Source: a virus
Taxonomy: Duplodnaviria > Heunggongvirae > Uroviricota > Caudoviricetes
IMG/VR virus record: IMGVR_UViG_3300033148_007488
Location: 1-64,000 of that record
Reading direction: 5' to 3' (one strand)
DNA length: 64,000 nucleotides
Shown here: in pieces, positions 1 through 64,000 of the stretch
Layout of the letters: the number at the start of each line of letters is the position of its first letter
Numbering within the stretch: the first letter of the stretch is position 1
Notes under the pieces: generated by a model
The model's database searches: none
Told to the model about the DNA's origin: nothing
The model's input: the letters and a program-made list of their open reading frames with translations, nothing else
Position numbers and translations under genes: made by a program

Positions 1-253
1 TATCCGTGAGTCGGTGTATATTGTATGCTGTGTCTGTGAGTATATCAGTTATAATAAAGGCAGAGGTGGTGCTAGTAATGGGCATCCTCGTTGATTAGCA
101 TTCACTCTTGAAGACAATATAGGGAGTGGAACCATCATAACGGGCTAGTTGATTATTGTAATATACTAGTAGACCGCAAGTGAGAACCTTGCCCTCTGCT
201 TTAACATAAATGAATAGGGCAAATAAAAGAAACAATCATATATCGCACTTAAA

Positions 254-430
254 ATGATAACTAAACAAAGCATACAATCAAACAAAAGAGGACATAAACA
301 ACTTTCCCCGAAGTGGATACCGGAAGACCTCTGGGATTATGTCAAAGAAGTAGCAAAAGAAAAAAACCTCACTGAAACAACCATTGTAATAGAATCTTTA
401 GAACTTCATCGCAAACAGGATAAAAAATGA
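254..430 (+). CDS. Small ribbon-helix-helix (CopG/Arc-like) DNA-binding protein, 58 aa. It is below the track's length cutoff. Sequence: MITKQSIQSNKRGHKQLSPKWIPEDLWDYVKEVAKEKNLTETTIVIESLELHRKQDKK.
   Basis: I translated it by hand. The pattern 'LSPKWIPEDLWDYVKEVAKEKNLTETTIVIESLEL' fits RHH topology (beta strand, helix, helix ending in ..aLe..L). The stop overlaps the start of the next ORF (ATGA at 427-430). Confidence 0.4.
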   Translation: MITKQSIQSNKRGHKQLSPKWIPEDLWDYVKEVAKEKNLTETTIVIESLELHRKQDKK

Positions 431-927
431 TATTCGGATATAAAACTAAGAACGACAGGAAGATTGAAGAACTTGAAAGAGAATCAAAATACTATAAAGA
501 AGCTATCAAAGGGATTATTGACGGACTGACAAAAAAAAGAAAAATCGAAGCAGACGAAAATGATAGTATTTTAAAAACATTGGCTGATGATAATAAGGCA
601 ATTAGGCTCGTAAAAGAAGTTGTTGAAGATCATATTGGTTTATGTGATAAACGTTTACAAAGAATTGAATCGATTGGTGACTTTGAAGTTCTAATGAAAA
701 GAATCACACGAGTTGAAGAACAATTCGGGCCTATCATGGGGAAAGTAAATGATACCTATTCCTCTGCAATGCAGTCACTTATTTCTGAGGCAGCAAAAAC
801 GAACCAGCATATGGTAAATGTGGCTAAGGACGCATTAGAAAAAGCTTTTGAAAATGAAGCTCCAGAGCATATCATGGACAGCGCAATAAGTGATGATGAC
901 AATATTCATAATACGAGTAACACATGA
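427..927 (+). CDS. Hypothetical early protein with a coiled-coil-like N-terminus.
   Basis: ORF of 166 aa. Its stop overlaps the next start (ATGA), so it is the first gene of a translationally coupled + strand operon. Confidence 0.5.
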   Translation: MIFGYKTKNDRKIEELERESKYYKEAIKGIIDGLTKKRKIEADENDSILKTLADDNKAIRLVKEVVEDHIGLCDKRLQRIESIGDFEVLMKRITRVEEQFGPIMGKVNDTYSSAMQSLISEAAKTNQHMVNVAKDALEKAFENEAPEHIMDSAISDDDNIHNTSNT

Positions 928-1559
928 TAACCACAACCATAGCAACAACTCTTCTGGATGCAAAAAAAGAGAAATTCACACTCAATGTCCTCAAGAAATT
1001 CAGGGATCATATCAACACTGTTCATCCTCAGATAAGAGTAACAAACGATGGTAAAGAAATTGGCCATGTATCAAAAGCAACCATCTCTAAGAAAAAACTA
1101 AAAGTAACTCTCGACATCAGGACAAAAGAAATTGACAAAACATGGGAGTATTTCTTTATTCCACATTTTGAAGATGGCAAATATCAAGAAGTCGAGAAAA
1201 TGACTATCATCACCTCAGCTCTGATTAAAGAAATTCACATGGTTAAATTCCCAACAGATTTAAGTCTGAAGCCTACAGTATTTCCTTTCAAAGAGGATGA
1301 GGATTATTTCGTTGTGAAGCATGATGAAATAACATCCTCTCAAATTAAGGAATATTTGCTGAAACAAAAACCTGTAGCAGTCTATTATCCATTAGAAATA
1401 GGCAAAGAAGATTTGATTTTAAATGATGCAGTAAAGAGAGGATTTCTTGTTGAGAAAGAAGGTGAGTTTGTTAACAATTTTCCTTTTTATGTTCAAGCAG
1501 TAGAAGAAGATTTCGAAGCTGTCAGGAAGTGGGCAGCAAACCAATTTAATATAAAATAA
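924..1559 (+). CDS. Hypothetical protein.
   Basis: ORF of 211 aa, start/stop-coupled to its neighbours. Confidence 0.5.
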   Translation: MITTTIATTLLDAKKEKFTLNVLKKFRDHINTVHPQIRVTNDGKEIGHVSKATISKKKLKVTLDIRTKEIDKTWEYFFIPHFEDGKYQEVEKMTIITSALIKEIHMVKFPTDLSLKPTVFPFKEDEDYFVVKHDEITSSQIKEYLLKQKPVAVYYPLEIGKEDLILNDAVKRGFLVEKEGEFVNNFPFYVQAVEEDFEAVRKWAANQFNIK

Positions 1560-2017
1560 TGGACTACGATCAAAAAACCGGAATCCTTGCACCTATCTCA
1601 GATATAGAAGCTCTGAATAATATTCGTGCTCGTGTAGAAGGTCTAATTAATCGGAAATACTCAAAAGGCTATGTCTACGACACGCTGGAAGAGATCATCA
1701 AGAAACATGCTGAAAACACTCCTTTTGAGTGCAGCAAAGCTAATTTTGAAAAGAGTATCTTCGCTGTCAGTGATATGGAAAGTACTTTGACACTTTTTAT
1801 CGGTCCTTATCCAGCTTATAGAAAAACCTGTCTTTCAAATCTATGTCAGAGAGTTTCCAATATAATTTATGAGATTAACCGAAAAGATGAGATCTTGGAG
1901 ATTATGTTTGCGTTTCTATTGAAAGAAATGAAGTTGAGATTTAGCAAAAGAAGATGTGGGTATGTTTATGAAGGTGTTGAGGGGATTCGGGAAGAGGGGA
2001 TTATTAAACTTAAATAG
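1559..2017 (+). CDS. Hypothetical protein.
   Basis: ORF of 152 aa, coupled to the upstream gene (TAATGG). Confidence 0.5.
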   Translation: MDYDQKTGILAPISDIEALNNIRARVEGLINRKYSKGYVYDTLEEIIKKHAENTPFECSKANFEKSIFAVSDMESTLTLFIGPYPAYRKTCLSNLCQRVSNIIYEINRKDEILEIMFAFLLKEMKLRFSKRRCGYVYEGVEGIREEGIIKLK

Positions 2018-2025
2018 GAGGTAAA

Positions 2026-2406
2026 ATGTCTGACCCGTTTGATGATATAATTTACAAACCACCCGGACCTTTATACGGGGATTATTTTTTAAATAAAAAC
2101 AATATAGATATATCAGAACCAGCATTACGTGAGGCTTCCCGCCAAATTAAAAATGATTTAAGGAATGAGATGGATAAAGAAAAATGGAAAGTTACTATTG
2201 ATATAGATGGTGATATTAAAGAATTTGCCGGTTTAGGTGAAGAGATATCCTATGCTACATGTACACATTTTACTCCAGATGATTATAAAAAATCACTAGT
2301 TCAAAAAATACAAATTGTTTCTGATTTGATAAATGATAGAACACTATCCTCAATCCCGCAGCCTTCATCAGATATAGGAGAACTTGAACCTATGATAAAG
2401 GGCTAA
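2026..2406 (+). CDS. Hypothetical acidic protein.
   Basis: ORF of 126 aa with an SD site (TAGGAGGTAAAATG) at ideal spacing. Confidence 0.55.
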   Translation: MSDPFDDIIYKPPGPLYGDYFLNKNNIDISEPALREASRQIKNDLRNEMDKEKWKVTIDIDGDIKEFAGLGEEISYATCTHFTPDDYKKSLVQKIQIVSDLINDRTLSSIPQPSSDIGELEPMIKG

Positions 2407-2447
2407 AATAACAAATCAACAATGGGCTTAATAAATTACAGCATATC

Positions 2448-2673
2448 ATGCAAAATTATAAAGTAATCGCTAGTAGTAGCGATAAATATGGGTTTGAATG
2501 TCAGGTGAACGATGAAATAAAAAAAAGGCTGGGAACCTATTGGTGGTGTAAGCACTCAAGACGACAAGAACCGTGTAAGATATTTTCAAGCTATGGTTAA
2601 AAAGAATGGAAAAAACACAGTTTTAACTCCAAAACAAAAAGAAGAGCTTGAAATCTTTTTTGGGACTTGTTAA
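2448..2673 (+). pseudogene. DUF1737-like small protein split by a frameshift at an A8 homopolymer. Frame A runs 2448-2600 and frame B runs 2521-2673. Removing one A gives MQNYKVIASSSDKYGFECQVNDEIKKGWEPIGGVSTQDDKNRVRYFQAMVKKNGKNTVLTPKQKEELEIFFGTC.
   Basis: I read both frames by hand. The run of 8 A's lies at 2519-2526. The fused product carries 'GWEPIGGV...YFQAMVKK', a motif I recall from the DUF1737 small-protein family. Confidence 0.35.
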
Positions 2674-2748
2674 CAATCAAGCCAAGTATATCACAAGAAC
2701 GGAATATTCTCAAAATTAAAAACCTATTTTGGATTTGGAGGAAAAACA

Positions 2749-2934
2749 ATGAAAATAACAGATCAACAAATATCATCCGCAATCAAAGAATTGGGATTTG
2801 AGATTGATCAAAAAAAAGATTCAACAGAATTTGCCCACACATGCGGAAGAATAAACGAGAAATCCTACAGGCATGAAATAATAATTAGAATCAAAGAAAA
2901 TGCTAAAGATGGAAAAATAGCATATTGTGGGTGA
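2749..2934 (+). CDS. Hypothetical small protein.
   Basis: ORF of 61 aa with SD GGAGGAAAAACAATG. Confidence 0.5.
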   Translation: MKITDQQISSAIKELGFEIDQKKDSTEFAHTCGRINEKSYRHEIIIRIKENAKDGKIAYCG

Positions 2935-2960
2935 TTGAATAATTCTATTTAGGAGGCGAA

Positions 2961-3344
2961 ATGTTTTTAAGACCAATAGACGAGGAAAAAGGGCTTAATA
3001 AGGTTCTAAGCTCAGAAAACTTAAAATCTATAAGGCGTGACCAAACTAAAGAAAATAATTATTTCAGTATTACTTTTGAGTACTATGATCAAAGCAAAGA
3101 AGTTTGGTATGATTACGAAACTCAAGAAAAAAGGGATCAAGAATATGAATGGGTTCTCTCACAGCTAAGTTGCAAAACTAATAACTTTGTGGAAAAACGT
3201 TTCGCAGCACCTTGTGAATTTTGCGGTTACGATAATGACGACTATTATCAAAAATACACCCACGATAAAAGATGTCCGTGGTATGAAATTGATGGGGTAG
3301 ACAGGGTGGGGCATTACAAAAAGTTGAACATGGATATAAAATAG
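2961..3344 (+). CDS. Hypothetical protein with a Cys cluster (C..C...C).
   Basis: ORF of 127 aa with SD TAGGAGGCGAAATG. Confidence 0.55.
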   Translation: MFLRPIDEEKGLNKVLSSENLKSIRRDQTKENNYFSITFEYYDQSKEVWYDYETQEKRDQEYEWVLSQLSCKTNNFVEKRFAAPCEFCGYDNDDYYQKYTHDKRCPWYEIDGVDRVGHYKKLNMDIK

Positions 3345-3524
3345 GTGCTGAGGTTGGACAGGAAAGAAGAAATAAAGGCTACTTATGACACCTATTTACC
3401 CGCAAGTGGTCAACATTTCTGGACCTACTCTAGGTTTTAATGACGGCAGACTTTAAAACAAATACTGTAAAATAGTATTACAGTGCATATTTACACATAT
3501 ACCAAGAAAAATTAAAAGTCAACA

Positions 3525-3989
3525 ATGGACCTATTCAAAAAGAAACAAAAAATAAAAAACCATCCCCCTTGGGTAATTACTTCCTACAGCTCCATTCATA
3601 ATAAAGGGATGGATGAAGAATTTGACGATGGATGGATTGAATTTGAAAACGGCAAAATAGTACGCAGAAGAGAGATGACCGAATTCAGGGGGGAAAAACC
3701 ATATAATAAAGAAGGTTACAAGCCGCCAGATTTAATTGATATATGGAGTTGGCTTTCTAAAATTACCCCTGGGACTAAAGGTTTTCAATACAAAGATTGG
3801 CGTGTAATAAGGGAACATGATTGTTTTATCTATGTTTTAATTGGAGAATCGCAAGGGGAACAGATCAGGAAATACAAGAAAATCATTGGTGACTATACCA
3901 GCCGGCAACAAGATTTTGCTTCTTTCCTCAATATGCTGGACCGTATTCAGGAAGAGAAGGGTGAAGTAACTGATTTAGGGGAACTTTAA
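3525..3989 (+). CDS. Hypothetical protein.
   Basis: ORF of 154 aa. Confidence 0.5.
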   Translation: MDLFKKKQKIKNHPPWVITSYSSIHNKGMDEEFDDGWIEFENGKIVRRREMTEFRGEKPYNKEGYKPPDLIDIWSWLSKITPGTKGFQYKDWRVIREHDCFIYVLIGESQGEQIRKYKKIIGDYTSRQQDFASFLNMLDRIQEEKGEVTDLGEL

Positions 3990-4035
3990 ATGTCCAAAGA
4001 TATAGGCATACATTCAGAACGACAGGAACTAAACT

Positions 4036-4407
4036 ATGAGAGTTGAATATAGGACAGAAGTTAAATATAAAATATTAATATTGACACGTAAAAATATAGA
4101 AATCGTTGATAATTGTAAATGTGGAAGATCAGTAGCAAGGCTAAAATACCCCAATGTTAGTTACCCGTTTAATTTGATTAATCCATTAACTGATTTAATC
4201 GACGGGCATAGTAGCAAATTTCATGAATTTCATAATCTCCCTAAGTTTGAAAATGACTACAACTCTATGGAAGGTGCGCTAAAAGCAATCGATGTTTTAT
4301 ATAGTGAATCAGAATCAGAACATGAATATACAATTTTGCCAATCATAGTTAGAAAAAGGTACGAACATTATGAAGCTGATGAATATAGACCACCTCAGAT
4401 GTATTAA
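4036..4407 (+). CDS. Hypothetical protein.
   Basis: ORF of 123 aa. Confidence 0.45.
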   Translation: MRVEYRTEVKYKILILTRKNIEIVDNCKCGRSVARLKYPNVSYPFNLINPLTDLIDGHSSKFHEFHNLPKFENDYNSMEGALKAIDVLYSESESEHEYTILPIIVRKRYEHYEADEYRPPQMY

Positions 4408-4492
4408 ATTAATTAAAAAAATTATCATAATTTACACACCTCATCCAAAAACAGAAACACAATAAAGTTCTCTTTGAATCTCCCCCAAAAGT

Positions 4493-6010
4493 GTGCCATA
4501 TATGGGTTATATCCGATATATTTCAGGCACAATTCAAAGAGCTTACCCCATGGAAAAAATCCTCATAAAAAAAGAGTTTCACGTTCCTTTTAATCGAAGA
4601 GTAGATCTTATTGGGATTGGCGATTATGACAAAGGAAGTTCTGTAATGGTCAAAATACTTCATCCTCCTAACTTTGAGGATAATGTATTAGAAGCTTTCA
4701 AATCCAATGTAGGAGCAAGTGTTTATATCCCTAAAAAACTTGGGAAAAAAGTTCTCCATCCTATCAATCAAGTCATTCTCAGTGTCTTTCAGGAAGTGTC
4801 GGTTCCTAAAGAAATTCATAAACCAATACCTGCCGTTGAAAAAATTCCTGAAGTCAAAACAAAGAATTCACCTGTACAGCCGAAAGAGGAAAAGAAAAAC
4901 GTTATAAGCAGGATAAAATCCGCAATAAGCAGAGACCACAAAGCACATGCAATCGAAGAAGCCCAAGAGCGCAAAACCCGCTTGGCAAAAACAAAAAGTG
5001 AAGTGGATGAAGCACTAGCCCTTAAACCATCAGGGCTTGACGGGAAACGAATACTTACGGGTGATAACTGTGATTATTCCAGAGGAGCTGCCTTAATCAA
5101 GATTCTAATGGGTCTTCAAATGTGGCACAACAAAGAAGACAACCTTACAAGGCCCAATGAAGGAAAATTACTTTGTGAACGGTATCATGCTATCTCTTTT
5201 TCTGGAATAGAAACTGTTATAGGCTTTTATGTTGCCCTTGGGGATAAAGTAAAAGGAGAAGGTGATCTTGAATATCTTCTGAAGTGGTACAAAGAAGAGT
5301 GCTCAAAAATATATTCAACTCTAAGTATAGAAGAGGCGAAGAAAAAAGGGATGCAGATCATTAACGGGATTACTCCAAAGAAACTAAGGAAAAAGCCAAA
5401 TCCTGGTTTATCAATAAAACATGTTGAAAAAATTGTAGGAAGTTTATTTGAGCACAAAACAACTAGGGAACCTTTAAGGCTGAAAGATATGTATTGTGAA
5501 GTTTACCAGCCTTTATTTCTTGAAGATGAGCAAACGAAAGTCTATTCAATTGCTGAGACACCGGACGCAAGGATTATCGATGTTATTTTGGATACAGGTC
5601 TGGACCCTCTTTATTTCCAATCAAGAAATATTGAAGGTCTAGGAATTTCTTTGGGGCCTTCAAGACGTTCATATGACCTTCCATTGGCTCAAAACAATGA
5701 AAATATTGATATTACAAGCATAGGGGCTTCACCTACTTACAGCCCTCCAAAAGAAGGAAGAGAAGGTATCAACCCCGCTCAAGTAGCTTTTTTGAATAAA
5801 AGGATGGGCTACAGACACGACTATACAGATGTTAAAACATATATGGAGAGTCATCCGTCAAAAGTTAATTATCTTCGTATAGAAGCTGGGCAAACTTACG
5901 GGGTAATGGCGAATTCAATTTTAATGAAAGATTTAAAGGCATGTGAAGAAAGTGCGGAGAGATGTACTTTTTTCACAAATGGTAAAAAAACAGCAATCGG
6001 GTGGAATTAA
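4493..6010 (+). CDS. Hypothetical large protein (505 aa).
   Basis: Long ORF. I recognised no motif in it. Confidence 0.5.
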   Translation: MPYMGYIRYISGTIQRAYPMEKILIKKEFHVPFNRRVDLIGIGDYDKGSSVMVKILHPPNFEDNVLEAFKSNVGASVYIPKKLGKKVLHPINQVILSVFQEVSVPKEIHKPIPAVEKIPEVKTKNSPVQPKEEKKNVISRIKSAISRDHKAHAIEEAQERKTRLAKTKSEVDEALALKPSGLDGKRILTGDNCDYSRGAALIKILMGLQMWHNKEDNLTRPNEGKLLCERYHAISFSGIETVIGFYVALGDKVKGEGDLEYLLKWYKEECSKIYSTLSIEEAKKKGMQIINGITPKKLRKKPNPGLSIKHVEKIVGSLFEHKTTREPLRLKDMYCEVYQPLFLEDEQTKVYSIAETPDARIIDVILDTGLDPLYFQSRNIEGLGISLGPSRRSYDLPLAQNNENIDITSIGASPTYSPPKEGREGINPAQVAFLNKRMGYRHDYTDVKTYMESHPSKVNYLRIEAGQTYGVMANSILMKDLKACEESAERCTFFTNGKKTAIGWN

Positions 6011-6882
6011 TTATGGGACTAGTATTTATTTATATTTTTTTGGCCTTGGCTGGAATTACTGGTATTTTATTTTTGCTTATTTCAAGTTTTGGTTCGTCTG
6101 ACAGTCAGGAAAAGAACTTTACTAATGCTGTGAGCCCTTATTTTACTGAACATGTAACACAGGCTCAAAGAGAAGAGGATGCTTACGAAGACCGACAAAG
6201 TGGCATACTGTCCATGATAGCCAGAAAAGCACCAGGGCTTATACTGACTTTCATTCTCGTTAATATTGCAACAAGCTTGTTTACTGGTTACATTTCGGTA
6301 AAAAATGCGGAAAGAATAGCCATGGCAGGTTCAGCAATTTCACAGGGGGATTATGGTTCCGCAGCCGTTTCATTATTCACAATGGCAAAACCTGAGTTAA
6401 TAGAACAAGGAAGAATAGCCAGTGGGTCTCATCCTGAATGTAAACAAGAAGGGTTCTCTTATATTGGCAAGCTTAATGGTAAGAATGTCTGCATGATGGA
6501 TCATCTTTTTTCATTCCAAGATCATGATGAAAATATAGACAAAGAAAGTGAATACTATGGAAAATTATTATTAGACCAATCTGCGAGTAAAGCAAGGGAG
6601 ATTTGCAAGGAAAAATATAATGGGGATCTTATTTCAATTGAAGAATGGGAACTCAACAGAGGACATTTTTTATCAGCCAGAAATATCAAAGAATTTCCTG
6701 AAACACCAGAATGGACAAGGAATGTGAGTTCAGGAGATAGTGACGATTATCTAGTCATCCAAAAGTCTTCAGGAGTTAGGGAATATGTGTTAAAAGAAGG
6801 TATTGACATGGAAGATGGCGGAAAATATGTTGACAGTGAAGACATTTCTACAGTTGCATTCAGATGTTCAAAAACATGGTAA
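6001..6882 (+). CDS. Membrane protein with an N-terminal transmembrane helix.
   Basis: ORF of 293 aa. The N-terminus 'LVFIYIFLALAGITGILFLLISSF' is hydrophobic. It overlaps the end of the upstream gene. Confidence 0.5.
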   Translation: MELIMGLVFIYIFLALAGITGILFLLISSFGSSDSQEKNFTNAVSPYFTEHVTQAQREEDAYEDRQSGILSMIARKAPGLILTFILVNIATSLFTGYISVKNAERIAMAGSAISQGDYGSAAVSLFTMAKPELIEQGRIASGSHPECKQEGFSYIGKLNGKNVCMMDHLFSFQDHDENIDKESEYYGKLLLDQSASKAREICKEKYNGDLISIEEWELNRGHFLSARNIKEFPETPEWTRNVSSGDSDDYLVIQKSSGVREYVLKEGIDMEDGGKYVDSEDISTVAFRCSKTW

Positions 6883-6885
6883 TAT

Positions 6886-8742
6886 ATGCTTCCAAAGACC
6901 ACACAGACAATTAAAGACGTTTTCAAAAATGACCTTTTGCCAGCTATTTCCAATGCTTTACCGATAAGGAAAAAAAAGGTTGAGACTAATGAGGTTAATA
7001 ATCGAATAACACAGATTGAAGATGTGTTGCTCAAGCTGAATACTGACAAACAGTATTCCAGTATGTTCGATTATTATCACCAGATGAATCCGTCTTCTAT
7101 CTCTCCAAACGTATTAGAGCAGCTTTACGGCAGAGACCTTGACTTTCTCAGGCAATATTATCGTGTCAATTCCCCAATAGACCAACTTATATTTGGTCGC
7201 AGGTTTGAACAACTAAGAGGACTTTCTGATTGTGTTGCAGACAATCCTAAAAAAGTAGGCTGGAGAGTCGTTCACAAGCAAAAGGATTCACCAAACTTTA
7301 AAACAGATGCTAAGACAGATAAGGTTTGCAGATTCTTTGAGGAACTAATTTCCAACCCAAATAAGGAACGTCACCCTGGAGGGTTCCCAGATGCTTTGAT
7401 CTCAATGGCTGAGTCTAAAATGTTGTTCGACAGAATCCCAATCGAGAAGTTGAAACATCAAGATCCAAAATGGGCTGGTGCTCCTGCAAGTTATCTGATT
7501 CCAGATGCAGCGACCATAAAACCGACAACGTGGGCTCTTCATTCCATGGCTGGTTCCTCTGGTTACAGTGGAGTAAGTGATCAGCATCAAGCTACAAGAA
7601 TTGTTACGGATTCCAGACAGACAGCACAAAGCCTCATCTCTTACGAACCATCAATAAGAGCGGCCTCTAAGACAATGGCTAAAAATAAAGCCTATGGAAG
7701 TGAAGTGAATGAATATCAAAGACTCATGTCCGGGATTATCATTTGGGTTCAACAGATGCCAGACAGACAAATAAGTGCGGGGTATACCAAGGATGATATC
7801 TGTGTATTTATAGGTAATCCAAGCCCACAAATAAATTCATGGGGGTGGTCTTCTGGATCAGCTTTTGAACGATCATTCTCTTTTGGTGAAGTTATCTTCA
7901 AGATGACCGGACTCAACAGAGAGATATTCGATTCAAGAATGCCTGAAGGAGTATTGACGGTTCAAGGTGTAGGAATGGACAAAAGGGCGAAACAGCAGCT
8001 CCACGAACGAATGTATGAGGAAGGGTCAGACCGTTATTCTAATCTTCTTGTTTTGCCAGTTGAAGATCCCGAAAAAGGCATTAAATACCACAAGATTAAA
8101 GATAAGCCAACAGACATGCAGTTCAATTCGATGTTTATTTTATACGTCAAATTGAAGTGCTCTGCTTATGGTTTTGACTATACTGAACTCAATCTTGAAG
8201 ATGGAAGATCAGGAGGATTAGGTGGTTCAGGTTCAGCAGAAAAAAGGATGGACAAGCATACTGCCACAGGGATCAGTAGCGATACAAAATATTATGCCCA
8301 TTGCCTGACTGAAGCCCTGATAAAGCCATGGTCAGAAGACTACAAGATGGAATTTGTGCATGATGTGACTGAGACTGAAGAGGAGGTAAAACTTAAGAAA
8401 GAAAAGATGGGTTACACCTCTTTATCTGAAACACGGACAGAAGATAATTTAGAGGAAAACTGGTGGGAATCAGCACCTAAAGAGTTCAGAGTAGAATTAA
8501 AGAAGTACGGAAAGTTCTCCTACATCCCAGGCGTTGATTCGTCTGGAAGGACTCAACTGATCTTAAAACAGATGGAGCAAGACCTTCAAGAAAAAATGCA
8601 GGCTCAAGAGACTGAACAGGAGCCTGAAGAACCAAAAGAAAGTAAAGAGATAACTGACCTTAAATCAGCTATCGGGCAACAGGAAACAGAGAATGAAGAA
8701 TTAGAGAAATCCTTTGCTGTTAAGGTTGAGCATCTTTATTAA
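6886..8742 (+). CDS. Hypothetical large protein (618 aa) with an acidic C-terminal tail.
   Basis: Long ORF. It has a Gly-rich segment and an acidic C-terminus. A portal-like role is only speculation. Confidence 0.5.
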   Translation: MLPKTTQTIKDVFKNDLLPAISNALPIRKKKVETNEVNNRITQIEDVLLKLNTDKQYSSMFDYYHQMNPSSISPNVLEQLYGRDLDFLRQYYRVNSPIDQLIFGRRFEQLRGLSDCVADNPKKVGWRVVHKQKDSPNFKTDAKTDKVCRFFEELISNPNKERHPGGFPDALISMAESKMLFDRIPIEKLKHQDPKWAGAPASYLIPDAATIKPTTWALHSMAGSSGYSGVSDQHQATRIVTDSRQTAQSLISYEPSIRAASKTMAKNKAYGSEVNEYQRLMSGIIIWVQQMPDRQISAGYTKDDICVFIGNPSPQINSWGWSSGSAFERSFSFGEVIFKMTGLNREIFDSRMPEGVLTVQGVGMDKRAKQQLHERMYEEGSDRYSNLLVLPVEDPEKGIKYHKIKDKPTDMQFNSMFILYVKLKCSAYGFDYTELNLEDGRSGGLGGSGSAEKRMDKHTATGISSDTKYYAHCLTEALIKPWSEDYKMEFVHDVTETEEEVKLKKEKMGYTSLSETRTEDNLEENWWESAPKEFRVELKKYGKFSYIPGVDSSGRTQLILKQMEQDLQEKMQAQETEQEPEEPKESKEITDLKSAIGQQETENEELEKSFAVKVEHLY

Positions 8743-9152
8743 TCCCTACCATTTATCTTTTTAAAAATAGCCCAATGCTTAAGCTCCCCTGATTCCGACA
8801 CATTTTTACTCTTCCAAAATTGTTTAGGACATGGATCATGCACAACAACACCATCAATATTTATTATCACTGAATGAGTTGAGTCAGGAAGACTAGACGG
8901 AACACATGCTTCAAAGAATCCACCAACATTCTCACACTCTGACAAATTATGCGTTTTCGGGTATCCGTTTTCATCCCAATTATAACCAAGGCCCCAAAGA
9001 AAACCACATAAAATAAAAGACCACTGTTTATCAGGGAACAATCTGAAATGTGGAACTTGATCTATTTCCAAATTAAAAAGAGAAGCTATAGTTGCCCTGT
9101 GACAATCTCCTTTCGTGTTGTCTCCTAAAATTGTTTGGAATATTGGTGTCAT
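8739..9152 (-). CDS. Hypothetical protein.
   Basis: ORF of 137 aa, adjacent to the next gene on the - strand. Confidence 0.45.
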   Translation of the reverse strand: MTPIFQTILGDNTKGDCHRATIASLFNLEIDQVPHFRLFPDKQWSFILCGFLWGLGYNWDENGYPKTHNLSECENVGGFFEACVPSSLPDSTHSVIINIDGVVVHDPCPKQFWKSKNVSESGELKHWAIFKKINGRD

Positions 9153-9153
9153 A

Positions 9154-10674
9154 TCACATCCTCAATAAAGTTAAATGCCTTTCACCAAAAGCAATAGGGA
9201 ATTCAGTTTTTAATTCTTCAAGCTTTTTGATCATTTTACCATCGTTCCTTTTATTCCATTCCATATAAATTTTTGATAATAGGATTGAAGGAGTGTAATA
9301 ATCTTTTAGTGATAGTTCTCTTTCTGTTATCACTTTCAACATCTCCTTGTATCTATTTTCAAATTTGCAATTCTTTCTCTTTTTAGGCGGGTCTTTTAGG
9401 ATTGTTTTAGCTTTGGTAATAGTAACCTCACCATTAAATACTTTCTTGAATAATTCGGGGGATCTTGCCTTGATGTTTTTGGCATCTGAAATATACCTTG
9501 GGTTGATTTCAAGGAAGTTTGCCAATCTTTCTGTTGACTTTCCTTTCGTGGAAGAGGGTATTAATTCCCTATCCTCTTTTAGCTGGCTATTTTTACCATT
9601 AACTTTACGCCTTTTCTGTGCTTCTTTCTCATACTTTTCAAGAAGATTTTCAACACCATAAGCAGCTAATTGAGAAGCCGTTAAATGCCTTCTTTTGAGG
9701 TTCATGGATTCCACGTATTCTTTAGGAGTACAATTACCCTTCCATGGTGCGTAAGGTGGTTTTATACCCTCTTCTACTGACAGCTCTTGCCGTGTCCTTC
9801 CATCCAAAACCATGCCTTGGTAAAGTTTAACAGGTTCATGAACACCGTGTAAGATAATATCTTTTCTTAATCTTTCTCTGTCCGTACCTGAAGCGGCAGG
9901 AATTTTAATGGCTAATGGATGAATCTTAAGGGATTGCCAATCAAACCCTTTCGGTTCCTTCTTTTCAACCTTTTTGGAATTAAGGAAATCCTTCTTTGCT
10001 CTTTCGATTTCATCCTGATCAATCTCTTTTTTCTTGTCGATTAAATCAATAACTTCAAGCGTCCTTTTGAATATCTCCTCATCATTAACCCAGGCATTTT
10101 TTTTATGACAATAATGCTCTTCAAGTATCACCCATTTACGATGAGCCCTGTTCGGTTTTGGTAGGTGGAACACTGTACCTTTTTTACCCTCGAAAATCTT
10201 CGGAGCAGAGACAAAATAATGAACATCAATGTCATCCTCTGAACGTCCATTAATCTCTTCTTTAGTCACAGGCAAAGTTACGTTCATTCGGTCGAAATAT
10301 TCCTCTGTAAGTTCTGAAGAGTAACAGGCAAGCTTAAAAATGATCTCTTCCCACGGTGGAGTCTCTTGAGGAAGGATCGTATATTTATTGAGATAAACTA
10401 AAATTTCCTCAGAGGTCATGATCCTGTTCGGGACATTGACTATCTGTTCGCAGGATTCCCCTTTTGAATTGAAAATAGGATGAACCCCATGGCTAGTGAT
10501 GAGCGGAGCAAGGAACGTAATAAAAGCTGGTTTTGTGGCGGTTTCGGTGTCAATTGTGGAGTGCTTTTTGTATTTTAAAGAGAAATTCTTGTGAGTAGCA
10601 AAGTTGATAACAGATTCTTCATAGTCTGATATTGCGTAGGAATCTTTTAATTTCCAGATTTGGTATTTTCTCAC
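9154..10674 (-). CDS. ParB-like nuclease/partition-domain protein with a long N-terminal extension.
   Basis: The segment '...DIILHGVHEPVKLYQGMVLDGRTRQEL...LTASQLAAYGVENLL' fits the ParB N-domain pattern (G..ePi.v..g.iidG..R..A). A C-terminal HTH-like tail follows it ('ISDAKNIKARSPELFKKVFNGEVTITKAKTIL'). Confidence 0.45.
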   Translation of the reverse strand: MRKYQIWKLKDSYAISDYEESVINFATHKNFSLKYKKHSTIDTETATKPAFITFLAPLITSHGVHPIFNSKGESCEQIVNVPNRIMTSEEILVYLNKYTILPQETPPWEEIIFKLACYSSELTEEYFDRMNVTLPVTKEEINGRSEDDIDVHYFVSAPKIFEGKKGTVFHLPKPNRAHRKWVILEEHYCHKKNAWVNDEEIFKRTLEVIDLIDKKKEIDQDEIERAKKDFLNSKKVEKKEPKGFDWQSLKIHPLAIKIPAASGTDRERLRKDIILHGVHEPVKLYQGMVLDGRTRQELSVEEGIKPPYAPWKGNCTPKEYVESMNLKRRHLTASQLAAYGVENLLEKYEKEAQKRRKVNGKNSQLKEDRELIPSSTKGKSTERLANFLEINPRYISDAKNIKARSPELFKKVFNGEVTITKAKTILKDPPKKRKNCKFENRYKEMLKVITERELSLKDYYTPSILLSKIYMEWNKRNDGKMIKKLEELKTEFPIAFGERHLTLLRM

Positions 10675-10794
10675 TTTTTCTCCTTTCTACATTTTTTATT
10701 TAGTGAAGTGACCACCTCAAGTTTAGGCTTTCATTCCCAAGGTTCAGGTTTTTCCCTTATTTGCCTCAAGATGTTTTTAAAAGCCTTTTTTGCA

Positions 10795-11286
10795 CTATAT
10801 TCCATTGCATGCCTTAATCTCTTCACGTTTAGTCACCTCAGAGCACTTTTTTAGCCTAAATGTTGCGCTTGGGTGGTCACTTGTCATACTGGTGTCATTC
10901 AAAGAATATTTAATTTTAGACTCAACAGGGTATATTAATTCTGCATTTTTCTGACACTCTGCAACTACAGATTTAATGTATTTTCTAGCTTTAGGAGAAA
11001 TGTACTTTTCTTCCATTCCTATTCTGTATTTTTTGGAAAGTTCCATCACTAAAAACAGTGTGAGGAAATCTTTTTTACCAGTTTCTCCTTCAAATCTGGC
11101 AATAAATCCAGTAATCATTTTTTCAACTACTACATCAGATGTCAGGCATTCTGAAATTTCCAAAGAGATAACAACCCCTTCCTTATAGGTGTACTCAGTC
11201 CATTCTTCAACTTTAATGAATTTATTTGATGCTTGAGCTGTCCATATAGAGAACAATATTGCAATAGTTAAGATCAGTTTTTTCAT
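10795..11286 (-). CDS. Secreted protein with a Sec signal peptide.
   Basis: The start is probably at 11286: MKKLILTIAILFSIWTAQA|SNKF has an AQA-S signal-peptidase site. The track ORF extends upstream to 11331. Confidence 0.45.
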   Translation of the reverse strand: MKKLILTIAILFSIWTAQASNKFIKVEEWTEYTYKEGVVISLEISECLTSDVVVEKMITGFIARFEGETGKKDFLTLFLVMELSKKYRIGMEEKYISPKARKYIKSVVAECQKNAELIYPVESKIKYSLNDTSMTSDHPSATFRLKKCSEVTKREEIKACNGI

Positions 11287-11480
11287 TTTCCACCTTTTTT
11301 CTTTGCATAATCTACAATGACACCTATGCAATAATTACATAGATGAATTTTACACTCGCTCATTTTTTTAGAGTGGGTTGAATATGCTGTTTCATGATCG
11401 CTTTCATGTTTAAAGCCAATTCCTTCTTCCCTGCTTAAATCAGTACTGCAAATATCACAGAAATACATTTGTTTTTTCAT
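11283..11480 (-). CDS. Small Cys-rich zinc-ribbon-like protein.
   Basis: ORF of 65 aa with CDIC...C..C..CNYC motifs. Confidence 0.4.
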   Translation of the reverse strand: MKKQMYFCDICSTDLSREEGIGFKHESDHETAYSTHSKKMSECKIHLCNYCIGVIVDYAKKKGGK

Positions 11481-11663
11481 AAGTTTACCTTGCTATATCT
11501 GTTTGAGATTTTTCCCAATAATCTATGATATTTTTATATCTGCATTTTGGGCATTTGATAATATCATTCTTTGATTCCCACACATCTTTGAGTTTTCCTT
11601 TTTATTTACAATGGCTGCAAACGCAAGCTAAAACTTCATTGCATTCAGGACATATTCCCATTA

Positions 11664-11852
11664 CTAGCTCCCAGTACCACGTTGGAATACTTCATATCCA
11701 TACGCTTTGCAAAACTCATGGTCATCGCCAGCCTGTTTCGCTTCTTTTAATGTTTTAAAAATTGCTACTTTGTCATCGTGATCGTTTCGAGCAACCTCCA
11801 TTGGCATAATTTCACCGTTTGGGTGGTTCATCATTATAAAATATTCACTCAT
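11664..11852 (-). CDS. Hypothetical small protein.
   Basis: ORF of 62 aa, coupled to 11849..12112. Confidence 0.3.
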   Translation of the reverse strand: MSEYFIMMNHPNGEIMPMEVARNDHDDKVAIFKTLKEAKQAGDDHEFCKAYGYEVFQRGTGS

Positions 11853-12112
11853 TCCAAAAATACCTGTGTTATAAATTTACCGTGTTTGTCGAAAAAGATT
11901 GAAGTGTAAAGACTAATATACCCGCCAAACTTATCTGATAATGTTTCACATTCTTGGCTGCACCAATTATTTTCAGCAAGAGTAATTATAAAATGGCTAG
12001 ATTTTTTATAACCTAAATCATCTGGTTCTAAAATTCCTATTCTACACTCAATTCCAAAAGATTGATACAGAGTAGTAAATTTCATGATCATCTGATTTAG
12101 CCAATTCTTCAA
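11849..12112 (-). CDS. Hypothetical small protein.
   Basis: ORF of 87 aa. Confidence 0.35.
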   Translation of the reverse strand: MKNWLNQMIMKFTTLYQSFGIECRIGILEPDDLGYKKSSHFIITLAENNWCSQECETLSDKFGGYISLYTSIFFDKHGKFITQVFLE

Positions 12113-12145
12113 AGTTAGCGTATTTTTTCATGATTGGCTTCACCT

Positions 12146-12910
12146 TTAAACTTTGTTTAGAGTTACCTTTTTAGTTATTATTTCACCTCCACAGCCATCT
12201 GCAAGAGCAATTGCCACAGATACAGCACTTTCTGTACTTTCACCAAGATATAAAGCAGATTCGGCATGTTTATAACCTGAACCAGTAGCACAGAAATCTT
12301 TTATTCTAAGTGGTAGCCAGTCTTCTATCATGAATAAACCGCTATTATGGGCGAGTATCATGCTACAACTTTGGTCCCATGAACCAGTCTTTTTTTTGCA
12401 ATAATCTAAAAATTCTGAACCCCATTCAATAATCCTGTCTTCATCACCTACCCCTATTTTATGATTTTTTGAGTAGACCATTAACAGCGGTAAGACCATT
12501 GCGCTTCCGCTAACACCTAGAATGAAATCATCCCCTGTAATTATTTTGTCAGGGTATCCAGTTGATTTTTTATGCCAACCCCTTGATATTTGTGAGTCAC
12601 AAGACATTGATATCTCATTTTTAATTATTTTTGCCGCTATTACTGTCATATATTCCTGACTCTGTATTGTTTGTATTTCATACCATTCTGGGTTTATTGT
12701 TTGATCTAAAAGGTGGCAAACTTTGCCTCCTAGTGAATATCCTTCCTTTATCGTTTTAACACAGCTATCATCTTTCAGCGCATCAGAAAAAGCTTTCTCT
12801 TTGTCAATTGCGACTCGTGGGATGCCTCCGCTTGATAAAAGTTCACCTTCAAACGTGTGAATCCTTGATTCAATTGTTGTTTTTTTGTGTGTTGTCTTCC
12901 CGTTTAACAA
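12146..12910 (-). CDS. Hypothetical protein, possibly an Ntn-hydrolase (HslV/proteasome-like) fold.
   Basis: 'FCATGSGYKHAESALYLG' and 'AIALADGCGGEIITKKV' faintly resemble the HslV motifs 'IAIGSGGPYAQAAARAL' and 'ALDIAGDICIYTN'. The resemblance is weak. Confidence 0.4.
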   Translation of the reverse strand: MLNGKTTHKKTTIESRIHTFEGELLSSGGIPRVAIDKEKAFSDALKDDSCVKTIKEGYSLGGKVCHLLDQTINPEWYEIQTIQSQEYMTVIAAKIIKNEISMSCDSQISRGWHKKSTGYPDKIITGDDFILGVSGSAMVLPLLMVYSKNHKIGVGDEDRIIEWGSEFLDYCKKKTGSWDQSCSMILAHNSGLFMIEDWLPLRIKDFCATGSGYKHAESALYLGESTESAVSVAIALADGCGGEIITKKVTLNKV

Positions 12911-13068
12911 AATAAAAGACTACAACATACTGGCGAATGTATTTAAGCATTAATACCTTATTTGAATACTACCGACCTACCGCTACATATGAACCAATGT
13001 TTTACACATTTATCAGGTCGGTAGCATAGTGTTAAGTTTTTTTTATGCGGCCACAAAAAGATCCACTT

Positions 13069-14373
13069 TTATTTGGTTTTAAGACTTCTTGCAAGATCCA
13101 GCGCAGCTTTATTAGCCATCACTTCTAAATAACTAATGGCATTGACACCCCCTTTTCCGCCACTTCCACTAACAACCAATGGAACAAGTTGAGCAGATTT
13201 CATATTTGAGTACAGGTCTCTGTTCATTGTAACTTTAGCTTTAAGAGTCTCATCAAATACGTATTTAGGATCAAGAGCTGATGTTTTAGCCCGTCTACGA
13301 GCAGCAGCAAGTACATCCATACCTTGAGCTTCCAATTTCTGTTGCTTAAGAATCTGTGTCTGTTCCAGAGCCAACTGAGCTTTTACTGATACTCTCTGTT
13401 CAGCAGCAATAATAGCATTGGCTTTCACTCTTTCAGCATCGATCATCTCTTTAGTCTTTAAGACTTCAGAATCAGCTCTCTGTTTAGCGATACGTTGAGC
13501 ACCTTGAGCAACTTCAGTTTTAGCAGCCTGTTCAGCCTTCTTAAGGTTTTGTCGAGACAAGGCTTCATCAGCAGCAGCTTGTTTTTGAGCTTCCAACCGA
13601 GCATCAACTTTAGTCTCATAATCGATATCAATAATACTTGCATCTACTACAGCAATAGCGTAATCGGATAACATCTTGTCATTTCTGAGTAATTCTTGAG
13701 TCTTAGGATCTTTTTTGATCTCGATAGTTACTCTTTGTCTTTGACTTAATGAATCATCTTCACCTTTTTGGGCTGCCTGCTCAATCTTCTGTTCAGTAAC
13801 ATAAATACCGTTTTGTAACTGATCAGAAAAGTTTTGAGATAACTGGCCATTACCACCTGAGTAATGCTGTTCTACTGACATCATCCGAGCAGATGCTTTC
13901 ACATTCTCAGTAACCGTTCTAACAAGTAAGTTAGAAACCAATGTTTCCTGAGAACCAAATTCTTCATGAATCTTTAACAATCCACGTAATATCCCAGTGT
14001 CAGCAGCAGCAACATGCCCAGGTAGCCTGAATCGAGCTACACCACGAGCATCACCAGTTGTTGTATCCAAAAATCGAATAGGAATCAAAGGAATAATTGA
14101 ACTGGCTTTAACTTCAGCATCACCAGAAAAATTAACAGAGATTACTTTCTTGTAGATTGTGGTTGTACCAAAGGCTTTCATGTAAGGCCCTGCTGACTCA
14201 ATCACTGTTAAGTCGCCATTAAAGGCTGACTGATGTACAATTCGTTCATCAGCTTCATTCCATGAAATCATCTGAAAGACTAAAATCAAACCGATGACTG
14301 CAATAACAACCGATGAAATTATAATCGTAATCAGTCTCAGTTTTTTCTTTTCACTCTCATCATCAAAACTCAT
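13069..14373 (-). CDS. SPFH/Band-7 family membrane protein (flotillin/YqiK/FloT-like).
   Basis: It has an N-terminal transmembrane helix (ITIIISSVVIAVIGLILVF), an SPFH-like core, a long Ala/Glu/Gln-rich coiled coil (..LEAQKQAAADEALSRQNLKKAEQAAKTEVAQGAQRIAKQRAD..) and a C-terminal 'PLVVSGSGG' motif like FloT 'VVDTGGSG'. Confidence 0.65.
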   Translation of the reverse strand: MSFDDESEKKKLRLITIIISSVVIAVIGLILVFQMISWNEADERIVHQSAFNGDLTVIESAGPYMKAFGTTTIYKKVISVNFSGDAEVKASSIIPLIPIRFLDTTTGDARGVARFRLPGHVAAADTGILRGLLKIHEEFGSQETLVSNLLVRTVTENVKASARMMSVEQHYSGGNGQLSQNFSDQLQNGIYVTEQKIEQAAQKGEDDSLSQRQRVTIEIKKDPKTQELLRNDKMLSDYAIAVVDASIIDIDYETKVDARLEAQKQAAADEALSRQNLKKAEQAAKTEVAQGAQRIAKQRADSEVLKTKEMIDAERVKANAIIAAEQRVSVKAQLALEQTQILKQQKLEAQGMDVLAAARRRAKTSALDPKYVFDETLKAKVTMNRDLYSNMKSAQLVPLVVSGSGGKGGVNAISYLEVMANKAALDLARSLKTK

Positions 14374-14702
14374 TTTTCGTCTCCATTAAATAATTTAGTT
14401 TTAACGAAAGCTATTACTTCTTCTTCCGTTAGATGCGCACAAAAACTTCCAGACCTATGTAGTTCAACAAAAGTATTAAGGATATCTTTCTTCCTTTCTT
14501 CTATTGTATCTTCATTCTCAACAATCTTATCAATTTTCATCAATTCGCTGATAAGAAAATCTACTATTGTATCTGGATCTTTGAGAAAATTATACTCTTT
14601 AGTCCGTATAAAATCCTCCTTTCTGAAGTTGCCAATCAACGCATAAGCAGCTCCTCCTAAAATTGCTATTAATATCAATAGCAATAGTGTATAAATAAAC
14701 AT
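14370..14702 (-). CDS. Small single-pass membrane protein, translationally coupled to the SPFH gene (NfeD/YqiJ-like partner position).
   Basis: ORF of 110 aa with an N-terminal transmembrane helix (LLLLILIAILGGAAYALIG). Its stop overlaps the SPFH start (ATGA). Confidence 0.5.
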   Translation of the reverse strand: MFIYTLLLLILIAILGGAAYALIGNFRKEDFIRTKEYNFLKDPDTIVDFLISELMKIDKIVENEDTIEERKKDILNTFVELHRSGSFCAHLTEEEVIAFVKTKLFNGDEK

Positions 14703-14893
14703 GAATTTGCCTTAAGCCAATTAGTTTAATCAGGATCGAAAAACACCAAGAGTAATAGTATCGTAAATAGTCGTTTAATTTATGCATTTTTATTTGAAGA
14801 TACCGCCCAAATCGAGCGGTATCTGAAATTCCTTAGACCGGGAAAAGGCCCGGCACCTTGCTTTCTGATACTTTTTCAGGCATTGCCCGTATT

Positions 14894-15190
14894 TCAAATA
14901 AAAGCGGTGATCAGCATTCTCCTCCTTTTAATTAATGGGCCAGTAGGCGACAGTTCGGTATATTTATCTTTTGTGAAATAAAGCCGGGCTAATATTCCCG
15001 TATGTCTGGGTAAGATTAAATATATTTTGGATTTGTCTAAGGATTTCAGGTCCTCAACAATCGCAACCTCACCACTGAACGAATTAACAACCAATCGGTC
15101 ATACTGAGTATCTGCAAACGCTGGGGCGGTAACCAGCGTAAACAATCCCAGAAAAAGGACCGCAAAAATGCTGCAAATTTTTAAAAACAA
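14894..15190 (-). CDS. Small secreted protein.
   Basis: The signal peptide MFLKICSIFAVLFLGLFTLVTAPAFA|DT has an AFA-D cleavage site. Confidence 0.45.
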   Translation of the reverse strand: MFLKICSIFAVLFLGLFTLVTAPAFADTQYDRLVVNSFSGEVAIVEDLKSLDKSKIYLILPRHTGILARLYFTKDKYTELSPTGPLIKRRRMLITAFI

Positions 15191-15446
15191 AACTAATCCT
15201 CCTTTTTAAATTATGAAGATAGATGCCGGATGGATCTACCAAAAATGTCTAGCCAGTTTAATCCGGCCTAGCCTGTATGAAACCTTTCGGCTCCAACTTA
15301 CGCATTGTGGTCTCCTGTTTGAGTTATAAAGTAATACTTAAGTACTGAACTAATACCCAAAAAGCCACAATTAAGTGGCTGTAAGAGCATAGGCATATTT
15401 TTAGCCATGAGATTTAAGGGTAATTATCGTTTACCCTTAATGTTAT

Positions 15447-16163
15447 TTATTCAATCTGAACATTATCAAAAAGAACCGTTCCTGCATACTTGATAACAGC
15501 TTGTTTTGCGAGTAGGAAGATTTCTTTATAATGAAGCTTATCTTCCATTCCTTGCTTAATGGTCTCATTGGCCACATGTTCAGCCATGACAATCATATGT
15601 AGTTTCATCCGGTCTAATGTGTCTCTGAAATTTGATGGTACTTTTTCCTTGTATTCAAGAAGTCTCAGGGCTACGTATTCCATTTTTGTTATGTTGCCAT
15701 AATATCTTGATGCTGATTTTGATCCTTGCTTTGTTGCATAATCAACGAATTCTTGAATACAACCTGTTAATTCAAGTCTAACAATTTTGCTGTCATCTCG
15801 AACCTGTTTCCACACTAAATCTTTATGATTTAGTAGAGTTCTTTCCATCAAGTTAAAAGCTTCAATGAAATCCATTTTCCATTTTAAAGCCTTATTTCCG
15901 GTAAAGCTCATTGCCAGCAATGAGAATGAATTTCGATCCATTTCGAAGTATCTAAAATCACGCCCCCTGATTGTTCTTTTTTTCTCAACAAAGGAATAAT
16001 GCGGCTTCCGAGTGCGTTTTTTTTCGTCCATGACTTTTTCTACACTCGTTTTCAGCTTGTCAATAGACTTTAATACCCTATCATGAGGTTTACCGAACTT
16101 TTCAGCAAGAACCCTACTATCTGCAACAGCATTACCCTTTTTAATAAATACTAAGTCGGTCAT
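15447..16163 (-). CDS. Phage regulatory protein Rha family.
   Basis: The N-terminus 'VFIKKGNAVADSRVLAEKFGKPHDRVLKSIDKL...LLAMSFTGNKALKWKMDFIEAFNLME' matches the Phage_pRha pattern (..v.tsS..vAe.FgK.H..VlR.I..l...LLamgf.g.kA..fk..yi.aF..mE). Confidence 0.6.
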   Translation of the reverse strand: MTDLVFIKKGNAVADSRVLAEKFGKPHDRVLKSIDKLKTSVEKVMDEKKRTRKPHYSFVEKKRTIRGRDFRYFEMDRNSFSLLAMSFTGNKALKWKMDFIEAFNLMERTLLNHKDLVWKQVRDDSKIVRLELTGCIQEFVDYATKQGSKSASRYYGNITKMEYVALRLLEYKEKVPSNFRDTLDRMKLHMIVMAEHVANETIKQGMEDKLHYKEIFLLAKQAVIKYAGTVLFDNVQIE

Positions 16164-16216
16164 AGTTGTTTTATCTTTGTGATTACAAAAGTTGTTTAAT
16201 CTAACTATATGGTGTA

Positions 16217-17491
16217 GTGGGAAAATGTGTCAATAGATATTTACGGAATTATGCACCACCGTTTGCCCATAATACCATATTATGCAACGATTATCTAAAA
16301 ACTAACTTACCCGACAAGGTTTTTATGAATTATCAAGCACCAGCCCCCGCAATGTCTTTGTTCTCAGCAAAAAGACCGGAAGAAAAGATCCACGTAAAAA
16401 AGAAAGAAGTTTACACTCTTGAGGATAGTTACAGCTTCCAAGGTATGCCTATTTCCATTGAAAATAAAGCTGGGAACTATCGCACAGGCAAAGACGGAGA
16501 CGGCCACGAATGGAAAACATTCATGTATTATGATTATGGATATATCAGAAATACAGAGGCTAAAGATGGTGAAGCCGTGGACGTTTATGTCAACAAAGAA
16601 GGCAGGAAATCAAATCTGGTTCATGTAATCCACCAAAAGAAAATTGAAGAAGTAAAGAAGTGGAAAAATGGAATCTGTCCTACCTGCAAGAAAAAGCATT
16701 TCAAATGCAAACACGCTTATGATGAAGATAAGGTTATGCTTGGATTTGATTACCGTGATGATGCAATCAAAGCTTATACCGCTCAATATGATTCTCCTCT
16801 TTTCTTGGGGCCTGTCTCTACCTACACAATTGAGGAATTCAAAGGACATCTCAAGAATTCGTGGGGGAAGAAACTTCCTTATAATAGGTTAGAGAAGGGA
16901 TGTGCAGTCAAAAAAGGGAATACTAGGTTTATAACAACTTCTGAATTGGGTACAAAGGTTGACGAAATGTACAAAGCCGATAAAAAAGAAGGCGAAACAA
17001 GAGATGAGTTTGTTAATAGATCCTTGAAAGAAATTGTAGCCAAACAACAGATGTCTGGGCTGGACAAATCCTATCTAGGACAACCAGGAGATCCAAGAGG
17101 ATCATTCGCATGGTTAAGAGAAAATCTGGATACCGTACCAGCCTCTTCAAAAATAAAAATAAAGAACAAAGTAACACTCGCTACTTACGAAGCACCAAGT
17201 TATTTAAAAACAACCATCGATGAAATATTAACCAGTAAAATGGAGAAAAGTATGGAACCTTATTCAGTCAAAAAACATTCTTGTACATCTGATGAAGATT
17301 ATATGTTGAATCGTGAACAAGGAGAAACCAAACAACAGTACGATTGGCGGATGAGGCTTGAATCCAGAACTTCAAAAGGAAGTCGGATTTGGAATGAAGG
17401 TGTTCATGTAGAAGCTGTAAATGATTATCCTCACGGAATGTACAAATCTACTAAAAAAATTATTGTTCCAACAGAAAAACAGGTGATATGA
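16217..17491 (+). CDS. Hypothetical protein whose N-terminal region resembles the inorganic-pyrophosphatase fold.
   Basis: 'ISIENKAGNYRTGKDGDGHEW..FMYYDYGYIRNTEAKDGEAVDVYV' aligns to E. coli PPase '[21 protein letters not shown]...[25 protein letters not shown]'. The downstream Asp residues are not conserved. The real start may be the internal ATG at 16325 (MNYQAP...). The stop overlaps the start of effector paralog A. Confidence 0.45.
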   Translation: MGKCVNRYLRNYAPPFAHNTILCNDYLKTNLPDKVFMNYQAPAPAMSLFSAKRPEEKIHVKKKEVYTLEDSYSFQGMPISIENKAGNYRTGKDGDGHEWKTFMYYDYGYIRNTEAKDGEAVDVYVNKEGRKSNLVHVIHQKKIEEVKKWKNGICPTCKKKHFKCKHAYDEDKVMLGFDYRDDAIKAYTAQYDSPLFLGPVSTYTIEEFKGHLKNSWGKKLPYNRLEKGCAVKKGNTRFITTSELGTKVDEMYKADKKEGETRDEFVNRSLKEIVAKQQMSGLDKSYLGQPGDPRGSFAWLRENLDTVPASSKIKIKNKVTLATYEAPSYLKTTIDEILTSKMEKSMEPYSVKKHSCTSDEDYMLNREQGETKQQYDWRMRLESRTSKGSRIWNEGVHVEAVNDYPHGMYKSTKKIIVPTEKQVI

Positions 17492-18432
17492 TGCAAGTTC
17501 CTAAATTACTTCTTTTCAGTCCTTTCCAAAAAGGTTTCGTCAGGGCTCATACCCGTAAAGGTAAAACCGTTGGCCCCTATTTCACGAAACGCCAGAAAAA
17601 AATAGGCACTGTCAAGCACACCAAAAAAACAAGAGTGGACTATTCCGAAAAGGATGCTCAACTCAAAATCAAACTCTTGGAAGAAAAAAAGAAACACCAT
17701 AATCTCCACGTCGAAGCGGCTAAAGAACTAAAAGAAAAAGTCGATTCTCACAAAGCAAAAGGCCATTCAACCTTCAAAATAGGCAACAAAGAACACGACA
17801 TCTCAAAGGTCGCCAAAGATCTGAATAACCATATTGAACACCACTCTAACGAGGTCAAATCACACGATAATCATATCTCAAAGATCAAGGATCGATATAA
17901 AACGGATAGGGAGTATTTTGCTAAGAAAAAAGTGGTAAAAACAATCGTAAAAAAAGAAAAACCGAATATGCACGTTGATTTATCGAATCTTCCAAAATTG
18001 GAAGGTGTTTCAGAAAAACAAGTTAGTTATGCTAATGATATAAGGGATGTTGTTTTAAACAATGATATTATAAAAGTTCTTGATGCGACAAAAGAAAATT
18101 ATGATAAATCAATAAAAGAACAAAGAGAACGGCTAAGAAGCAGAGGAAAATCAGATAGCAAATCGCTTTTAAGAAAAATTGAATATCAAAAAACTATTGA
18201 TAGATATAAAAATTTACTTGGAAGATTTAAGAAAGAAACAAGCGCATCCTTTTTTTTAGATCATCACCATTCTATGTTAAAAGTTTATAGACGGTCTACT
18301 ATGTCAGAAAGAATGCAGCAAATGAGTGATGATTGGATCAAGAGCGAAAATATAAAAGATGCCAAATCATACATTGAGTATGACTTGGCAATGAGGGACA
18401 ATCCGATTATGCCAATGTTAAGCAAGCTTTAA
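17488..18432 (+). CDS. Paralog A of a putative packaged/ejected protein family. It has the conserved N-terminal module plus a unique C-terminal domain.
   Basis: The N-terminus MMQVPKLLLFSPFQKGFVRAHTRKGKTVGPYFTKRQ.. is shared with ORFs 20136, 26853 and 29452. About 450 nt at the 5' end are roughly 90% identical to 26853..27300. Confidence 0.6.
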   Translation: MMQVPKLLLFSPFQKGFVRAHTRKGKTVGPYFTKRQKKIGTVKHTKKTRVDYSEKDAQLKIKLLEEKKKHHNLHVEAAKELKEKVDSHKAKGHSTFKIGNKEHDISKVAKDLNNHIEHHSNEVKSHDNHISKIKDRYKTDREYFAKKKVVKTIVKKEKPNMHVDLSNLPKLEGVSEKQVSYANDIRDVVLNNDIIKVLDATKENYDKSIKEQRERLRSRGKSDSKSLLRKIEYQKTIDRYKNLLGRFKKETSASFFLDHHHSMLKVYRRSTMSERMQQMSDDWIKSENIKDAKSYIEYDLAMRDNPIMPMLSKL

Positions 18433-18949
18433 ATTCATCCTTGGTTATGTTTGAGCATAATACATTTATCTGTTCAGCATGTTCTTTGATATTTCTAGCT
18501 CTATCAAATACAAATTTCCATGATATATCTTGTCCGCCTTGTGATAAATTTAAACTCTTACTTACATATGTTTTGTTAGTGACATTCCTATCGTAAATAG
18601 TCATCCATTCGCTTGTGCCATAAATATGTAATTCAAAACCATCTGGGATTACAAATAATTTTTTATGTTTTCCTCTCATAAAACCGGATTTTATCTTTGA
18701 TATCCATATGTTTTTTTGTGAAGTCAGATCTTGTAAGTGAACCCCAACTTTCCCTTCTTTTTTATGGTTATACCGCTCGTTAATTTCTTGAATGTTGTCA
18801 TTCACCCATTTTCTTGATTCAAAAATTTGTTGCGAATTATGAGCAATATACTTTCTCCAGCCTAACTTGCACCCTATTTTTAGACTTTGAATATCATTAG
18901 ACTGGAATTCGTGGCTATAATCTATCCCATTAGATAATCTAAATTTCAT
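18407..18949 (-). CDS. Hypothetical protein.
   Basis: ORF of 180 aa, convergent with paralog A. Confidence 0.45.
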   Translation of the reverse strand: MKFRLSNGIDYSHEFQSNDIQSLKIGCKLGWRKYIAHNSQQIFESRKWVNDNIQEINERYNHKKEGKVGVHLQDLTSQKNIWISKIKSGFMRGKHKKLFVIPDGFELHIYGTSEWMTIYDRNVTNKTYVSKSLNLSQGGQDISWKFVFDRARNIKEHAEQINVLCSNITKDEFKACLTLA

Positions 18950-19200
18950 GATATAGCCTTATCCACACAGGCTCTCATTTTTTCATCAAAAGAGTCATCT
19001 TCGTACTGATCAAAATCATCATCTTGTTTTGTGAGTAAACGATAAAACCCGTATGGAGTATGGCGGAGCGGTATCTCAATTTCAACATTACCGTTTTTAT
19101 ATGTGATTTCAAGTTCTATTTCATTGAGTATTTTTACTGATGTTACAAAATAATGTGCTGTTGCTATTCTAACACCTTGTTCCAATGTTGTTTTTAACAT
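18946..19200 (-). CDS. Hypothetical small acidic protein.
   Basis: ORF of 84 aa. It is preceded (on the - strand) by the repeated promoter-like element and GGAG. Confidence 0.45.
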   Translation of the reverse strand: MLKTTLEQGVRIATAHYFVTSVKILNEIELEITYKNGNVEIEIPLRHTPYGFYRLLTKQDDDFDQYEDDSFDEKMRACVDKAIS

Positions 19201-19206
19201 CCCAAT

Positions 19207-19480
19207 CTCCAGTTTTGATGTTTTGTTAAATCTTTGTGACTCAACTTGATATTAGTAGATCATAGTAAATTTACTAATGCAAGCTTTATTTGAATTTATC
19301 CACGAGTTTTTTTAATAAAACATTCGCTGGATCATCTGGCTTCCTGTCTTCCCAGTTTCTAAGGAGTTTTGTCGCAAAAGCCTTGAACCCCATGTTCAAA
19401 CCAGCTTCCTGAATCATTTTATCCATTCGTTGGTTCTTGCGTTTTATTAGTTCTTTTTTTGGTATTGCTGCCATGTTTTC
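19207..19480. repeat. Copy 1 of a ~270-bp duplicated segment (small basic-protein gene plus a ~85-nt upstream-element module). A second full copy lies at 28331..28600 and a partial copy (element only) at 19981..20060.
   Basis: 'CTCCAGTT..AAATCTTTGTGACTCAACTT(G/A)A(T/C)ATTAGTAGATCATAGTAAATTTACT(A/T)ATGCAAG' plus the near-identical 61-62-aa ORF. On the - strand the element ends in GGAG followed by the ATG of the downstream gene. Confidence 0.55.
19286..19474 (-). CDS. Small basic protein (62 aa), paralog of 28409..28594.
   Basis: 'PKKELIKRKNQRMD.M..EAGL.MGFK.FATKLLRNWEDRKPDDPANVLLKKLVDKFK' is nearly identical in the two copies. Confidence 0.5.
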   Translation of the reverse strand: MAAIPKKELIKRKNQRMDKMIQEAGLNMGFKAFATKLLRNWEDRKPDDPANVLLKKLVDKFK

Positions 19481-19495
19481 CTTTGAATTTGATTA

Positions 19496-19524
19496 AAGCC
19501 CCGAAGGGCTTATTTTTAAAAATA
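19496..19524. terminator. GC-rich tetraloop hairpin AAGCCC-CGAA-GGGCTT (a UUCG loop on the minus-strand RNA), followed on the + strand by ATTTTTAAAAAT.
   Basis: A perfect 6-bp stem. It sits 4 nt after the stop of 19516..19974 and 22 nt before the next start. It may be a terminator or an RNA-stability element. Confidence 0.3.
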
Positions 19525-19974
19525 CTTTTCAACTTCTTTTCGGAAAGAAACGGATTCTGTTTTCCAATCATACCGTTCAGAAATTTCTTTTAGTTCTCCA
19601 TTATCCTGAACTTTATAAATAAGACCCTCTTTATATCCATTTTTAACTGATCCACAAGGTATGCATTCAATTACAATAGAACCTGAATCAATTTCATGCT
19701 GCCCTTCTGAGAGAAAATCACCGACATATGCATAGCCATCTTTTTGAGTTGAGTCTATTGAGGTTACATGTTTTAGCCATGATTCACGTCTTCCACTCGC
19801 TGTTCTTGTCACGATAGTAACAGTAACGAGTTTATTTTTAGATTTCGGTTCAACTGTTTCCTGAAGTTCATTTTTCCAATCATTCAACATTGTATCGGCT
19901 TTCCCGCCTTCAATAAAGCTATTCCGTTTAAGATCTGCTATAATTTCACAGATAAAGTCTAAATCTTTTTTCAT
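19516..19974 (-). CDS. Hypothetical protein.
   Basis: ORF of 152 aa. It is preceded by a copy of the repeated upstream element. Confidence 0.5.
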   Translation of the reverse strand: MKKDLDFICEIIADLKRNSFIEGGKADTMLNDWKNELQETVEPKSKNKLVTVTIVTRTASGRRESWLKHVTSIDSTQKDGYAYVGDFLSEGQHEIDSGSIVIECIPCGSVKNGYKEGLIYKVQDNGELKEISERYDWKTESVSFRKEVEKYF

Positions 19975-19980
19975 ATCAAT

Positions 19981-20060
19981 CTCCAGTTGATTTATTTTGC
20001 TGAATCTTTGTGACCCAACTTAATATCATTAGAACAAAGTAAACTTACCTTGTCAACCCA
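19981..20060. repeat. Partial third copy of the upstream element (CTCCAGTTGATTTATTTTGCTGAATCTTTGTGACCCAACTTAATATCATTAGAACAAAGTAAACTTAC).
   Basis: It lies immediately upstream (on the - strand) of gene 19516..19974. Confidence 0.45.
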
Positions 20061-20135
20061 TATTTCACCCTTTGAAAAATAATTTAAAATAAGTAATATA
20101 ATCCATGGAGACACTAACTAATATTAAGGCTTATA

Positions 20136-21893
20136 ATGATTATTCCTTTATTTACTCTTTTCACCCCTTTTGAAAAAGGTTTCGTCCACGCTACAAGCTA
20201 CACAAACAAGCAAGGAAAGCCTGTTCACCGTAAGGCATACACAGACAAGCGTATTGCCAAAAAAGTAGTAGCAAAGGACAAAATACGCACTCCATGGACC
20301 AAAGATAAAACCTACCAAGAAGTCAAAGAAAAGCTTCACACCGAAAGAGACTCACTAAAAAAGAAACTCGAAGATGTCCGGGCTCACAAAGAAGAACTCC
20401 TTGAAGCAAAAAAGAAAGGATACACCCACACAAAAAGAGGAATCAAGGTTGATCATGAACACCACCTGAAAACCCACGAAAAGAATATCCATGAAAAACT
20501 GGAAACCACCAATCACAAAATCATGCTCCACGCAAGTCACAAAGAGTTGCTTAGAGAAAAAATTGAGGAGACAAGGGAGAAAGCGAGAGAAAAAAGAAAA
20601 GCCACTTCAAAAGAATTCAAAAATCAATCTGAATACATGGATTGGTACAGGAAGCAATCCACAAAAATAAAGGATGAACATAAGCTTAATAAAACTGATG
20701 GGAAGTTGATTGCATCGTGGGGTAAACCTTCAGAAAAGAAACCTCTTCCTAAAAAAGCTGTAGTGGTTAAGGATAAAAAGAAAGTCTCTGTTCCCCCTAA
20801 AGTTGCAAAGCAAAAAGAAAAAGATATTAAATTTTATACTAGACGGTTAGAAAAAGTTAAAGATCATTGGGGCGGTGATAACAAAAGCGGTTCTATGGGT
20901 GCTCAGGAAAAAGGCCCGTTAATGATAAAATATGCTCAAGCACAGCTTGACGCTGTTAAAAATGGAAAAAGTCCTTTTGAAGTAAAATTAAAAGAGGAAA
21001 AGATAGTAGTCCCCAAGGAAAAAGAGATTGATTATTCAAAAATCAAAGTAGGCAGAGAAGACTACAAAGAAAGAAAAGAAGCTAAAATTGACCGATTAAG
21101 AGATAGAGCAGAAAAAGCGCAAAGTGAATCTGATTCCAGATATAAATCAGCAAAGCAAACGGCTGATATGATACCATTCGGGCAACCTATTTTAGTTGGA
21201 CATCATTCTGAAGGAAGGGCAAGAAGAGATCAGCAAAAAATTCATGATAATATGGGCCGTTCAATCAAAGCACAGGAAAAAGCTGGAAGATTAAGTGATA
21301 GAGCAGACTCCGCAGAAAATAATCGTTCTATCTCCTCAGATGACCCAGAGGCGGCAGTTAAGCTAAAACAAAAGCTTGATAATTTAGAAAAACTTCAAGC
21401 AAAAATGAAAGAAATAAATGCAGCTTACAGGAAGTTTAAAAAGAATCCTGCCACACTTGATAAATCTGGCTTAGAAGAAAATCACAAGAAAACAATCAGA
21501 GATTTTGTCCCTCAATATTCATGGGAAAAAGGACCATTCCCATCATATAGAATGACAAACAACAACGCTACTATCCGCAACACTAAAAAGCGTTTAGATG
21601 GCATGGTAGCCAGTTCGGGTGCAGAAACAAAAACTCTTTATGAAAAAGGAGATATTAAGGTAGTCGATAATGTTGAAGATAATAGAATTCAAGTGCATTT
21701 CCCTGATAAGCCAGATGAAGCAACAAGAAAAGCTCTTAAATCGAATGGTTTTAAGTGGGCTCCTAGTGTTGGAGTATGGCAACGCAAGCGGTCTCCTAAC
21801 GCCAGATTCTCGACTAAGTATTTAATTAAAGAGTTGGAGTCTATGTCCAAGTCCGTAGCAATTCCTTTAATGCTATTATTCAAAGCTGTCTAA
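20136..21893 (+). CDS. Paralog B of the packaged/ejected family. It has a divergent N-terminal module (MIIPLFTLFTPFEKGFVHA..., K/H-rich helices) and a C-terminal DUF3560-like region.
   Basis: The LF.PF.KGFV motif is shared. The C-terminal 'IPFGQPILVGHHSEGRARRDQQKIHDN' resembles the DUF3560 family I recall from plasmids and phages (..iPfGQPilvGHHSe.r.rr...). Confidence 0.55.
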   Translation: MIIPLFTLFTPFEKGFVHATSYTNKQGKPVHRKAYTDKRIAKKVVAKDKIRTPWTKDKTYQEVKEKLHTERDSLKKKLEDVRAHKEELLEAKKKGYTHTKRGIKVDHEHHLKTHEKNIHEKLETTNHKIMLHASHKELLREKIEETREKAREKRKATSKEFKNQSEYMDWYRKQSTKIKDEHKLNKTDGKLIASWGKPSEKKPLPKKAVVVKDKKKVSVPPKVAKQKEKDIKFYTRRLEKVKDHWGGDNKSGSMGAQEKGPLMIKYAQAQLDAVKNGKSPFEVKLKEEKIVVPKEKEIDYSKIKVGREDYKERKEAKIDRLRDRAEKAQSESDSRYKSAKQTADMIPFGQPILVGHHSEGRARRDQQKIHDNMGRSIKAQEKAGRLSDRADSAENNRSISSDDPEAAVKLKQKLDNLEKLQAKMKEINAAYRKFKKNPATLDKSGLEENHKKTIRDFVPQYSWEKGPFPSYRMTNNNATIRNTKKRLDGMVASSGAETKTLYEKGDIKVVDNVEDNRIQVHFPDKPDEATRKALKSNGFKWAPSVGVWQRKRSPNARFSTKYLIKELESMSKSVAIPLMLLFKAV

Positions 21894-22190
21894 TGTGCGA
21901 AGGTTGCAGGATCATCATAAAAATGTAATAATCATATAATTTTAACGCTAAAGGTCATCAGCGGCCACAAATCCAGCCCATAGAAAGGGCTAGAATAAGA
22001 CAATTAATTTCACATTACAGCGGCGATTAACCCGTCTGCTGTACCGATTTGTTAGTTTTTTAAAAGGTAGAACGATGACAAAAGTTAATATGTTTGCATA
22101 TAAAATGAGAATGTCTGAATTAATAACAGGCAACCCGTTAGCATGGTTTTTGAATCCTGGGTATTGGGTAAAAAGTAATGCCCCTAAAAA

Positions 22191-22889
22191 TCACAAACAA
22201 AATCTCGACAACTGTTTGAAATTTTCTTGCATTAAATCTAAAGGTGATGAATAGCAAGAATATGAAAATGCTTTCCCACCACTAAATACAAACATTGATC
22301 CGACTTCACCAATCAATGATGGTTCGTCAGATTTGTCCTTTTCTATTAGTTCCCTGAAATATTTAGCGGGGTCTTCCGTGATTCTGGTTTCGTTAAAAAC
22401 GATATTCAAAGACTGCTTGTTGGCCAGAGCGAAAGGAATTAATCTGCGGTCACGGCACAAAACATAATTTAGTTCGTCTTTTATTTCTTCTGGAGGGTAT
22501 ATGGTGATTATAGCTCGATGGATTGTGAATTCCACATAATCTAATATAATCAATTCAGGGCGATTTTTAAGTAAAAGAGCGTATTCAGCATCTGTCAGCT
22601 TTTCCTTAATAACACCGTGAGTAACTTTGCTGTAATATTTCGCTAGATCAGTAATTTTTTTTAACAATGATTCAACATCATTATATTTATCATGTTTTTC
22701 AAATTCTGAAAGATAAGAAATAGGATCTATTATTTCTGATATGCTGTCTGAGCCACAAATAGCAATAGCATACCTATTGCCGACATAGCTAATCTTATCC
22801 ACCCTAATATTGTGCTTCGATTCTAAATTATCAGCAGCCAACACTCCAAACTTATCTTTTTTCGAAACGTACCCATAAATAGCTGTCAT
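22191..22889 (-). CDS. Hypothetical protein.
   Basis: ORF of 232 aa. The N-terminus is MTAIYGYV... Confidence 0.5.
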   Translation of the reverse strand: MTAIYGYVSKKDKFGVLAADNLESKHNIRVDKISYVGNRYAIAICGSDSISEIIDPISYLSEFEKHDKYNDVESLLKKITDLAKYYSKVTHGVIKEKLTDAEYALLLKNRPELIILDYVEFTIHRAIITIYPPEEIKDELNYVLCRDRRLIPFALANKQSLNIVFNETRITEDPAKYFRELIEKDKSDEPSLIGEVGSMFVFSGGKAFSYSCYSSPLDLMQENFKQLSRFCL

Positions 22890-22966
22890 ACATTTCTCCT
22901 ATGCTATTTGATTAAAAAATCCCTCTTTTGATATGATCACCTAAACCTCAAATTTAAGGAGACGAA

Positions 22967-23302
22967 ATGGGGCTCAAAACCATAACAACAGAAGAATTAA
23001 ATAAAAAAACAGAAAAAGAACTTTTGGTCCTCATTTTTAGAGAACAAGAAGCCACCTATCACGAAACTAATAGTGTAAGCTACCAGCTTAGATTAATCGC
23101 TTCATTAATGATGATTAATCAAAATCATGAAGGGATTAAAAAAGCTGGATTTGAAGGGCTTATACCAATGAAGCACCTAGGAGTGACGAAAGAATACCTG
23201 CAACAAGTGGGTGTTTCGCTAGATCTTGGATGGTTCCAAGGAGATCAGACTTTTGGTCAGGAGACAGCTCAGGATGATTCTCAATCCGATCAGAAAGTTT
23301 AA
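22967..23302 (+). CDS. Hypothetical protein.
   Basis: ORF of 111 aa with a strong SD (AAGGAGACGAAATG). It overlaps the convergent ORF 23160..23639 by about 140 nt, so one of the two may be shorter or spurious. Confidence 0.4.
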   Translation: MGLKTITTEELNKKTEKELLVLIFREQEATYHETNSVSYQLRLIASLMMINQNHEGIKKAGFEGLIPMKHLGVTKEYLQQVGVSLDLGWFQGDQTFGQETAQDDSQSDQKV

Positions 23303-23639
23303 GGAGTAGGTCAAGGCCTGAAGAGTTATTAACTGTAGCGGTCGAATTATCGAAGGCGATGCCCGCACCATGAATAGAACCATTGAAATTTATGCTTGTG
23401 TTACCACCCTCAACGACACCACGAACAATATTGTATCCTTTTTCAGTCAGCTTAATTGATTGCCCATATTCTTGTTTGATAAGGTCACGTTCAAAAAGAG
23501 GACTTAAAACATAATTGGGGTCCGAAGTGTTCACGGCTTTGAAAATTAATGTTTTAGGAATAGGTTTAATTCCCTCTTTTTCATGAGTATCAGCCATGAA
23601 TTTTAGGATGTCTTTTTCTATTGGTGATAATGGTAACAT
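23160..23639 (-). CDS. Hypothetical protein.
   Basis: ORF of 159 aa with protein-like composition. It overlaps the convergent + strand ORF. Confidence 0.4.
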   Translation of the reverse strand: MLPLSPIEKDILKFMADTHEKEGIKPIPKTLIFKAVNTSDPNYVLSPLFERDLIKQEYGQSIKLTEKGYNIVRGVVEGGNTSINFNGSIHGAGIAFDNSTATVNNSSGLDLLLKLSDRIENHPELSPDQKSDLLGTIQDLAKHPLVAGILSSLLGASLV

Positions 23640-23826
23640 TTTCTATCCCATATTATGATGAATAAATTAAAAATAAAACAAGCTATCAGAGACATAGGTA
23701 TAGCCCTGAATTTAGTTAACAACACCATAGCCACGGATGACGTGAACGCACAGCCATCTGAAACATCATGGCAGGTTGACAATTCAAAAGAGATCGACCA
23801 GTTGAAGGAGCTTGAAAGATTACTCC

Positions 23827-24033
23827 TTAATGACACTGATACCTGCCCTTTATGTAATCACTGTAATGAGTTCCCTTAGACGTTGAGTTGTAAAAGCTAT
23901 CAAATACAACTTGAGGGACATTGCAGTACTCATAGGTGTCACCACTCTGTACAAATGTGACTTCCATTCGTTGTGTCATGGAGTCATAACCTATGGAACT
24001 GATGGCCCTTGATTGAACGTCAAATGTTTCCAT
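23827..24033 (-). CDS. KTSC-domain small protein.
   Basis: 'IGYDSMTQRMEVTFVQSGDTYEYCNVPQVVFDSFYNSTSKGTHYSDYIKGRY' matches the KTSC domain pattern (..Yd.....L.v.F..G..Y.Y..Vp..v...f..a.SkG..f...Ik..Y). Confidence 0.5.
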   Translation of the reverse strand: METFDVQSRAISSIGYDSMTQRMEVTFVQSGDTYEYCNVPQVVFDSFYNSTSKGTHYSDYIKGRYQCH

Positions 24034-24086
24034 ATTTTTACCACTAAAGAAGTTCTTAAACTAACTCGAAATCACTGGGCGGCTTT

Positions 24087-25118
24087 ATGCTCCAGTGTAT
24101 TTATTTGTTAAAAATGTGCGAAGAATGCAACCAAAAGCACCATTCTATATTTCAGTCTGGTGTTGAAACTGGCTTATCCCACTTTGACCAATTAGATACC
24201 TATTACCCTGGACTGAATCAATACGGTGTTGAATATGATAGCATGAAAAAAGCTGTTGTCATCAGTCCCCAAAAAGTAAGGTACGGTGAAGAGTCCTTTG
24301 ATAATTACATTCAGGAGCTTCTTGAAGAACTTAGTGATGGTTTAAGATTAGGAGATAAAAAAGAGCATATCAAAAATGTTCTACGAAAATTCAGTGACCG
24401 GAAATTTCAAGATAAGAACTGGTGGGGAAACCTGACTGAAAAGGAACTTGAAGAGCTTTTAGCAGGGATCAGGTCTTACTACCTTCCTCACACCGCAATG
24501 CTCAATTCTGGACTATCTGAGGCTTATATTTTCGGCAAATTCTCAAAACTTCTTACTGAAAGCATGTCTCTTAAGAAAGCCAGAGCGACAGTCAAAGGAT
24601 TAGAACTCACCACTTTTGATAAAGCAAGAATCGATGCCATTCAAAAGACCTCTCATATATTCTGGAACAAAGCGATCAGTAGAGAAGCAGATTCAGCAGC
24701 CATTAAATTACTCAAATACAACCGGGACGTAACAACTGAAATCCTCAAAGATCCAAATAGAAAGAATTGGCGGTCCTTGACCAGCGATATATACAACAGT
24801 ATAAATAAAGACAAATCAATTATTTTAAGGGATTTAGACAGAATTACGAGGACTGAAACGGCTTATTCTCAGAATTATGCGGTGTTGGCTTCGGGAAAAG
24901 ATACAGGGGCCAAATACTTTTTTGTTCAGGTCAGACCAACGGCCTGTAAGATTTGCAAAGGGATGTATCTTTACAAGAATGGGAAGCCAAGGCGGTTTTT
25001 AATTGAGGATGTTATGGATTTGCCAAGGGATCTTAATTGGGGTAAAAAACCTAATGATTTCAGTATGACAGCACCACCCAGTCACCCGTTTTGCTTTTGT
25101 AGAATTATGACAGAATAA
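24087..25118 (+). CDS. Phage head-morphogenesis protein of the Mu gpF / SPP1 gp7 (MuF) family.
   Basis: The C-terminal signature is 'RTETAYSQNYAV...APPSHPFCFCRI' (RTE....PP.HPnCRC). It lies in the effector block, away from the capsid module. Confidence 0.6.
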   Translation: MLQCIYLLKMCEECNQKHHSIFQSGVETGLSHFDQLDTYYPGLNQYGVEYDSMKKAVVISPQKVRYGEESFDNYIQELLEELSDGLRLGDKKEHIKNVLRKFSDRKFQDKNWWGNLTEKELEELLAGIRSYYLPHTAMLNSGLSEAYIFGKFSKLLTESMSLKKARATVKGLELTTFDKARIDAIQKTSHIFWNKAISREADSAAIKLLKYNRDVTTEILKDPNRKNWRSLTSDIYNSINKDKSIILRDLDRITRTETAYSQNYAVLASGKDTGAKYFFVQVRPTACKICKGMYLYKNGKPRRFLIEDVMDLPRDLNWGKKPNDFSMTAPPSHPFCFCRIMTE

Positions 25119-25147
25119 CAACGATATCAGTAACGTAGGAGGCGAAA

Positions 25148-25282
25148 ATGATAAAATGGGCAGTACTTGGGACAATATTTGTAATAGGTCTCTACTCAAT
25201 CATAGGAACAGTATGTCAAAGCAGAAACGAGTTTGTTTCTGGAATCTTAACTTTTACAGGGCTAAACCAAACCTGTAATAAA
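25148..25282 (+). CDS. Possible 44-aa single-TM peptide (MIKWAVLGTIFVIGLYSIIGTV...).
   Basis: I translated it by hand. It has a strong SD (TAGGAGGCGAAAATG). The overlapping - strand ORF 25216..25620 looks like a shadow. Confidence 0.3.
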
Positions 25283-25300
25283 TTGATCAAAAGGTGAATT

Positions 25301-25759
25301 ATGAATGAACAAAAATTGAGAGAGAACAATAAAAACCTGAAAATTGAGAATGACAAACTCATAATCAAGATTAAGGAATTGGAAAAGAACGCTCCTCTTC
25401 TGGAAAAATCAACAAAGAAAGTGGATGATCTTGGATCGCAATTAGAAGAATCAAAAAACAAAGTATCAGGTCTTTCCATTGAAGTGGAAAGCAGAGATTC
25501 ATCTATTAAAAACATGCAAGGCCAGATTTCAGCATTGGAAAAGAAGGTTGGAAAAGCAAGTGGACCTTTCCCACGTCTTCCTGTTAGAAATAGCAGCATA
25601 CAAAAAGCGGTTCTTGCCACAGAAATCGGAATCAGCGAAGATGAGCAATTACAACTTTATTATGTCGAGATGAAAGATAAAAATATCCCGGCATGTATGC
25701 TGAAAGTTCGGATGAAAAACGGAAAATGTACAAGTGCTGATTTCAGTCGGTGGAAATAA
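25301..25759 (+). CDS. Coiled-coil protein.
   Basis: ORF of 152 aa with heptad-like K/E-rich sequence. Confidence 0.5.
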   Translation: MNEQKLRENNKNLKIENDKLIIKIKELEKNAPLLEKSTKKVDDLGSQLEESKNKVSGLSIEVESRDSSIKNMQGQISALEKKVGKASGPFPRLPVRNSSIQKAVLATEIGISEDEQLQLYYVEMKDKNIPACMLKVRMKNGKCTSADFSRWK

Positions 25760-25778
25760 ACTTGAATTTAGGAGACGA

Positions 25779-26285
25779 ATGGAAGACGATCTATACGATG
25801 ACATTTTCAGCCAAAAAAAGAATTTACCTGTATCAACAAAGCCCAATAAGAATGTCAAAACAGTTGAAGAGAAGGTAAAATTATGGCAGGAAATAGCCAA
25901 TAGGTGGCGTACAACGATCACGCAAAATGAAAAGGTCATTGTTATTTTTTGCATGTTGGCAGGGTTTGTATACTCTTATGCTGTCAATGAATGTACAGGG
26001 AATTTTGATGTTCCAATCTATGTATACGCTATGGCATTTGGAATTGTTATCCTTTGTTCATTGCTATTGATAGCCGAAAAGACGTTGCCTTTGCTGGTAC
26101 TGGTTAAGTTTTCAGCAGCGGCAGCTTTCGGACATGTAGCTATGATGTTTTTGATTGTAGCTGATGGGCCTATTGGGGTATTTACGGTTGCAACGTGTAG
26201 TTCACCTGTAACTATCGACTCTGTTATGGTCTGGCTTTTTGGATCAGGTACAGGTTATATAGCCGCTAATTTTCAGATGGAATAA
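25779..26285 (+). CDS. Multi-pass membrane protein.
   Basis: The start is probably MEDDLYDD, preceded by SD GGAGACGAATG. The track starts the ORF at 25734. The C-terminal half holds 3-4 hydrophobic helices. Confidence 0.5.
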   Translation: MEDDLYDDIFSQKKNLPVSTKPNKNVKTVEEKVKLWQEIANRWRTTITQNEKVIVIFCMLAGFVYSYAVNECTGNFDVPIYVYAMAFGIVILCSLLLIAEKTLPLLVLVKFSAAAAFGHVAMMFLIVADGPIGVFTVATCSSPVTIDSVMVWLFGSGTGYIAANFQME

Positions 26286-26593
26286 TGATGAAATATATAT
26301 TCATTCTCCTCTTCTTAATTAGTTGTAATGGAGAAGTTAAAGAAAAACCTGAAGAAAAGGTCAATATTCAAAGATTGGTCGGGATACTCCAAAATGCCGA
26401 ACTCGATCAAGAGATTTTAGTCGGTGGAGGATTTAAAATTACCGGGCATTTTGATTACAAGATTAAAAATCGTGGAATAGAGGAAGAGTGCAAAGGTTCT
26501 ATTTTCAGAAAAGAGTTTCCTGAATCTTTCTTTTATTTTTATGTTGATTGTCGTGGGAATTATATGTTTAATCTTTTGAGGAAAAAAATATGA
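26285..26593 (+). CDS. Small lipoprotein.
   Basis: MMKYIFILLFLISC: the lipobox is L-I-S-C. The start overlaps the upstream stop (TAATGATG). Confidence 0.5.
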   Translation: MMKYIFILLFLISCNGEVKEKPEEKVNIQRLVGILQNAELDQEILVGGGFKITGHFDYKIKNRGIEEECKGSIFRKEFPESFFYFYVDCRGNYMFNLLRKKI

Positions 26594-26856
26594 GTTTTAT
26601 ATGGGATATATGGAGTCTTTACCATTTTTGGGCATTGCTCCCTGTAGCAATAATGTTTTTCTTTGGTGCGTTTCTTTGGGTAAAAGTTGTTACTCCAAGT
26701 GATTATCATGAACGGAAGGCATGGAAACAACAGCGAGAAAATAAGAAATCAGGTCAAACAAAGTTCAGGCGTGTTGTTATGACCTCAATGATCTTAGTGT
26801 TCGGGTTGATGGCTTCAACAACATTCTGTTTTTCCTTCTATATGGCACTCAAATGA
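26590..26856 (+). CDS. Small two-TM membrane protein.
   Basis: ORF of 88 aa with two hydrophobic helices. It is coupled to its neighbours by ATGA overlaps. Confidence 0.5.
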   Translation: MSFIWDIWSLYHFWALLPVAIMFFFGAFLWVKVVTPSDYHERKAWKQQRENKKSGQTKFRRVVMTSMILVFGLMASTTFCFSFYMALK

Positions 26857-28148
26857 TACCCAGTATCCTTCTTTTCAGCCCCTTCCAGAAGGGATTTGTC
26901 AGGGCTCACACTCGCAAAGGGAAAACCGTTGGCCCCTATTTCACAAAACGTCAAAAGAAAATAGGCACCGTCAAGCACACCAAAAAAACCAGAGTCGATT
27001 ATTCAGAAAAGGATGCTCAACTCAAAATCAAACTCTTGGAAGAGAAAAAGAAACACCATAATCTCCATGTCGAAGCGGCTAAGGAACTCAAAGAGAAAGT
27101 CGATTCTCACAAAGCAAAAGGACATTCAACTTTTAAAATAGGCAATAAAGAACACGACATTTCCAAAGTGACCAAAGACCTGAATAATCACATTGAGCAC
27201 CATTCAAATGAAGTGAAATCACACGATAATCATATCTCAAAAATCAAGGATCGATATAAGACAGATAGGGAGTATTTTGGGAAGAAAAAGACACTTGTTA
27301 AAAAAGAATCCCCTATCTACAAAATAGAAAAAATAGGAGATTCAGACAGGTATAACTTTTATTATCCTGAAAAAGACGGGACACAAGGGTCCATGAAAGG
27401 AAGGCCGTTAGGACAAATTAGTATGTTTTTTAAAACTGGAAGGGCCACTGAAGCAATACCAGATAAGTTTGAAGGAAGAGAACATATGGGTGATTTAGTG
27501 CTAAAAAGTAAACCACGAAATGACCAGAATCCTACTCTTAGATTAGAAAAGAAAGGGCGAAAGTACAATATTTATTACCCTACACATGCAGGAAAACACG
27601 GTATAGTAGAGGGGCAAACTTTAGACCAAGCAAAAGATTTCTTCAAAAGATGGGCTAAAGGACCAGACGAATTTGAGGGGAAACATCTTCTTTTAAAGGA
27701 ACCCCAAAAAAGAGCTAAACCAAAACCAAAGAAAGTAGAACAACAGATAGATAGGGTTGATTATGAATCATTTTCAAAAGATGGGTGGGTACATAGAAAA
27801 ACAGCTTTAAAATTCACTCTCACAGAATCAGTAACGAAAACTCATTTCAAAGAATTGATGAGGCTTTCTCATAACTATAATTCAAGAGAAAAAACAGGGT
27901 ACATCAATGAAGACGACAAGGAAAAATTTCTTGCGCTTACCAATAAAATGAAAAGCTCAAGCCTCAAAAGAGCTAAAACATCACACAAAAGATCTTTAGA
28001 AAAGTTTCAAGAGATGAAACAGCAAAGTCGTTCAGGAGAGAAATACACTTTTGAAGACTACGTGGAGGATTTTATGGATCAGCACGTAGCCTTGATGTCA
28101 GATAAAGACAGGAGTGAAGCTTATAAAAACTATATAAGAGACACTTAA
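26853..28148 (+). CDS. Paralog C of the packaged/ejected family. It has the N-terminal module plus a C-terminal domain with an internal ~40-aa repeat.
   Basis: The first ~150 aa are nearly identical to paralog A. The C-terminal part repeats 'YN.YYP...G..G...G..L.QA..FFK....A..PD.FEG' twice. Confidence 0.6.
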   Translation: MIPSILLFSPFQKGFVRAHTRKGKTVGPYFTKRQKKIGTVKHTKKTRVDYSEKDAQLKIKLLEEKKKHHNLHVEAAKELKEKVDSHKAKGHSTFKIGNKEHDISKVTKDLNNHIEHHSNEVKSHDNHISKIKDRYKTDREYFGKKKTLVKKESPIYKIEKIGDSDRYNFYYPEKDGTQGSMKGRPLGQISMFFKTGRATEAIPDKFEGREHMGDLVLKSKPRNDQNPTLRLEKKGRKYNIYYPTHAGKHGIVEGQTLDQAKDFFKRWAKGPDEFEGKHLLLKEPQKRAKPKPKKVEQQIDRVDYESFSKDGWVHRKTALKFTLTESVTKTHFKELMRLSHNYNSREKTGYINEDDKEKFLALTNKMKSSSLKRAKTSHKRSLEKFQEMKQQSRSGEKYTFEDYVEDFMDQHVALMSDKDRSEAYKNYIRDT

Positions 28149-28330
28149 GATGGTTAAAATTGAAAATTTCTGGGGTCTTCATATTGGATGTCTTTTTCGG
28201 CCATTAAATTTAAAAGAAAGAATAAAACCTTTCTCATGATTTTTAATTTTGCGGAATATGTGTTTTCAAGTTTGTTAACCTTTTTTATCAAGTTTGATAT
28301 TATGCTTCTTATTTTAGCTTTCATCTTAAT

Positions 28331-28600
28331 CTCCAGTTAGTGGTTTCGTTAAATCTTTGTGACTCAACTTAACATTAGTAGATCATAGTAAATTTACTTA
28401 TGCAAGTTTTATTTGAATTTATCCACGAGTTTTTTTAATAAAACATTCGCTGGATCATCTGGCTTCCTGTCTTCCCAATTTCTCAGGAGCTTTGTAGCAA
28501 AAGATTTGAATCCCATGTCAAGACCTGCTTCTTTGACCATGATATCCATTCTTTGATTTTTACGCTTTATAAGTTCTTTTTTAGGTATTGGCATTGTTTC
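28331..28600. repeat. Copy 2 of the ~270-bp duplicated segment.
   Basis: See 19207..19480. Confidence 0.55.
28409..28594 (-). CDS. Small basic protein (61 aa), paralog of 19286..19474.
   Basis: It has the near-identical sequence and sits inside a ~270-bp duplicated segment. Confidence 0.5.
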   Translation of the reverse strand: MPIPKKELIKRKNQRMDIMVKEAGLDMGFKSFATKLLRNWEDRKPDDPANVLLKKLVDKFK

Positions 28601-28668
28601 CTTTTGTTAAGCTCCCATTAAGAGAACTGGTTTGTTTTTTGGTTAGCATTTCATTAAAAAAAACTTGT

Positions 28669-29322
28669 TCATGCTGTTTTTTTGTTCCTGTAATCTGCGA
28701 TAATCTTTTCTACGTTATCGATTCCATTGTTAATAGCTTGAAAAGCTATACTGTTTCTTGCAACCATACTTTTCACGTATGCCTGATTTTTAGGCGAGAA
28801 CAGTTTTTCAGTTTCATCACCGATAATTTCTTTTTCCACGGCATTGTATAATCTTTTTGCTTTAGGGTTCATTTCACCATGTCGAGTTCTATTATCGGTG
28901 TATTTTTTTTCGCTAAAAAACGACATTGCAATATTACATGGAACATAATAGTCGACTTTATCTCTGAATACACGCCCATAGATGGGGATCAACGGGACAG
29001 ATTGAGCACAAATAAACTGTGCTCCGTTGATAGTATAGTACCAACTGTCTCTTGATTTCGCTAGTTTAAGATTTAGACCTTTCGACATTAAGAAAAGATT
29101 CACATACAGCAATGCTTCAATGTTTGTTTCTGTCTTTTCGCATATATCATTATACATCAGTTCAAAAAGAACAGCATGTTTCATGGACCTATCCTTTTTT
29201 ACTAATTTCTTTTCGTGATCAAGAATTTTAGACAGTAATTCTTTGACTTCTTTTTGTTCGTTTGTGAATTTCATCTTCATCCCCCATTTGTTTGTTTGTT
29301 TCGCTTCGTCTGATTGACTCAA
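28669..29322 (-). CDS. Hypothetical protein.
   Basis: ORF of 217 aa. It is divergent from paralog D across an intergenic region holding a 30-bp palindrome. Confidence 0.5.
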   Translation of the reverse strand: MSQSDEAKQTNKWGMKMKFTNEQKEVKELLSKILDHEKKLVKKDRSMKHAVLFELMYNDICEKTETNIEALLYVNLFLMSKGLNLKLAKSRDSWYYTINGAQFICAQSVPLIPIYGRVFRDKVDYYVPCNIAMSFFSEKKYTDNRTRHGEMNPKAKRLYNAVEKEIIGDETEKLFSPKNQAYVKSMVARNSIAFQAINNGIDNVEKIIADYRNKKTA

Positions 29323-29345
29323 CTTAAATATACAATCTCATAAGT

Positions 29346-29375
29346 GTAAACATTATGTCAAACAAAATGTTTACA
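29346..29375. promoter_or_regulatory. Second copy of the 30-bp palindromic element (putative operator), between divergent genes 28669..29322(-) and 29452..31359(+).
   Basis: Identical to 44901..44930. Confidence 0.5.
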
Positions 29376-29451
29376 AATAATCATCTGTTTGAAATAAATT
29401 TTTAAATATGTAAAAGATAAGTATAATATATTAACTCATACTGAAATTAAA

Positions 29452-31359
29452 ATGATACCCAGCCTACTTCTCTTCAGTCCATTCCAGAAAGGATATGTTC
29501 AGGCCCACACACGTAAAGGAAAAAGAGTAGGTCCTTACTTCACCAAAAGACAGCCCGGACAAGTCCAAGAAAAGCATACCAGAGACCGCTTTATTGACCA
29601 CGACAAAGCCAGTGCATCCAAAGCCCATGAAGAACTTGAATCACTTAAAGCCAAGCACCAAGAATTACTCAATGCAGCCAAGAAGCATCATGATGAAATA
29701 AAAAGCAAAGGACCAGTTGAAGGCGAAAGGGTAGACCACAAAACAAAACTTTCTCATCTCAAAGCAGAAATCAAGAATCAAAAGACTCACATAGACAACC
29801 ATTCCAGAAAACAAAAACTGATCAAGGACCGCTACAAAATAAGCAGCAAGCAGATTACCCAAAGAAAATCAAAGTCTGATCTGGAAAGAAAAATAGCTTC
29901 CCACTCAGACGGACAGAAAAAAACTATTCGTGCAATTCACGAAGCCCATAAAAAAGGTGAATCAAAACTTGAGCCTGGCAGAATTCTTAAAGGCAAAGAT
30001 AAAGACCATATTTATCTTGAAACAAAGCACAAGGACACAGGAGAAGCGCACCATATCGCCATTCATAAAGATGGTTCAGTTAAGGACCCCAATATTCTCC
30101 ATGGTGGAAAATTCGATTCAAAAACACTCAAAGAAGATGCCAAGCCAAAGAAGATTGTAGTTAAGTCTGAACCTAAAAAAGGAGTGACGGTTAAGAAACA
30201 AGAGCCATTTAAAAAAGTTGAGAAATCTGAGGCTAAGAAGATCGGTGTTAAGAAACAAGAGGAGAAAAAACAGACAAGATCGCAGGCCATGAAAGGCAAT
30301 AAGAATGCGTGGAAGGGAGGACCGAAGGATGAACCGAAAAAAGTCAAAGTTAAAACAAAAGAGGGATTGACAGCAAAAACTGGAACTTTAACATCAGGTG
30401 AAAAATCATCTTTGAGTTGGTATTCAGGAGATGGATTCCATAAATTAAATGAATATTTAAGAAAAGATAATGCATCTAAAAATAAGAGTCTTGATAAATT
30501 TACAGATAGTTTAAATAGTGCAATTAGTAAAAGTGAGATCACTAAAGATACAACGCTATATAGAGGCATAAACAATGATGAGTTAACAAAAAAATTCCAA
30601 TCAGTTAAAACTGGAAATAAGATTCCTGTTAGTTCGTTTCAAAGTACATCTTCTAGCGAACGAGCTTTATTTGCTCATGCAGGACTTGTAGGTGTTGCAT
30701 TGAAAATTAATGTTAAAAAAGGAACAAACATAGCTGATCTTGCAGGCAGCGGCACAGCTATGGACGCTAAAGAACAAGAAATCCTGTTGCCAAATAAAGG
30801 GCATTATGTGGTTAAAAGTGTAAGCAAACCAGAAAAAGGTGAATTAGGAAGAACTATAGTTGAAGTAGATTATATTCAAGATGAACAGGAAAAGAATGAA
30901 GATAAAAAAACTTCTAAAAAAGTTGAGAAATCTGAGGCTAAAAAGATTGTTGTTAAAAAATTAGATCAGGAGAAAAAAGAAACCAGGCTACCTGAAATAA
31001 AAAAAGGCCATTATATAAAGCGCAAGATATCGGGGCTCGGAGACAGACCTTCACCTTGGGAATATGTTTCATCTACTGTTAAAAACGGATTCATGGTTGA
31101 GGGTAGACCTTTTACGGTTCCGTTTTCAGATATTATAAGCGTTAGAACAGGAAACCCAGCACTTGGCCGTGGTGACGTGATTTATGATGATGGAAGCATC
31201 CAATCTAGGGTATTAAAGAAATCCATACCCACAACATCCAAACAATTAGAAAACTTATTGCAAGAAGAAAGACTGTTCAAATCCCTCAAATCTCCAGAGG
31301 AAATAAAACTCCTCAAGGAGAAGAGGAAACGAAGAAAGAAACGTAAAAATAAAAGGTAG
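29452..31359 (+). CDS. Paralog D of the packaged/ejected family. It carries the N-terminal module and a C-terminal mono-ADP-ribosyltransferase domain (R-S-E class, C3/Vip2/Alt-like).
   Basis: The N-terminus is MIPSLLLFSPFQKGYVQAHTRKGKRVGPYFTKRQ. The ART motifs, in order, are 'SLSWYSGDGFHKLNEYLRK', 'TLYRG' (Arg codon 30562-30564), 'FQSTSSSER' (STS at 30643-30651) and 'AKEQEILLP' (EQE at 30772-30780). The ART domain is flanked by 45-bp direct repeats encoding KKVEKSEAKKI.VKK. Confidence 0.7.
   Translation: MIPSLLLFSPFQKGYVQAHTRKGKRVGPYFTKRQPGQVQEKHTRDRFIDHDKASASKAHEELESLKAKHQELLNAAKKHHDEIKSKGPVEGERVDHKTKLSHLKAEIKNQKTHIDNHSRKQKLIKDRYKISSKQITQRKSKSDLERKIASHSDGQKKTIRAIHEAHKKGESKLEPGRILKGKDKDHIYLETKHKDTGEAHHIAIHKDGSVKDPNILHGGKFDSKTLKEDAKPKKIVVKSEPKKGVTVKKQEPFKKVEKSEAKKIGVKKQEEKKQTRSQAMKGNKNAWKGGPKDEPKKVKVKTKEGLTAKTGTLTSGEKSSLSWYSGDGFHKLNEYLRKDNASKNKSLDKFTDSLNSAISKSEITKDTTLYRGINNDELTKKFQSVKTGNKIPVSSFQSTSSSERALFAHAGLVGVALKINVKKGTNIADLAGSGTAMDAKEQEILLPNKGHYVVKSVSKPEKGELGRTIVEVDYIQDEQEKNEDKKTSKKVEKSEAKKIVVKKLDQEKKETRLPEIKKGHYIKRKISGLGDRPSPWEYVSSTVKNGFMVEGRPFTVPFSDIISVRTGNPALGRGDVIYDDGSIQSRVLKKSIPTTSKQLENLLQEERLFKSLKSPEEIKLLKEKRKRRKKRKNKR
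30205..30280 (+). repeat. Left copy of a ~45-bp direct repeat (AAAAAAGTTGAGAAATCTGAGGCTAAGAAGATCGGTGTTAAGAAA) flanking the ART domain. The right copy lies at 30919..30963.
   Basis: The protein repeat is KKVEKSEAKKIGVKK / KKVEKSEAKKIVVKK. Confidence 0.5.
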
Positions 31360-31360
31360 T

Positions 31361-31708
31361 ATGACAAAAGAAGATATTGCAAAAATAGCTCATGAAATAA
31401 ATAGGGCATATTGTAAAAGCATAAAAGACCATTCTCAAAAAATATGGAAATGTGCGCCTGAATGGCAAAGGAAAAGTGCTATAACTGGAGTGGAATTCCA
31501 TATTGACAACCCAGGGGCTGGAGTTGACGATTCTCACAAAAGTTGGCTGAAAGAGAAATATGATGATGGCTGGAAATATGGTCCGGTAAAAGACTCGTCA
31601 AAAAAAGAACATCCTTGCTGTGTCCCCTATGAAGAATTACCTGTTGAACAACAGGCAAAAGATTATTTATTCAGGGAAATAGTTCACCAACTTAAAACAT
31701 ATTTATAA
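31361..31708 (+). CDS. Small protein with a RyR-like (ryanodine-receptor domain family) motif, immediately downstream of the ART gene.
   Basis: '...DGWKYGPVKDSSKKEHPCCVPYEELPVEQQAKDYLF' fits the RyR-domain pattern I recall (GW.yG...d...K.hP.LvPy.eLpe.eK..dr). Its start lies 2 nt after the ART stop. Confidence 0.45.
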   Translation: MTKEDIAKIAHEINRAYCKSIKDHSQKIWKCAPEWQRKSAITGVEFHIDNPGAGVDDSHKSWLKEKYDDGWKYGPVKDSSKKEHPCCVPYEELPVEQQAKDYLFREIVHQLKTYL

Positions 31709-31719
31709 TTGAGGAAACA

Positions 31720-32139
31720 ATGGCAAAAATACCAAACAATTTTAAATTAAAAATGGCAGAGGCTTTTTTCCAAGCAGCCAAGACTTACAGAATGTCTCTC
31801 CACACAAGTTCTTTGATCCCAGATGAGGACACTCATAAAAACTTTTCTGATCTGACAGATGAAGTTTCAGGAACCGGATATGTAGCTGGTGGTGATGACA
31901 TTGGAGATCCAGAACTTACTCAAGATGATGAACTCAACCAGATAGTAGTCGATTGGGACGATTACACCTTCTCAAATTTGACAGTAGCAGAAATCAGATA
32001 TGCAGCCATTTATGAAGATACTGGCAATGGAGGAACCAGCACCATCATTGCAATTTTAGATTTTGGTCAAAACGAAGCATCTTCAGCAGCCGATTTCATT
32101 GTAAAAATCAATGCCCACGGGGTCTTAAATGTCACTTAG
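31720..32139 (+). CDS. Hypothetical protein.
   Basis: ORF of 139 aa with SD GAGGAAACAATG. Confidence 0.5.
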   Translation: MAKIPNNFKLKMAEAFFQAAKTYRMSLHTSSLIPDEDTHKNFSDLTDEVSGTGYVAGGDDIGDPELTQDDELNQIVVDWDDYTFSNLTVAEIRYAAIYEDTGNGGTSTIIAILDFGQNEASSAADFIVKINAHGVLNVT

Positions 32140-33787
32140 TTATGGCACTGTTTCATTAACAGGTAGAGATGTTTTAGCACAAAATTCAATAGTGGCCACT
32201 CTTGACCACGGAATAGCCCATATTGACGCTTATGATGTAAGAGTCATACCTGAGCATGTCCTTGACCATGTAGAGGCTCATTTTGACGCTTATGACGTTA
32301 AAGGTGTCGTTGCGGAACTGGCCATTACTTTACTAAAGCCTGAATTCTGTCGTTTCGAGGAGAATTTTAAAACCCTGAAAGCAAGAATAAAGCTCAAGAA
32401 CCAATTTGATCCAAACAGGGAAAATCTTTTCACGGCAAAAATAATTACTGGGATAACCGATCCAAGTAACCCCGAGTCTAAATTAGAGTTTCCACTGACA
32501 ACATGGACCCAAAAAATTGGAGACAATACCACAAAACTTATCAAGGAGTATGATCTTAATTTAGTCACTTTCGAACTTGAAAACTGCGATATTGATTTAC
32601 CTTTGAATATTGGGAAACACACCTTGGAAGTCAGAATAAATGATCAGGTTGAAACGGCTGAGTTTGATGTTGTGCCAGTGACAGTGCAAAGTGTGAAGAA
32701 CCAGTACATGCTTGGCGTTGATATGGTAGGAAACTCTGAGTTAGTATTGCAGCAAGATTTGAGAAAAATTACTGGGGTTGAAGTATTGCATATCAGTAAA
32801 GAAACGGCAGTCGGTTCTAAAGAATTCACATGGAACGCAAAAGACCAGACTTTGCAGTGGGATTTTGGAGCACCAGTCGTAATTTCAGATGACCATATGG
32901 AGTATGAAATTTTCGACCATATGATGGAACCATCCCTAGCAGGAGGAGATTATATAAAGGTAAACATTGAGGACATTGATAATCTTCCATCAATTAATAA
33001 GACTGAAGTAGTCCTTGTAGATGTTAAAAAGTACAAAAACGAAGAGTATCAATATTGGATTAACACAGGTCTCAGAGTACTGACAGAACTAATGATCATG
33101 ACAGATATCGAACCCACACTCTACAGCTCAGACAAAAGTCTTGGCTATAAATATCTGGACCCTGTTACAAACCAACCTAAATCACAGTCAGAATCAAGTA
33201 ATATTACTTTCGAGTTTGCAACTAATATGCTCCAATGTGTCCAAAGATTATGGGTACACCAGAGGGGAATCAGTGACGTTGATCTGAATGTTAACAAGCA
33301 CGTGGAACTAAGCACAGATGGGGCCGTTACAGTAATTGGTCATCCTTACGGGCGTGGATCAGGAAATACGGCTATATGGTCGGCTGGAATATGGGATAGA
33401 ACTCTCTATGCTAAGAACGGGCATCGAGATTATAATAAGGTTAAGAATTTTTGGAATGCTACTGTTGTCGCAGGGATTCCAGATAGTGCCAGTGAATTAA
33501 GACTCCTTTCCTTAGATATCATTTCCAAGCTGGCTGCGGTCGATTTGTACGTTCAAAGCGGTTTAGGCAGAGGAAGTGGGATTGCAAGTAGATCGTTTTC
33601 AGTGGGTGGAATATCCAGTAGTTTCAATAGCGTAGAAAGCGCAGAAAATGCGCTGATGAGTTCCAGCATACTCGAAATTCAGAGAAAATTGGGTGTCGGG
33701 CGTGCAACTAAAGATGAACAAAAGACAGGATTAGTTCAATCTTTAAAAACAAAAATATTAGGTGGGGCTCTTTCTTTTAAATTTTAA
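32129..33787 (+). CDS. Hypothetical large protein with an N-terminal tandem His/Asp repeat (HIDAYDVRVIPEHVLDHVEAHFDAYDVKGV).
   Basis: ORF of 552 aa. It is beta-rich and may be virion-associated, but that is unproven. Confidence 0.5.
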   Translation: MSLSYGTVSLTGRDVLAQNSIVATLDHGIAHIDAYDVRVIPEHVLDHVEAHFDAYDVKGVVAELAITLLKPEFCRFEENFKTLKARIKLKNQFDPNRENLFTAKIITGITDPSNPESKLEFPLTTWTQKIGDNTTKLIKEYDLNLVTFELENCDIDLPLNIGKHTLEVRINDQVETAEFDVVPVTVQSVKNQYMLGVDMVGNSELVLQQDLRKITGVEVLHISKETAVGSKEFTWNAKDQTLQWDFGAPVVISDDHMEYEIFDHMMEPSLAGGDYIKVNIEDIDNLPSINKTEVVLVDVKKYKNEEYQYWINTGLRVLTELMIMTDIEPTLYSSDKSLGYKYLDPVTNQPKSQSESSNITFEFATNMLQCVQRLWVHQRGISDVDLNVNKHVELSTDGAVTVIGHPYGRGSGNTAIWSAGIWDRTLYAKNGHRDYNKVKNFWNATVVAGIPDSASELRLLSLDIISKLAAVDLYVQSGLGRGSGIASRSFSVGGISSSFNSVESAENALMSSSILEIQRKLGVGRATKDEQKTGLVQSLKTKILGGALSFKF

Positions 33788-33800
33788 AATTGGAACATAT

Positions 33801-34166
33801 TTAACTGTTCAGGCATCTTTTACAATTATCTTTTTCCATTTGTTCAATATCAACTGGATAACTTCTACACGCATATGGCCGATATTTGTAAATAGTGCAT
33901 TTATAGGTTGGTTTATTCCTGTCTTTTCTTAGGAAAGGACACCTTATTAATTCATCACCCGTTACAGGACTTATCCACATATCACCAAATCTACCGTTTC
34001 CAAAGTCAGGAAACATCCCTAGATATTTAATTACATGTGGTGCGAATTCTTCCCACTCTTGGATTTGATCTTCGTCTACAGATCCAAGGCCAGCACCATT
34101 ACTGTATTTTGTGCAGCATCCACCGCACTGTTGACATGGGGTTATTTTGTTTTCTATTAGGCTCAT
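33801..34166 (-). CDS. CxxCxxCC-motif protein (putative zinc/iron-chelating domain, UPF0153/YkgJ-like).
   Basis: 'CQQCGGCC' near the N-terminus plus further Cys (C..C) near the C-terminus. Confidence 0.5.
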   Translation of the reverse strand: MSLIENKITPCQQCGGCCTKYSNGAGLGSVDEDQIQEWEEFAPHVIKYLGMFPDFGNGRFGDMWISPVTGDELIRCPFLRKDRNKPTYKCTIYKYRPYACRSYPVDIEQMEKDNCKRCLNS

Positions 34167-34172
34167 TTTAAA

Positions 34173-34511
34173 TTATCCAGTGACAGGGTTCTTTTTCCAA
34201 TCTCTTTTTTTGACTTTATCCCAAGTTAATTGGACAGCTTCTTCAAAGTCAATCCCAACTGAAGAACAATACCCAGATAGGAAAATAACAATATCACCAA
34301 CTGCATCAAAAGCTTTTTCTTTGTGATCAGTGTCAGTTCTAATTTGAAGTTCACTTTTAAGATGAGCGTGAGAGAGTTCGCCTAGTTCTTCCATTACTCC
34401 CATAATGAACATCCATGGTTTAGGATCATCGAAATTGGCTTTAACCCATTCTTTGTGTTCTGATTGTAGCTTTTTAAGCATATGAGCCATCCGCTTTATG
34501 GATTTCAGCAC
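34173..34511 (-). CDS. MazG-like nucleoside triphosphate pyrophosphohydrolase.
   Basis: It has the 'MEELGELSHA' (EE.GE) and 'EKAFDAVGDIVIFL' motifs typical of all-alpha MazG NTP-PPases. Confidence 0.55.
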   Translation of the reverse strand: MLKSIKRMAHMLKKLQSEHKEWVKANFDDPKPWMFIMGVMEELGELSHAHLKSELQIRTDTDHKEKAFDAVGDIVIFLSGYCSSVGIDFEEAVQLTWDKVKKRDWKKNPVTG

Positions 34512-34854
34512 CTTTTAATGGTGGGTTAAAGACACATATAAGAACTGTATCTTCTTCTGCTTTGAATTTATGGTCATCGTGTTTATCCAATATATAAACT
34601 GTATCAGGTGTTATCTCAAAATAGTCCCCATTCTCATTATTATATAGGTGTCCTTTACCTTTAATGCAATAGCATGTTTCAAGATGGTTTTTATAATGCC
34701 AATATTGCCATTCTCCTTTTGGGATCTCAGTTTTCGTTAATGAATATCCCATCCCATCTGATTCTAAAAGTATTCTGTTGCTGATAAATCCACCATTAGG
34801 GCAAAAAACTTGTCTATCTGTTCCTTTTAGATCTTTAATTTTTACGAATTTCAT
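34474..34854 (-). CDS. EctC-like cupin (ectoine synthase family).
   Basis: 'DRQVFCPNGGFISNRILLESDGMGYSLTKTEIPKGEWQYWHYKNHLETCYCIKGKGHL...ILDKHDDHKFKAEEDTVLICVFNPPLKGAEIHKADGSYA' parallels EctC as I remember it ('[58 protein letters not shown]...[39 protein letters not shown]'). Confidence 0.6.
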   Translation of the reverse strand: MKFVKIKDLKGTDRQVFCPNGGFISNRILLESDGMGYSLTKTEIPKGEWQYWHYKNHLETCYCIKGKGHLYNNENGDYFEITPDTVYILDKHDDHKFKAEEDTVLICVFNPPLKGAEIHKADGSYA

Positions 34855-34860
34855 ATTTAC

Positions 34861-36159
34861 CTATAATTTTTTATATTTTTCCATTATCGCCCGTTGTCGA
34901 ATTGCCTGTTCTTTTGTTGGTGCAAGTCCCATATATTTACAGGTGTGATCATTCTTTAGAATTGTTAAAGCAAAGCGTTTCCATGATGCTACGTCACCAT
35001 TATTACAGCTTAACATGTCCAAGTGGTCTGGAAACTTTCTTATTCTAATTCTAGTTAAATTTTTCCTGCCATGATGAGTAAGCCCATTCTCAAAAAACTC
35101 TATTTTATGTTCTTTTAATTCATTGATTATTTTTTCTGGTAGGCCACGCCCTGTCCTGCCCCAAACTTTGAACGATTGGACAAAGCGCATCTTAAAATTT
35201 TCAGCGACTTCCTTTGGCAGAGTGTCTAAAAGAAATTTAGTGAATGACTTCCAAGTATGACCATCAGGAAGTTTAAATGTTCTATAACTCAATTGTTTTC
35301 CATAAGTTGCAATAAAATTTGCACCTTGCACCCTGGCACATAATTTAGCCCATACATGAGGATCAATCACCCTATACAATCCAAGACTTGACTTTGACTC
35401 ACTCATAAATGGTGAAGCAACTCTCATGCTACCCACTGGAATGCCAGCTTTATAGAAAATGTCGTAAAGTTCGTTGTATTCCCATTCAAACTTTGCATTT
35501 GCCACCCAAATATCGTCAGTTTTCCAATCATATATAGGGTAGCAATTATAGACTGTTTTTGTATTTTTCTTAGTCCACATTTGACCTTTGAGAATTGTTT
35601 TTCTTGTATTCATGATAGCCCTGAACCTGTTTAGGCTTTCAGAAGTTCTAATCCCTATAAGGCATGCTGTTTGTTCTCCTTGCCCGTACCAATCACCAAA
35701 TTTATCCCAAAATTCATCGTAGTTCATGTCTTCATAAAAGAAATCAAATTTATGATTGTTAATGTTTACAATATAGTCATCTTTAGGCATTGGCTTAATC
35801 CATCTTTCTTTATCTCTTTCTCCCCAACATTGCCATTCAACAGCATAAGCACTTACCGTACATGGCAGTGTAATAGGTAGGCAACACCAATAAACATCAA
35901 GTAAGTCTAAATTGGCTCTGACAATAGAGTGCATGAAAGCAAGGGAATATTCATAATTTGCTTCATTATCTAATATCATGACACCTATCTTTTTAGTGAT
36001 ATTGTTTTTTCGCATGTAATCTATGAAAAGGTTGAGCATCACTCCACTGTCTTTTCCACCTGAAAAAGAGATATAAATTTTAGGAAAATTATCAAATATA
36101 AATTTTATTCTTTCTTGGCTTGCATCATAAACATTAATTTCTGTATTATATCTTCGCAT
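34861..36159 (-). CDS. PAPS-reductase/PP-loop ATP pyrophosphatase superfamily protein with a C-terminal extension (IbrA/DndC-like architecture).
   Basis: The PP-loop is 'IYISFSGGKDSGVML'. It is 432 aa, in an operon with a ParB-like gene, as in the ibrAB pairs described in E. coli and in phages. Confidence 0.6.
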   Translation of the reverse strand: MRRYNTEINVYDASQERIKFIFDNFPKIYISFSGGKDSGVMLNLFIDYMRKNNITKKIGVMILDNEANYEYSLAFMHSIVRANLDLLDVYWCCLPITLPCTVSAYAVEWQCWGERDKERWIKPMPKDDYIVNINNHKFDFFYEDMNYDEFWDKFGDWYGQGEQTACLIGIRTSESLNRFRAIMNTRKTILKGQMWTKKNTKTVYNCYPIYDWKTDDIWVANAKFEWEYNELYDIFYKAGIPVGSMRVASPFMSESKSSLGLYRVIDPHVWAKLCARVQGANFIATYGKQLSYRTFKLPDGHTWKSFTKFLLDTLPKEVAENFKMRFVQSFKVWGRTGRGLPEKIINELKEHKIEFFENGLTHHGRKNLTRIRIRKFPDHLDMLSCNNGDVASWKRFALTILKNDHTCKYMGLAPTKEQAIRQRAIMEKYKKL

Positions 36160-36394
36160 TTTTCTCCCTTTGTTCTATTTCAATTCGTTTTAATTCTGAA
36201 TACCATTTTGATTTTTTAGGTGTAAAACCTAAACTCTGCATCGAATGGTCATTTTTAAGGATTGCAAAACAAATTGCTTTATAAGAAGGAGCAATTCCAA
36301 GCTGCATCAATTTTTCTGGTACTTCATCAGGAATATCCTCTTTGTAGCCTCTTTTTTTCCAAATGTTTAGATATTTTTTTGCTTTTGTTATCAT
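36146..36394 (-). CDS. Hypothetical small protein.
   Basis: ORF of 82 aa. It overlaps both neighbours, so the exact start is uncertain. Confidence 0.35.
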   Translation of the reverse strand: MITKAKKYLNIWKKRGYKEDIPDEVPEKLMQLGIAPSYKAICFAILKNDHSMQSLGFTPKKSKWYSELKRIEIEQREKNAKI

Positions 36395-36755
36395 GTATTT
36401 CTTTCCAGATAGTGTAATATTTTAATGCCATTGTATCCGCTTCATTCTGTTCTTTTATAGATAGGAGCTTAAAGCCTCCTCTTGCTTCTGATGGCAAACC
36501 TTTAGCATATGCGGCAGAAGCCTGTCCTAGCCATGCTATTTTGTTTAGGCTTTTATTACTCAAAAAATGTTCACACGAGTAAGTCCATTCATTGATAACA
36601 CATTCTAAAGCTGTTTCGAATTGCCATAGGCAAGATAGGAAAATCTTATATTCTTGTTGTGCATATTCTTTAGTCATTTTTAGATCAGCACAACTATCGT
36701 AAAATCCATCTTTATAACATTCCCATTTATGCCAAGGGTGCCAGATCTTTTTCAT
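36327..36755 (-). CDS. Hypothetical Cys/Trp-rich protein.
   Basis: ORF of 142 aa. The start is coupled to the upstream ParB-like stop. Confidence 0.45.
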   Translation of the reverse strand: MKKIWHPWHKWECYKDGFYDSCADLKMTKEYAQQEYKIFLSCLWQFETALECVINEWTYSCEHFLSNKSLNKIAWLGQASAAYAKGLPSEARGGFKLLSIKEQNEADTMALKYYTIWKEIHDNKSKKISKHLEKKRLQRGYS

Positions 36756-37555
36756 TCTGCTTGTTCTAAAAAGTCTTCTCTATTTTCGTAATCATCTTCT
36801 GTGTCAGCTTCCCAACTGTCAGAAAAATCTTTATTGTCAAACAATGCAGCTACACCAGTGATTTGCTTAAGCCTTAAAAGCTCATCTATGCTCATTCCAA
36901 TATGCTTGCAGATCCACCTATCCCCTTTGCCCATCTCAACTAATTCAGCAACGATTGTACTCATTAATTCAACATTATGAGTACCCCTAGCTCTATTGTG
37001 CCGAATAGTTGAAGCAATTCTATCACCTTTGCCCTCTCTCTCTTGATTAATATTAACAATTGGCAGATAACCAAGAATTCTTTTTTTTACTCCATCATTC
37101 TCTTTCCCAACTCTATTACGGTGAAATCCATCAACGACCTCTATATCTTTAGGTTTAGCCCATGCTACAATTGGTTGAGTATATCCGTCTTCAAGTATAG
37201 ACTGACTAAGTAACTCCATTTCAGGAGGGGCTACGGCATTGGGATTATAATCATTAGCATGAACATATTCTGATTTTTCCCATACTACACAATCTACAGG
37301 TTCATTTTTGAAAGGGCTGATTGAGTGCAATTCTTTTTTGACAGTATTTAAAGACTCAATTTTATCGTCCAATGGCATTGATTCTATAAGTTCACTAATA
37401 TTAGATATTAATTCTTTAAGATATCCGTTTTTTTCGGTTTTTTCCATTCTTTCTATTTTTAAAAAAGTATTTATTATTTTACTCATTATTAATCCTATTT
37501 TGCAGTTAACAAGGTTGCGGTATCCAATATCTTCTTTTCTTGATTGTCGAGCCAT
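36752..37555 (-). CDS. ParB-like nuclease domain protein (IbrB-like).
   Basis: 'YTQPIVAWAKPKDIEVVDGFHRNRV' fits the ParB/Srx pattern G.Piv......y.vvDG.HR..a. It is the first gene of the minus-strand operon that ends at 33801. Confidence 0.55.
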   Translation of the reverse strand: MARQSRKEDIGYRNLVNCKIGLIMSKIINTFLKIERMEKTEKNGYLKELISNISELIESMPLDDKIESLNTVKKELHSISPFKNEPVDCVVWEKSEYVHANDYNPNAVAPPEMELLSQSILEDGYTQPIVAWAKPKDIEVVDGFHRNRVGKENDGVKKRILGYLPIVNINQEREGKGDRIASTIRHNRARGTHNVELMSTIVAELVEMGKGDRWICKHIGMSIDELLRLKQITGVAALFDNKDFSDSWEADTEDDYENREDFLEQAE

Positions 37556-37845
37556 TTTGCGAAGGTCTCTGCGGTATCGAAAGGGTATTCAGAGTTCCAT
37601 TCAAATTGTTTAACAATTATTTTAAAACTCCCAAATTTGTAAGTGATGATAAATGTTTTTACATCATATTCTGAATTAACAATGTGTGAATTAAAAAGAG
37701 TATCATAACTCAGATAATGCAAAATTTCACAGATTGTATTTGTTTTCTCTCCTCTTACATCTTTTAGGCAATCTTCAATTGAATACCCATTAGCGCACTG
37801 GAAGGTGCTTTTATATGCGAATCTTATCTTTTCTTCGAGTGTCAT
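37495..37845 (-). CDS. Hypothetical protein.
   Basis: ORF of 116 aa. Confidence 0.45.
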   Translation of the reverse strand: MTLEEKIRFAYKSTFQCANGYSIEDCLKDVRGEKTNTICEILHYLSYDTLFNSHIVNSEYDVKTFIITYKFGSFKIIVKQFEWNSEYPFDTAETFAKWLDNQEKKILDTATLLTAK

Positions 37846-38588
37846 TTTGATTCAATTTCCTGATAGTTATTTTTTATTCTATCCCAGACTCTAGTCTGAC
37901 CTTTTCCGGTGATTAAGGTTCTCTTACTGATGCGGTCTTTTTCGTTTTTGTCTTGGAATGAATATTCATCCACTTCAAACCATTTATAGGTTAGATATTG
38001 TTGGTAAGGTAGATTGTTTTGCAGAAGTAGCCTTGCGTCTCTCATATCACGATAAAGCCTGTTTCTGCCTGTCTGATATCCTTTTTTACATAGAATCTTA
38101 GCAAACTCTTCTATTGTGACTGTACCTTCTGAATATCTGATTGATTCTGCGAATTTTATTTTAGGCTGGTCTTTTTCAATTTTTATATTTAGCCTTCTGT
38201 TCACTTCAAGTACGGCCAACTTTTTAAGCTCTGTGTCTCTGAGCATGTCTATAAGTTCTAACCTTGTTAATTCTTTTGGTGGCTCTTTGATCAGTTTCTT
38301 TTCGCATTCAATAAAATACTTTCTGGCCTGCCTGCCTTTATCGTTCCTCTCAACCATTGACAATTCCTTTGCCATGTCAAGAGTTAGATGGTAATCAATA
38401 GCGGTTCCCCCGTTTTGGGGAATCGATTTTAAGACCATATAATCAATATTTTCTTCAAAATCATATTGTTCGATTCTTCCTTTTACCCATGTTGAAAAAT
38501 CTTTACCAATTTCTAAAAAGGAATGCAGGTCTCTTGCGTTAACTGTTTTAATGCCTTCTGAACTTGTTTCAATTTTTATCAATTCCAT
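37842..38588 (-). CDS. Phage antirepressor (AntA-like N-terminal domain plus KilA-C/ORF6C C-terminal domain).
   Basis: The N-terminal part is 'NARDLHSFLEIGKDFSTWVKGRIEQYDFEENIDY' (AntA pattern ardLh..L.....fs.W.k.ri..y.f.e..Df). The C-terminal part is 'IEEFAKILCKKGYQTGRNRLYRDMRDARLL' (KilAC). Confidence 0.6.
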   Translation of the reverse strand: MELIKIETSSEGIKTVNARDLHSFLEIGKDFSTWVKGRIEQYDFEENIDYMVLKSIPQNGGTAIDYHLTLDMAKELSMVERNDKGRQARKYFIECEKKLIKEPPKELTRLELIDMLRDTELKKLAVLEVNRRLNIKIEKDQPKIKFAESIRYSEGTVTIEEFAKILCKKGYQTGRNRLYRDMRDARLLLQNNLPYQQYLTYKWFEVDEYSFQDKNEKDRISKRTLITGKGQTRVWDRIKNNYQEIESK

Positions 38589-38733
38589 TTTTTATACTCC
38601 TCTCTATTTTTGATAGATACAGGCCAATTGCTCTGCGCACAGCTTCAGACATTGGAACGCCTGATTTTTTGCTGTATTTTTTCAACTGCTCAATCTGTTC
38701 ATCTTCTAAAAAGAAATTCATTTTTGATTTCAT
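38569..38733 (-). CDS. Arc/CopG-like ribbon-helix-helix repressor (54 aa: MKSKMNFFLEDEQIEQLKKYSKKSGVPMSEAVRRAIGLYLSKIERSIKNGIDKN).
   Basis: I translated it by hand; it is below the track cutoff. It has the classic RHH layout and overlaps the start of the downstream antirepressor gene by 20 nt. This is the same arc-ant arrangement as P22 immI. Confidence 0.45.
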   Translation of the reverse strand: MKSKMNFFLEDEQIEQLKKYSKKSGVPMSEAVRRAIGLYLSKIERSIKNGIDKN

Positions 38734-38772
38734 GGTGTAATCCTACATATACGTAATTATATTTGTAAACAG

Positions 38773-38928
38773 TTATTTTTTATTTTTTGCATTTAAACAT
38801 ATACGAGGAGTCTCGCAATGAAATCTTTCACCTTCACACTCAACCCATGAGCCGGATTCGTATTTAATACAGTTTTTGCATTTCACAGTTGGGACGAAAG
38901 GAACTGTTTGTTTTGATTTTTTAGCCAT
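38773..38928 (-). CDS. Possible 51-aa Cys-rich zinc-ribbon peptide (MAKKSKQTVPFVPTVKCKNCIKYESGSWVECEGERFHCETPRICLNAKNKK).
   Basis: I translated it by hand. It has CxxC...C...C and begins 3 nt after the upstream stop. Confidence 0.3.
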   Translation of the reverse strand: MAKKSKQTVPFVPTVKCKNCIKYESGSWVECEGERFHCETPRICLNAKNKK

Positions 38929-38933
38929 TTAAT

Positions 38934-39200
38934 CTATTTATAAGGTTTATACTCAGATATTTTTATTGCGTCTTCTTTTGACAATCCACGACCGATATAT
39001 TTTATTGGTTCACGGTAAAAACAACTCAAATATTCAGGTAGTTCATCTGGTATATTCTCACAATTCCAAAACAACCATTGTTCATTAAGGCTTTGTGGTG
39101 TTGCATGTTGATATGTTATTCCACGACTTTTCATTACTGTTTGTGGATGATCCATTTCACCTAAATAGTAAGCCTTCATCATGCTGAATCTTAAGTGCAT
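38934..39200 (-). CDS. Hypothetical small protein.
   Basis: ORF of 88 aa. Confidence 0.4.
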   Translation of the reverse strand: MHLRFSMMKAYYLGEMDHPQTVMKSRGITYQHATPQSLNEQWLFWNCENIPDELPEYLSCFYREPIKYIGRGLSKEDAIKISEYKPYK

Positions 39201-39224
39201 CTTATCCTTTTATTGAATTATTAG

Positions 39225-39443
39225 TTAATCAGCTTCCATAAATAAAGCCCACGATTTAACGTATCCATTAAACATGTCGTTCGGTTGTTCTTCATAGCAA
39301 AAATTTTTACCATCCCAATGTGCTATCTGATACTCTTTAGAACACCAATCGGGGCAATAACAAATTACGACTCTACCGATACTTGGTTTTATGTTTGATT
39401 TTATGTCTATCCAGTTCATTATCATCTCCTTAATTATTAACAA
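39225..39443 (-). CDS. Hypothetical small Cys-containing protein.
   Basis: ORF of 72 aa. Confidence 0.4.
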   Translation of the reverse strand: MLIIKEMIMNWIDIKSNIKPSIGRVVICYCPDWCSKEYQIAHWDGKNFCYEEQPNDMFNGYVKSWALFMEAD

Positions 39444-39697
39444 TCTTTAGGGCTTAAAACACATTTGAATTCTGAAACATTCCCATCATTCCACCATGCA
39501 TCTCCAAATTGGTTATGATGATCTGGTAGCTTATATGGGTTATCAGCCTGAATTTCATATATCACGGCTCTATGGACTTTCATTGCCCATGCCATGGCAG
39601 CTTGTAGAGTTGTAAATCCTCTGACTGGGCTTTTTATATGACCAGTCTTCCGGTATGCTTTGGCTTTCTTTTCTGTTGTTGCGTGGTATAGTTTCAT
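39437..39697 (-). CDS. Hypothetical small protein.
   Basis: ORF of 86 aa. It overlaps the downstream gene by 7 nt. Confidence 0.4.
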   Translation of the reverse strand: MKLYHATTEKKAKAYRKTGHIKSPVRGFTTLQAAMAWAMKVHRAVIYEIQADNPYKLPDHHNQFGDAWWNDGNVSEFKCVLSPKDC

Positions 39698-39837
39698 CCT
39701 TCATGAGCCATCTGATCGTGTGAACCGCACTTGCTGGAACAGTACTTGTTTGTTTTTTGATTAACAAATTTATTATATCCATTCCAATCTTGAAATATAA
39801 TTTTACATTCAACGGATTTGTTTTTATGGTAGAGTGT

Positions 39838-40539
39838 TTATTGGCCTGATTTGGCTGAATAGAGAAAATACTTGATGTCTCTAAGTGCAATTGAGATTTC
39901 TTTTTCATGCCAGTCTGGTTTATCAAGCCTTTGGTTTGATTGACTGTACGCATAGTGTGAATATGAAAAGCAATGCCCAATATCTCTTGCATCGCCGTAC
40001 CCAAAATTAAAATTGAAGTCTCTGTATGTCTGAATGGATGGAATATCAACGTCTCTATGATCGTGACATTCGCTACCTTTTTTCTTTTGTCGTGCCCAAA
40101 CTCTTCTACATAGAAATTTAGTACGGAAAGAATTTTCTTCAAATATGAAAATCAGGGTACTATCATCCCTACACACACAATGGTTAGTTGCTATTATTAC
40201 CTTGAGCCCTTTTATTTTCTCAACCCAAATATCACCGTCCAAATCACCAACACTAATTGAATTTTTACGGCTAAAGTGTTTTCCTTTTTCCAGAATTTGA
40301 TACAGCTCAAGAAAAGCAGGGATATGGTCTTGAACTAACCGACCGTAGAATTTGGATTTTGCACACTCTAAAAGAAGGTCTCCCATTCCGTCGCAACCTT
40401 TTCCAGTTTCTTCATGAGTATACATTTCATAAAGTTGATCTCCTAATTTGTCACATCTTTCTTGGAATTCCATCTTGTCCTTTGAGTTTATAATATGCGA
40501 TTTCAGCCAACTTCCAGATATCAGATTCAGAAGGAGCAA
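39838..40539 (-). CDS. Hypothetical Cys/His-rich protein (possible nuclease or zinc-binding).
   Basis: ORF of 233 aa with CHDHRD and HCVCRDD motifs. I cannot assign a family confidently. Confidence 0.4.
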   Translation of the reverse strand: MLLLNLISGSWLKSHIINSKDKMEFQERCDKLGDQLYEMYTHEETGKGCDGMGDLLLECAKSKFYGRLVQDHIPAFLELYQILEKGKHFSRKNSISVGDLDGDIWVEKIKGLKVIIATNHCVCRDDSTLIFIFEENSFRTKFLCRRVWARQKKKGSECHDHRDVDIPSIQTYRDFNFNFGYGDARDIGHCFSYSHYAYSQSNQRLDKPDWHEKEISIALRDIKYFLYSAKSGQ

Positions 40540-40623
40540 GCCCTTTTTTCTTGCACCAATCCATCATGAAAAACCATTTTTCTTCCACCTTCTCCCCTGT
40601 CTTTTATCTATCCTATAGTATAG

Positions 40624-40860
40624 TTATTTTTCCAAACAAGCCCCAATAGCTTCATAAAGTCTAACTCTGGGGAATTTATCAGTGCCTACATTCTCACAAC
40701 TTTTAAGTGCATCTACACACTTACTTTTAATATCCTTTTCTTGATTCTTGAATGCTGAAACCAACACGCACTGTAGAACAGCTTTTTTCTGTCCTTCAGA
40801 ATTGTAATCTTCATTTTCCCACTCGTTGATTAATTCTAATGCTAGCGTGTCGTAATCCAT
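40624..40860 (-). CDS. Hypothetical small acidic protein.
   Basis: ORF of 78 aa. Confidence 0.45.
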   Translation of the reverse strand: MDYDTLALELINEWENEDYNSEGQKKAVLQCVLVSAFKNQEKDIKSKCVDALKSCENVGTDKFPRVRLYEAIGACLEK

Positions 40861-40862
40861 AT

Positions 40863-41690
40863 CTATCCTGTAGTGTTGATTTTATAAGGAACAAGATCAG
40901 TGTTTTTCAACCTATTTGATATATACACTTGACCTTTTCCGGTAACAGTTATTTTAGTGCATAGTTTATTGATCACTTCGCCTGTCTCATCCTTTATGAC
41001 TTCTTTGCTAAATTCATCATATTTAAACCATCCTGAATTGACCGCACTTTGATATGGAATGTTTTTCCGATTACTAATGAATATCAGTTTTAGTTCTCTG
41101 AGTTTTTTAAATAGGTTATTTTGCCCGATCATATAACCATTCTTACTAAGGATTTTTGAAAATTCTCCAATAGAGATCGCATCATTTGATTCTTGAATTT
41201 TACCAGCGAATTCAACTAAAGGTTTGTCTGCCTCAATTTTCTCTTGAAGCTTTTCTTTTTCTTCAACCTCATAGAGCAAAGCTTTCAACGCTTCTCTGTA
41301 GTTTTGGGGCAGTTTTAATTCTTCTTGAGATACCTTTTTCCCAAACCAATAGCCGTGGAGAACATGAAAACATTCTTCTTGATACTCTTCAACCTTCTTT
41401 CTTGTTTTATTATTCTTTATGTTGTTCGGGTTGACAGTAAAAAGCCATCCATTCAATTTCCTGATAGGAATACACCCCATATTTCTTAATCTTCCATCAC
41501 CGGCAACTATGGCGATATCCCCATAGTCGAACTTTTTACTATTAGACTTTAGCCTTGAAGACTGAGAGGACCAATCCAAACCCATATTTTCAACAACTGA
41601 CTTCATGGCAACATAAATTCCTTTTTCGGTCCTCACCGTTTGAATTTGGTCACCATGAAAACCAATTAGTACTTGTTCTTTTAATGACAT
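40863..41690 (-). CDS. Second antirepressor-like protein (N-terminal Ant/Bro-type domain plus C-terminal KilA-C).
   Basis: The C-terminal 'ISIGEFSKILSKNGYMIGQNNLFKKLRELKLIF' parallels the KilAC region of 37842..38588. The N-terminal 'LIGFHGDQIQTVRTEKGIYVAMKSVVENMGLDW' is antirepressor-N-like. Confidence 0.5.
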   Translation of the reverse strand: MSLKEQVLIGFHGDQIQTVRTEKGIYVAMKSVVENMGLDWSSQSSRLKSNSKKFDYGDIAIVAGDGRLRNMGCIPIRKLNGWLFTVNPNNIKNNKTRKKVEEYQEECFHVLHGYWFGKKVSQEELKLPQNYREALKALLYEVEEKEKLQEKIEADKPLVEFAGKIQESNDAISIGEFSKILSKNGYMIGQNNLFKKLRELKLIFISNRKNIPYQSAVNSGWFKYDEFSKEVIKDETGEVINKLCTKITVTGKGQVYISNRLKNTDLVPYKINTTG

Positions 41691-41697
41691 ATCATTC

Positions 41698-41979
41698 CTA
41701 TAAAATATTATCCTTATCGAAGTCTTTTGAAGCTTTTATAAACCAATTGCTGATTGGGTTTGCCCCTTGTTCCCAAGATCTGGCAGTCCTTTCGGAAAAT
41801 CCAAATTGGTTACACATTAAAGCCCTTGATTTGGTAATTGTTTTTTCAGGAAAGTAATGTCTCCTGAATTTATTTAGCTGTTCTTTTGTCATATCGTGAT
41901 AATATTTTATGTGACATTCAATGTCAATTAAATTATCGAACTTATGGGGAAACCCCAGCAGTTCAAAAACACCTTGCAA
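41698..41979 (-). CDS. Hypothetical protein.
   Basis: ORF of 93 aa. Confidence 0.45.
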   Translation of the reverse strand: MQGVFELLGFPHKFDNLIDIECHIKYYHDMTKEQLNKFRRHYFPEKTITKSRALMCNQFGFSERTARSWEQGANPISNWFIKASKDFDKDNIL

Positions 41980-42071
41980 ATATCCACTACAAATGAGATA
42001 TTAAAACCTCATCATCTCCAGTGGTGTTCAAAGTGAGTCTTTAACTTCTTCCTCAAAGGCTCACTTCCTAC

Positions 42072-42332
42072 TTAAAATTCTTCTACAGTTACCCCATAAA
42101 TAGCTATAATACGGCTTTCAATAGCCAGCTTTATCTCTTCAGGAGCATGATATTTTACTTTTATGTTAGTCATGTAAGGAACGTTTTGATTCATCATAGC
42201 TTCATATTCAATATCTGGAAATTCTTTAGCCATGATATGAGGAATTGTTATTTTGCTTGGATCATCTGGATAAGGCGTAGATTGTAATAACTTAATCTTT
42301 TCTTGCCACTTTTCTTTATAAGTCTCTTCCAT
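42072..42332 (-). CDS. Hypothetical small protein.
   Basis: The start is probably at 42332 (MEETYKEK..), preceded by GAGG. The track ORF is extended upstream to 42449 and overlaps the next gene. Confidence 0.4.
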   Translation of the reverse strand: MEETYKEKWQEKIKLLQSTPYPDDPSKITIPHIMAKEFPDIEYEAMMNQNVPYMTNIKVKYHAPEEIKLAIESRIIAIYGVTVEEF

Positions 42333-42543
42333 TTTCATCCTCAATCTCAAGATCAGAAGGAACCCCATCATTTTGAAAATGGAAGGTTTCTGCAACAGGT
42401 GATGTAAAGGGGGAAGCGTTAAGACTGGCAACCATCTCATCTTCAGCACGTTCTCTGGCTATTTTAAGGGCTTCCTCTGGTGAATCAGCTTCAACTTCTG
42501 TCCAGCAACTAACTGTCATTATGCCTGTAATTCCGTATTTCAT
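42316..42543 (-). CDS. Hypothetical small acidic protein.
   Basis: ORF of 75 aa. Confidence 0.45.
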   Translation of the reverse strand: MKYGITGIMTVSCWTEVEADSPEEALKIARERAEDEMVASLNASPFTSPVAETFHFQNDGVPSDLEIEDENGRDL

Positions 42544-43142
42544 TATTCCTCAATCAAATATTGTTTTCCTTTCAAAGACTCAATCCCTAACTGAGTCACG
42601 GTATGAGTAACTAAAGCGTCAACATCTGCCTTTGCTTCTGTAACAACTTTGTCCATCTCTTCTTTAAATACTTTATCAACAAATGGGATGTTTGAAGCAA
42701 AATGAGATCTTAATGTCCTGATTTGCGAATCTAAACCATCTTTTGCTTTTTTAGATAATTTTAGGGTTTTAGCTGTTTTTTGCAATTCTAATAGTCGTTC
42801 ATCCAATTCAGAAAGGATTTCTTTGAGATAATCATCACCTCTTTTTCTTGCGTTATCTCTTTTTTGGAATGGCTCAACATCATTTCTGCCCTGAATCCGT
42901 TTAATGGTACATGGAACACCTGAGCCAACATTCATCGTAGTCAAAAGTTCAGAAAATTGGTTAGGTGTTAAGTAAACCTCAATCAGTTGTTTCTTTGCAA
43001 AAACTCTTTCAGATCCATATTCATCCTCAACTCCAGCCGTGTTGATTCTTAGAGCAACGCAAGTATTAACTGGTATCTTGCTTGCAAATAAATCAAAATC
43101 GCCCTGTATCCTGCTTAGTTGTACCGTTCCGTATGGCTTCAT
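42543..43142 (-). CDS. Hypothetical protein.
   Basis: ORF of 199 aa. Confidence 0.5.
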   Translation of the reverse strand: MKPYGTVQLSRIQGDFDLFASKIPVNTCVALRINTAGVEDEYGSERVFAKKQLIEVYLTPNQFSELLTTMNVGSGVPCTIKRIQGRNDVEPFQKRDNARKRGDDYLKEILSELDERLLELQKTAKTLKLSKKAKDGLDSQIRTLRSHFASNIPFVDKVFKEEMDKVVTEAKADVDALVTHTVTQLGIESLKGKQYLIEE

Positions 43143-43489
43143 TTAATGTACTCCTCAATATCTTCAATTTCATTATCACCATACCAGAAGGCGTTGGCCC
43201 AAAGATTGATGATAAAAGAGTCTGCCAGGGAAAGAGTAGAAACGAATTGTATATTCTCAGGATCTATTTTCTCTCCATTTTGTGATTTAACAAGGGAGAT
43301 CAAAAAATCTTTTTTAAAATCCAACTTCAGTCTTATCACAGTTGAAGCGTAAATTTCATGGAACGAATCAAGAACCAAAGCTGAAATGGCACCTGACCCT
43401 TTAAGTTTATTATTTTTGAAAAATGTTTCAGTTGATTTTGATACCCTTGTGGAGATAGTACCTGTTTTGTAGTTACTTTGTGCTTTCAC
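43139..43489 (-). CDS. Hypothetical protein.
   Basis: ORF of 116 aa. Confidence 0.45.
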   Translation of the reverse strand: MKAQSNYKTGTISTRVSKSTETFFKNNKLKGSGAISALVLDSFHEIYASTVIRLKLDFKKDFLISLVKSQNGEKIDPENIQFVSTLSLADSFIINLWANAFWYGDNEIEDIEEYIK

Positions 43490-43492
43490 TTT

Positions 43493-43735
43493 TTACCTCA
43501 TAGTTATTGGTTTAGGAAGATATTCACCAATCAAATCAAAATCATCGTGGTCAATTTTTATGCTTAATTCAGGTGAGTACTCTGCTAATTTCTGTAATTT
43601 TTCAATCTTGGGTCTATTATCTTCGTTGAATTTATCTTCCCAAGCTCTTTTACAAGCTTTAATCACAATCTTTGAGTCTATTTTTATTGATGCCATTATT
43701 CTATCCCTCGTGCGTATTTTAGAGCAGCCAACCAA
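43493..43735 (-). CDS. Hypothetical small protein.
   Basis: ORF of 80 aa. Confidence 0.4.
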   Translation of the reverse strand: MVGCSKIRTRDRIMASIKIDSKIVIKACKRAWEDKFNEDNRPKIEKLQKLAEYSPELSIKIDHDDFDLIGEYLPKPITMR

Positions 43736-44202
43736 ATTGCTAAAACAAGCCTGTATTCAATACTGTATTCTGTTTGGAAACCACTGCTATTCATGAATTC
43801 TTTTAGTACTGCTATATCTTTTTCCTCATCCACCACCTGACAAAGTTCCTGTTTTCTATGCGCATCGTTCCATCCATTTGAATAGTAATGTTTGGGCGTG
43901 GGATTATCATGTTTAAAAATTTCTGAAAAATGTAGCCAAGATTCTTCCAATGTCAACGGCTCCTTGATTTCTGTGAGGAATGAATGTGGAAGTTTGCCTA
44001 AATCCCGATGTACAACAAGGTCATCATCTGACCTGAAAGCAAAAGTCCCATCATCGTTTTTTGTGCAAATACTGCCATCCCACCCGGATTCCTCTAAATT
44101 TGCTACAAGACTTACATTTTCCTTAGTAGTCTCAGAATAAATTATTTTAAATCGATATTTCGTCATCTCTTCGCCTATATAAAAAGTTAATAAGTTCAAC
44201 AT
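43696..44202 (-). CDS. Hypothetical protein.
   Basis: ORF of 168 aa. Confidence 0.45.
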   Translation of the reverse strand: MLNLLTFYIGEEMTKYRFKIIYSETTKENVSLVANLEESGWDGSICTKNDDGTFAFRSDDDLVVHRDLGKLPHSFLTEIKEPLTLEESWLHFSEIFKHDNPTPKHYYSNGWNDAHRKQELCQVVDEEKDIAVLKEFMNSSGFQTEYSIEYRLVLAIWLAALKYARGIE

Positions 44203-44318
44203 TAAAATGCGGTTTGTTTATCGTGTGGAGACTACTTTGTTCCAGTGCTTATGATTGACCATGAAATCTTTTCGTTAAATTCTTCCTGAATCCAATCAGC
44301 GATTAATTCTTCACGTTC

Positions 44319-44612
44319 CTATTCCGTTTCACAATCTGCAAGCTCGCCGTCATCAATATCGATTTCGTGTGGTCTTAGACCTCCTGCATAACCGTCATCA
44401 ACCTGCCATATTACTTTCATTTTATCTCCTATTAAAATCAAGTTTCGGATTTCACTCATTGGTTTAGCGTCACATATCCAGATATTTACATTTTTCCAAA
44501 CACCCATGATTCTCGTGACTTCTTTTTTCGTTGCCAAGCGGTACATGATCCCAGTTTTAAGGTATGTATCTAGCTGAAATTGACTTGAGAAGTTTAAACG
44601 CTTAGTTTTCAT
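44319..44612 (-). CDS. Hypothetical protein.
   Basis: ORF of 97 aa. Confidence 0.45.
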   Translation of the reverse strand: MKTKRLNFSSQFQLDTYLKTGIMYRLATKKEVTRIMGVWKNVNIWICDAKPMSEIRNLILIGDKMKVIWQVDDGYAGGLRPHEIDIDDGELADCETE

Positions 44613-44657
44613 GCTTTTCCCACTTTAAAATTAAAGAAAGCCCCAGATGGCTACAAA

Positions 44658-44852
44658 TTAAATTCCTGCAAAATCATAAAGGAAATCACGATCAACCGTG
44701 TACCATTTGCCAGCCTTTCTAAAACCGTCAATAGCTACCTTAAAAGCATATCCTTTAGCTTCCTCATGCATACAAACAACTGATTGCCCACAAAGTTGCT
44801 CAAGTGCTTTGAAAAGTATGTCGAAGTTTGACATGATATCTCCCGTTAGCAA
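44658..44852 (-). CDS. Hypothetical small protein.
   Basis: ORF of 64 aa. It is the first gene of the long minus-strand block and is divergent from the lysin gene. Confidence 0.4.
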   Translation of the reverse strand: MLTGDIMSNFDILFKALEQLCGQSVVCMHEEAKGYAFKVAIDGFRKAGKWYTVDRDFLYDFAGI

Positions 44853-44900
44853 GTGATGTTAAGATCGTTTTTGCCTTAACTTGATCCCACTATTTCAAAA

Positions 44901-44930
44901 TGTAAACATTATGTCAAACAAAATGTTTAC
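44901..44930. promoter_or_regulatory. A 30-bp element, GTAAACATTATGTCAAACAAAATGTTTACA, containing the 9-bp inverted repeat TGTAAACAT/ATGTTTACA. An identical copy lies at 29346..29375.
   Basis: Exact 30-nt identity at two divergent-promoter intergenic regions. Confidence 0.5.
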
Positions 44931-44944
44931 ATTTATTAAAACTT

Positions 44945-44973
44945 TTGACAAATATTTTATACAGCACTATATT
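44945..44973 (+). promoter_or_regulatory. Sigma70-type promoter: TTGACA, 17-nt spacer, TATATT.
   Basis: TTGACA at 44945-44950 and TATATT at 44968-44973, about 20 nt upstream of the lysin ATG. Confidence 0.5.
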
Positions 44974-44993
44974 TATTGAAAAAAGGAGATGCT

Positions 44994-45803
44994 ATGAAAA
45001 TAATTTTAATTCTATTTTTACTAATAAAACCACTTTATGCTTTAGAAATACCTGAAAATAAACGTGTGGATCATTGGGTTCAGAGATTTACAGGTGACAA
45101 AAAAGAATTCTTCCAGAGATCATTAACAAGGTCTGGATTATACAGAGAGAAAATAAAATCAGTTTTTAAAAAAGAAGGGATTCCAGAAGAACTTTCTTGG
45201 CTACCTTTGATCGAGTCAGGATTTAATTGTTCAGCAGACAGCAAAGCAAAAGCGGCAGGATGCTGGCAATTTATCCCAATGACAGGGGAAGCTTTCGGTC
45301 TTAAAAAGGATTCGTGGACAGATCAAAGATATGATTTCAATAAATCAACAATAGCGGCTGCAAAGTATTTAAAACAACTTAACAAACAGTTCAAAGATTG
45401 GGATTTGGTACTTGCAGCTTATAATACCGGGCCTACAAACGTAATAAAAGCGATTAAAAAGAAAGGAAGGAATTATTGGGATTTGGAACTATACGAAGAG
45501 ACAATGAATTACGTCCCTCAACTTTATGCGGTCATCAAAATAACTCAGAATCTTAGAGAATACGGCTTTAAAGAGCCTAAAAATAATCTTACTGTAGTTC
45601 ACTTAAAAGAGGGAATCCATAACCTTAAATATATTGCGGGGAACATTTTAAGAGTAGATTATGACGTTTTCAAACGATTAAATCCAGGATATAAACTTGG
45701 ATATACCCCGCCAAATGAAGTAACAAAGATTTATCTTATGAGAGATTGGGATATCTCTTTACTCAGGGGGTTTGGATTTTTAGCTAAAAGCTCCCAGAAT
45801 TAA
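44994..45803 (+). CDS. Secreted lytic transglycosylase (SLT domain) with a Sec signal peptide. It is a candidate endolysin or virion-associated murein hydrolase.
   Basis: The signal peptide is MKIILILFLLIKPLYA|LE. The SLT motifs are 'LIESGFNCSADSKAKAAGCWQFIPMTGEAFGL' (ES.F.....S.AGA.G.mQ..p.T) and 'AAYNTGPTNV' (AYNaG.g.v). The track ORF starts at a TTG at 44976; the ATG at 44994 has AAGGAG 8 nt upstream. Confidence 0.65.
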   Translation: MKIILILFLLIKPLYALEIPENKRVDHWVQRFTGDKKEFFQRSLTRSGLYREKIKSVFKKEGIPEELSWLPLIESGFNCSADSKAKAAGCWQFIPMTGEAFGLKKDSWTDQRYDFNKSTIAAAKYLKQLNKQFKDWDLVLAAYNTGPTNVIKAIKKKGRNYWDLELYEETMNYVPQLYAVIKITQNLREYGFKEPKNNLTVVHLKEGIHNLKYIAGNILRVDYDVFKRLNPGYKLGYTPPNEVTKIYLMRDWDISLLRGFGFLAKSSQN

Positions 45804-45821
45804 CTAATTTCAATTATGTTT

Positions 45822-46508
45822 TTAAGGAACAACATCAAACCCAATAGATGGAGTTTGAGAAAAAGCGATCTTCTTTTTTACTGTCTGAGTTTTTCCATCC
45901 TTTGTCTCTGCTGTAATTTTCATATCCACAAAATTTGAAGTGAAAGTAGTTGTCTCATCTCCTGACAAAAATATCCTGAATATTTGGAATGTATCTCCTT
46001 GAGCTACGAGTTTAACCTGTTCATTCCCACCAGCTACCCCATCTCCTCTATCTGCGATATCAGAAGTCGCTTTGTAGATATAAACATCCATATCAGAGAA
46101 TTCAACGGCAACATTCAAATTTTGTGAATTAGTATCAATCCTGATTTCCGGTTCAAATGAGTCTCCTTTATTGATTCCCAATTTAGAAACATCTACATCA
46201 AAAGGGACTGAGAAAAAGCACCTTGGATCTTCACCTTCGAAAGTGTCAACATCACTTTGAATGGCCGATAATTGATTTTCCATTGTCCAAGTGTATTCTT
46301 CATACTCTGTAGGAATGTCATCAAGGTTGGCGTAAGGCCATTGAAACATTCCTGAAGTCCCCATTTCTGTACATACTTTATCACCTGCAAGAGCAGGGGT
46401 TACGTTAACTCTATCCTTATCAAATATCTCCAGAATATTTACCGTGTCACCTGTGATGAATCTTGCTTGAGCGTTAGATTTGTTTATGTCTTTTAATTTT
46501 AGATTCAT
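45822..46508 (-). CDS. Tail-fibre-associated structural protein (the distal or adaptor gene downstream of the fibre).
   Basis: ORF of 228 aa, translationally adjacent to the tail fibre gene. It is beta-rich. Confidence 0.4.
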   Translation of the reverse strand: MNLKLKDINKSNAQARFITGDTVNILEIFDKDRVNVTPALAGDKVCTEMGTSGMFQWPYANLDDIPTEYEEYTWTMENQLSAIQSDVDTFEGEDPRCFFSVPFDVDVSKLGINKGDSFEPEIRIDTNSQNLNVAVEFSDMDVYIYKATSDIADRGDGVAGGNEQVKLVAQGDTFQIFRIFLSGDETTTFTSNFVDMKITAETKDGKTQTVKKKIAFSQTPSIGFDVVP

Positions 46509-46525
46509 TTATAACCTTTAATTTA

Positions 46526-49500
46526 TCAGAATTGAATAGTTCCTGTTTGTCCTATTCTGGGACGAAAATCTACTATGGACTCTATAGAAGTGGAACTTCC
46601 TGTCAATATGATATTGCACACCGCTATAACACCAGATGCCGCTTGACTAACAAATACACCATAATTGGCAGGTGCTGCTTGTGCTGCTGCTAATGAACCA
46701 TATTCTGTATCGCTATAAATCAGAAAAAACTGATCGTCTTCTTTGGGGCCTTTCAGCAATGTGTGCGCACCGTGCTTGCTTGGACCGAGTCCGACTATAT
46801 CTGTTCCATTGTCGTAAAACTTGGGAATCACGAGCGTTGCCTGCGTCTGGACTGACCATGAACCAGATACGTGATAGACCGCTTTTGCTTCAATATCAGC
46901 ACTTACTGGAATTTCTATCCTGTTTCTTTGCGCTGAATACATAATACCTGCCGTCTGGTCTAGCTGAAGGGCGGTTGAACTTTCATTATATATCCCCCCA
47001 GAATTATACAAGGCACCAATCGCTTCTTCTTGCCATAATCGTTGCAAATATCCATTTTCTGAAATGATGAATCTTTGATCAATTGGAGTTATTAAGGTTG
47101 ATCCTGGACCTGTTTGGCCTTGGACTGCCTGCAATCGTGCGAGAGGTAAAATCGTCTGTTTTTGGATATTAGTCCATTTAGTTTCACTATATACAAGTCC
47201 ACTGGCATCAAAACCGACAAAAGTACTACTATCCCCTGCGCCAATTGTGGGAGAAATGGCTGTTCCTCCGGCATATACATACCTTACACCTTTGATATAA
47301 TAAATACCGTTGTCTATATCTATTTTTGTTGGGTCTGCGTTAAGTTCTACAAGTCCAGTGCCATTTACTATTCCCGTTGCGGCCAGGTCATCAGTGCTCT
47401 TTGAAGCTTCACTTATTTCGGCTATTCCCCCATTTTCTACGGTTCTTGTTCCTATAACTGACTGAGTGCTCAATCGAAGTGTTGCACCATTTGATATATC
47501 CCATGCTGTATCGGCAGTAATAGTAGAAGTGGTTAAATTTACACTCCCACCAGTTACTTTTATTCCAGTCGTTGTAGTTGGTGTTCCATCTTCTGTTATT
47601 AAGTCTACGGTTCCAGTGACTTCACCAACATCGCATTGAATAGCGATACCACTGTTTCCTACAATACCTGAATGATTTACAAGCAGATGCATGTGGCCTG
47701 TTCCTGTGTTGCGAATACCTATCCCATTCAATGGCGTTTTTACTTTTCGGGCAAAGATAGTCAAAACACTGGCTGAACCTGAATTTAATACTCCTGTTTC
47801 CCCGTCTGGAGTATTTACAAAACAACAATCAACATACGCACTACCACTTACCGTACTTTTTATTATTTTATCTACTGTGCAAATTCTGGTAGAAGTATTG
47901 TTACCTGGCGTTAAAACACCATCTAGCACCGCAGATTGCGCCTTAATATCAATCCAATCACTTGTGACAACATCCTCACTATACACCCCTGCATCATTAC
48001 AATAAAGAACAAATCTATTTGTTGAAGTGGGTGTCTGTGTTGAAGCTTCGGTAATTGCTGCTCCAAATGTTAGAAAAGCTTTATCAGGTGATAATCCACT
48101 GTTTGAATCATTGCCATGCTTTCCGACAAAATATACATGATCGTGGGGGAGGTCTAATCCTGCAAGCTTTGTCTTATCTGCAAGTGGATAGTAAAGGTTT
48201 GTTCCCTCTGTAACATCATCAGTGTCAAGAGTGACAATACCAATTTGTCCATTTACGGATTGAACGATGTCCTCAGAAGGTATTTTCTCCCAAATTGTGC
48301 CATTATAAATTAAAAAATCACCTGGCAGTACCGTAATTGATCCGCTACCAAAATCTCTTGATCCACCAACCGAACATCTGTAAGCGTCTCCGTTGTCTCC
48401 TGTCCCATCAATTAGGGCAGGGGTATTCGTGACAATGTTATAGGCCCCTTTGTATTCCATGACAGAAGCAGGAAGCTGACTAGCAGGTATTTTGCTCCCA
48501 GAATCCAAAGTGGCCACACCATTTGCGGAACCTTTTTGCGAAAGTGGAACCTGTTGAAGATTGTCAACATTACTAAGTCCAATTTCTGTTTTTGTGACTA
48601 CGTGAGGATTTCCTGTGACTACAGAACGGTGAGTATTGTTTAAGACAACATCTGAGTGATTTTTCCCATCTGATCCACGATGAGTTGTATTTGATGCAAC
48701 GTCAGAATGGTCGGACCCACTTCCAGAACGGTGACTATTATTAGAGACAACATCGGAATGGTTCTTCCCATCAGATGACCTATGGGCGGTATTTGCAGCT
48801 ACATTGGTATTGGCGTTGACTCTCGATTCAGTGTAATATTTATTTGCAGCTTCAGAAACGTCATCTGTGTTTAATGTGACTACACCTACCTTACCAGCCA
48901 CAGATTGGACTAAATCAGAAGATGGGATATCTTCCCAAATAGTTCCATTATATATGAGAGAATCCCCTTCAGCTACAGTTACGTTTCCAGAACCGAAATC
49001 TCTTGTTCCAGCCGTAGAGCATTTATAATAATCACCGTTAGTACCCGTTCCGTCTATAACAGTTGGAGTATTAGTGATAATATCATAAGTTCCTAAATAA
49101 TTTTGTGGGGATGTTGGAATGTGGATAGTTGGAACCTTTCCAGCACCATCCAAAGGAGTATATCCATTAGATTGCCCTTTATCCGCTACATTCTCAGGAG
49201 TGAATCCAAGGGCATCTTCTTTTCCGTTCCAAGCCGTCTTTTCTGCATCCGTAACAAAACGGTTATTTACATCCTGAGTAATTATTGCAGGTGGATGATT
49301 TGCTGGGTGAGAATAATTATTTGCGTTGTCGTCTATATCAACAAGTTTAGATTCTTCTTCTGTAGTATAACTGGCTGTATCACCATCGAGAATAGATTTA
49401 TTGCTATGAGTGTGATCAGGAACTACCGTTGACCATTCTGTGTCACTCTCTGCATCTGTTTTTTTTACTAAATGTTGTCCAGTAGTTCCGCCAGAGGGTA

Positions 49501-49531
49501 ATTCTTTAGGTGATAGGGTGCTTCTTCCCAT
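46526..49531 (-). CDS. Tail fibre protein (1001 aa).
   Basis: It has N-terminal His-containing short repeats (HRSSDGKNHSDVVSNNSHRSGSGSDHSDVASNTTHRGSDGKNHSDVV..). A ~90-aa domain is duplicated, each copy ending in the motif 'VQSV.G..G.VTL.TDDV.E' common in phage fibres. The C-terminal region is long and Gly/Thr/Ser-rich. Confidence 0.7.
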   Translation of the reverse strand: MGRSTLSPKELPSGGTTGQHLVKKTDAESDTEWSTVVPDHTHSNKSILDGDTASYTTEEESKLVDIDDNANNYSHPANHPPAIITQDVNNRFVTDAEKTAWNGKEDALGFTPENVADKGQSNGYTPLDGAGKVPTIHIPTSPQNYLGTYDIITNTPTVIDGTGTNGDYYKCSTAGTRDFGSGNVTVAEGDSLIYNGTIWEDIPSSDLVQSVAGKVGVVTLNTDDVSEAANKYYTESRVNANTNVAANTAHRSSDGKNHSDVVSNNSHRSGSGSDHSDVASNTTHRGSDGKNHSDVVLNNTHRSVVTGNPHVVTKTEIGLSNVDNLQQVPLSQKGSANGVATLDSGSKIPASQLPASVMEYKGAYNIVTNTPALIDGTGDNGDAYRCSVGGSRDFGSGSITVLPGDFLIYNGTIWEKIPSEDIVQSVNGQIGIVTLDTDDVTEGTNLYYPLADKTKLAGLDLPHDHVYFVGKHGNDSNSGLSPDKAFLTFGAAITEASTQTPTSTNRFVLYCNDAGVYSEDVVTSDWIDIKAQSAVLDGVLTPGNNTSTRICTVDKIIKSTVSGSAYVDCCFVNTPDGETGVLNSGSASVLTIFARKVKTPLNGIGIRNTGTGHMHLLVNHSGIVGNSGIAIQCDVGEVTGTVDLITEDGTPTTTTGIKVTGGSVNLTTSTITADTAWDISNGATLRLSTQSVIGTRTVENGGIAEISEASKSTDDLAATGIVNGTGLVELNADPTKIDIDNGIYYIKGVRYVYAGGTAISPTIGAGDSSTFVGFDASGLVYSETKWTNIQKQTILPLARLQAVQGQTGPGSTLITPIDQRFIISENGYLQRLWQEEAIGALYNSGGIYNESSTALQLDQTAGIMYSAQRNRIEIPVSADIEAKAVYHVSGSWSVQTQATLVIPKFYDNGTDIVGLGPSKHGAHTLLKGPKEDDQFFLIYSDTEYGSLAAAQAAPANYGVFVSQAASGVIAVCNIILTGSSTSIESIVDFRPRIGQTGTIQF

Positions 49532-49537
49532 TATTTA

Positions 49538-49585
49538 TCTCTATTATGTGGTTGCGTCTCCTTGATGACCAACATAATAGAGGGG
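49538..49585 (-). promoter_or_regulatory. Hairpin of 11 bp or more (CTCTATTATGT / ACATAATAGAG) between 49597..49809 and the tail-fibre start. Its loop contains AAGGAGACGCAA.
   Basis: The inverted repeat is visible in the sequence, about 10 nt upstream of the tail-fibre ATG region. Confidence 0.3.
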
Positions 49586-49596
49586 AAAAGCCATTG

Positions 49597-49809
49597 TCAA
49601 AGCGTGTTAGCGTGTTCAACTAATTTTTGAGCTACTTTATCATCGTTAAGTCTAAGCCTTCCATCTATCCAAGAGAATGAGTAGTCCTCATCTGTGCCAT
49701 ATTTTTCAAATTTGCCACTGTAAGTTGCAAGCTTGGCGAGCTTTTCAAGAGATATTCCTTTTTCTTCCGCTGCGGTTCTTGCTTTAATTTGAGCCTTAGT
49801 TCTTTTCAT
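49597..49809 (-). CDS. Hypothetical small protein.
   Basis: ORF of 70 aa. Confidence 0.45.
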   Translation of the reverse strand: MKRTKAQIKARTAAEEKGISLEKLAKLATYSGKFEKYGTDEDYSFSWIDGRLRLNDDKVAQKLVEHANTL

Positions 49810-49912
49810 GTCTTATATAATTAAAGTTAATTTAAAATCTAATTTTTCTTTAACCAACCATACTGTCTTTCCCCTTTGAAAAGCAAATAGCAATAGGTGA
49901 TATAGTAATCAC

Positions 49913-50614
49913 ATGAATAGACAACCAAAGATTACAAGAAGAGAACAACAAAATTTCTTAAGAGATGAGAACATTAAGTTTCTTCATTTTGCGGTGAGAG
50001 TTTGCCCTTGTGATGGTGTTGGTTGTTCAAATTGTAACAATACAATGAAATATTTTGATGATCCAGTCCCAATGAGAGGAGCAATCACAAGTGGAATGAA
50101 CTCAAAGAAAAAAGAGGCTCAACTTCCAACTGTGAATAAAGGGTCATATAAATTGTTAGTTGAACCAAGACATAGATTCGTTAAGGGTGATCGTATTATT
50201 CCTTTTGGGATGAGAGAATTTGAAGATATTGATGAAAAATTACCATCTTCAGATCCTCTTTTAACTTTTATCCCAATTAATCCAAGAGGTGTGGCAATTA
50301 GTTTCATCGGGGTAGATGGGGTTATTGATTTCAGGCCGATTCAGGATTTCACGATCAGAAAACAACTTTATGGGAGAGTCCCTTTATATTCAAAAGAAAT
50401 CAACTGGGAAATTGATCCTCCTGGTGAACATTTTTCAGCCAGATACAGTTACTACCCTGAATTTGAAATCGATGAAATACCATCGGCAAATTTAAGCCAA
50501 GGACAACTTTTGATTCAGCAATTAGACCTTAAGAAAATTACTATCAATGATGTTAAAAAGCAGAAATCTAATGAGAATACCAGCAAAGCGGCTATAGGGG
50601 TTCAGTATGTATAA
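49913..50614 (+). CDS. Hypothetical protein, the first gene of the morphogenesis module. It has a CPCDGVGCSNC Cys cluster.
   Basis: ORF of 233 aa. Upstream are TTGAAA and TGATATAGT (extended -10-like). Confidence 0.5.
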   Translation: MNRQPKITRREQQNFLRDENIKFLHFAVRVCPCDGVGCSNCNNTMKYFDDPVPMRGAITSGMNSKKKEAQLPTVNKGSYKLLVEPRHRFVKGDRIIPFGMREFEDIDEKLPSSDPLLTFIPINPRGVAISFIGVDGVIDFRPIQDFTIRKQLYGRVPLYSKEINWEIDPPGEHFSARYSYYPEFEIDEIPSANLSQGQLLIQQLDLKKITINDVKKQKSNENTSKAAIGVQYV

Positions 50615-51371
50615 TAGTTTGAACTTCGACATAACAGAATCACAAGAATTGACTGAAGGTGATATTTTCGAATTGGTCAAAAAAAGCTGGGGAAAATCAA
50701 TCCCAAAAGGCTTCGAAAAATTCGAAAAATCAAACCGTGTTAGACGTTACTTAAAAGGGATTGCAGCGGGAGCGCACAGGGATTTTGAGTTGGATAAATT
50801 TTTAGTTAAGAATATTGACTTTAGTTATCTCAAAAGCCCTCAAGGGTCTACGAATTATGATCATGATGGAAGATTAAGAATAGGAAGACCAATCTATGCT
50901 GGTCTCATGAAAGACCCTAAAGATGGCCAGGATAAACTTTATTACAGTACAACGTTGATTGAAAGGAAAGACCATCAAGGGGCGACTTACAAAGATCTTG
51001 ATGATTCTTTGGAAGCGGCTGAAAAAGTTTGGGCCATGCAAAAAGCTTTTGAAGACGATCCTTTAGGTGTTTCCCCTCATGCTTTTTCTGTGGAAGGAGG
51101 AAAGCAGGTCAAAAATGGGGATATTGTTAAATCTCTCATAACAGCGGTTGCTGTAACCCCCCATGCTGTTAACCCTGAAGAATGTACAGTTCAATCGTTT
51201 GCTAAAAGTCTGAAAAAAGGATTTGAAGCAAATCAAGTTTCTCAAATCATAAAAAGTAAAATAAACATTGATGATATAAAATCTCATGTTGATTTTGTTG
51301 AGTTTTGCAAAAGCATCGGTCTTACGGTCGATGAATCTAAACAATTTTATCGCACTGTAAGGAGTTTGTGA
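50607..51371 (+). CDS. Candidate prohead protease.
   Basis: The C-terminal 'HAFSVEGG...SLITAVAVTPHAVNPE' resembles the end of HK97-type prohead protease domains (..Slv..PA.p.a). It sits immediately upstream of scaffold-like and capsid-candidate genes. Confidence 0.4.
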   Translation: MYNSLNFDITESQELTEGDIFELVKKSWGKSIPKGFEKFEKSNRVRRYLKGIAAGAHRDFELDKFLVKNIDFSYLKSPQGSTNYDHDGRLRIGRPIYAGLMKDPKDGQDKLYYSTTLIERKDHQGATYKDLDDSLEAAEKVWAMQKAFEDDPLGVSPHAFSVEGGKQVKNGDIVKSLITAVAVTPHAVNPEECTVQSFAKSLKKGFEANQVSQIIKSKINIDDIKSHVDFVEFCKSIGLTVDESKQFYRTVRSL

Positions 51372-52183
51372 TGACACCAGAAGAACAAGCAGCTTTAGAG
51401 CTGGAAAATGATTCAAACAAAGAAAAATCTGAACTTGCAAAAATTGGCGAAGGTTTGGAGGGAGTTCAAAATCTTCTAAAATCTCAGGTTGAGAAAAAAG
51501 AAAATCCAAAAAAGGAGATTGATTTTGATAAATTGTCCCCTGAAGAGATCGCAGAAAAAATGTCAAAATCGTTCGCTGGTGATAAAGACGGGGCTGTATC
51601 TTTTATCTCTTCTTTTGTCGAACATATGGGAGTAAATGCCCAAGATATGTTTGACGAGGAAGGAGAACCGTTTATTCCAGATGATATGAGAAAATCCTTG
51701 GAAGAGTCCTCAGAAAAAGGAGAGAGGCTTATGTCAGCACTTCTTTATTCACAAGAGGAATCTACAAAGAGAATGCAAAAAGCTAATGAGGTTCTTTTCA
51801 GCACACTTTCAATTTTTGGGAAAAGTATCTCTGGTCTCGTTGGTGAATCTACGAAGATGAATGAAACCGTTGAAGAAATGAAAAAATCGATGGTGACAGG
51901 GCCTCAAAGTGAGCAAGAAATTCCTGACTTAAATGGGAATGCAAATGATCCACTAAGTCAGATCGAACTTGAATCAGGTACACCGAAAATTGATTACACT
52001 ACCTCCATGAATGTTCTCCAAAAGTCTTTTCCTTCAGATGGGACAGTTGATGAACAAACCGCATATCAAGAATACGCTGGTATGGTTGGAAATGAGATCC
52101 CTCTTGAGCAGATTATTCCCACGATGCCTATCGATCACCAAACGGTGGTCAAAGGCAACCTTTTATACATTCAAGGCGTTTAA
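51368..52183 (+). CDS. Scaffolding-like protein (acidic, helical).
   Basis: ORF of 271 aa, strongly acidic and rich in E/K coiled-coil sequence. It lies between protease-like and capsid-candidate genes, matching the T4 gp21-gp22-gp23 order. Confidence 0.5.
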   Translation: MMTPEEQAALELENDSNKEKSELAKIGEGLEGVQNLLKSQVEKKENPKKEIDFDKLSPEEIAEKMSKSFAGDKDGAVSFISSFVEHMGVNAQDMFDEEGEPFIPDDMRKSLEESSEKGERLMSALLYSQEESTKRMQKANEVLFSTLSIFGKSISGLVGESTKMNETVEEMKKSMVTGPQSEQEIPDLNGNANDPLSQIELESGTPKIDYTTSMNVLQKSFPSDGTVDEQTAYQEYAGMVGNEIPLEQIIPTMPIDHQTVVKGNLLYIQGV

Positions 52184-52211
52184 GCCTTCAACCCATTAAT
52201 AAAGGTAAAAA

Positions 52212-54152
52212 ATGAGTAAAAACGCACTTGATAAAGGGCCAACAACAAAACCAATTGAGAAGCAAATGGAGGAAAACATTGCTCTCATGAAAAAAGGTTT
52301 TGACCATCAGTACAGAACCACAGTAGATGCTCTTCAGAACAGGATCACCACTCTGGAAGCTACGCAGCGTAAAGCGGCTATCCCTCCAAGCTTTCTTGTG
52401 AAACCTCTGGCAAAATCTTTTGATGACCATTTGGCTGAAGATTATCCAGGTATTCCAGCAAAAAGAGCACTTGAAATGCATTATGATCTGGCCCAATCCA
52501 GTCTTGGCAATGCCTCTTTTAAAGGGGAACAGCCAGCAGTTGGGCAGATGCAAAAATCTATGGGAGATTTTGCGGCTTTTCAGGGTACAAAATCTACATT
52601 TGCTGGTAAGTACAGCGAATTGCAAAAAGCATTTGGTGGGGAAGAATATGAGAATCTGGCTAAATCATTCTTAGGTGGTGCTGGTGCTCCTGGTGCTCCT
52701 GGTGCATGGTTTTCATTTTTGGAAGAAAATCTTTCCAGATACATCCAAAGAATCATTTTAGAGAATGCGGATACAACCGCCCTACAGTCCATTGCAACGT
52801 CAATCACTTCAAATATCATCCCTGAATTGGGACGTTTGAAAAGTTCAGGTGTTGGGTATGGAAAGCATACCATGGGACTCTCAAAAGAGGGTGGAACTTT
52901 CCAGTTTGGTGGTGGCCAATTGATGGATAGATTGACTAACAATCTTGTGCAACGTGGTATCAAGGCGTCCGTCACAGAATTATTACTTGGAAACAAGCAA
53001 AAGTTGATCGACAGGAATCCTTTGGAACTGGAACGTGAACTCAGAGTTCTGGAATTCAACTTGGGTATGAACCATAACTTGCTCTATGGAAATGATCAAA
53101 TCCATAAGACAGGCTCTACGATCAATGAAGTTTCTGGGTTTGAGCAGCAGTTAACAGATCCTACAACTGGGCATCCTGCTCATATTATGGATTGGGATGG
53201 TAAGGCATTGAATGCAACCACAGAAAACCCTCTCAATATATTCAGGAGAGTGGCTGAGGATCTGGTAGTCAATGGACATATCCCAGGCGGTGCGATCACA
53301 GGACGTTACACGACTCTTATCGATTACGGGGTATCTAATAATATCTCAACGGTAGTCGATGAAAAGCAACGTCTGTTAATCCAAAATTATGCTGATGCAG
53401 CTATCCAATATGGACAGCAATTCTCAGGATTTGTAACCGATTTGGGAACATTTCGGTTCAAAAGAAGTAAAACCCTCGATCTCACAGCCGGAGATACTTG
53501 GACATTAGATGACGATGTTCCACCTACAGCGATTATTTCAACGCTTGCAGGGGCAACTTTGAAAGCCGTACCAACGGGTGTATCTGATGAAAAAGAGGAC
53601 GCTGGATTTCCAGATAAATTGGATCTCCCAACAGGGAAATATCTTTATAGAGTTTCTGTTGTGAATGATCAGGCTGAGAGTAATATTTCAGCCGCTATTG
53701 AAACGACTACTGATGGAAGTACGCCAGCAGATGTCGCAGCTACACAGACAGTAGTAATTACAATTCCATATGAGACTGAATTTGCTGGTGGTGTTGTAGC
53801 AGGCGAAACGGTAACTCCTGCAAGATATTTCCTAATCTACAGATCAAATGCTGAAGAAGGGGCTACCCCCGCTGAAATGTCATGTATTGCAAAAGTGCCT
53901 ATTAACGGAACTTCAGCTACAACATACGTGGATTGGAATCAAAGAATCCCCGGAACGGCTCCAATGTTCTTTATCCCTAACGATCCTATGGACTTGGCTC
54001 ATTGTTCATTGACCCCAACTTATGAAGTGCCATTTTATGATCCGCTATTAGGAACAACCCGTCAGTGGCAAATCATGAACATAGGCGGATTGTGTATGTG
54101 GGCTCCCGTTAGGTGTTATTTAGTGAATAACGTCCCACGGTTCCCAAAATAA
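52212..54152 (+). CDS. Major capsid protein candidate (646 aa).
   Basis: It is the largest ORF, directly after the scaffold-like gene, and has a strong SD (AAAGGTAAAAAATG). I recognised no diagnostic motif, so the call rests on position. Confidence 0.45.
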   Translation: MSKNALDKGPTTKPIEKQMEENIALMKKGFDHQYRTTVDALQNRITTLEATQRKAAIPPSFLVKPLAKSFDDHLAEDYPGIPAKRALEMHYDLAQSSLGNASFKGEQPAVGQMQKSMGDFAAFQGTKSTFAGKYSELQKAFGGEEYENLAKSFLGGAGAPGAPGAWFSFLEENLSRYIQRIILENADTTALQSIATSITSNIIPELGRLKSSGVGYGKHTMGLSKEGGTFQFGGGQLMDRLTNNLVQRGIKASVTELLLGNKQKLIDRNPLELERELRVLEFNLGMNHNLLYGNDQIHKTGSTINEVSGFEQQLTDPTTGHPAHIMDWDGKALNATTENPLNIFRRVAEDLVVNGHIPGGAITGRYTTLIDYGVSNNISTVVDEKQRLLIQNYADAAIQYGQQFSGFVTDLGTFRFKRSKTLDLTAGDTWTLDDDVPPTAIISTLAGATLKAVPTGVSDEKEDAGFPDKLDLPTGKYLYRVSVVNDQAESNISAAIETTTDGSTPADVAATQTVVITIPYETEFAGGVVAGETVTPARYFLIYRSNAEEGATPAEMSCIAKVPINGTSATTYVDWNQRIPGTAPMFFIPNDPMDLAHCSLTPTYEVPFYDPLLGTTRQWQIMNIGGLCMWAPVRCYLVNNVPRFPK

Positions 54153-54740
54153 ATGAGACCTGAAATTCTCATCAGAAATTGGTTACTGAGTTGGTTTAAG
54201 CCTGACTTAGTAACCGATTACAACATATCAGCGAAAAGACCTCTGACAGATAAGAATTTCAGTGCATTTATAGGAATGTTTAAAGATGAATTTGGGGGAC
54301 AACAGTTCGATGATGATGAAAAGAAAACGTTAAAAGAGATTATTTTAAAACCACTTTCTTTTGGATCTGGATATCCTATTAACGAAAAAGAAGCGATAAA
54401 GACAGGGACCATTTATTTTGTCGGTGCTGGATGGCAACAATCAACTTCGCACCTCGGTGTTAATTATTGGGAAGGAAGAGCCGGAACACATATAGCAATA
54501 GTAGGAACAACGGCAGGATCTCCATTAAATATGGCAGAAACCAGCCTATTGCTTCAGGTGGTAACGGCACTTTTACTTTCAGGTCGTGGTTATTTCACTT
54601 CTTACCATATGTTGAACCCTATGGTTACAGAAACGCTTTATTCTCAAGATGAGGCAAATTCTATGGAAAAGGGGTTCTCAATAAGATCACTGACTATGAC
54701 ATACGAGTCAAAACGGAATGGAGTAACAACTAATGGGTAA
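54153..54740 (+). CDS. Hypothetical structural protein.
   Basis: ORF of 195 aa, coupled to the capsid-candidate stop. Confidence 0.45.
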   Translation: MRPEILIRNWLLSWFKPDLVTDYNISAKRPLTDKNFSAFIGMFKDEFGGQQFDDDEKKTLKEIILKPLSFGSGYPINEKEAIKTGTIYFVGAGWQQSTSHLGVNYWEGRAGTHIAIVGTTAGSPLNMAETSLLLQVVTALLLSGRGYFTSYHMLNPMVTETLYSQDEANSMEKGFSIRSLTMTYESKRNGVTTNG

Positions 54741-54960
54741 ACACCATAATTCTGAAAAAAAAATAGAATTACAGCCTAAAGAACAAACAGAATTACCACC
54801 TAAAAAGATTATCAGCTCAAAGCAGTTTATTCAAAAACTTAAGAGTGAAGTTAAGGGGATATCTGAAAATGTGCTTAATGCCTTTATTTCAATTTCTCCA
54901 AAATTGGACACTGAAGAAAATTACCGGAAAGTCTGGAATTCAACATTCAAACGAAAATAG
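54733..54960 (+). CDS. Hypothetical small protein.
   Basis: ORF of 75 aa. Confidence 0.4.
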   Translation: MGKHHNSEKKIELQPKEQTELPPKKIISSKQFIQKLKSEVKGISENVLNAFISISPKLDTEENYRKVWNSTFKRK

Positions 54961-54966
54961 GTTATA

Positions 54967-56694
54967 ATGGCAAAAATTTTTACTTTCTACGGTAGGGAAA
55001 TATTCGATCCCGGAGTATATTCTAAAATTCTTACAGTCGGTGATGCCGCACCTACTCCAAGCGGTGAAAATGCACTCATGATCATTGCTGAAGCGATCAA
55101 TGGTCCTGCATTTGGAGAAGTTGTATCCGTTGGAAGTATTACTTCAGCTAGACAATTGCTTGGAGATCAGGGACCAGCAATTGAGGCTTATTTTCAAGCT
55201 TCTAATCCTTCTTCATTATCAGCGGCTCAGGATATCAGAATTTTTAATCCAAGGGCTCTTGTTCAGGCGACAGGAATTATAGAAACAGTTGCGGCTGGTG
55301 CTGAGGCTTTCACAATAGATAGCCGTATTTATGGGCCTTCTGGGAACAGTGTCACAGTTAGTTTAGCTTCAACTTTAGCCACGGTTCATTTCCCATGGTC
55401 AGAAGATGATTTTCAACAGACGATTGATAATCCTGTCATGGATATTATTATGGCATCTGGATTTATCACGATAACCGCTACTACAATTTCTGTAGGGTTA
55501 ACAGGAGCCTTGGTTGATTTCACGTTCCTTGATTACCCTAAATTAATTGACCTGATAAATGCTATCGAAGCATCTGCGGTGGCTATAACGATTACGAGGG
55601 ATGCAAATATATCAGATCTCACAAATACTTTGGGGCTTTTTGACCATCTGGTAGGTGAAAATGATATCGCAACGTTGACCACGATCAAAGGAGACATGAG
55701 ACAGTTTGAAGACTTCCTTGTCTCTATTCCTGACCTTGAAGTCACAAGAGAAGCAACTGCTACGGTTATGGTTGATGATTTTTCTCTTACTCTTGCAGGG
55801 GGAACTTCAGGTGTTGATCCTGATGCTACTCAGTGGGGAAAGGTTTATGATGAACTCAAAACACAAAAATTTGCTGTTACATGTCCGATTGCTGACGGAT
55901 TAGCTACCCCATACGATGAAACACTAACTAAAGCGGTGATGGCACTTGATGAAAGTCACGCAATAGCTATGAATCAGCCAGACCAGAGAGGAAAGAAAAG
56001 ACAATCCTTTATTTCTGCTCACGGTGGGTATGGTTGGAGTGGTCAATTTGTTGCTAAACCTGCGGATGCAGCGGCAATCGCAGTTCTAGGAAATCTTCAC
56101 AATTCAGAGTACTCACAATTTTTTGGTGATGGAGTCAACGCAATTAATTTCAACGGGATTGAATACGCTCAACTTCCTTGTTATTTTGCGGTCAAAGCGG
56201 CTTCTATGTTTGTGGGTGGATTGGCAAGCAGAGTATTGACTGGGCAATCTGTGACAGCAATCAAAGCATCAACTGTTTATATTGATGCAGATAGAAAGAA
56301 ACTTCACAAGGCATCTGTTATATTCGCTATTGATGATGAAGGAACAAAAATCAGACAGTTCTTCTCGACATGGAAACAAACTGATGAACCGATGAAGACC
56401 GTCCCTTCACGGCAAAGATGTGTTTTACTCTCAGATAATGATGTTGCAAGAAAACTGGAATCTTGGATGGCCGGGTATCAGGATAGCGGGCTTTCTCCCT
56501 CTAATTCAGCGGGGAGAACTTACATTAGATCTATACTGAATTCGCATAAAGCACCCTCTGTTAACTGGGTAAAAAGTTATGGAGATGTAACCTTCTCATC
56601 ATCAGGAATAGAATTTGAGTATTCAATTGAAGACCATATTGTTCCAACAATACCAGAAATTGGGTTTGGAACAGTGAAATCACTTAACGTTTAG
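54967..56694 (+). CDS. Contractile tail sheath protein.
   Basis: The N-terminus 'FDPGVYSKILTVGDAAPTPSGENALMIIAEAING' parallels the sheath N-termini of T4 gp18 (LSPGIELKE..) and P2 FI (HHGVQVLE..). It is 575 aa and is followed by a tube-sized ORF. Confidence 0.6.
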   Translation: MAKIFTFYGREIFDPGVYSKILTVGDAAPTPSGENALMIIAEAINGPAFGEVVSVGSITSARQLLGDQGPAIEAYFQASNPSSLSAAQDIRIFNPRALVQATGIIETVAAGAEAFTIDSRIYGPSGNSVTVSLASTLATVHFPWSEDDFQQTIDNPVMDIIMASGFITITATTISVGLTGALVDFTFLDYPKLIDLINAIEASAVAITITRDANISDLTNTLGLFDHLVGENDIATLTTIKGDMRQFEDFLVSIPDLEVTREATATVMVDDFSLTLAGGTSGVDPDATQWGKVYDELKTQKFAVTCPIADGLATPYDETLTKAVMALDESHAIAMNQPDQRGKKRQSFISAHGGYGWSGQFVAKPADAAAIAVLGNLHNSEYSQFFGDGVNAINFNGIEYAQLPCYFAVKAASMFVGGLASRVLTGQSVTAIKASTVYIDADRKKLHKASVIFAIDDEGTKIRQFFSTWKQTDEPMKTVPSRQRCVLLSDNDVARKLESWMAGYQDSGLSPSNSAGRTYIRSILNSHKAPSVNWVKSYGDVTFSSSGIEFEYSIEDHIVPTIPEIGFGTVKSLNV

Positions 56695-56707
56695 CTGAGA
56701 GTATAAA

Positions 56708-57268
56708 ATGCCAACTTATGAAGAAACATTGTATGATGCTCCTCAACATTATAAGGATTCTCATGCTCTAGCTCCTGAGAGTTCGGACTTGAGATTTTTA
56801 CATGCTTCAGCAGCCGTGATAAAAGTAGGAGGAATCCCTACAGTTGCTATTGAAAATATCAATATCACCGTTCAGAATAATCGAACACCTATTTTTGTAT
56901 GCGGCTCTATTTCTGCTTTAGCCTTTGATGTGAGTGGGGTTTTAGTCAATGTTTCAGGCCAAATTGTCCAATTAGCCAGCATGTCATTGGACAACAGTTC
57001 TTTTTACCCCCAAAGTGAAAGTGATTTGATAGGGAATATCAATAGGGTTTTTAAAATAGAAATTATCATGCTAGATCATAAAAAAGATGATGCTAATGAT
57101 ATCGAAACCGATCCTATTTTCACCGTATTAAATTGTCAAAACACAGGACAGAATATCAATATTAACCCGACTACTAACATGAAGGATGCATTTACCTGTG
57201 TTGGTACATTTATGAACCGTAACCTCAAAGGTCCATTGAAAGATTTTAATAAAATACCCGTAACATAA
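56708..57268 (+). CDS. Tail tube protein.
   Basis: ORF of 186 aa, directly downstream of the sheath gene. Confidence 0.5.
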   Translation: MPTYEETLYDAPQHYKDSHALAPESSDLRFLHASAAVIKVGGIPTVAIENINITVQNNRTPIFVCGSISALAFDVSGVLVNVSGQIVQLASMSLDNSSFYPQSESDLIGNINRVFKIEIIMLDHKKDDANDIETDPIFTVLNCQNTGQNININPTTNMKDAFTCVGTFMNRNLKGPLKDFNKIPVT

Positions 57269-57289
57269 AAAACTTAATTAGGAGACGAA

Positions 57290-57754
57290 ATGAAAGAAGA
57301 TAAATCCGCTTCAAAAAAAGAAGCTGAGAAAATTACCGCAAAGAAACTCGAAAAACAGCAAAAAGAATACCGCAAACATGTAGAGGAACAGTTAAAAGAA
57401 TGTTCTTTCACGATTATTGATGATAAGAACTACTCACTTGTCTTCAACAAAGAAAAGTTTATTTTCCACCTTCCTTCCTTTTTAGAAAAGACTCAAATCA
57501 AAGCAATTGTATCACAAATAGCTTATAGCCCGTCTGGAACGCTTTCAGGTGAGTTAGATATTGAATCCAGCGGGGATCTTTCTCTTAGATGCAGGACCAA
57601 ACTTTTTACGCATATTTCTGTTTTAGCTGATAAAAATGACCTAAATCTTGATAGTTTGTCTGAAACAGAAGTATTCAATTTCGGGTATTCCATTTTATTG
57701 TCAGAGCAAGAATTTTTAGATCGGAAAAAAAAAGTCTCTACCGAAGAGCCGTAG
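57290..57754 (+). CDS. Tail assembly chaperone (gpG/E-like short form).
   Basis: It lies between the tube and tape-measure genes and ends just after an A9 slippery run (RKKKVSTEEP*). Confidence 0.55.
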   Translation: MKEDKSASKKEAEKITAKKLEKQQKEYRKHVEEQLKECSFTIIDDKNYSLVFNKEKFIFHLPSFLEKTQIKAIVSQIAYSPSGTLSGELDIESSGDLSLRCRTKLFTHISVLADKNDLNLDSLSETEVFNFGYSILLSEQEFLDRKKKVSTEEP

Positions 57755-58356
57755 ATGATGTCTTCTCTATTTACTGGCAATATAGAGATTATCATAAACT
57801 TGCAGCAAACAGCCCTGAGTACCTTTCTTTAACAGATGATGACGTTTTATTATGGCATCATACCAGATTGGCAAAGAATCATCTTGAAACCATGCAAAAA
57901 GGGTTTGACATTGAAGATGGCGAGCTGACAAGTGAGGAACTTTCTGGTAAGTACAAGGGTGGTACTCTTGGAACAAAATCTAAGAACTTTAATAAACTTC
58001 CAATTGATGATCAAAAAGAAGTTCTATATGCCAGCATTTCAGGCAAGGAAACAAAGGTTTCAAAAGATATAAAAGAATCACCTGTACACATATTTGTTAT
58101 ACAAAGAGTCAAAGTATTCTTAAAAAACTTGAAAGAAATAAATAAATTAAATGAATGGATAAAGCGATCATGTTCATTCCAAATATTTCTCAAGTTAGAA
58201 CTTGATGAAAAAAGAAAATACCACAATGCACTATTAAAATTTCATGATAAACACATGAAAGGGGAGTCTGCACCTAAACGGGTCTTGGATTCGTCTCCTA
58301 CCGTGGGAGTGGGCTTCCCTGATTTCAACGATTCCGCAAAATGGGCTAAAGAATAA
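57290..58356 (+). CDS. Tail assembly chaperone long form (gpGT/E+E'-like), produced by a -1 frameshift at A_AAA_AAA (57727-57733).
   Basis: The -1 frame is open from 57664 to 58356 with no stop. Slipping on the A9 run (57725-57733) joins ...DRKK to SLYRRAVDDVFSIYWQY...MQKGFD... and runs to the stop at 58356, which overlaps the tape-measure start. The track's separate ORF at 57868 starts at TTG and is unlikely to be expressed on its own. Confidence 0.5.
57725..57733 (+). other. A9 slippery run, the site of a programmed -1 ribosomal frameshift in the tail chaperone gene.
   Basis: CGG AAA AAA AAA GTC in the 0 frame. The -1 frame continues open into the downstream ORF. Confidence 0.5.
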
Positions 58357-60506
58357 TGACTGATTTATCTATAGGTATAACTACCAAAGGTGATGTTTCC
58401 GGTATTAAAGCTATTGGCAGAGAACATCAGGCCCTCTTCACACAAATCAAACAATCCTTTAAAAGCCTTCAAGAAAGATCTCCTATGCAACGGATGGCTG
58501 ACCGCCAAGTTGTTGATAGGAAAATGGGTGATCTTGAACGTAAAGCCAATGAACTTGAACGGAAAGTAGCTCAAGCCAAATTAGGACTTATTGAATATGG
58601 CCCAGCAGCAGGAACCGCAGGACCACCATCAGCAGGAACCGCAGCCGCAAAGCAATTCAAAACAGACCTTGAGCGTGTAAATTTGCAACGTACCGTAATG
58701 AGGACGGAAGCGTTTGAACGCCAAGCTGGGCAACAAGCAGGCGGTCCAAGTTTTATGGGTGGGGTTGGCAGAGCTGGAAGATTTACAGCAGGCAAAGCTT
58801 TAAAATATGGCGGTGCTATCGCTGGGATGGCAGGGGCCTATTCTTTGTTTTCTAATATTGCTGAAAGTGTTGGAACAGCAGAAGAGATGAATAAATCTTT
58901 TGCAATGGCTTTGTCCACTGGTCAAACTGGAATGGATCTTAAAGATAAAGAAGAATTCTTCAATATAAAAGATTCAATCAAAGAATTCGGGCAAACAGCT
59001 TATATTACGTCAAAAGACATGCTCCCTTACATCGATTTACTTAAAGAGATGAATGCGGAATATGCCATCATGGATGAGCTTACAGGAAAAATTAGACCTT
59101 TTGAATATGGGAAAGGCGGAGGTCCACAATCCGAAGCGTATAAAGAAAGTATTGCCAGAACCGCTAATATGGCTGGTCGGTTAAGCGTTGACCAATCAGT
59201 AATCAATGAATTTCTTAAAGGAGGAGTGAGATTAAGAGGAGAGGACCCTGTGACTGGTGGCAATATTGCTCAAATGCTGATGTCAAATGACAGGACTTCT
59301 CACATGGCCATGGAAGTTATGCAGTCCATGAATCAAGTTTTGTCAGCGACCGCACATGGAACGCAAAGTTTAGGAGCTTTTGGAATTTCGAATCTTCTCT
59401 ATACGATCAATAGAAGTGGCCCAGCCAAATATTTAGGCATGGGCGGTGCTCAAGCTATCATGAATGTTGACCAAGCATTCCGTGGTGGCGGTGGTAGTGA
59501 AAGTTTCCAATATTTCCAAAATCTAGCTTTAAATCCAGCTTTTCAGGAGCAAAATAGAGCAAAAACACGAGGCATGGGGAAAAGAGCAGGAGAGGAAACG
59601 GATTGGCAATCAGGTCTATATGATCAATATATCACAGATGCCTTGGTTGGGCTCGGGGCAATGGGGACTCCATCAGCATTAAAAAAAGAGTTCGAAAATA
59701 GAGGAATTGGTGGTGGAATTGGTGCTTACATCGATAAAATGTATAAATCCAGCGGAATGGATAAAACAAATTTTGCACGGGTAGCTGAACAATACGAAGT
59801 CAGTTATGGCGGAGATTTAAGTGCCGGGCGTAAATTTTTAATGCAGGAAGAACTCGCAAAAGGAATGGGGATTAATCCATCAGACATAGCCGTGATAACC
59901 GGGGCTGTAAAAGATGTAAAATATCGATACCGCCAGAAATTAGGCGGTTTCTCTGAGGGGGAAATTGAAGATATGCGCAAACAGGCGAAAGCTGGGAAAA
60001 TCACAGGAGTTGAAGCTTTTATTGGTGCCAAGTCAGAATCAGAAGAAGAATTTATTAAAGCTGGATTTGCTATAGCAGGAATTAAAGATGATGTTCGATT
60101 GCTGGTTACAAGATCTGTTATTAAAACAGCCACAACAGCGGCTGAAGCGGCAGCGGCAGGAGTTAAAGCTGCGGTCGGAGAAAGAGAGTCAGCCGTTGGA
60201 AGAATGAGGTATCGCAACAGTCCAGAAGGCAAAAGATTATCTGAAGAAGAATTCCACAAAAGCTGGAAGCCCTTATCTGATATATTTTCTGGTGCAACTC
60301 CACAAAGAAATTATGTTCAGGAAGAAGCACAACAAACATCTGATTTAGCCGAAGACGCAAAAAAAGGGGCTGCCCCTTTAATTACAAGTTCTTTTTGGGA
60401 AAAAGTCGGAAAGGATATAGCCATCGGTTTTATGAGTGCCTATAAGGACAAATCTAAAAAATCTCCAGGAACAATGAATATAAGCGGAAAACCAGAGGTA
60501 GATTAA
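58356..60506 (+). CDS. Tail tape measure protein.
   Basis: It is 716 aa, Gly/Ala-rich with helical segments, and lies immediately after the frameshifted chaperone pair. Confidence 0.6.
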   Translation: MTDLSIGITTKGDVSGIKAIGREHQALFTQIKQSFKSLQERSPMQRMADRQVVDRKMGDLERKANELERKVAQAKLGLIEYGPAAGTAGPPSAGTAAAKQFKTDLERVNLQRTVMRTEAFERQAGQQAGGPSFMGGVGRAGRFTAGKALKYGGAIAGMAGAYSLFSNIAESVGTAEEMNKSFAMALSTGQTGMDLKDKEEFFNIKDSIKEFGQTAYITSKDMLPYIDLLKEMNAEYAIMDELTGKIRPFEYGKGGGPQSEAYKESIARTANMAGRLSVDQSVINEFLKGGVRLRGEDPVTGGNIAQMLMSNDRTSHMAMEVMQSMNQVLSATAHGTQSLGAFGISNLLYTINRSGPAKYLGMGGAQAIMNVDQAFRGGGGSESFQYFQNLALNPAFQEQNRAKTRGMGKRAGEETDWQSGLYDQYITDALVGLGAMGTPSALKKEFENRGIGGGIGAYIDKMYKSSGMDKTNFARVAEQYEVSYGGDLSAGRKFLMQEELAKGMGINPSDIAVITGAVKDVKYRYRQKLGGFSEGEIEDMRKQAKAGKITGVEAFIGAKSESEEEFIKAGFAIAGIKDDVRLLVTRSVIKTATTAAEAAAAGVKAAVGERESAVGRMRYRNSPEGKRLSEEEFHKSWKPLSDIFSGATPQRNYVQEEAQQTSDLAEDAKKGAAPLITSSFWEKVGKDIAIGFMSAYKDKSKKSPGTMNISGKPEVD

Positions 60507-62047
60507 TGCCAGCTCCTAAAATAGTTATTTATTTTACCCCGGACATACAAGAGATAGGGCGTATCCCAATCAGTAGTATTGAGTTCGATACATCAAAATT
60601 CCCGAAAAGAGGGAGATATGAGATCAGTATCAAAGAGCCTTGTTTCATAGACGGGAACTGCTCTAGTCTTAAATCAGCGATTAAAAGTGACGCAGTTCTT
60701 AATTTTAAAAGTGTTTGTTTCGGTGAACAGACAAAGTATGTTTTTAAGGTTAATGATTATTTTGAAATCTGGGATACAAGAGATCCAGATGATGAATGGT
60801 GTTATTTTAGAGGGGTTGTTAATCAAACATCCAGTAGCTATACAGGGGATAAAAGAACTTTTAGCCTTTCCTTAGAAAATGCTGGTGGTTGGGCATTAGG
60901 TGACAATTCTGTCTATTATTTGGGGCAATTGATTGTCACCAAAGCTGAAACTCCAGCCAAATTTTTTAATGTTATTAAATCAAAATTTGGCTGGATTAAG
61001 GCAAACGGTGATCTGACAGAAAAAGGGAAAGCAATAAATTTCAATTTAATAAAAAAACCTTCTGAACTCCTTGAAACATTGGTTGATTTATATGCTAATG
61101 AACGAATAAAAATACTAAAAGAGGAATTCTATGGAGATGAATCAATAAAATCTATTGGATTCAAAACAGGTGTTGAAATTTCGAAAGAGACTGTATTTAT
61201 TGCTAATCGTTTGTCAAAAATGGAAGGTTCAATCCTGAATATTCTAACTCAATTTGAAGGTAGACCTTTTAACGAAATATTTATAACAGAAAATGAATAC
61301 CAAACAAAAGTTATTTGGAGAAATTCACGGTGGAGGGATTTCAATGAAAAATTATGTATGGGAGATCTTGCTGGTGATCAGGAAAACTTGATTATTCTTA
61401 ACACAGGCGAACGCTCAAGAACAGATAATTACAATAATTTAGGATATAAAAATGTAAGAGAATATTCCAATATGATCACTGAGAACGTAAATAAAACCAA
61501 CGCTGATGTGATCAACGCAGTTTTCATTTATCCACCTTCATTAAGCACTAACACATCTGTTTCTACTGTGGTGATTGCTCAGACTTCTTTCGATATAAAT
61601 GGGGCTAAAAACCTGCTTGATTTGAATTCAACAATTAGGCATGGGTATCGCCCTATCAAGCTTGATCTACCTTTTATTCCTGGCTATATTAGTGGAAAAG
61701 CCTTTAGTAAAATGAGTATATCAAAAAGAAAATCAGTGAAGATTTCCGAATCAAAAAGCAGCGGGGAATATTTAAGCGAACACACAGAAATTGCCGCTTC
61801 AATGTACCGAAATATCCAAAATTCAGGAAATGGAGCCAGCGCATTCCAAAACAATCTTCATTGTACGGTAGCCGATGATTTTAAGATTACGAGATCCATT
61901 CAGGAAGAGGATTTTTTTGTCAATGTGAATAAAATAACTTGGTATTTTGATGCTGACACACCAAGAACTGTTCTTGAATGGGATAGAGGGTTTGAACAAC
62001 TAAAACAAGAAAGCAGACCAGACAACTCTCAAATAGGTTTTTTCTAA
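60506..62047 (+). CDS. Tail/baseplate protein (distal tail or hub position).
   Basis: ORF of 513 aa, coupled to the tape-measure stop (TAATG). Confidence 0.45.
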   Translation: MPAPKIVIYFTPDIQEIGRIPISSIEFDTSKFPKRGRYEISIKEPCFIDGNCSSLKSAIKSDAVLNFKSVCFGEQTKYVFKVNDYFEIWDTRDPDDEWCYFRGVVNQTSSSYTGDKRTFSLSLENAGGWALGDNSVYYLGQLIVTKAETPAKFFNVIKSKFGWIKANGDLTEKGKAINFNLIKKPSELLETLVDLYANERIKILKEEFYGDESIKSIGFKTGVEISKETVFIANRLSKMEGSILNILTQFEGRPFNEIFITENEYQTKVIWRNSRWRDFNEKLCMGDLAGDQENLIILNTGERSRTDNYNNLGYKNVREYSNMITENVNKTNADVINAVFIYPPSLSTNTSVSTVVIAQTSFDINGAKNLLDLNSTIRHGYRPIKLDLPFIPGYISGKAFSKMSISKRKSVKISESKSSGEYLSEHTEIAASMYRNIQNSGNGASAFQNNLHCTVADDFKITRSIQEEDFFVNVNKITWYFDADTPRTVLEWDRGFEQLKQESRPDNSQIGFF

Positions 62048-62964
62048 TGATACATCAAGGAAGAGTTGATTCACAAGGGAATTATAGGAACATTGGGAGG
62101 AAAGACGAGGGATATTTTGATACACTTGGAGACCGTCCTTTTGCCGCATTGGTTACAGCTTGGCATCCAAAATCGCAGACTATTGATGTTATCGTTCCTG
62201 TGCAATACGGCAATGTTGAACTGGATGAGATCACTGTTTACGGGGACTTCTTTGAATCTACTGGAACTATCTATACTCCAAAAATAGCGACAGAAAAAGG
62301 ATCTGAAGGTTACACAACGGCATATAATGAAAACATTCAGGGTGATCCAACTTCTGATAAATATGTCCTGAACAACCATATTGAAGCTCTTATTTTCAAG
62401 ACAAATAGCGGAGAATACGCCACAAATTCTTTTAGATTCCTATCTGCCAATTCCCAAATGTTGAATAATGTTAAAGAGGGTAGAAAGATAATACGGCATG
62501 ATGACGGTTCTTTTTCTGTCCATGATGAAGATGGTAATTATCAATTCAAGCACCCGTCAGGTCTTAAAGTAAGGATTGGAGATGTTGATGATGACATTGA
62601 GTTAGATGAGCAATTTGACGAACACTTGAAAAACAAAACGGCTTATGCTTCAGGCATTAAAGCTTTTGTTGAATACCCGCTTGGCGGTAAACTTGGTTAT
62701 GATGATGACGGGAAGATATTTTTATCGAATCCAATAGGTTCAGTAAAAGAGGAAGTTCTTGACGTAATGCTTGACCACCATACATCAACGCTTGGATTTA
62801 TTGATGAGTTTTTAGCTCTTTTTATTGCCCATAATCATCCTTGTATCGTGCCTACTGGAACACCTTTAAATGCATCTAATGCGGTAAACATACAAGTAGA
62901 TGTCCAACTTGAAATAACAGGAATATCCACCACTAAAGCAACACTCAGTACGATACTGTCATGA
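62047..62964 (+). CDS. Baseplate protein candidate.
   Basis: ORF of 305 aa, coupled to the upstream gene. Confidence 0.4.
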   Translation: MIHQGRVDSQGNYRNIGRKDEGYFDTLGDRPFAALVTAWHPKSQTIDVIVPVQYGNVELDEITVYGDFFESTGTIYTPKIATEKGSEGYTTAYNENIQGDPTSDKYVLNNHIEALIFKTNSGEYATNSFRFLSANSQMLNNVKEGRKIIRHDDGSFSVHDEDGNYQFKHPSGLKVRIGDVDDDIELDEQFDEHLKNKTAYASGIKAFVEYPLGGKLGYDDDGKIFLSNPIGSVKEEVLDVMLDHHTSTLGFIDEFLALFIAHNHPCIVPTGTPLNASNAVNIQVDVQLEITGISTTKATLSTILS

Positions 62965-63278
62965 TAGAAGAATACAGAAAGCAAGAAGCCATTGGATTAA
63001 AAAAGGAAAAAGATATTGAAGCCATGTACGAAAACCTTTTCCAGGGAGTTTGCTTGGAAATTATAAGAAGGTGGCTTTCTGGAAAAGCGGGCAGATTAAG
63101 AGACGCAAAAGATAATAAAGAAATCAAAATCATGATAGATAAGCTTGATAAACAATGGGTTGATTTCCGTACAGAAATAAAAAAGTCTGATGATGGTTAT
63201 TTCCGTAAATTTATGGAAAAATCTTATAAAAAACTTTATGCAATCTGGACTTATGACGATACTGAAAGCAACGCTTAA
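62961..63278 (+). CDS. Hypothetical small structural-module protein.
   Basis: ORF of 105 aa. Confidence 0.4.
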   Translation: MIEEYRKQEAIGLKKEKDIEAMYENLFQGVCLEIIRRWLSGKAGRLRDAKDNKEIKIMIDKLDKQWVDFRTEIKKSDDGYFRKFMEKSYKKLYAIWTYDDTESNA

Positions 63279-63825
63279 AATTGGATTACAAAAATTCCTT
63301 GATGATCAGTATGCAGGTTTTACAGGGTATGCTACCAGTGCAGCAGATCATAAAACAAAATTTGATGCAGCTATCGATACTTATTTAGCACCGATAACGG
63401 TTATTAATCCAGTAACAGTGCTCCCAAATAATACACAAATAGATGCCTCGAATTCAGGGTTAGATTTTTCAGATGAGCTTATACTTGCGGTTGGTGAGCC
63501 TTCTCTCCAATATGACATAGAAATGTCAGATGGGTTCGAAGCTATGATAACAAAAGCTGTATTGGCTGCATCAGGTGATTATTTTGGTGGGACTATTAAC
63601 CCTATTTCTTTGATTAATCCATTGGTTGCGGCAAGTAAATCAGCCGTTAAAACAGCCGTAAATACAATATCTCAGACATTCAATACTGGTGGAGAATTTT
63701 GTGAAGCGATAGCAGACGCAATCCATACAAACGCTTTACTTGATTATAAGACTACATGCACCTATTTAGTTCTAACACCACCTAGTACTCCACCTGTAAC
63801 AGGAGCACCGTTAGATTATGGCTAA
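63253..63825 (+). CDS. Hypothetical baseplate-module protein.
   Basis: The track ORF starts at 63190. An internal start at 63253 (MTILKATLK) reduces the overlap with the upstream gene. Confidence 0.4.
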   Translation: MTILKATLKIGLQKFLDDQYAGFTGYATSAADHKTKFDAAIDTYLAPITVINPVTVLPNNTQIDASNSGLDFSDELILAVGEPSLQYDIEMSDGFEAMITKAVLAASGDYFGGTINPISLINPLVAASKSAVKTAVNTISQTFNTGGEFCEAIADAIHTNALLDYKTTCTYLVLTPPSTPPVTGAPLDYG

Positions 63826-64000
63826 TTATACCTACGAAGAGCTTGAAAGACTTGCAAATGCAGTCAGAAACACATGGGCGTCAAATTATAACGGTGGTAT
63901 GCTCACAGGCATGTCAAATCGGATTGGAGCAACTGGAGACAAAGCTTTTGAAGCGTTAATGGGTGATACGATAGAAGTGATCGGAGGAGGCATTTTTTCC
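63818..64000 (+). CDS. 5' part of a further structural-module ORF (MANYTYEELERLANAVRNTWASNYNGG...), truncated by the window end.
   Basis: I translated it by hand. The ATG at 63818 overlaps the previous stop. Confidence 0.35.
   Translation, partial: MANYTYEELERLANAVRNTWASNYNGGMLTGMSNRIGATGDKAFEALMGDTIEVIGGGIFS

Follow-up and report, generated by a model that had tools for sequence, protein, structure and literature searches.

ADP-ribosyltransferase domain of paralog D

Sequence comparison and structure prediction confirmed that paralog D carries a predicted intact, toxin-type R-S-E mono-ADP-ribosyltransferase (ART) with a complete NAD-binding/catalytic triad. Paralog D is one of four related proteins encoded in the window, the 64,000-nucleotide stretch of phage DNA analysed here, and it is an effector of a familiar kind with a new modular build; a 79 kb JGI contig encodes an identical protein, P0001. 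The identification as an ART is based on four independent lines, namely a Pfam profile, matches to PDB sequences by sequence and profile, a predicted structure and motif invariance. The phage itself belongs to an uncultured, contractile-tailed lineage known from metagenomes only.

A Pfam search, one of the checks named in the original prediction of an ART in this region, matched ADPrib_exo_Tox (PF03496) to aa 312–471 (HMM positions 15–190/196) at E 9.2e-17 and a score of 61.4 bits, where the gathering cutoff is 23.4. Vip2 was matched at E 4.6e-7 in a phmmer search of PDB sequences, with the R, STS and ExE motifs in register, and a 6-sequence ART profile searched against PDB sequences matched Vip2 (E 3e-13) and Vis (E 2.5e-12) and also CdtA/iota. 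The four hallmark motifs were located by translation at the codons originally given for them (Table 1), TLYRG occupying aa 368–372; the domain is present where it was placed, but its bounds are somewhat wider than the 30400–30860 first proposed, at about 30385–30876. Residues Y370, R371, G372, S398, E441 and E443 were invariant in the orthologues and in the divergent sister domain of P0005/8/9. The match to the ART motifs and profile lies far beyond chance. Among C2/C3-type ARTs, E-x-E in the ARTT loop marks arginine specificity. A homologue search with the ART domain of paralog D alone returned nothing new.

In the full-length AlphaFold model of paralog D the carrier was modelled well and the ART region had a pLDDT below 50. 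After this poor result the ART was remodelled separately with AF2 from a clean alignment of only 6 sequences, giving a model of moderate confidence (pLDDT 74.6, pTM 0.72). Foldseek comparison of the model to the PDB gave 109 matches at E ≤ 1e-3, the best 50 of which were all C2/C3-type ART toxins (TMq 0.61–0.67, ~0.65), led by Vis, Vip2, Plx2A, Certhrax and C3; the crystal of Vis, the top match, contained the small guanidino compound agmatine. Profile and structure searches both placed the region among ARTs and not in a non-ART fold, and the R-S-E ART proposed for paralog D is borne out.

The original prediction described the domain as of C3/Vip2/iota/T4-Alt type. Vip2/Vis and phage MuF-ART fusions resemble the ART more closely than T4 Alt does. 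Beyond the orthologues, the nearest ART is that of P0018, which is 48% identical to the one in paralog D and follows an N-terminal head morphogenesis domain (phrog_2468, E 3e-21), for which Pfam and BLAST gave no support as MuF. Raoultella phage RP180 gp04, which combines Phage_Mu_F with PF03496 and is encoded beside the portal gene, is 31% identical to paralog D. A BLASTP comparison of paralog D to T4 Alt gave no significant match, and in hhalign (E 0.014, probability 3%) the helix-R-STS region was in register with marginal similarity; the PHROG “RNA polymerase ADP-ribosylase” family matched weakly (E 3e-4) over 86 aa only. The likeness to Vip2, Vis and MuF-ART fusions stands, and the likeness to T4 Alt is weak.

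Table 1. Coordinates of features in and around paralog D, numbered from the first letter of the window.
Feature	Position	Strand	Remarks
InPase-domain protein	16217..17491	+	PF18823 E 9e-30
Paralog A	17488..18432	+	carrier N-module 94–96% identical to that of paralog C; ATGA start overlap with InPase ORF
Paralog B	20136..21893	+	carrier N-module + DUF3560 (PF12083 E 1.9e-35); C-terminus IPLMLLFKAV
MuF-like minor head protein	24087..25118	+	phrog_115/4728 minor head/head morphogenesis, E 6e-8; embedded in effector cluster
Paralog C	26853..28148	+	same carrier N-module; payload without assigned function
Paralog D ORF	29452..31359	+	635 aa, pI ~10; carrier module, linker, ART, small C-terminal domain, polybasic tail
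Carrier N-terminal signature, aa 1–50, MIPSLLLF-SPFQKGYVQAHTRKGKRVGPYFTKR	29452..29601	+	most conserved stretch in the 4 paralogs and a 14-sequence alignment
Carrier body, aa 51–230	29602..30141	+	helical hairpin H52-86/H96-148, helix 153–167, three-stranded sheet 173–205; AlphaFold pLDDT 75–95
Linker repeat copy 1, KKVEKSEAKKIGVKKQEEKKQTR	30210..30278	+	5' of ART cassette
Conserved linker motif EKKQTRSQAMKGNKNAWKGGPKDEP, aa 273–297	30268..30342	+	directly upstream of payload
Predicted R-S-E mono-ADP-ribosyltransferase domain, aa 312–475	30385..30876	+	PF03496 E 9.2e-17; Vip2/Vis/CdtA/iota profile; AF2 + Foldseek
Helix motif SLSWYSGDGFHKLNEYLRK, aa 320–338	30409–30465	+	found by translation
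Predicted catalytic Arg371 (Y-R-G)	30562..30564	+	aligned to Vip2 YR; invariant in ART alignment
S398-T-S400 motif	30643..30651	+	aligned to Vip2 STS; S398 invariant
E441-Q-E443 (ExE, ARTT loop)	30772..30780	+	aligned to Vip2 E-K-E; both Glu invariant
Linker repeat copy 2, KKVEKSEAKKIVVKKLDQEKKETR	30915..30986	+	3' of ART cassette
Small C-terminal domain, aa 507–582	30970..31197	+	63% identical to C-terminus of InPase polyvalent protein in L001
Polybasic C-terminal tail LKEKRKRRKKRKNKR	31312..31356	+	common to P0003, P0010–13, P0015, P0038, P0039
RyR-domain small ORF, 115 aa	31361..31708	+	PF02026 E 4e-11; begins 2 nt past paralog D stop

Shared carrier module

The fusion of the ART to an N-terminal module common to a paralog family, also part of the original prediction, was upheld: the four ORFs of paralogs A to D have their N-terminal ~140 aa in common (BLASTP E 1e-19 to 2e-5), and a DNA-level repeat family lies at the starts of all four genes. 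The basic module of ~140–230 aa is built from a helical hairpin and a small sheet together with a conserved motif, and its body is 57–87% identical in orthologous carriers. All four paralogs have a pI of ~9.8–10 and 23% K+R, a basic composition like that of DNA-associated internal proteins. The motif IPxxLLF is found at the N-termini of nearly all family members and in some of them appears again at the very C-terminus. No frameshifted continuation of an N-module was present in any frame past the paralog B stop.

The carrier is rare, with 58 cluster representatives in 1.84 billion proteins; these were obtained by exhaustive HMMER searching, a word-indexed search with the N-module profile having added two proteins only. 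In most of the 58 the carrier is N-terminal, and in proteins of 900–2000 aa it is internal. Its fusion partners include InPase (8 cases), LPD1 (5 cases), DUF3560, SNF2, RadC, DdrB-ParB, ART-PolyVal and LPD5, and some proteins carry more than one domain, such as InPase with LPD1 in L006 and RadC with DdrB-ParB in P0023. Fold and sequence searches with the carrier (PDB/BFVD) gave no significant relative, and the best match, colicin E3 (E 0.13), was taken as a generic helical-hairpin resemblance. MuF, DarA and the T4 capsid-targeting sequence showed no detectable similarity to the carrier, nor did any of the viral structures searched, whether solved or predicted; none of the Pfam LPD families matched, and a related-locus search with the carrier protein found none. 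The carrier module is previously undescribed.

Linkers and C-terminal parts

The ART cassette lies between two linker copies that form a direct repeat (84% identity, 0 expected by chance), and in 12 proteins of the family the payload domains come after the linker motif RSxAMxGNKNAxKGGP. The small C-terminal domain has no Pfam match, lacks a confident AlphaFold model and is missing from the L001 ART orthologue. The polybasic tail is kept in the proteins listed for it in Table 1 whatever their payload.

Genomic neighbourhood

The paralog cluster lies inside a morphogenesis supercluster, beside a MuF-like gene. Paralog D itself is flanked by carrier paralogs and a conserved 552-aa gene and lies upstream of SLT and head genes, and the MuF-like gene sits 4.3 kb upstream of it. 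The MuF-like protein is 55–60% identical and syntenic in the related loci L001, L004, L006 and L010; an alignment of these orthologues used as a query found one IMG/VR contig, and as a related-locus query in genomes the protein found no (prophage) relative. Minus-strand, moron-like genes break up the paralog cluster. Candidates for terminase and portal (the products at 4493, 6886, 9154 and 32129) gave no Pfam, PHROG, PDB or phage-database match, and since portal and terminase were not identifiable by homology, the context is called a packaging module from gene order and size. The putative portal, encoded at 6886..8742, is 618 aa long, and the major capsid protein is placed at 52212..54152. Two Ant-like antirepressors were found in the window, and no integrase or repressor was identified there.

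Promoter and terminator scans around paralog D were not above shuffled sequences, and a promoter motif common to the upstream regions of paralogs B and D occurred no more often than by chance. Megablast of 28–33 kb against 50,697 phage records gave no match. An antisense ORF at 30063..30575 (170 aa) was rejected as a shadow of conserved plus-strand coding, its “hits” in relatives mirroring those of paralog D.

Payload exchange in related phages

At a syntenic slot in related phages the carrier is conserved while its payload has been exchanged. The slot held by paralog D carries the R-S-E ART in the window and in L001, ART-PolyVal in L004 and L010, DdrB-ParB in L005 and L008 and RadC in L006; the carriers there are 45–87% identical, the payloads belong to PF03496, PF18760, PF18763 or RadC, and the flanking genes are conserved across the relatives compared. 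Against L008, the closest relative, the DNA flanks are 81% identical and the segment 30344–31714 is swapped, with its left breakpoint at the conserved GNKNAxKGGP linker motif. The RyR-domain ORF lies inside this segment and was exchanged along with the payload, and the DdrB-ParB payload of L008 has a 56-aa ORF of its own downstream. In the compact relative L010, genes for the polyvalent protein, the MuF-like protein, the D slot, SLT, head genes, major capsid protein and sheath are all co-oriented. In relatives the InPase domain and the carrier module, encoded separately in the window, are joined in one ORF of 1074–1832 aa.

Proposed function and alternatives

On balance, paralog D is probably a modular effector in which the carrier associates with the capsid, the DNA or the portal, the protein enters the cell with the genome and the ART modifies arginines of host proteins. 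From N to C terminus, the protein consists of the basic carrier (IPxxLLF/FxKGYVxAHTRKGK signature, helical hairpin and small sheet), a Lys-rich linker ending in RSxAMxGNKNAxKGGP, the Vip2/Vis-type ART, predicted to be catalytically competent, the small C-terminal domain and the polybasic tail. Through the carrier it would reach the capsid interior, the DNA or the portal, and inside the host the ART would use NAD+ to mono-ADP-ribosylate arginines of host proteins. Because its ARTT loop reads E-x-E, as in Vip2, iota toxin, Vis and T4 Alt, the domain is predicted to be arginine-specific; components of transcription, translation or defence would be the expected targets, modified in favour of infection. 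Other carriers may deliver other activities (InPase, DUF3560 and further payloads) in parallel, as a “split” phage polyvalent protein. Since different enzymes are found on the same carrier in related phages, paralog D is probably one of several interchangeable proteins for host manipulation early in infection.

Virion packaging and injection of paralog D are inferred here from context. The domain repertoire of polyvalent proteins was itself inferred to be injected (Iyer et al. 2017, PMC5512222), and the interpretation of the carrier family as injected effectors, put forward in the original prediction, is strengthened circumstantially because the partner domains of the carrier are this repertoire, the closest ART beyond the orthologues has a head-morphogenesis (MuF-type) carrier and the genes lie in a morphogenesis context. 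It appears unlikely that paralog D is instead expressed inside the cell and left unpackaged, a host-takeover ART like T4 ModA/ModB whose N-module serves in oligomerisation, nucleic-acid binding or localisation. The modelled basic helical hairpin could bind DNA or RNA or make coiled coils, the moron-like genes interrupt the cluster, and T4 R-S-E ARTs can act without packaging (PMC5512222); however, some of the polyvalent domains partnered with the module (InPase, DdrB-ParB) are reported only in such proteins, the nearest ART relative, P0018, rides on a head-morphogenesis carrier, and the cluster is co-oriented and syntenic with the MuF-like and head genes.

A polymorphic toxin in the MuF sense, inhibiting the growth of competing or superinfected bacteria to which it is delivered or against which it is released, with the RyR-domain ORF as immunity or neutralising partner, is improbable. 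The L001 ART orthologue has no RyR gene beside it or within 20 kb, InPase, RadC and DUF3560 on the same carrier are not classic toxins, the lack of an integrase or repressor in the window and of a prophage relative for the MuF-like gene also counts against it, and RyR domains are not known to inhibit ARTs. It would account for a carrier with variable C-terminal payloads, which is the logic of polymorphic toxins, for small ORFs directly downstream of the payload both here, within the swapped segment, and in L008, and for the antirepressors, which hint at a temperate lifestyle. More doubtful still, and very unlikely, is an unconventional substrate for the ART, be it the bases of DNA or RNA, a small molecule, RNA with an NAD cap (RNAylation, as by T4 ModB) or NAD+ itself, hydrolysed to blunt NAD-dependent defence: the closest relatives (Vip2, iota, CDTa, BECa and Vis) are arginine-specific protein or guanidino modifiers, and the E-x-E motif points the same way. 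In its favour are the agmatine in the Vis crystal, the strongly basic flanks of paralog D, which would favour proximity to nucleic acid, and the inclusion among R-S-E ARTs of nucleic-acid modifiers and the RNAylating ModB (PMC9503650).

A tentative model, which we regard as possible and less than even in likelihood, makes the shared module a new capsid-targeting or ejection carrier within a split polyvalent system, with a function like that of MuF or the T4 capsid-targeting sequence. Its signature would be IPxxLLF with FxKGFVxxHTRKGKxVxxYFxKR, a helical hairpin and a small sheet. Each payload would have its own carrier, and cassettes, at times with a small partner gene, would be recombined between phages at GNKNAxKGGP in the linker; IPxxLLF at C-termini might serve as a docking or proteolytic processing site and so make separate genes and fused polyproteins functionally equivalent. 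If the carrier is a packaging or ejection signal, it would offer a portable tag to load arbitrary proteins into capsids and a handle to catalogue the injected anti-defence effectors of uncultured phages.

Comparison with known systems

Alt/VIP2 ARTs are enriched in myoviruses and frequently fused to MuF (PMC9503650), and the enzyme itself is therefore unsurprising. What is new is a rare, distinct and structurally unassigned carrier module in what is probably the role that MuF has elsewhere, the finding that one slot can be filled by R-S-E ARTs as well as by the H-Y-D ARTs, DdrB-ParB and RadC of polyvalent proteins, and an exchange mechanism exposed by conserved linker breakpoints and direct repeats around the cassette.

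Vip2, Vis, iota-Ia and CDTa (PF03496) have the same fold as predicted for paralog D, are its best sequence and structure matches and show the same motif order (Y-x-x-x-F-x-x-L-N-x-x-L-R, Y-R-G, S-T-S, E-x-E), at 20–24% identity only. Unlike the C2-type toxins, paralog D has no duplicated inactive N-terminal ART/adaptor domain, binary-toxin B component or secretion signal, and is phage-encoded on a phage-specific carrier. T4 Alt, the functional model of an injected ART (PMC5512222), is likewise a protein of ~650–680 aa from a contractile-tailed phage with an R-S-E ART near the C-terminal half. Its N-terminal region is unrelated to that of paralog D, however, and T4 alt has gene 54 and gene 30 as its neighbours, a baseplate context unlike the one here; paralog D shows no sign of a capsid-targeting sequence or prohead-protease cleavage.

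The MuF-ART fusions (E. faecalis EFV toxin, RP180 gp04 and P0018) belong to the same ART clade as paralog D, and MuF polymorphic toxins follow the logic proposed for it, in which a virion-associated carrier forms the N-terminus, the C-terminal payload varies and a small ORF comes next (PMC5576092). In contrast to these, neither PF04233 nor a PHROG head-morphogenesis family matched paralog D, a different ORF encodes the MuF-like protein and there are several carriers per genome. With polyvalent proteins (PMC5512222) the family shares the fusion of the carrier, elsewhere, to InPase, LPD1, LPD5, DdrB-ParB, ART-PolyVal, RadC and SNF2, its occurrence in multi-domain proteins of 1000–2000 aa and a location among virion genes; the difference is that here the system is divided among four genes, most with a single payload and each with its own carrier copy. 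Polyvalent proteins have an H-Y-D ART (Tox-ART-HYD2/ART-PolyVal) and, as a hub, the processing peptidase MPTase, whereas the ART of paralog D is of R-S-E type; no MPTase or peptidase domain was detected in paralog D by Pfam, and a weak Peptidase_Mx match was found in its relative P0014.

The ADP-ribosyltransferase domain of paralog D

Paralog D is an open reading frame of 635 aa, and the ADP-ribosyltransferase (ART) motifs listed for it in the original prediction were all found at their codons (see the table of coordinates). D aa 312-471 matched nearly the full ADPrib_exo_Tox model in Pfam (PF03496; E 9.2e-17, 61.4 bits, gathering score 23.4), and a phmmer search of PDB sequences returned Vip2 (E 4.6e-7), with the helix motif, Y-R, S-T-S and E-x-E of D in register with the Vip2 residues. 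The ART region was aligned in six sequences, namely D, the orthologous ARTs of the metagenomic proteins P0003 and P0018, and the divergent sister domain of P0005, P0008 and P0009; Y370, R371, G372, S398, E441 and E443 were invariant in 6/6. The profile of this alignment matched Vip2 (3e-13) and Vis (2.5e-12) in the PDB, with further matches to CDTa, BECa, iota Ia, Certhrax, HopU1, C3larvin and SpvB. At the level of sequence, chance is ruled out as the source of the motif pattern.

In the full-length AlphaFold run the ART region stayed at pLDDT <50, since an ART payload is present in few of the homologues in the alignment, and a clean ART-only alignment was therefore built. The resulting model (pLDDT 74.6, pTM 0.72) gave 109 Foldseek matches in the PDB at E<=1e-3, the best 50 of which were all C2/C3-type ART toxins (TM ~0.65). 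All testable defining features of the PF03496 / R-S-E clade were found in D's ART. Since the profile matches, the invariant motif residues and the Foldseek toxin matches agree, D very probably carries an R-S-E ART, and the enzymatic assignment, predicted from both sequence and modeled fold, is regarded as secure; Pfam, PDB profile and Foldseek searches all bear out the earlier ART call, with a C2/C3-type fold. Within the C2/C3-type clade, the ARTT motif E-x-E goes with an arginine acceptor and Q-x-E (as in C3) with asparagine.

D had also been described as being of the type of T4 Alt, the head-packaged ART of phage T4. The helix-R-STS elements do align in register, but Alt itself is merely a remote relative (hhalign E 0.014, low probability; nothing by BLASTP), and D is not demonstrable as an Alt orthologue. 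Assignment as a MuF toxin was ruled out because the same polypeptide has no MuF domain. As an enzyme, D's ART is nothing unusual for a myovirus; the new elements are its carrier and the mechanism by which the carrier's payloads are exchanged.

Coordinates of paralog D motifs and of other features in the window
Feature	Position	Strand	Remarks
Paralog A	17488..18432		Payload without family assignment
Paralog B	20136..21893		DUF3560 (PF12083, E 1.9e-35)
MuF-like minor head protein	24087..25118		Mid-cluster
Paralog C	26853..28148		Payload without family assignment
Paralog D	29452..31359	+	ART
D helix motif SLSWYSGDGFHKLNEYLRK	30409-30465	+	aa 320-338
D TLYRG, R371 codon	30562-30564	+	
D STS motif	30643-30651	+	
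D EQE motif	30772-30780	+	
RyR-domain ORF	31361..31708		115 aa; PF02026, E 4e-11; starts 2 nt past D stop
PAPS-reductase-like gene	34861..36159	minus	
ParB-like gene	36752..37555	minus	
Ant-like antirepressors (two)	37842..38588, 40863..41690	minus	Paralogous in C-terminal halves
Transglycosylase	44976..45803		
Tail protein	46526..49531	minus	1001 aa
Prohead protease	50607..51371		Weak match
Major head protein	52212..54152		
Tail sheath	54967..56694		

The carrier module and its family

All-versus-all BLASTP of the window ORFs confirmed the proposed fusion of D's ART to a shared N-terminal module: four genes, paralogs A-D, have their N-terminal ~140 residues in common (the carrier) and differ in the C-terminal domain (the payload). 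All four products are strongly basic (pI 9.8-10, 23% K+R), and a polybasic tail is common to many family members whatever their payload. The full-length AlphaFold model is confident for D aa 50-230 (pLDDT 75-95), which fold as a long helical hairpin plus one more helix and a sheet of three strands; the family's most conserved sequence, MIPSLLLF-SPFQKGYVQAHTRKGKRVGPYFTKR, precedes residue 50. No relative of the carrier was found in Pfam, PDB sequences, PDB structures or BFVD structures, and an exhaustive HMMER search of its profile against 1.84 billion cluster representatives retrieved only 58 proteins at E<=1e-3, in most of which the module is N-terminal and in about ten of which, 900-2000 aa in length, it is internal. 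Fusion partners were counted by a Pfam scan of 36 carrier-bearing proteins and comprised InPase (8), LPD1 (5), DUF3560, SNF2/ResIII helicase and RadC (2 each), as well as DdrB-ParB, ART-PolyVal, LPD5 and Peptidase_Mx. By these domain predictions the partner set is the repertoire of phage-type polyvalent proteins, inferred by Iyer et al. to be packaged in the virion and injected with the DNA (PMC5512222). Two features set the window apart from the 2017 definition of polyvalent proteins: its system is divided among several genes that have one payload and one carrier each, and D's R-S-E ART fills the slot where close relatives have ART-PolyVal or DdrB-ParB.

The signature IPxxLLF opens nearly every carrier (starts 17488, 20136, 26853 and 29452) and recurs as the final ~10 residues of paralog B (..VAIPLMLLFKAV before the stop; 21860-21893), with no continuation of the module after that stop in any frame; it is C-terminal in five more family proteins (P0033, P0042, P0047, P0050 and P0064). 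In weaker profile matches the ~35-aa signature occurs two or three times, and internal copies are preceded by apparent former N-termini, a pattern suggesting that units starting with the signature have fused and split repeatedly. The signature may serve as a packaging signal, docking site or processing site.

The N-terminal parts of paralogs A and C share 94-96% identity, which reflects a recent segmental duplication. The duplicated segments (17509-17808 / 26868-27167 and 19220-19467 / 28343-28590; ~9.1-9.4 kb apart, 88-90% DNA identity) take in the A/C carrier together with a short ORF on the minus strand (19286..19474 and 28409..28594; 91.5% identical at the aa level). An element of ~100 nt in three copies (19192-19291, 19966-20065 and 28315-28414; 74% identity) covers the 5' ends of small minus-strand ORFs along with the sequence upstream of them, and may represent a repeated promoter or leader. 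Directly upstream of A, an InPase ORF (PF18823) overlaps the A start by ATGA (16217-18432); in the related loci L001, L004, L006 and L010 the InPase domain and carrier lie in a single ORF of 1074-1832 aa, so that the window shows fission of a polyvalent-protein gene.

Payload exchange at the D slot

Seven related loci (L001, L004, L005, L006, L008, L009 and L010) were compared for gene order. The conserved order runs from orthologues of 4493, 6001 and 6886 to the InPase-carrier polyvalent protein (1074-1832 aa), the MuF-like gene (47-61% identical), three small genes, an optional C-like carrier and the D-like carrier, followed by the orthologue of 32129..33787 (47-57% identical), SLT and, beyond it, the genes for the head, the major capsid protein and the sheath. 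The syntenic position of the D-like gene, here called the D slot, keeps its carrier at 45-87% identity but differs in payload: R-S-E ART (PF03496) in the window and L001, ART-PolyVal (H-Y-D type, PF18760) in L004 and L010, DdrB-ParB (PF18763) in L005 and L008, and RadC-like JAB in L006.

The closest relative, L008, has 81% DNA identity over window 29356-30236 and 31715-32865, and window 30344-31714 is replaced. The left breakpoint lies within the linker motif (E)EKKxxRSxAMxGNKNA[WFY]KGGPK (D aa 273-297), found upstream of payload domains in twelve family proteins, and a direct repeat of ~75 nt (30210-30278 and 30915-30986), encoding KKVEKSEAKKI(G/V)VKK..EKK.TR, flanks the ART cassette; no such pairs are expected by chance. 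The breakpoint and repeats point to an exchange of cassettes via recombination in linker-coding DNA.

P0005, P0008 and P0009 have, in the same slot and on the same carrier, a second, divergent R-S-E ART-like domain (VYRG ... SAS ... EGE) that matches the position of D aa 310-460 and is missed by Pfam. A small C-terminal domain of D (aa 507-582; 30970-31197) is 63% identical to the C-terminus of L001's InPase polyvalent protein and missing from L001's ART orthologue; it is a further shuffled module.

Proposed virion association and delivery

A tie to the virion is suggested circumstantially by the carrier's polyvalent-protein partners and by the following associations. The ART of P0018, the nearest one outside the orthologous group (48% identical to D's), is preceded by a head-morphogenesis N-terminal domain (phrog_2468, E 3e-21), and D's best matches among cultured phages are head proteins. 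Raoultella phage RP180 gp04, annotated "head morphogenesis", combines Phage_Mu_F with PF03496 and adjoins the portal gene. [quoted passage not shown] In the compact locus L010 the effector genes adjoin the head and tail genes and share their orientation, and in L009 a trio of 472, 310 and 632 aa (= window 4493/6001/6886) is followed directly by the InPase and carrier genes. Set beside these associations, the alternative that D is an unpackaged early enzyme resembling ModA/ModB, T4's other ARTs, appears unlikely. Less likely still is that D is a polymorphic toxin whose immunity partner is the RyR-domain protein. In the comparison with L008, the RyR-domain ORF lies inside the segment that is replaced along with the ART payload, but none was found beside L001's ART orthologue, nor in L004, L005, L006 or L010.

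We lean towards D being a modular effector, which the circumstantial evidence makes moderately probable. The carrier, perhaps also the polybasic tail, would associate D with the capsid interior or packaged DNA, and D would enter the cell together with the genome, where its Vip2/Vis-type ART would mono-ADP-ribosylate arginines on host proteins. Sibling carriers would deliver InPase, DUF3560 and other activities in parallel, so that the arrangement would be a split version of a polyvalent protein. That D acts on a non-protein substrate or NAD-capped RNA, a matter orthogonal to its delivery route, is very improbable.

Genomic context

The window comes from an uncultured phage, of which it is a fragment (G+C 36.8%); megablast of its 28-33 kb region matched none of 50,697 deposited phage genomes. 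P0001, identical to the D protein, lies on a 79 kb JGI metagenome contig. The three co-oriented genes at 4493-8742 (505, 293 and 618 aa), conserved in L006 and L009, have products for which Pfam, PHROGs, cultured phages and PDB sequences gave no match; on the basis of size and position, and not of homology, they may encode terminase and portal. A minus-strand block (33801-44202 and 46526-49531), which contains the PAPS-reductase-like and ParB-like genes, both antirepressors and the 1001-aa tail protein, is missing from L010. Near the 5' end of a conserved 552-aa gene, a tandem repeat with 60-nt spacing (32201-32243 / 32261-32303) encodes LDHGIAHIDAYDV and LDHVEAHFDAYDV.

Follow-up and report, generated by a model that had tools for sequence, protein, structure and literature searches.

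Direct repeats around an ADP-ribosyltransferase domain in a modular phage effector gene suggest module shuffling at a duplicated linker

A modular effector gene with an ADP-ribosyltransferase domain

The window, by which we mean the whole 64-kb stretch of tailed-phage DNA that was analysed, contains a gene for a 635-aa modular protein identical to P0001 of the JGI collection (Table 1). The protein is ordered as an N-terminal module, a linker, a conserved linker motif (the GNKNA motif), an ADP-ribosyltransferase (ART) effector, a second linker, an orphan region and a basic C-terminal tail. The N-terminal module (pLDDT about 80-94 for aa 12-212) and the ART domain are confidently folded in the AF2 model. 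The pLDDT falls below 50 for aa 213-332 and 492-595, and both copies of the repeat described below lie in predicted-disordered segments between folded domains. A Pfam profile search matched the N-terminal module to no family.

Gene order at the locus (183-aa, 102-aa and 88-aa genes, a tandem paralog, the 635-aa gene, and 139-aa and 552-aa genes) is conserved upstream of the 552-aa gene, which is tail-fibre-like. The paralog lies 1.3 kb upstream of the repeat-bearing gene and has the same 5' end; the two are 78% identical in nucleotides over the first 98 nt and 39% identical in amino acids over the first ~150 aa of the N-terminal module. Two other readings of this DNA were set aside. An antisense ORF (30063-30575, 170 aa) was taken as a spurious mirror of the Lys-rich coding sequence, and programmed frameshifting at AAAAAAG runs was dropped because the A-runs are in-frame Lys codons with the heptamer out of slippery register.

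Table 1. Features of the effector gene and its tandem paralog in the window.
Feature	Position	Strand	Basis or remark
Gene for 635-aa modular (polyvalent-type) phage effector protein	29452..31359	+	ORF and homolog family
Conserved N-terminal module, aa 1-212 (beta strands, long helices, beta sheet)	29452..30087	+	Common to all family members
Linker 1, first part, aa 213-253 (Lys-rich, predicted disordered; PKKIVVK and VTVKKQE units)	30088..30210	+	
Repeat copy 1, KKVEKSEAKKIGVKKQEEKKQTR, aa 254-276	30211..30279	+	
Conserved linker (GNKNA) motif, SQAMKGNKNAWKGGPKDEPKK, aa 277-298	30280..30345	+	Last nucleotide homology to closest relative, L001
AT-rich, low-GC3 module with ADP-ribosyltransferase domain and acidic tail QDEQEKNEDKKTS	30346..30915	+	Pfam, GC3
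Repeat copy 2, KKVEKSEAKKIVVKKLDQEKKETR, aa 489-512	30916..30987	+	
Region Y, orphan, aa 513-588	30988..31215	+	Low model confidence
C-terminal helical basic tail module (KKSIPTTSKQLENLLQEE...KEKRKRRKKRKNKR)	31216..31356	+	Homologs elsewhere
Tandem paralog, 431 aa	26853..28148	+	First ~150 aa of N-terminal module in common

The single recognised enzymatic domain of the protein matches Pfam PF03496 at aa 312-471 (nt 30385-30864; E = 9.2e-17; 61.4 bits against a cutoff of 23.4); the N-terminal module is unclassified, and the remainder consists of the orphan region and the tail. The ART motifs are intact: the R motif (LYRG, aa 369-372, 30556-30567), STS (aa 398-400, within QSTS at aa 397-400; 30640-30651), and ExE in the form EQE (aa 441-443, 30772-30780). 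Vip2, C3 and HopU1 are its relatives in the PDB, with the catalytic motifs aligning with those of Vip2. Foldseek matches included phage MuF-ART fusions, Alt of phiAS5 and ModB, and there was a weak partial PHROG match to phrog_832 (E = 3.3e-4, 86 aa). Judged by its motifs and profile match, the domain is a member of the R-S-E clade of the PF03496 ADP-ribosyltransferase exoenzyme family.

Repeats and a compositional break around the effector

Two in-frame direct repeats (30210-30279 and 30915-30987) enclose the ART domain. The copies have an exact match of 27 nt and agree at 39 of 42 nt in the core; over 75 nt they are about 80% identical, with one 3-nt indel. The repeat search aligned 61 nt at 84% identity (30210-30270 with 30915-30975, spacing 705), and 19 nt more beyond the indel (30260-30278 with 30968-30986, spacing 708). 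The original prediction had described near-identical repeats of 45 nt here: the quoted sequence is present at 30211-30255 and 30916-30960 with 41 of 45 positions identical, a few bases from the coordinates it gave (30205-30250 and 30919-30963). Its in-frame peptide KKVEKSEAKKI(G/V)VKK is likewise found on each side in the same frame, as KKVEKSEAKKIGVKK (aa 254-268) and KKVEKSEAKKIVVKK (aa 489-503). The full repeated unit spans about 24 aa, KKVEKSEAKKI[G/V]VKK[-Q/LDQ]E[E]KK[Q/E]TR. A separate 15-nt exact repeat, GTTAAGAAACAAGAG, occurs in the linker 1 region at 30190 and 30247.

Such likeness might be expected of any low-complexity Lys-rich linker, arising from a few K/V/E codons and biased composition and carrying no evolutionary or mechanistic meaning. 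Linker 1 is indeed built of short periodic units (PKKIVVK, VTVKKQE, KKVEKSE), all relatives have K-rich linkers, and the gene of the closest relative (L001) contains a 17-nt exact KKIVVK repeat. Shuffling contradicts this explanation: 500 codon shuffles of the gene never produced an exact repeat longer than 16 nt, whereas the real sequence has one of 27 nt, and a 26-mer of the repeat, present at exactly two places in the 64-kb window, had no match in 100 shuffled versions of it. Synonymous sites also agree more often than codon usage would lead one to expect: of 19 codons for the same amino acid in both copies, 14 are identical, where 9.6 were expected (P = 0.03). Identity is complete over the first 8 codons, and it extends to non-lysine codons (GTT GAG, TCT GAG GCT). 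None of 10 relatives' genes has a comparable nucleotide repeat, making this the only family member with one. The likeness of the repeats is far beyond chance, which is excluded, and we consider an ordinary linker a highly improbable account. An RNA-level or regulatory role was also rejected: nothing in Rfam matched at E <= 0.1, promoter-like sites showed no enrichment, and there was no meaningful terminator.

The sequence enclosed by the repeats differs in composition from the rest of the gene. From the GNKNA motif to repeat 2 (aa 299-487), GC3 is 0.155 against an expected 0.289 (z = -4.07), compared with z-scores of +2.3 for the N-terminal module and +2.4 for linker 1. A change-point test supported the break (2dLL 30.9 vs a null maximum of 21.5), and none of 273 equal-size windows in 13 other ORFs had GC3 as low. 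The ART block is thus compositionally foreign. Its left edge lies about 21 codons past repeat 1, where the GNKNA motif ends. ART identity to two relatives, P0003 and P0093, is 57-58%, about equal to the identity of the N-terminal module (about 61%); by this comparison the ART acquisition could be old in part of the family, and the GC3 anomaly could have another cause.

A compositional break between two repeats could also arise if two genomes had been joined in assembly, the contig connecting two strain variants through the shared 27-mer in an arrangement that exists in no single genome. The protein is known from one metagenome contig only (P0001), and the two copies differ (80-84% identity) about as much as the window differs from L001 (81%). 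However, real reads must contain both adjacencies, that of ART with repeat 2 and that of repeat 1 with the GNKNA motif and ART. A 27-nt exact repeat is shorter than the words that modern assemblers use. The reading frame is kept across both junctions, the ORF ends in the normal C-terminal tail of the family, and flanking synteny is normal. We therefore think it very unlikely that the arrangement arose in assembly.

Variation among relatives at the linkers

Homology searches delineate a rare family of phage polyvalent proteins that, on sequence comparison, has a common N-terminal module of roughly 220 aa. The module is shared by 20 homologs plus loci L007-L012 and is 50-89% identical in 12 relatives. 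What follows it differs: after Lys-rich disordered linkers come two ART types, ART-PolyVal, RadC/JAB, HExxH peptidase-like or ddrB-ParB modules. Pfam modules in relatives were PF18763 (ddrB-ParB, E about 1e-29), PF18760 (ART-PolyVal), PF03496, RadC-JAB and PF18823 (InPase); PF18763, PF18760, PF18823 and PF18796, which are among the families defined from polyvalent proteins, were found in homologs sharing either the N-terminal module or the linker motif. An HExxH region matched Peptidase_Mx weakly, and in P0004 the HExxH module had no significant Pfam match. The ddrB-ParB domain is combined with an ART-like domain, with RadC or with the HExxH module, and about 25 family members display at least 10 different architectures.

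Differences in modules between relatives fall exactly at the linkers. This bears out the original view that the ART domain is a discrete module with homologous linker sequence at both ends, a view to which the repeats and the Pfam domain also conform. Domain shuffling in the family, which had been proposed as well, is supported by the ddrB-ParB, ART-PolyVal, second ART type, RadC/JAB and HExxH modules that lie after or between equivalent linkers in relatives with the same N-terminal module, and the invariant content expected of an ordinary Lys-rich linker was not what we observed. Simpler architectures exist in P0093 and P0003 (N-terminal module, linker, ART, tail), and therefore ART is a portable module within the family. 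The same ART subtype (48% identity) occurs in P0018, a MuF-type protein with a MuF-like N-terminus and the motif HPGDTSLGATAKNIVHCKCAL. The C-terminal tail module is found in P0003, P0010-13, P0015, P0093 and the L010 protein, and in the otherwise unrelated P0021 (112 aa).

The closest relative, L001 (81% nucleotide identity), is collinear with the window gene up to repeat 1 and has KKVDKPETKETKKIVVKK at the position of the repeated peptide. It then has a different domain of 90 aa between KKIVVKK and KKIVVEK, and ParB takes the place of ART. Past the 90-aa domain, nucleotide homology picks up again through the linker and the GNKNA motif, as far as aa 297. The first half of repeat copy 1 is orthologous to linker A of L001 and its second half resembles linker B; the second half of copy 2 is 91.5% identical in nucleotides to linker B. 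Copy 2 is without the GNKNA motif, ending in ...EKKETR before LPE.

Comparison of what lies between the repeats thus yielded a different domain between the KKIVVKK parts in L001, and no relative with the window's own repeats plus a different insert or none. Nor was there a close relative showing parental sequences, the nearest being 81% identical. A degenerate DNA pattern for KKVEKSEAKKI had 0 matches in viral or genome contigs, blastn with the gene found nothing among 50,697 phage records, and a scan of IMG/VR with the single protein gave no relatives. A search of IMG/VR with the N-terminal module alignment recovered just 2 viral and 3 metagenome loci, from which we conclude that the family is rare. 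When a parent of the form N-module-linker-Y-tail was sought through the C-terminal 151 aa, a homolog (P0021) was found for the last ~48 aa only. Region Y had no detectable homolog and is unlike the small domains X of L001 and L010 and those of P0022 and P0023. An ART-only search added one family member, P0093, and no donor.

The linkers themselves contain a recurrent peptide. In five relatives the inserted module lies between two copies of PKKVVVKK...ExEKKNRSxAMKGNKNAxKGGP, and inserts in P0004, P0008, P0009, the L008 protein and P0022-P0025 lie between 2-3 copies of ExEKKxRSxAMKGNKNAxKGGP. Both in the family and in large phage-type proteins, of which 75 representatives carry it, the GNKNA motif recurs between domains; a single protein can have as many as 10 copies. 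Paired linkers in relatives are conserved as peptide and not as DNA: intragenic pairs have a DNA identity of 0.54-0.71, against a mean of 0.65 between different genomes. Their DNA is thus no more alike within a gene than between genomes, which points to selection on the peptide rather than ongoing recombination; the linkers of relatives are not being preserved as substrates for recombination. That gene conversion or continuing recombination keeps these pairs alike was discarded for the same reason.

These observations raise the alternative that the two copies in the window gene are also kept by selection for a peptide function beside ART, such as a protease site releasing ART or a DNA- or virion-binding tether, with DNA similarity and recombination incidental. 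The GNKNA motif, conserved across genomes while its synonymous sites diverge, would suit such a role, as would its position between domains of those 75 proteins. Inserted enzymes are bracketed by two motifs in P0008, P0009, P0004 and the L008 protein, and the polyvalent proteins P1 DdrB and DarA are proteolytically processed (PMC5512222). However, relatives do not conserve the repeated part, KKVEKSEAKKIxVKK..., and its peptide turned up nowhere else; copy 2 is without the GNKNA motif; and the 27 identical nucleotides, synonymous sites included, would be left unexplained. We regard selection for a peptide function as an unlikely origin of the repeat.

Origin of the repeats and comparison with known systems

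We consider it probable that the repeats are a scar of module shuffling at a duplicated, lineage-specific, disordered Lys-rich linker in a modular polyvalent effector, with no dedicated recombination system involved. Effector modules would be gained, lost and exchanged through recombination in linker-coding DNA, which is alike from gene to gene. The event that brought in the compositionally foreign, AT-rich ART module, either as an inserted block or in a swap of the downstream part, would have left one linker copy on each side. We infer that the direct repeat of 27-42 nt could also support a rare in-frame deletion of 705 nt, giving a 400-aa protein without ART in which the N-terminal module side is joined to the exit of repeat 2 (predicted junction ...CCATTTAAAAAAGTTGAGAAATCTGAGGCTAAAAAGATTGTTGTT...). 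Against the recombination reading, 27 nt of exact identity comes close to the minimum that efficient homologous recombination requires, and the left edge of the foreign block does not fall at repeat 1. Of the precise deletion or replacement that was originally envisaged, the in-frame 400-aa product was obtained by computation; a relative with the same repeats and another insert, or none, did not emerge.

The original prediction went further and suggested a possible recombination cassette, and that part was not supported: there are only two repeat copies, no recombinase nearby and no spare cassettes. A dedicated, programmed exchange of the shufflon, integron or polymorphic-toxin kind would use the repeats as swap sites for cassettes stored elsewhere. 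Recombinational cassette variability has been raised for one polyvalent kinase locus (PMC5512222), and the tandem paralog with the same 5' end lies only 1.3 kb upstream. Against this, the repeats are direct, in-frame coding sequence with no third copy in the 64-kb window, no orphan effector cassette preceded by a linker was seen, and the ORFs at 24-36 kb included no integrase, invertase or member of another recombinase family. Shufflon and integron-like systems have an adjacent recombinase and multiple sites with stored cassettes, an arrangement that the window does not have. Programmed exchange is, in our estimation, most improbable.

Module shuffling at linkers invites comparison with other phage effectors. 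Like T4 Alt, a capsid-packaged and injected ADP-ribosyltransferase, the window protein is a larger phage protein in which an R-S-E ART follows a non-catalytic N-terminal part. Clear sequence-level membership in the Alt family did not emerge, the likeness being one of fold and of a weak partial profile match; its N-terminal module is unrelated, and the closest solved relatives of its ART are Vip2/C3-like toxins. By analogy with Alt, the protein may be packaged and injected with the DNA, its ART acting on host targets; contextual support comes from the tailed-phage origin of the window and from the conservation of the locus upstream of the tail-fibre-like gene.

In polymorphic toxins (CdiA-CT after the VENN motif, and the MuF-toxin fusions of temperate phages), toxins are exchanged by recombination at a conserved junction. 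As in the window family, a short conserved peptide marks the junction between a constant N-terminal part and toxin domains that vary, and the same ART subtype is carried by the MuF-like P0018. The window protein itself has no MuF domain (no Phage_Mu_F match), and neither an immunity gene nor an orphan cassette array was identified downstream. Modules of the window family occupy both internal and C-terminal positions, and one protein can carry several in a row.

A further parallel, in domain content, is with the polyvalent proteins that phages and conjugative elements encode (Iyer, Burroughs, Anand, de Souza and Aravind, 2017, J Bacteriol, PMC5512222), for which delivery with the DNA is the proposed function. 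The window family likewise strings together ART, ART-PolyVal, ddrB-ParB, RadC/JAB, zincin-like peptidase, InPase and LPD1 effectors, its architectures vary widely among relatives, and the gene lies near virion genes. It differs in that its N-terminal module, basic tail and linker motifs match no Pfam family; Iyer et al. 2017 make no mention of linkers. The window protein itself has only one recognisable enzymatic domain, whereas its homologs clearly combine two or more domains of the polyvalent repertoire in a single polypeptide. Relatives of the window protein end in a ddrB-like ParB domain, which recalls the head-internal antirestriction proteins DdrB and DarB of P1; there, the domain is the mark of a protein that is processed and packaged in the head (PMC5512222). 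The window protein itself is without ParB and has ART, the orphan region and the basic tail instead.

A broader proposal, which we put forward tentatively and think rather doubtful, is that PKKVVVKK together with ExEKKNRSxAMKGNKNAxKGGP forms an undescribed, widespread joint of injected polyvalent proteins, serving as an exchange junction plus a processing or tethering signal. By analogy with the VENN and pre-toxin motifs of polymorphic toxins, the junction may exchange effector domains between genes, and the signal may free or position each effector after injection. The DNA repeat around ART in the window may then be a freshly made example of the joint.

Phages and plasmids are believed to inject polyvalent proteins as multi-tool payloads that disarm host defences. 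This locus offers a sequence-level snapshot of how the domain combinations of such proteins arise: a foreign ART module between duplicated linkers, relatives that differ at the same linkers, and a recurrent linker motif. If the linkers are only scars, the locus is an ordinary case of mosaic phage gene evolution. If they are true exchange or processing joints, they would provide a handle on module boundaries in uncharacterised giant phage proteins, and natural plug-in points at which to engineer phage-delivered effectors.

A direct repeat in the ART gene

The original prediction placed near-identical DNA repeats on both sides of the ADP-ribosyltransferase (ART) domain, and this proved correct: the two 45-nt copies were identical at 41 positions and lay in one frame of a 635-aa ORF (see table). 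In a repeat search the match grew to 61 nt (84% identity, spacing 705), with another 19 nt at a spacing of 708 beyond a 3-nt indel. The repeated unit is therefore ~24 residues long, with the consensus KKVEKSEAKKI[G/V]VKK(-Q/LDQ)E(E)KK(Q/E)TR. The AlphaFold model placed both repeats in low-confidence, coil-like segments with confidently folded modules around them.

Similarity between Lys-rich linkers could be a low-complexity coincidence, but shuffle tests excluded this reading. The longest exact repeat in the gene was 27 nt, whereas 500 codon shuffles never exceeded 16 nt. The 64-kb window contained a 26-mer of the repeat at exactly two places; 100 shuffles produced none. Codons for the same residue were identical between copies in 14 of 19 cases (9.6 expected, P = 0.03), including 8/8 of the first eight codons. 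The match is not explained by Lys-rich composition. The repeat-ART-repeat arrangement is also unlikely to be an assembly chimera, because the frame is preserved and the C-terminus and synteny are normal. A search for RNA elements and regulatory signals at the repeats was negative.

The repeat peptide pattern had no matches in viral and genome collections, and the corresponding position in L001, the locus of the closest relative (P0002), reads KKVDKPETKETKKIVVKK, unlike the window peptide. The repeated part is lineage-specific; its DNA-level identity therefore points to a comparatively recent duplication, and not to peptide constraint.

Coordinates of features in the window and, where marked, in the relative L005
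Feature	Position (nt)	Strand	Residues (aa)	Details
Tandem paralog	26853-28148	+		
Block of ORFs between paralogs	28154-29322	-		1.3 kb
ART gene	29452-31359	+	1-635	window protein
N-terminal module, confident fold			12-212	AlphaFold
Coil-like segment 1			213-332	AlphaFold
Repeat 1, 45 nt	30211-30255	+	254-268	KKVEKSEAKKIGVKK
GNKNA motif	30280-30345	+	277-298	
PF03496 match			312-471	E = 9e-17
ART, confident fold			335-476	AlphaFold
Repeat 2, 45 nt	30916-30960	+	489-503	KKVEKSEAKKIVVKK
Coil-like segment 2			492-595	AlphaFold
Basic helical tail	31216-31356	+	589-635	...KSLKSPEEIKLLKEKRKRRKKRKNKR
RyR-domain gene	31361-31708	+		115 aa; PF02026, E = 4e-11
Ectoine-synthase-like cupin	34474-34854	-		PF06339, E = 9e-44
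PAPS-reductase/DUF3440	34861-36159	-		
Second polyvalent protein (L005)	1-1171			1653 aa; InPase + LPD1
P0008 (L005)	5001-6503			ends ...KGGPKNEK*

Composition and edges of the ART block

The domain between the repeats is a genuine ADP-ribosyltransferase, matching PF03496 with its R, STS and ExE motifs all intact. Its nearest solved relatives were Vip2/C3-type toxins, and its fold matched phage MuF/head-morphogenesis-ART fusions, Alt and ModB. Window genes, including major head, sheath, minor tail and primase-like genes, indicated a tailed phage. By context and analogy, the protein may be packaged in the virion and its ART may have an Alt-like role.

Over aa 299-487, GC3 was 0.155, where amino-acid composition and the codon usage of the window predicted 0.289 (z = -4.07), while the N-terminal module and linker 1 exceeded expectation (+2.3 and +2.4). 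A change-point scan chose aa 299-505 (2dLL 30.9 vs a null maximum of 21.5), and none of 273 equal-size windows in 13 other ORFs had GC3 as low. These values support horizontal acquisition of the ART block as a module. The right edge of the low-GC3 block coincided with the start of repeat 2, and the left edge with both the end of L001 homology and the end of the GNKNA motif, the conserved linker peptide ExEKKxRSxAMKGNKNAxKGGP. The foreign block is therefore not delimited by repeat 1 itself. The proposal that the ART domain is a discrete module with homologous linker sequence on either side was supported.

Module content at the linkers of relatives

We recovered 20 homologs of the window protein among 5.8 billion clusters, and metagenome and viral scans added a few more family loci. 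An N-terminal module of ~220 aa (50-89% identity) was common to all members, followed by Lys-rich linkers and then by differing content: ddrB-like ParB (PF18763), ART-PolyVal (PF18760), the same exoenzyme-type ART as in the window (P0003, P0093), a second ART type (P0005, P0008, P0009), RadC/JAB (proteins of L008 and L010) or HExxH peptidase-like modules (P0004, P0014). P0019 had an N-terminal extension with InPase. C-termini took two forms, a ParB arm ending ...ASF or a basic helical tail, KEKRKRRKKRKxKx. This tail is a portable module that ends many family members, and was also present on an otherwise unrelated 112-aa protein (P0021). Polyvalent proteins, which phages and conjugative elements encode, are the source from which these domain families were defined (PMC5512222). 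Different modules at the linkers behind one N-terminal module support the predicted domain-shuffling mode of evolution.

L001 and the window gene were 81% identical in nucleotides over a collinear stretch that began at the start codon and ran into repeat 1. Between its KKIVVKK (aa 264-270) and KKIVVEK (aa 359-365), L001 has a domain of 90 aa, where the window gene has a single KKIGVKK. Homology restarted at 76% across QEEKKQTR-SQAMKGNKNAWKGGPKDEPKK and stopped at aa 297, past which L001 encodes ParB and the window gene ART. Linker B of L001 was 91.5% identical to the second half of repeat 2 and ~75% to repeat 1. Two histories fit these sequences equally: the ART block may fill the same inter-KKIVVKK slot as the small domain of L001, or the small domain may have been lost, with replacement of the whole part that follows the GNKNA motif. 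Under both, the breakpoints would lie in linkers. Two or three GNKNA motif copies, often with PKKVVVKK just before the motif, enclosed an inserted enzyme in P0004, P0008, P0009, the L008 protein and the more distant P0022-P0025. Variation between the repeats, as predicted, was thus seen at the family level, but not for these exact repeats. P0008 ends right after its second GNKNA motif, 222 nt short of the contig end; it looks as if, at the linker, the downstream module had been lost or had become an ORF of its own.

All relatives had the same gene order: genes for 183, 102 and 88 aa, a paralog in some cases, the family gene, a 139-aa gene and a 552-aa tail-fibre-like gene. The window paralogs have ~150 N-terminal aa in common, beginning MIPSxLLFSPFQKGxVxAHTRKGKxVGPYFTKRQ (78% nucleotide identity over the first 98 nt), which could be a virion-targeting signal. 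A paralog pair was also found in L002 and L010; the intervening minus-strand block was missing in most relatives. Directly 3' of the ART gene is a RyR-domain gene, where relatives have a ~55-aa ORF; its product might, for example, be an antidote to the ART. The cupin gene adjoins a PAPS-reductase/DUF3440 gene, and PAPS-reductase genes are also found beside the polyvalent gene of L002 and L012. L005 encodes a second polyvalent protein ~4 kb upstream of its family gene; some of these phages therefore have several polyvalent genes.

The linker motif and the origin of the repeats

A GNKNA motif profile recovered 75 representative proteins among 1.84 billion, large and phage-type, with a median length of ~900 aa. 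At least two copies were present in 20 of 71 newly recovered proteins, with a maximum of 10 in one 3046-aa protein. Carriers (P0022-P0092 among them) included SNF2 + methylase giants and RadC/DUF3560, LPD1 and ddrB-ParB proteins, the motif sitting between unrelated domains. Paired linker motifs within one gene of a relative had a DNA likeness of 0.54-0.71, no higher than that between genomes (mean 0.65), and shared few synonymous codons; no other family gene examined had a nucleotide-level internal repeat. Across the family, it is therefore the peptide of the motif that is preserved. A functional motif, such as a processing or tethering site, is a plausible reading of the GNKNA motif, but explains the window's specific repeat poorly. 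No Pfam model covers the GNKNA peptide, and no mention of it was found in the searched literature, including the polyvalent-protein paper (PMC5512222).

We propose that recombination left the repeats behind as a scar. The DNA that encodes the linkers resembles itself from allele to allele and between paralogs of the family, including the tandem paralog 1.3 kb upstream; it would provide joints where modules swap, and arrival of the AT-rich ART module would have left a copy of the linker at either end. With 27 nt, the exact core is close to the lower limit for homologous recombination. In principle, the direct repeat could remove 705 nt without a change of frame, for a 400-aa product of N-terminal module, linker, region Y (the orphan segment aa 513-588) and tail; no such variant was observed. 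The suggestion of a recombination cassette survives as a proposed scar of module exchange. Nothing pointed to a dedicated cassette system: the window held only two repeat copies, no recombinase was present at 24-36 kb, and no spare effector cassettes were seen.

The repeats were confirmed, and their interpretation was supported in part. The window gene shows clearly, at sequence level, how modules are shuffled in a phage polyvalent protein family about which little is known. The conserved linker motif is the more interesting by-product.
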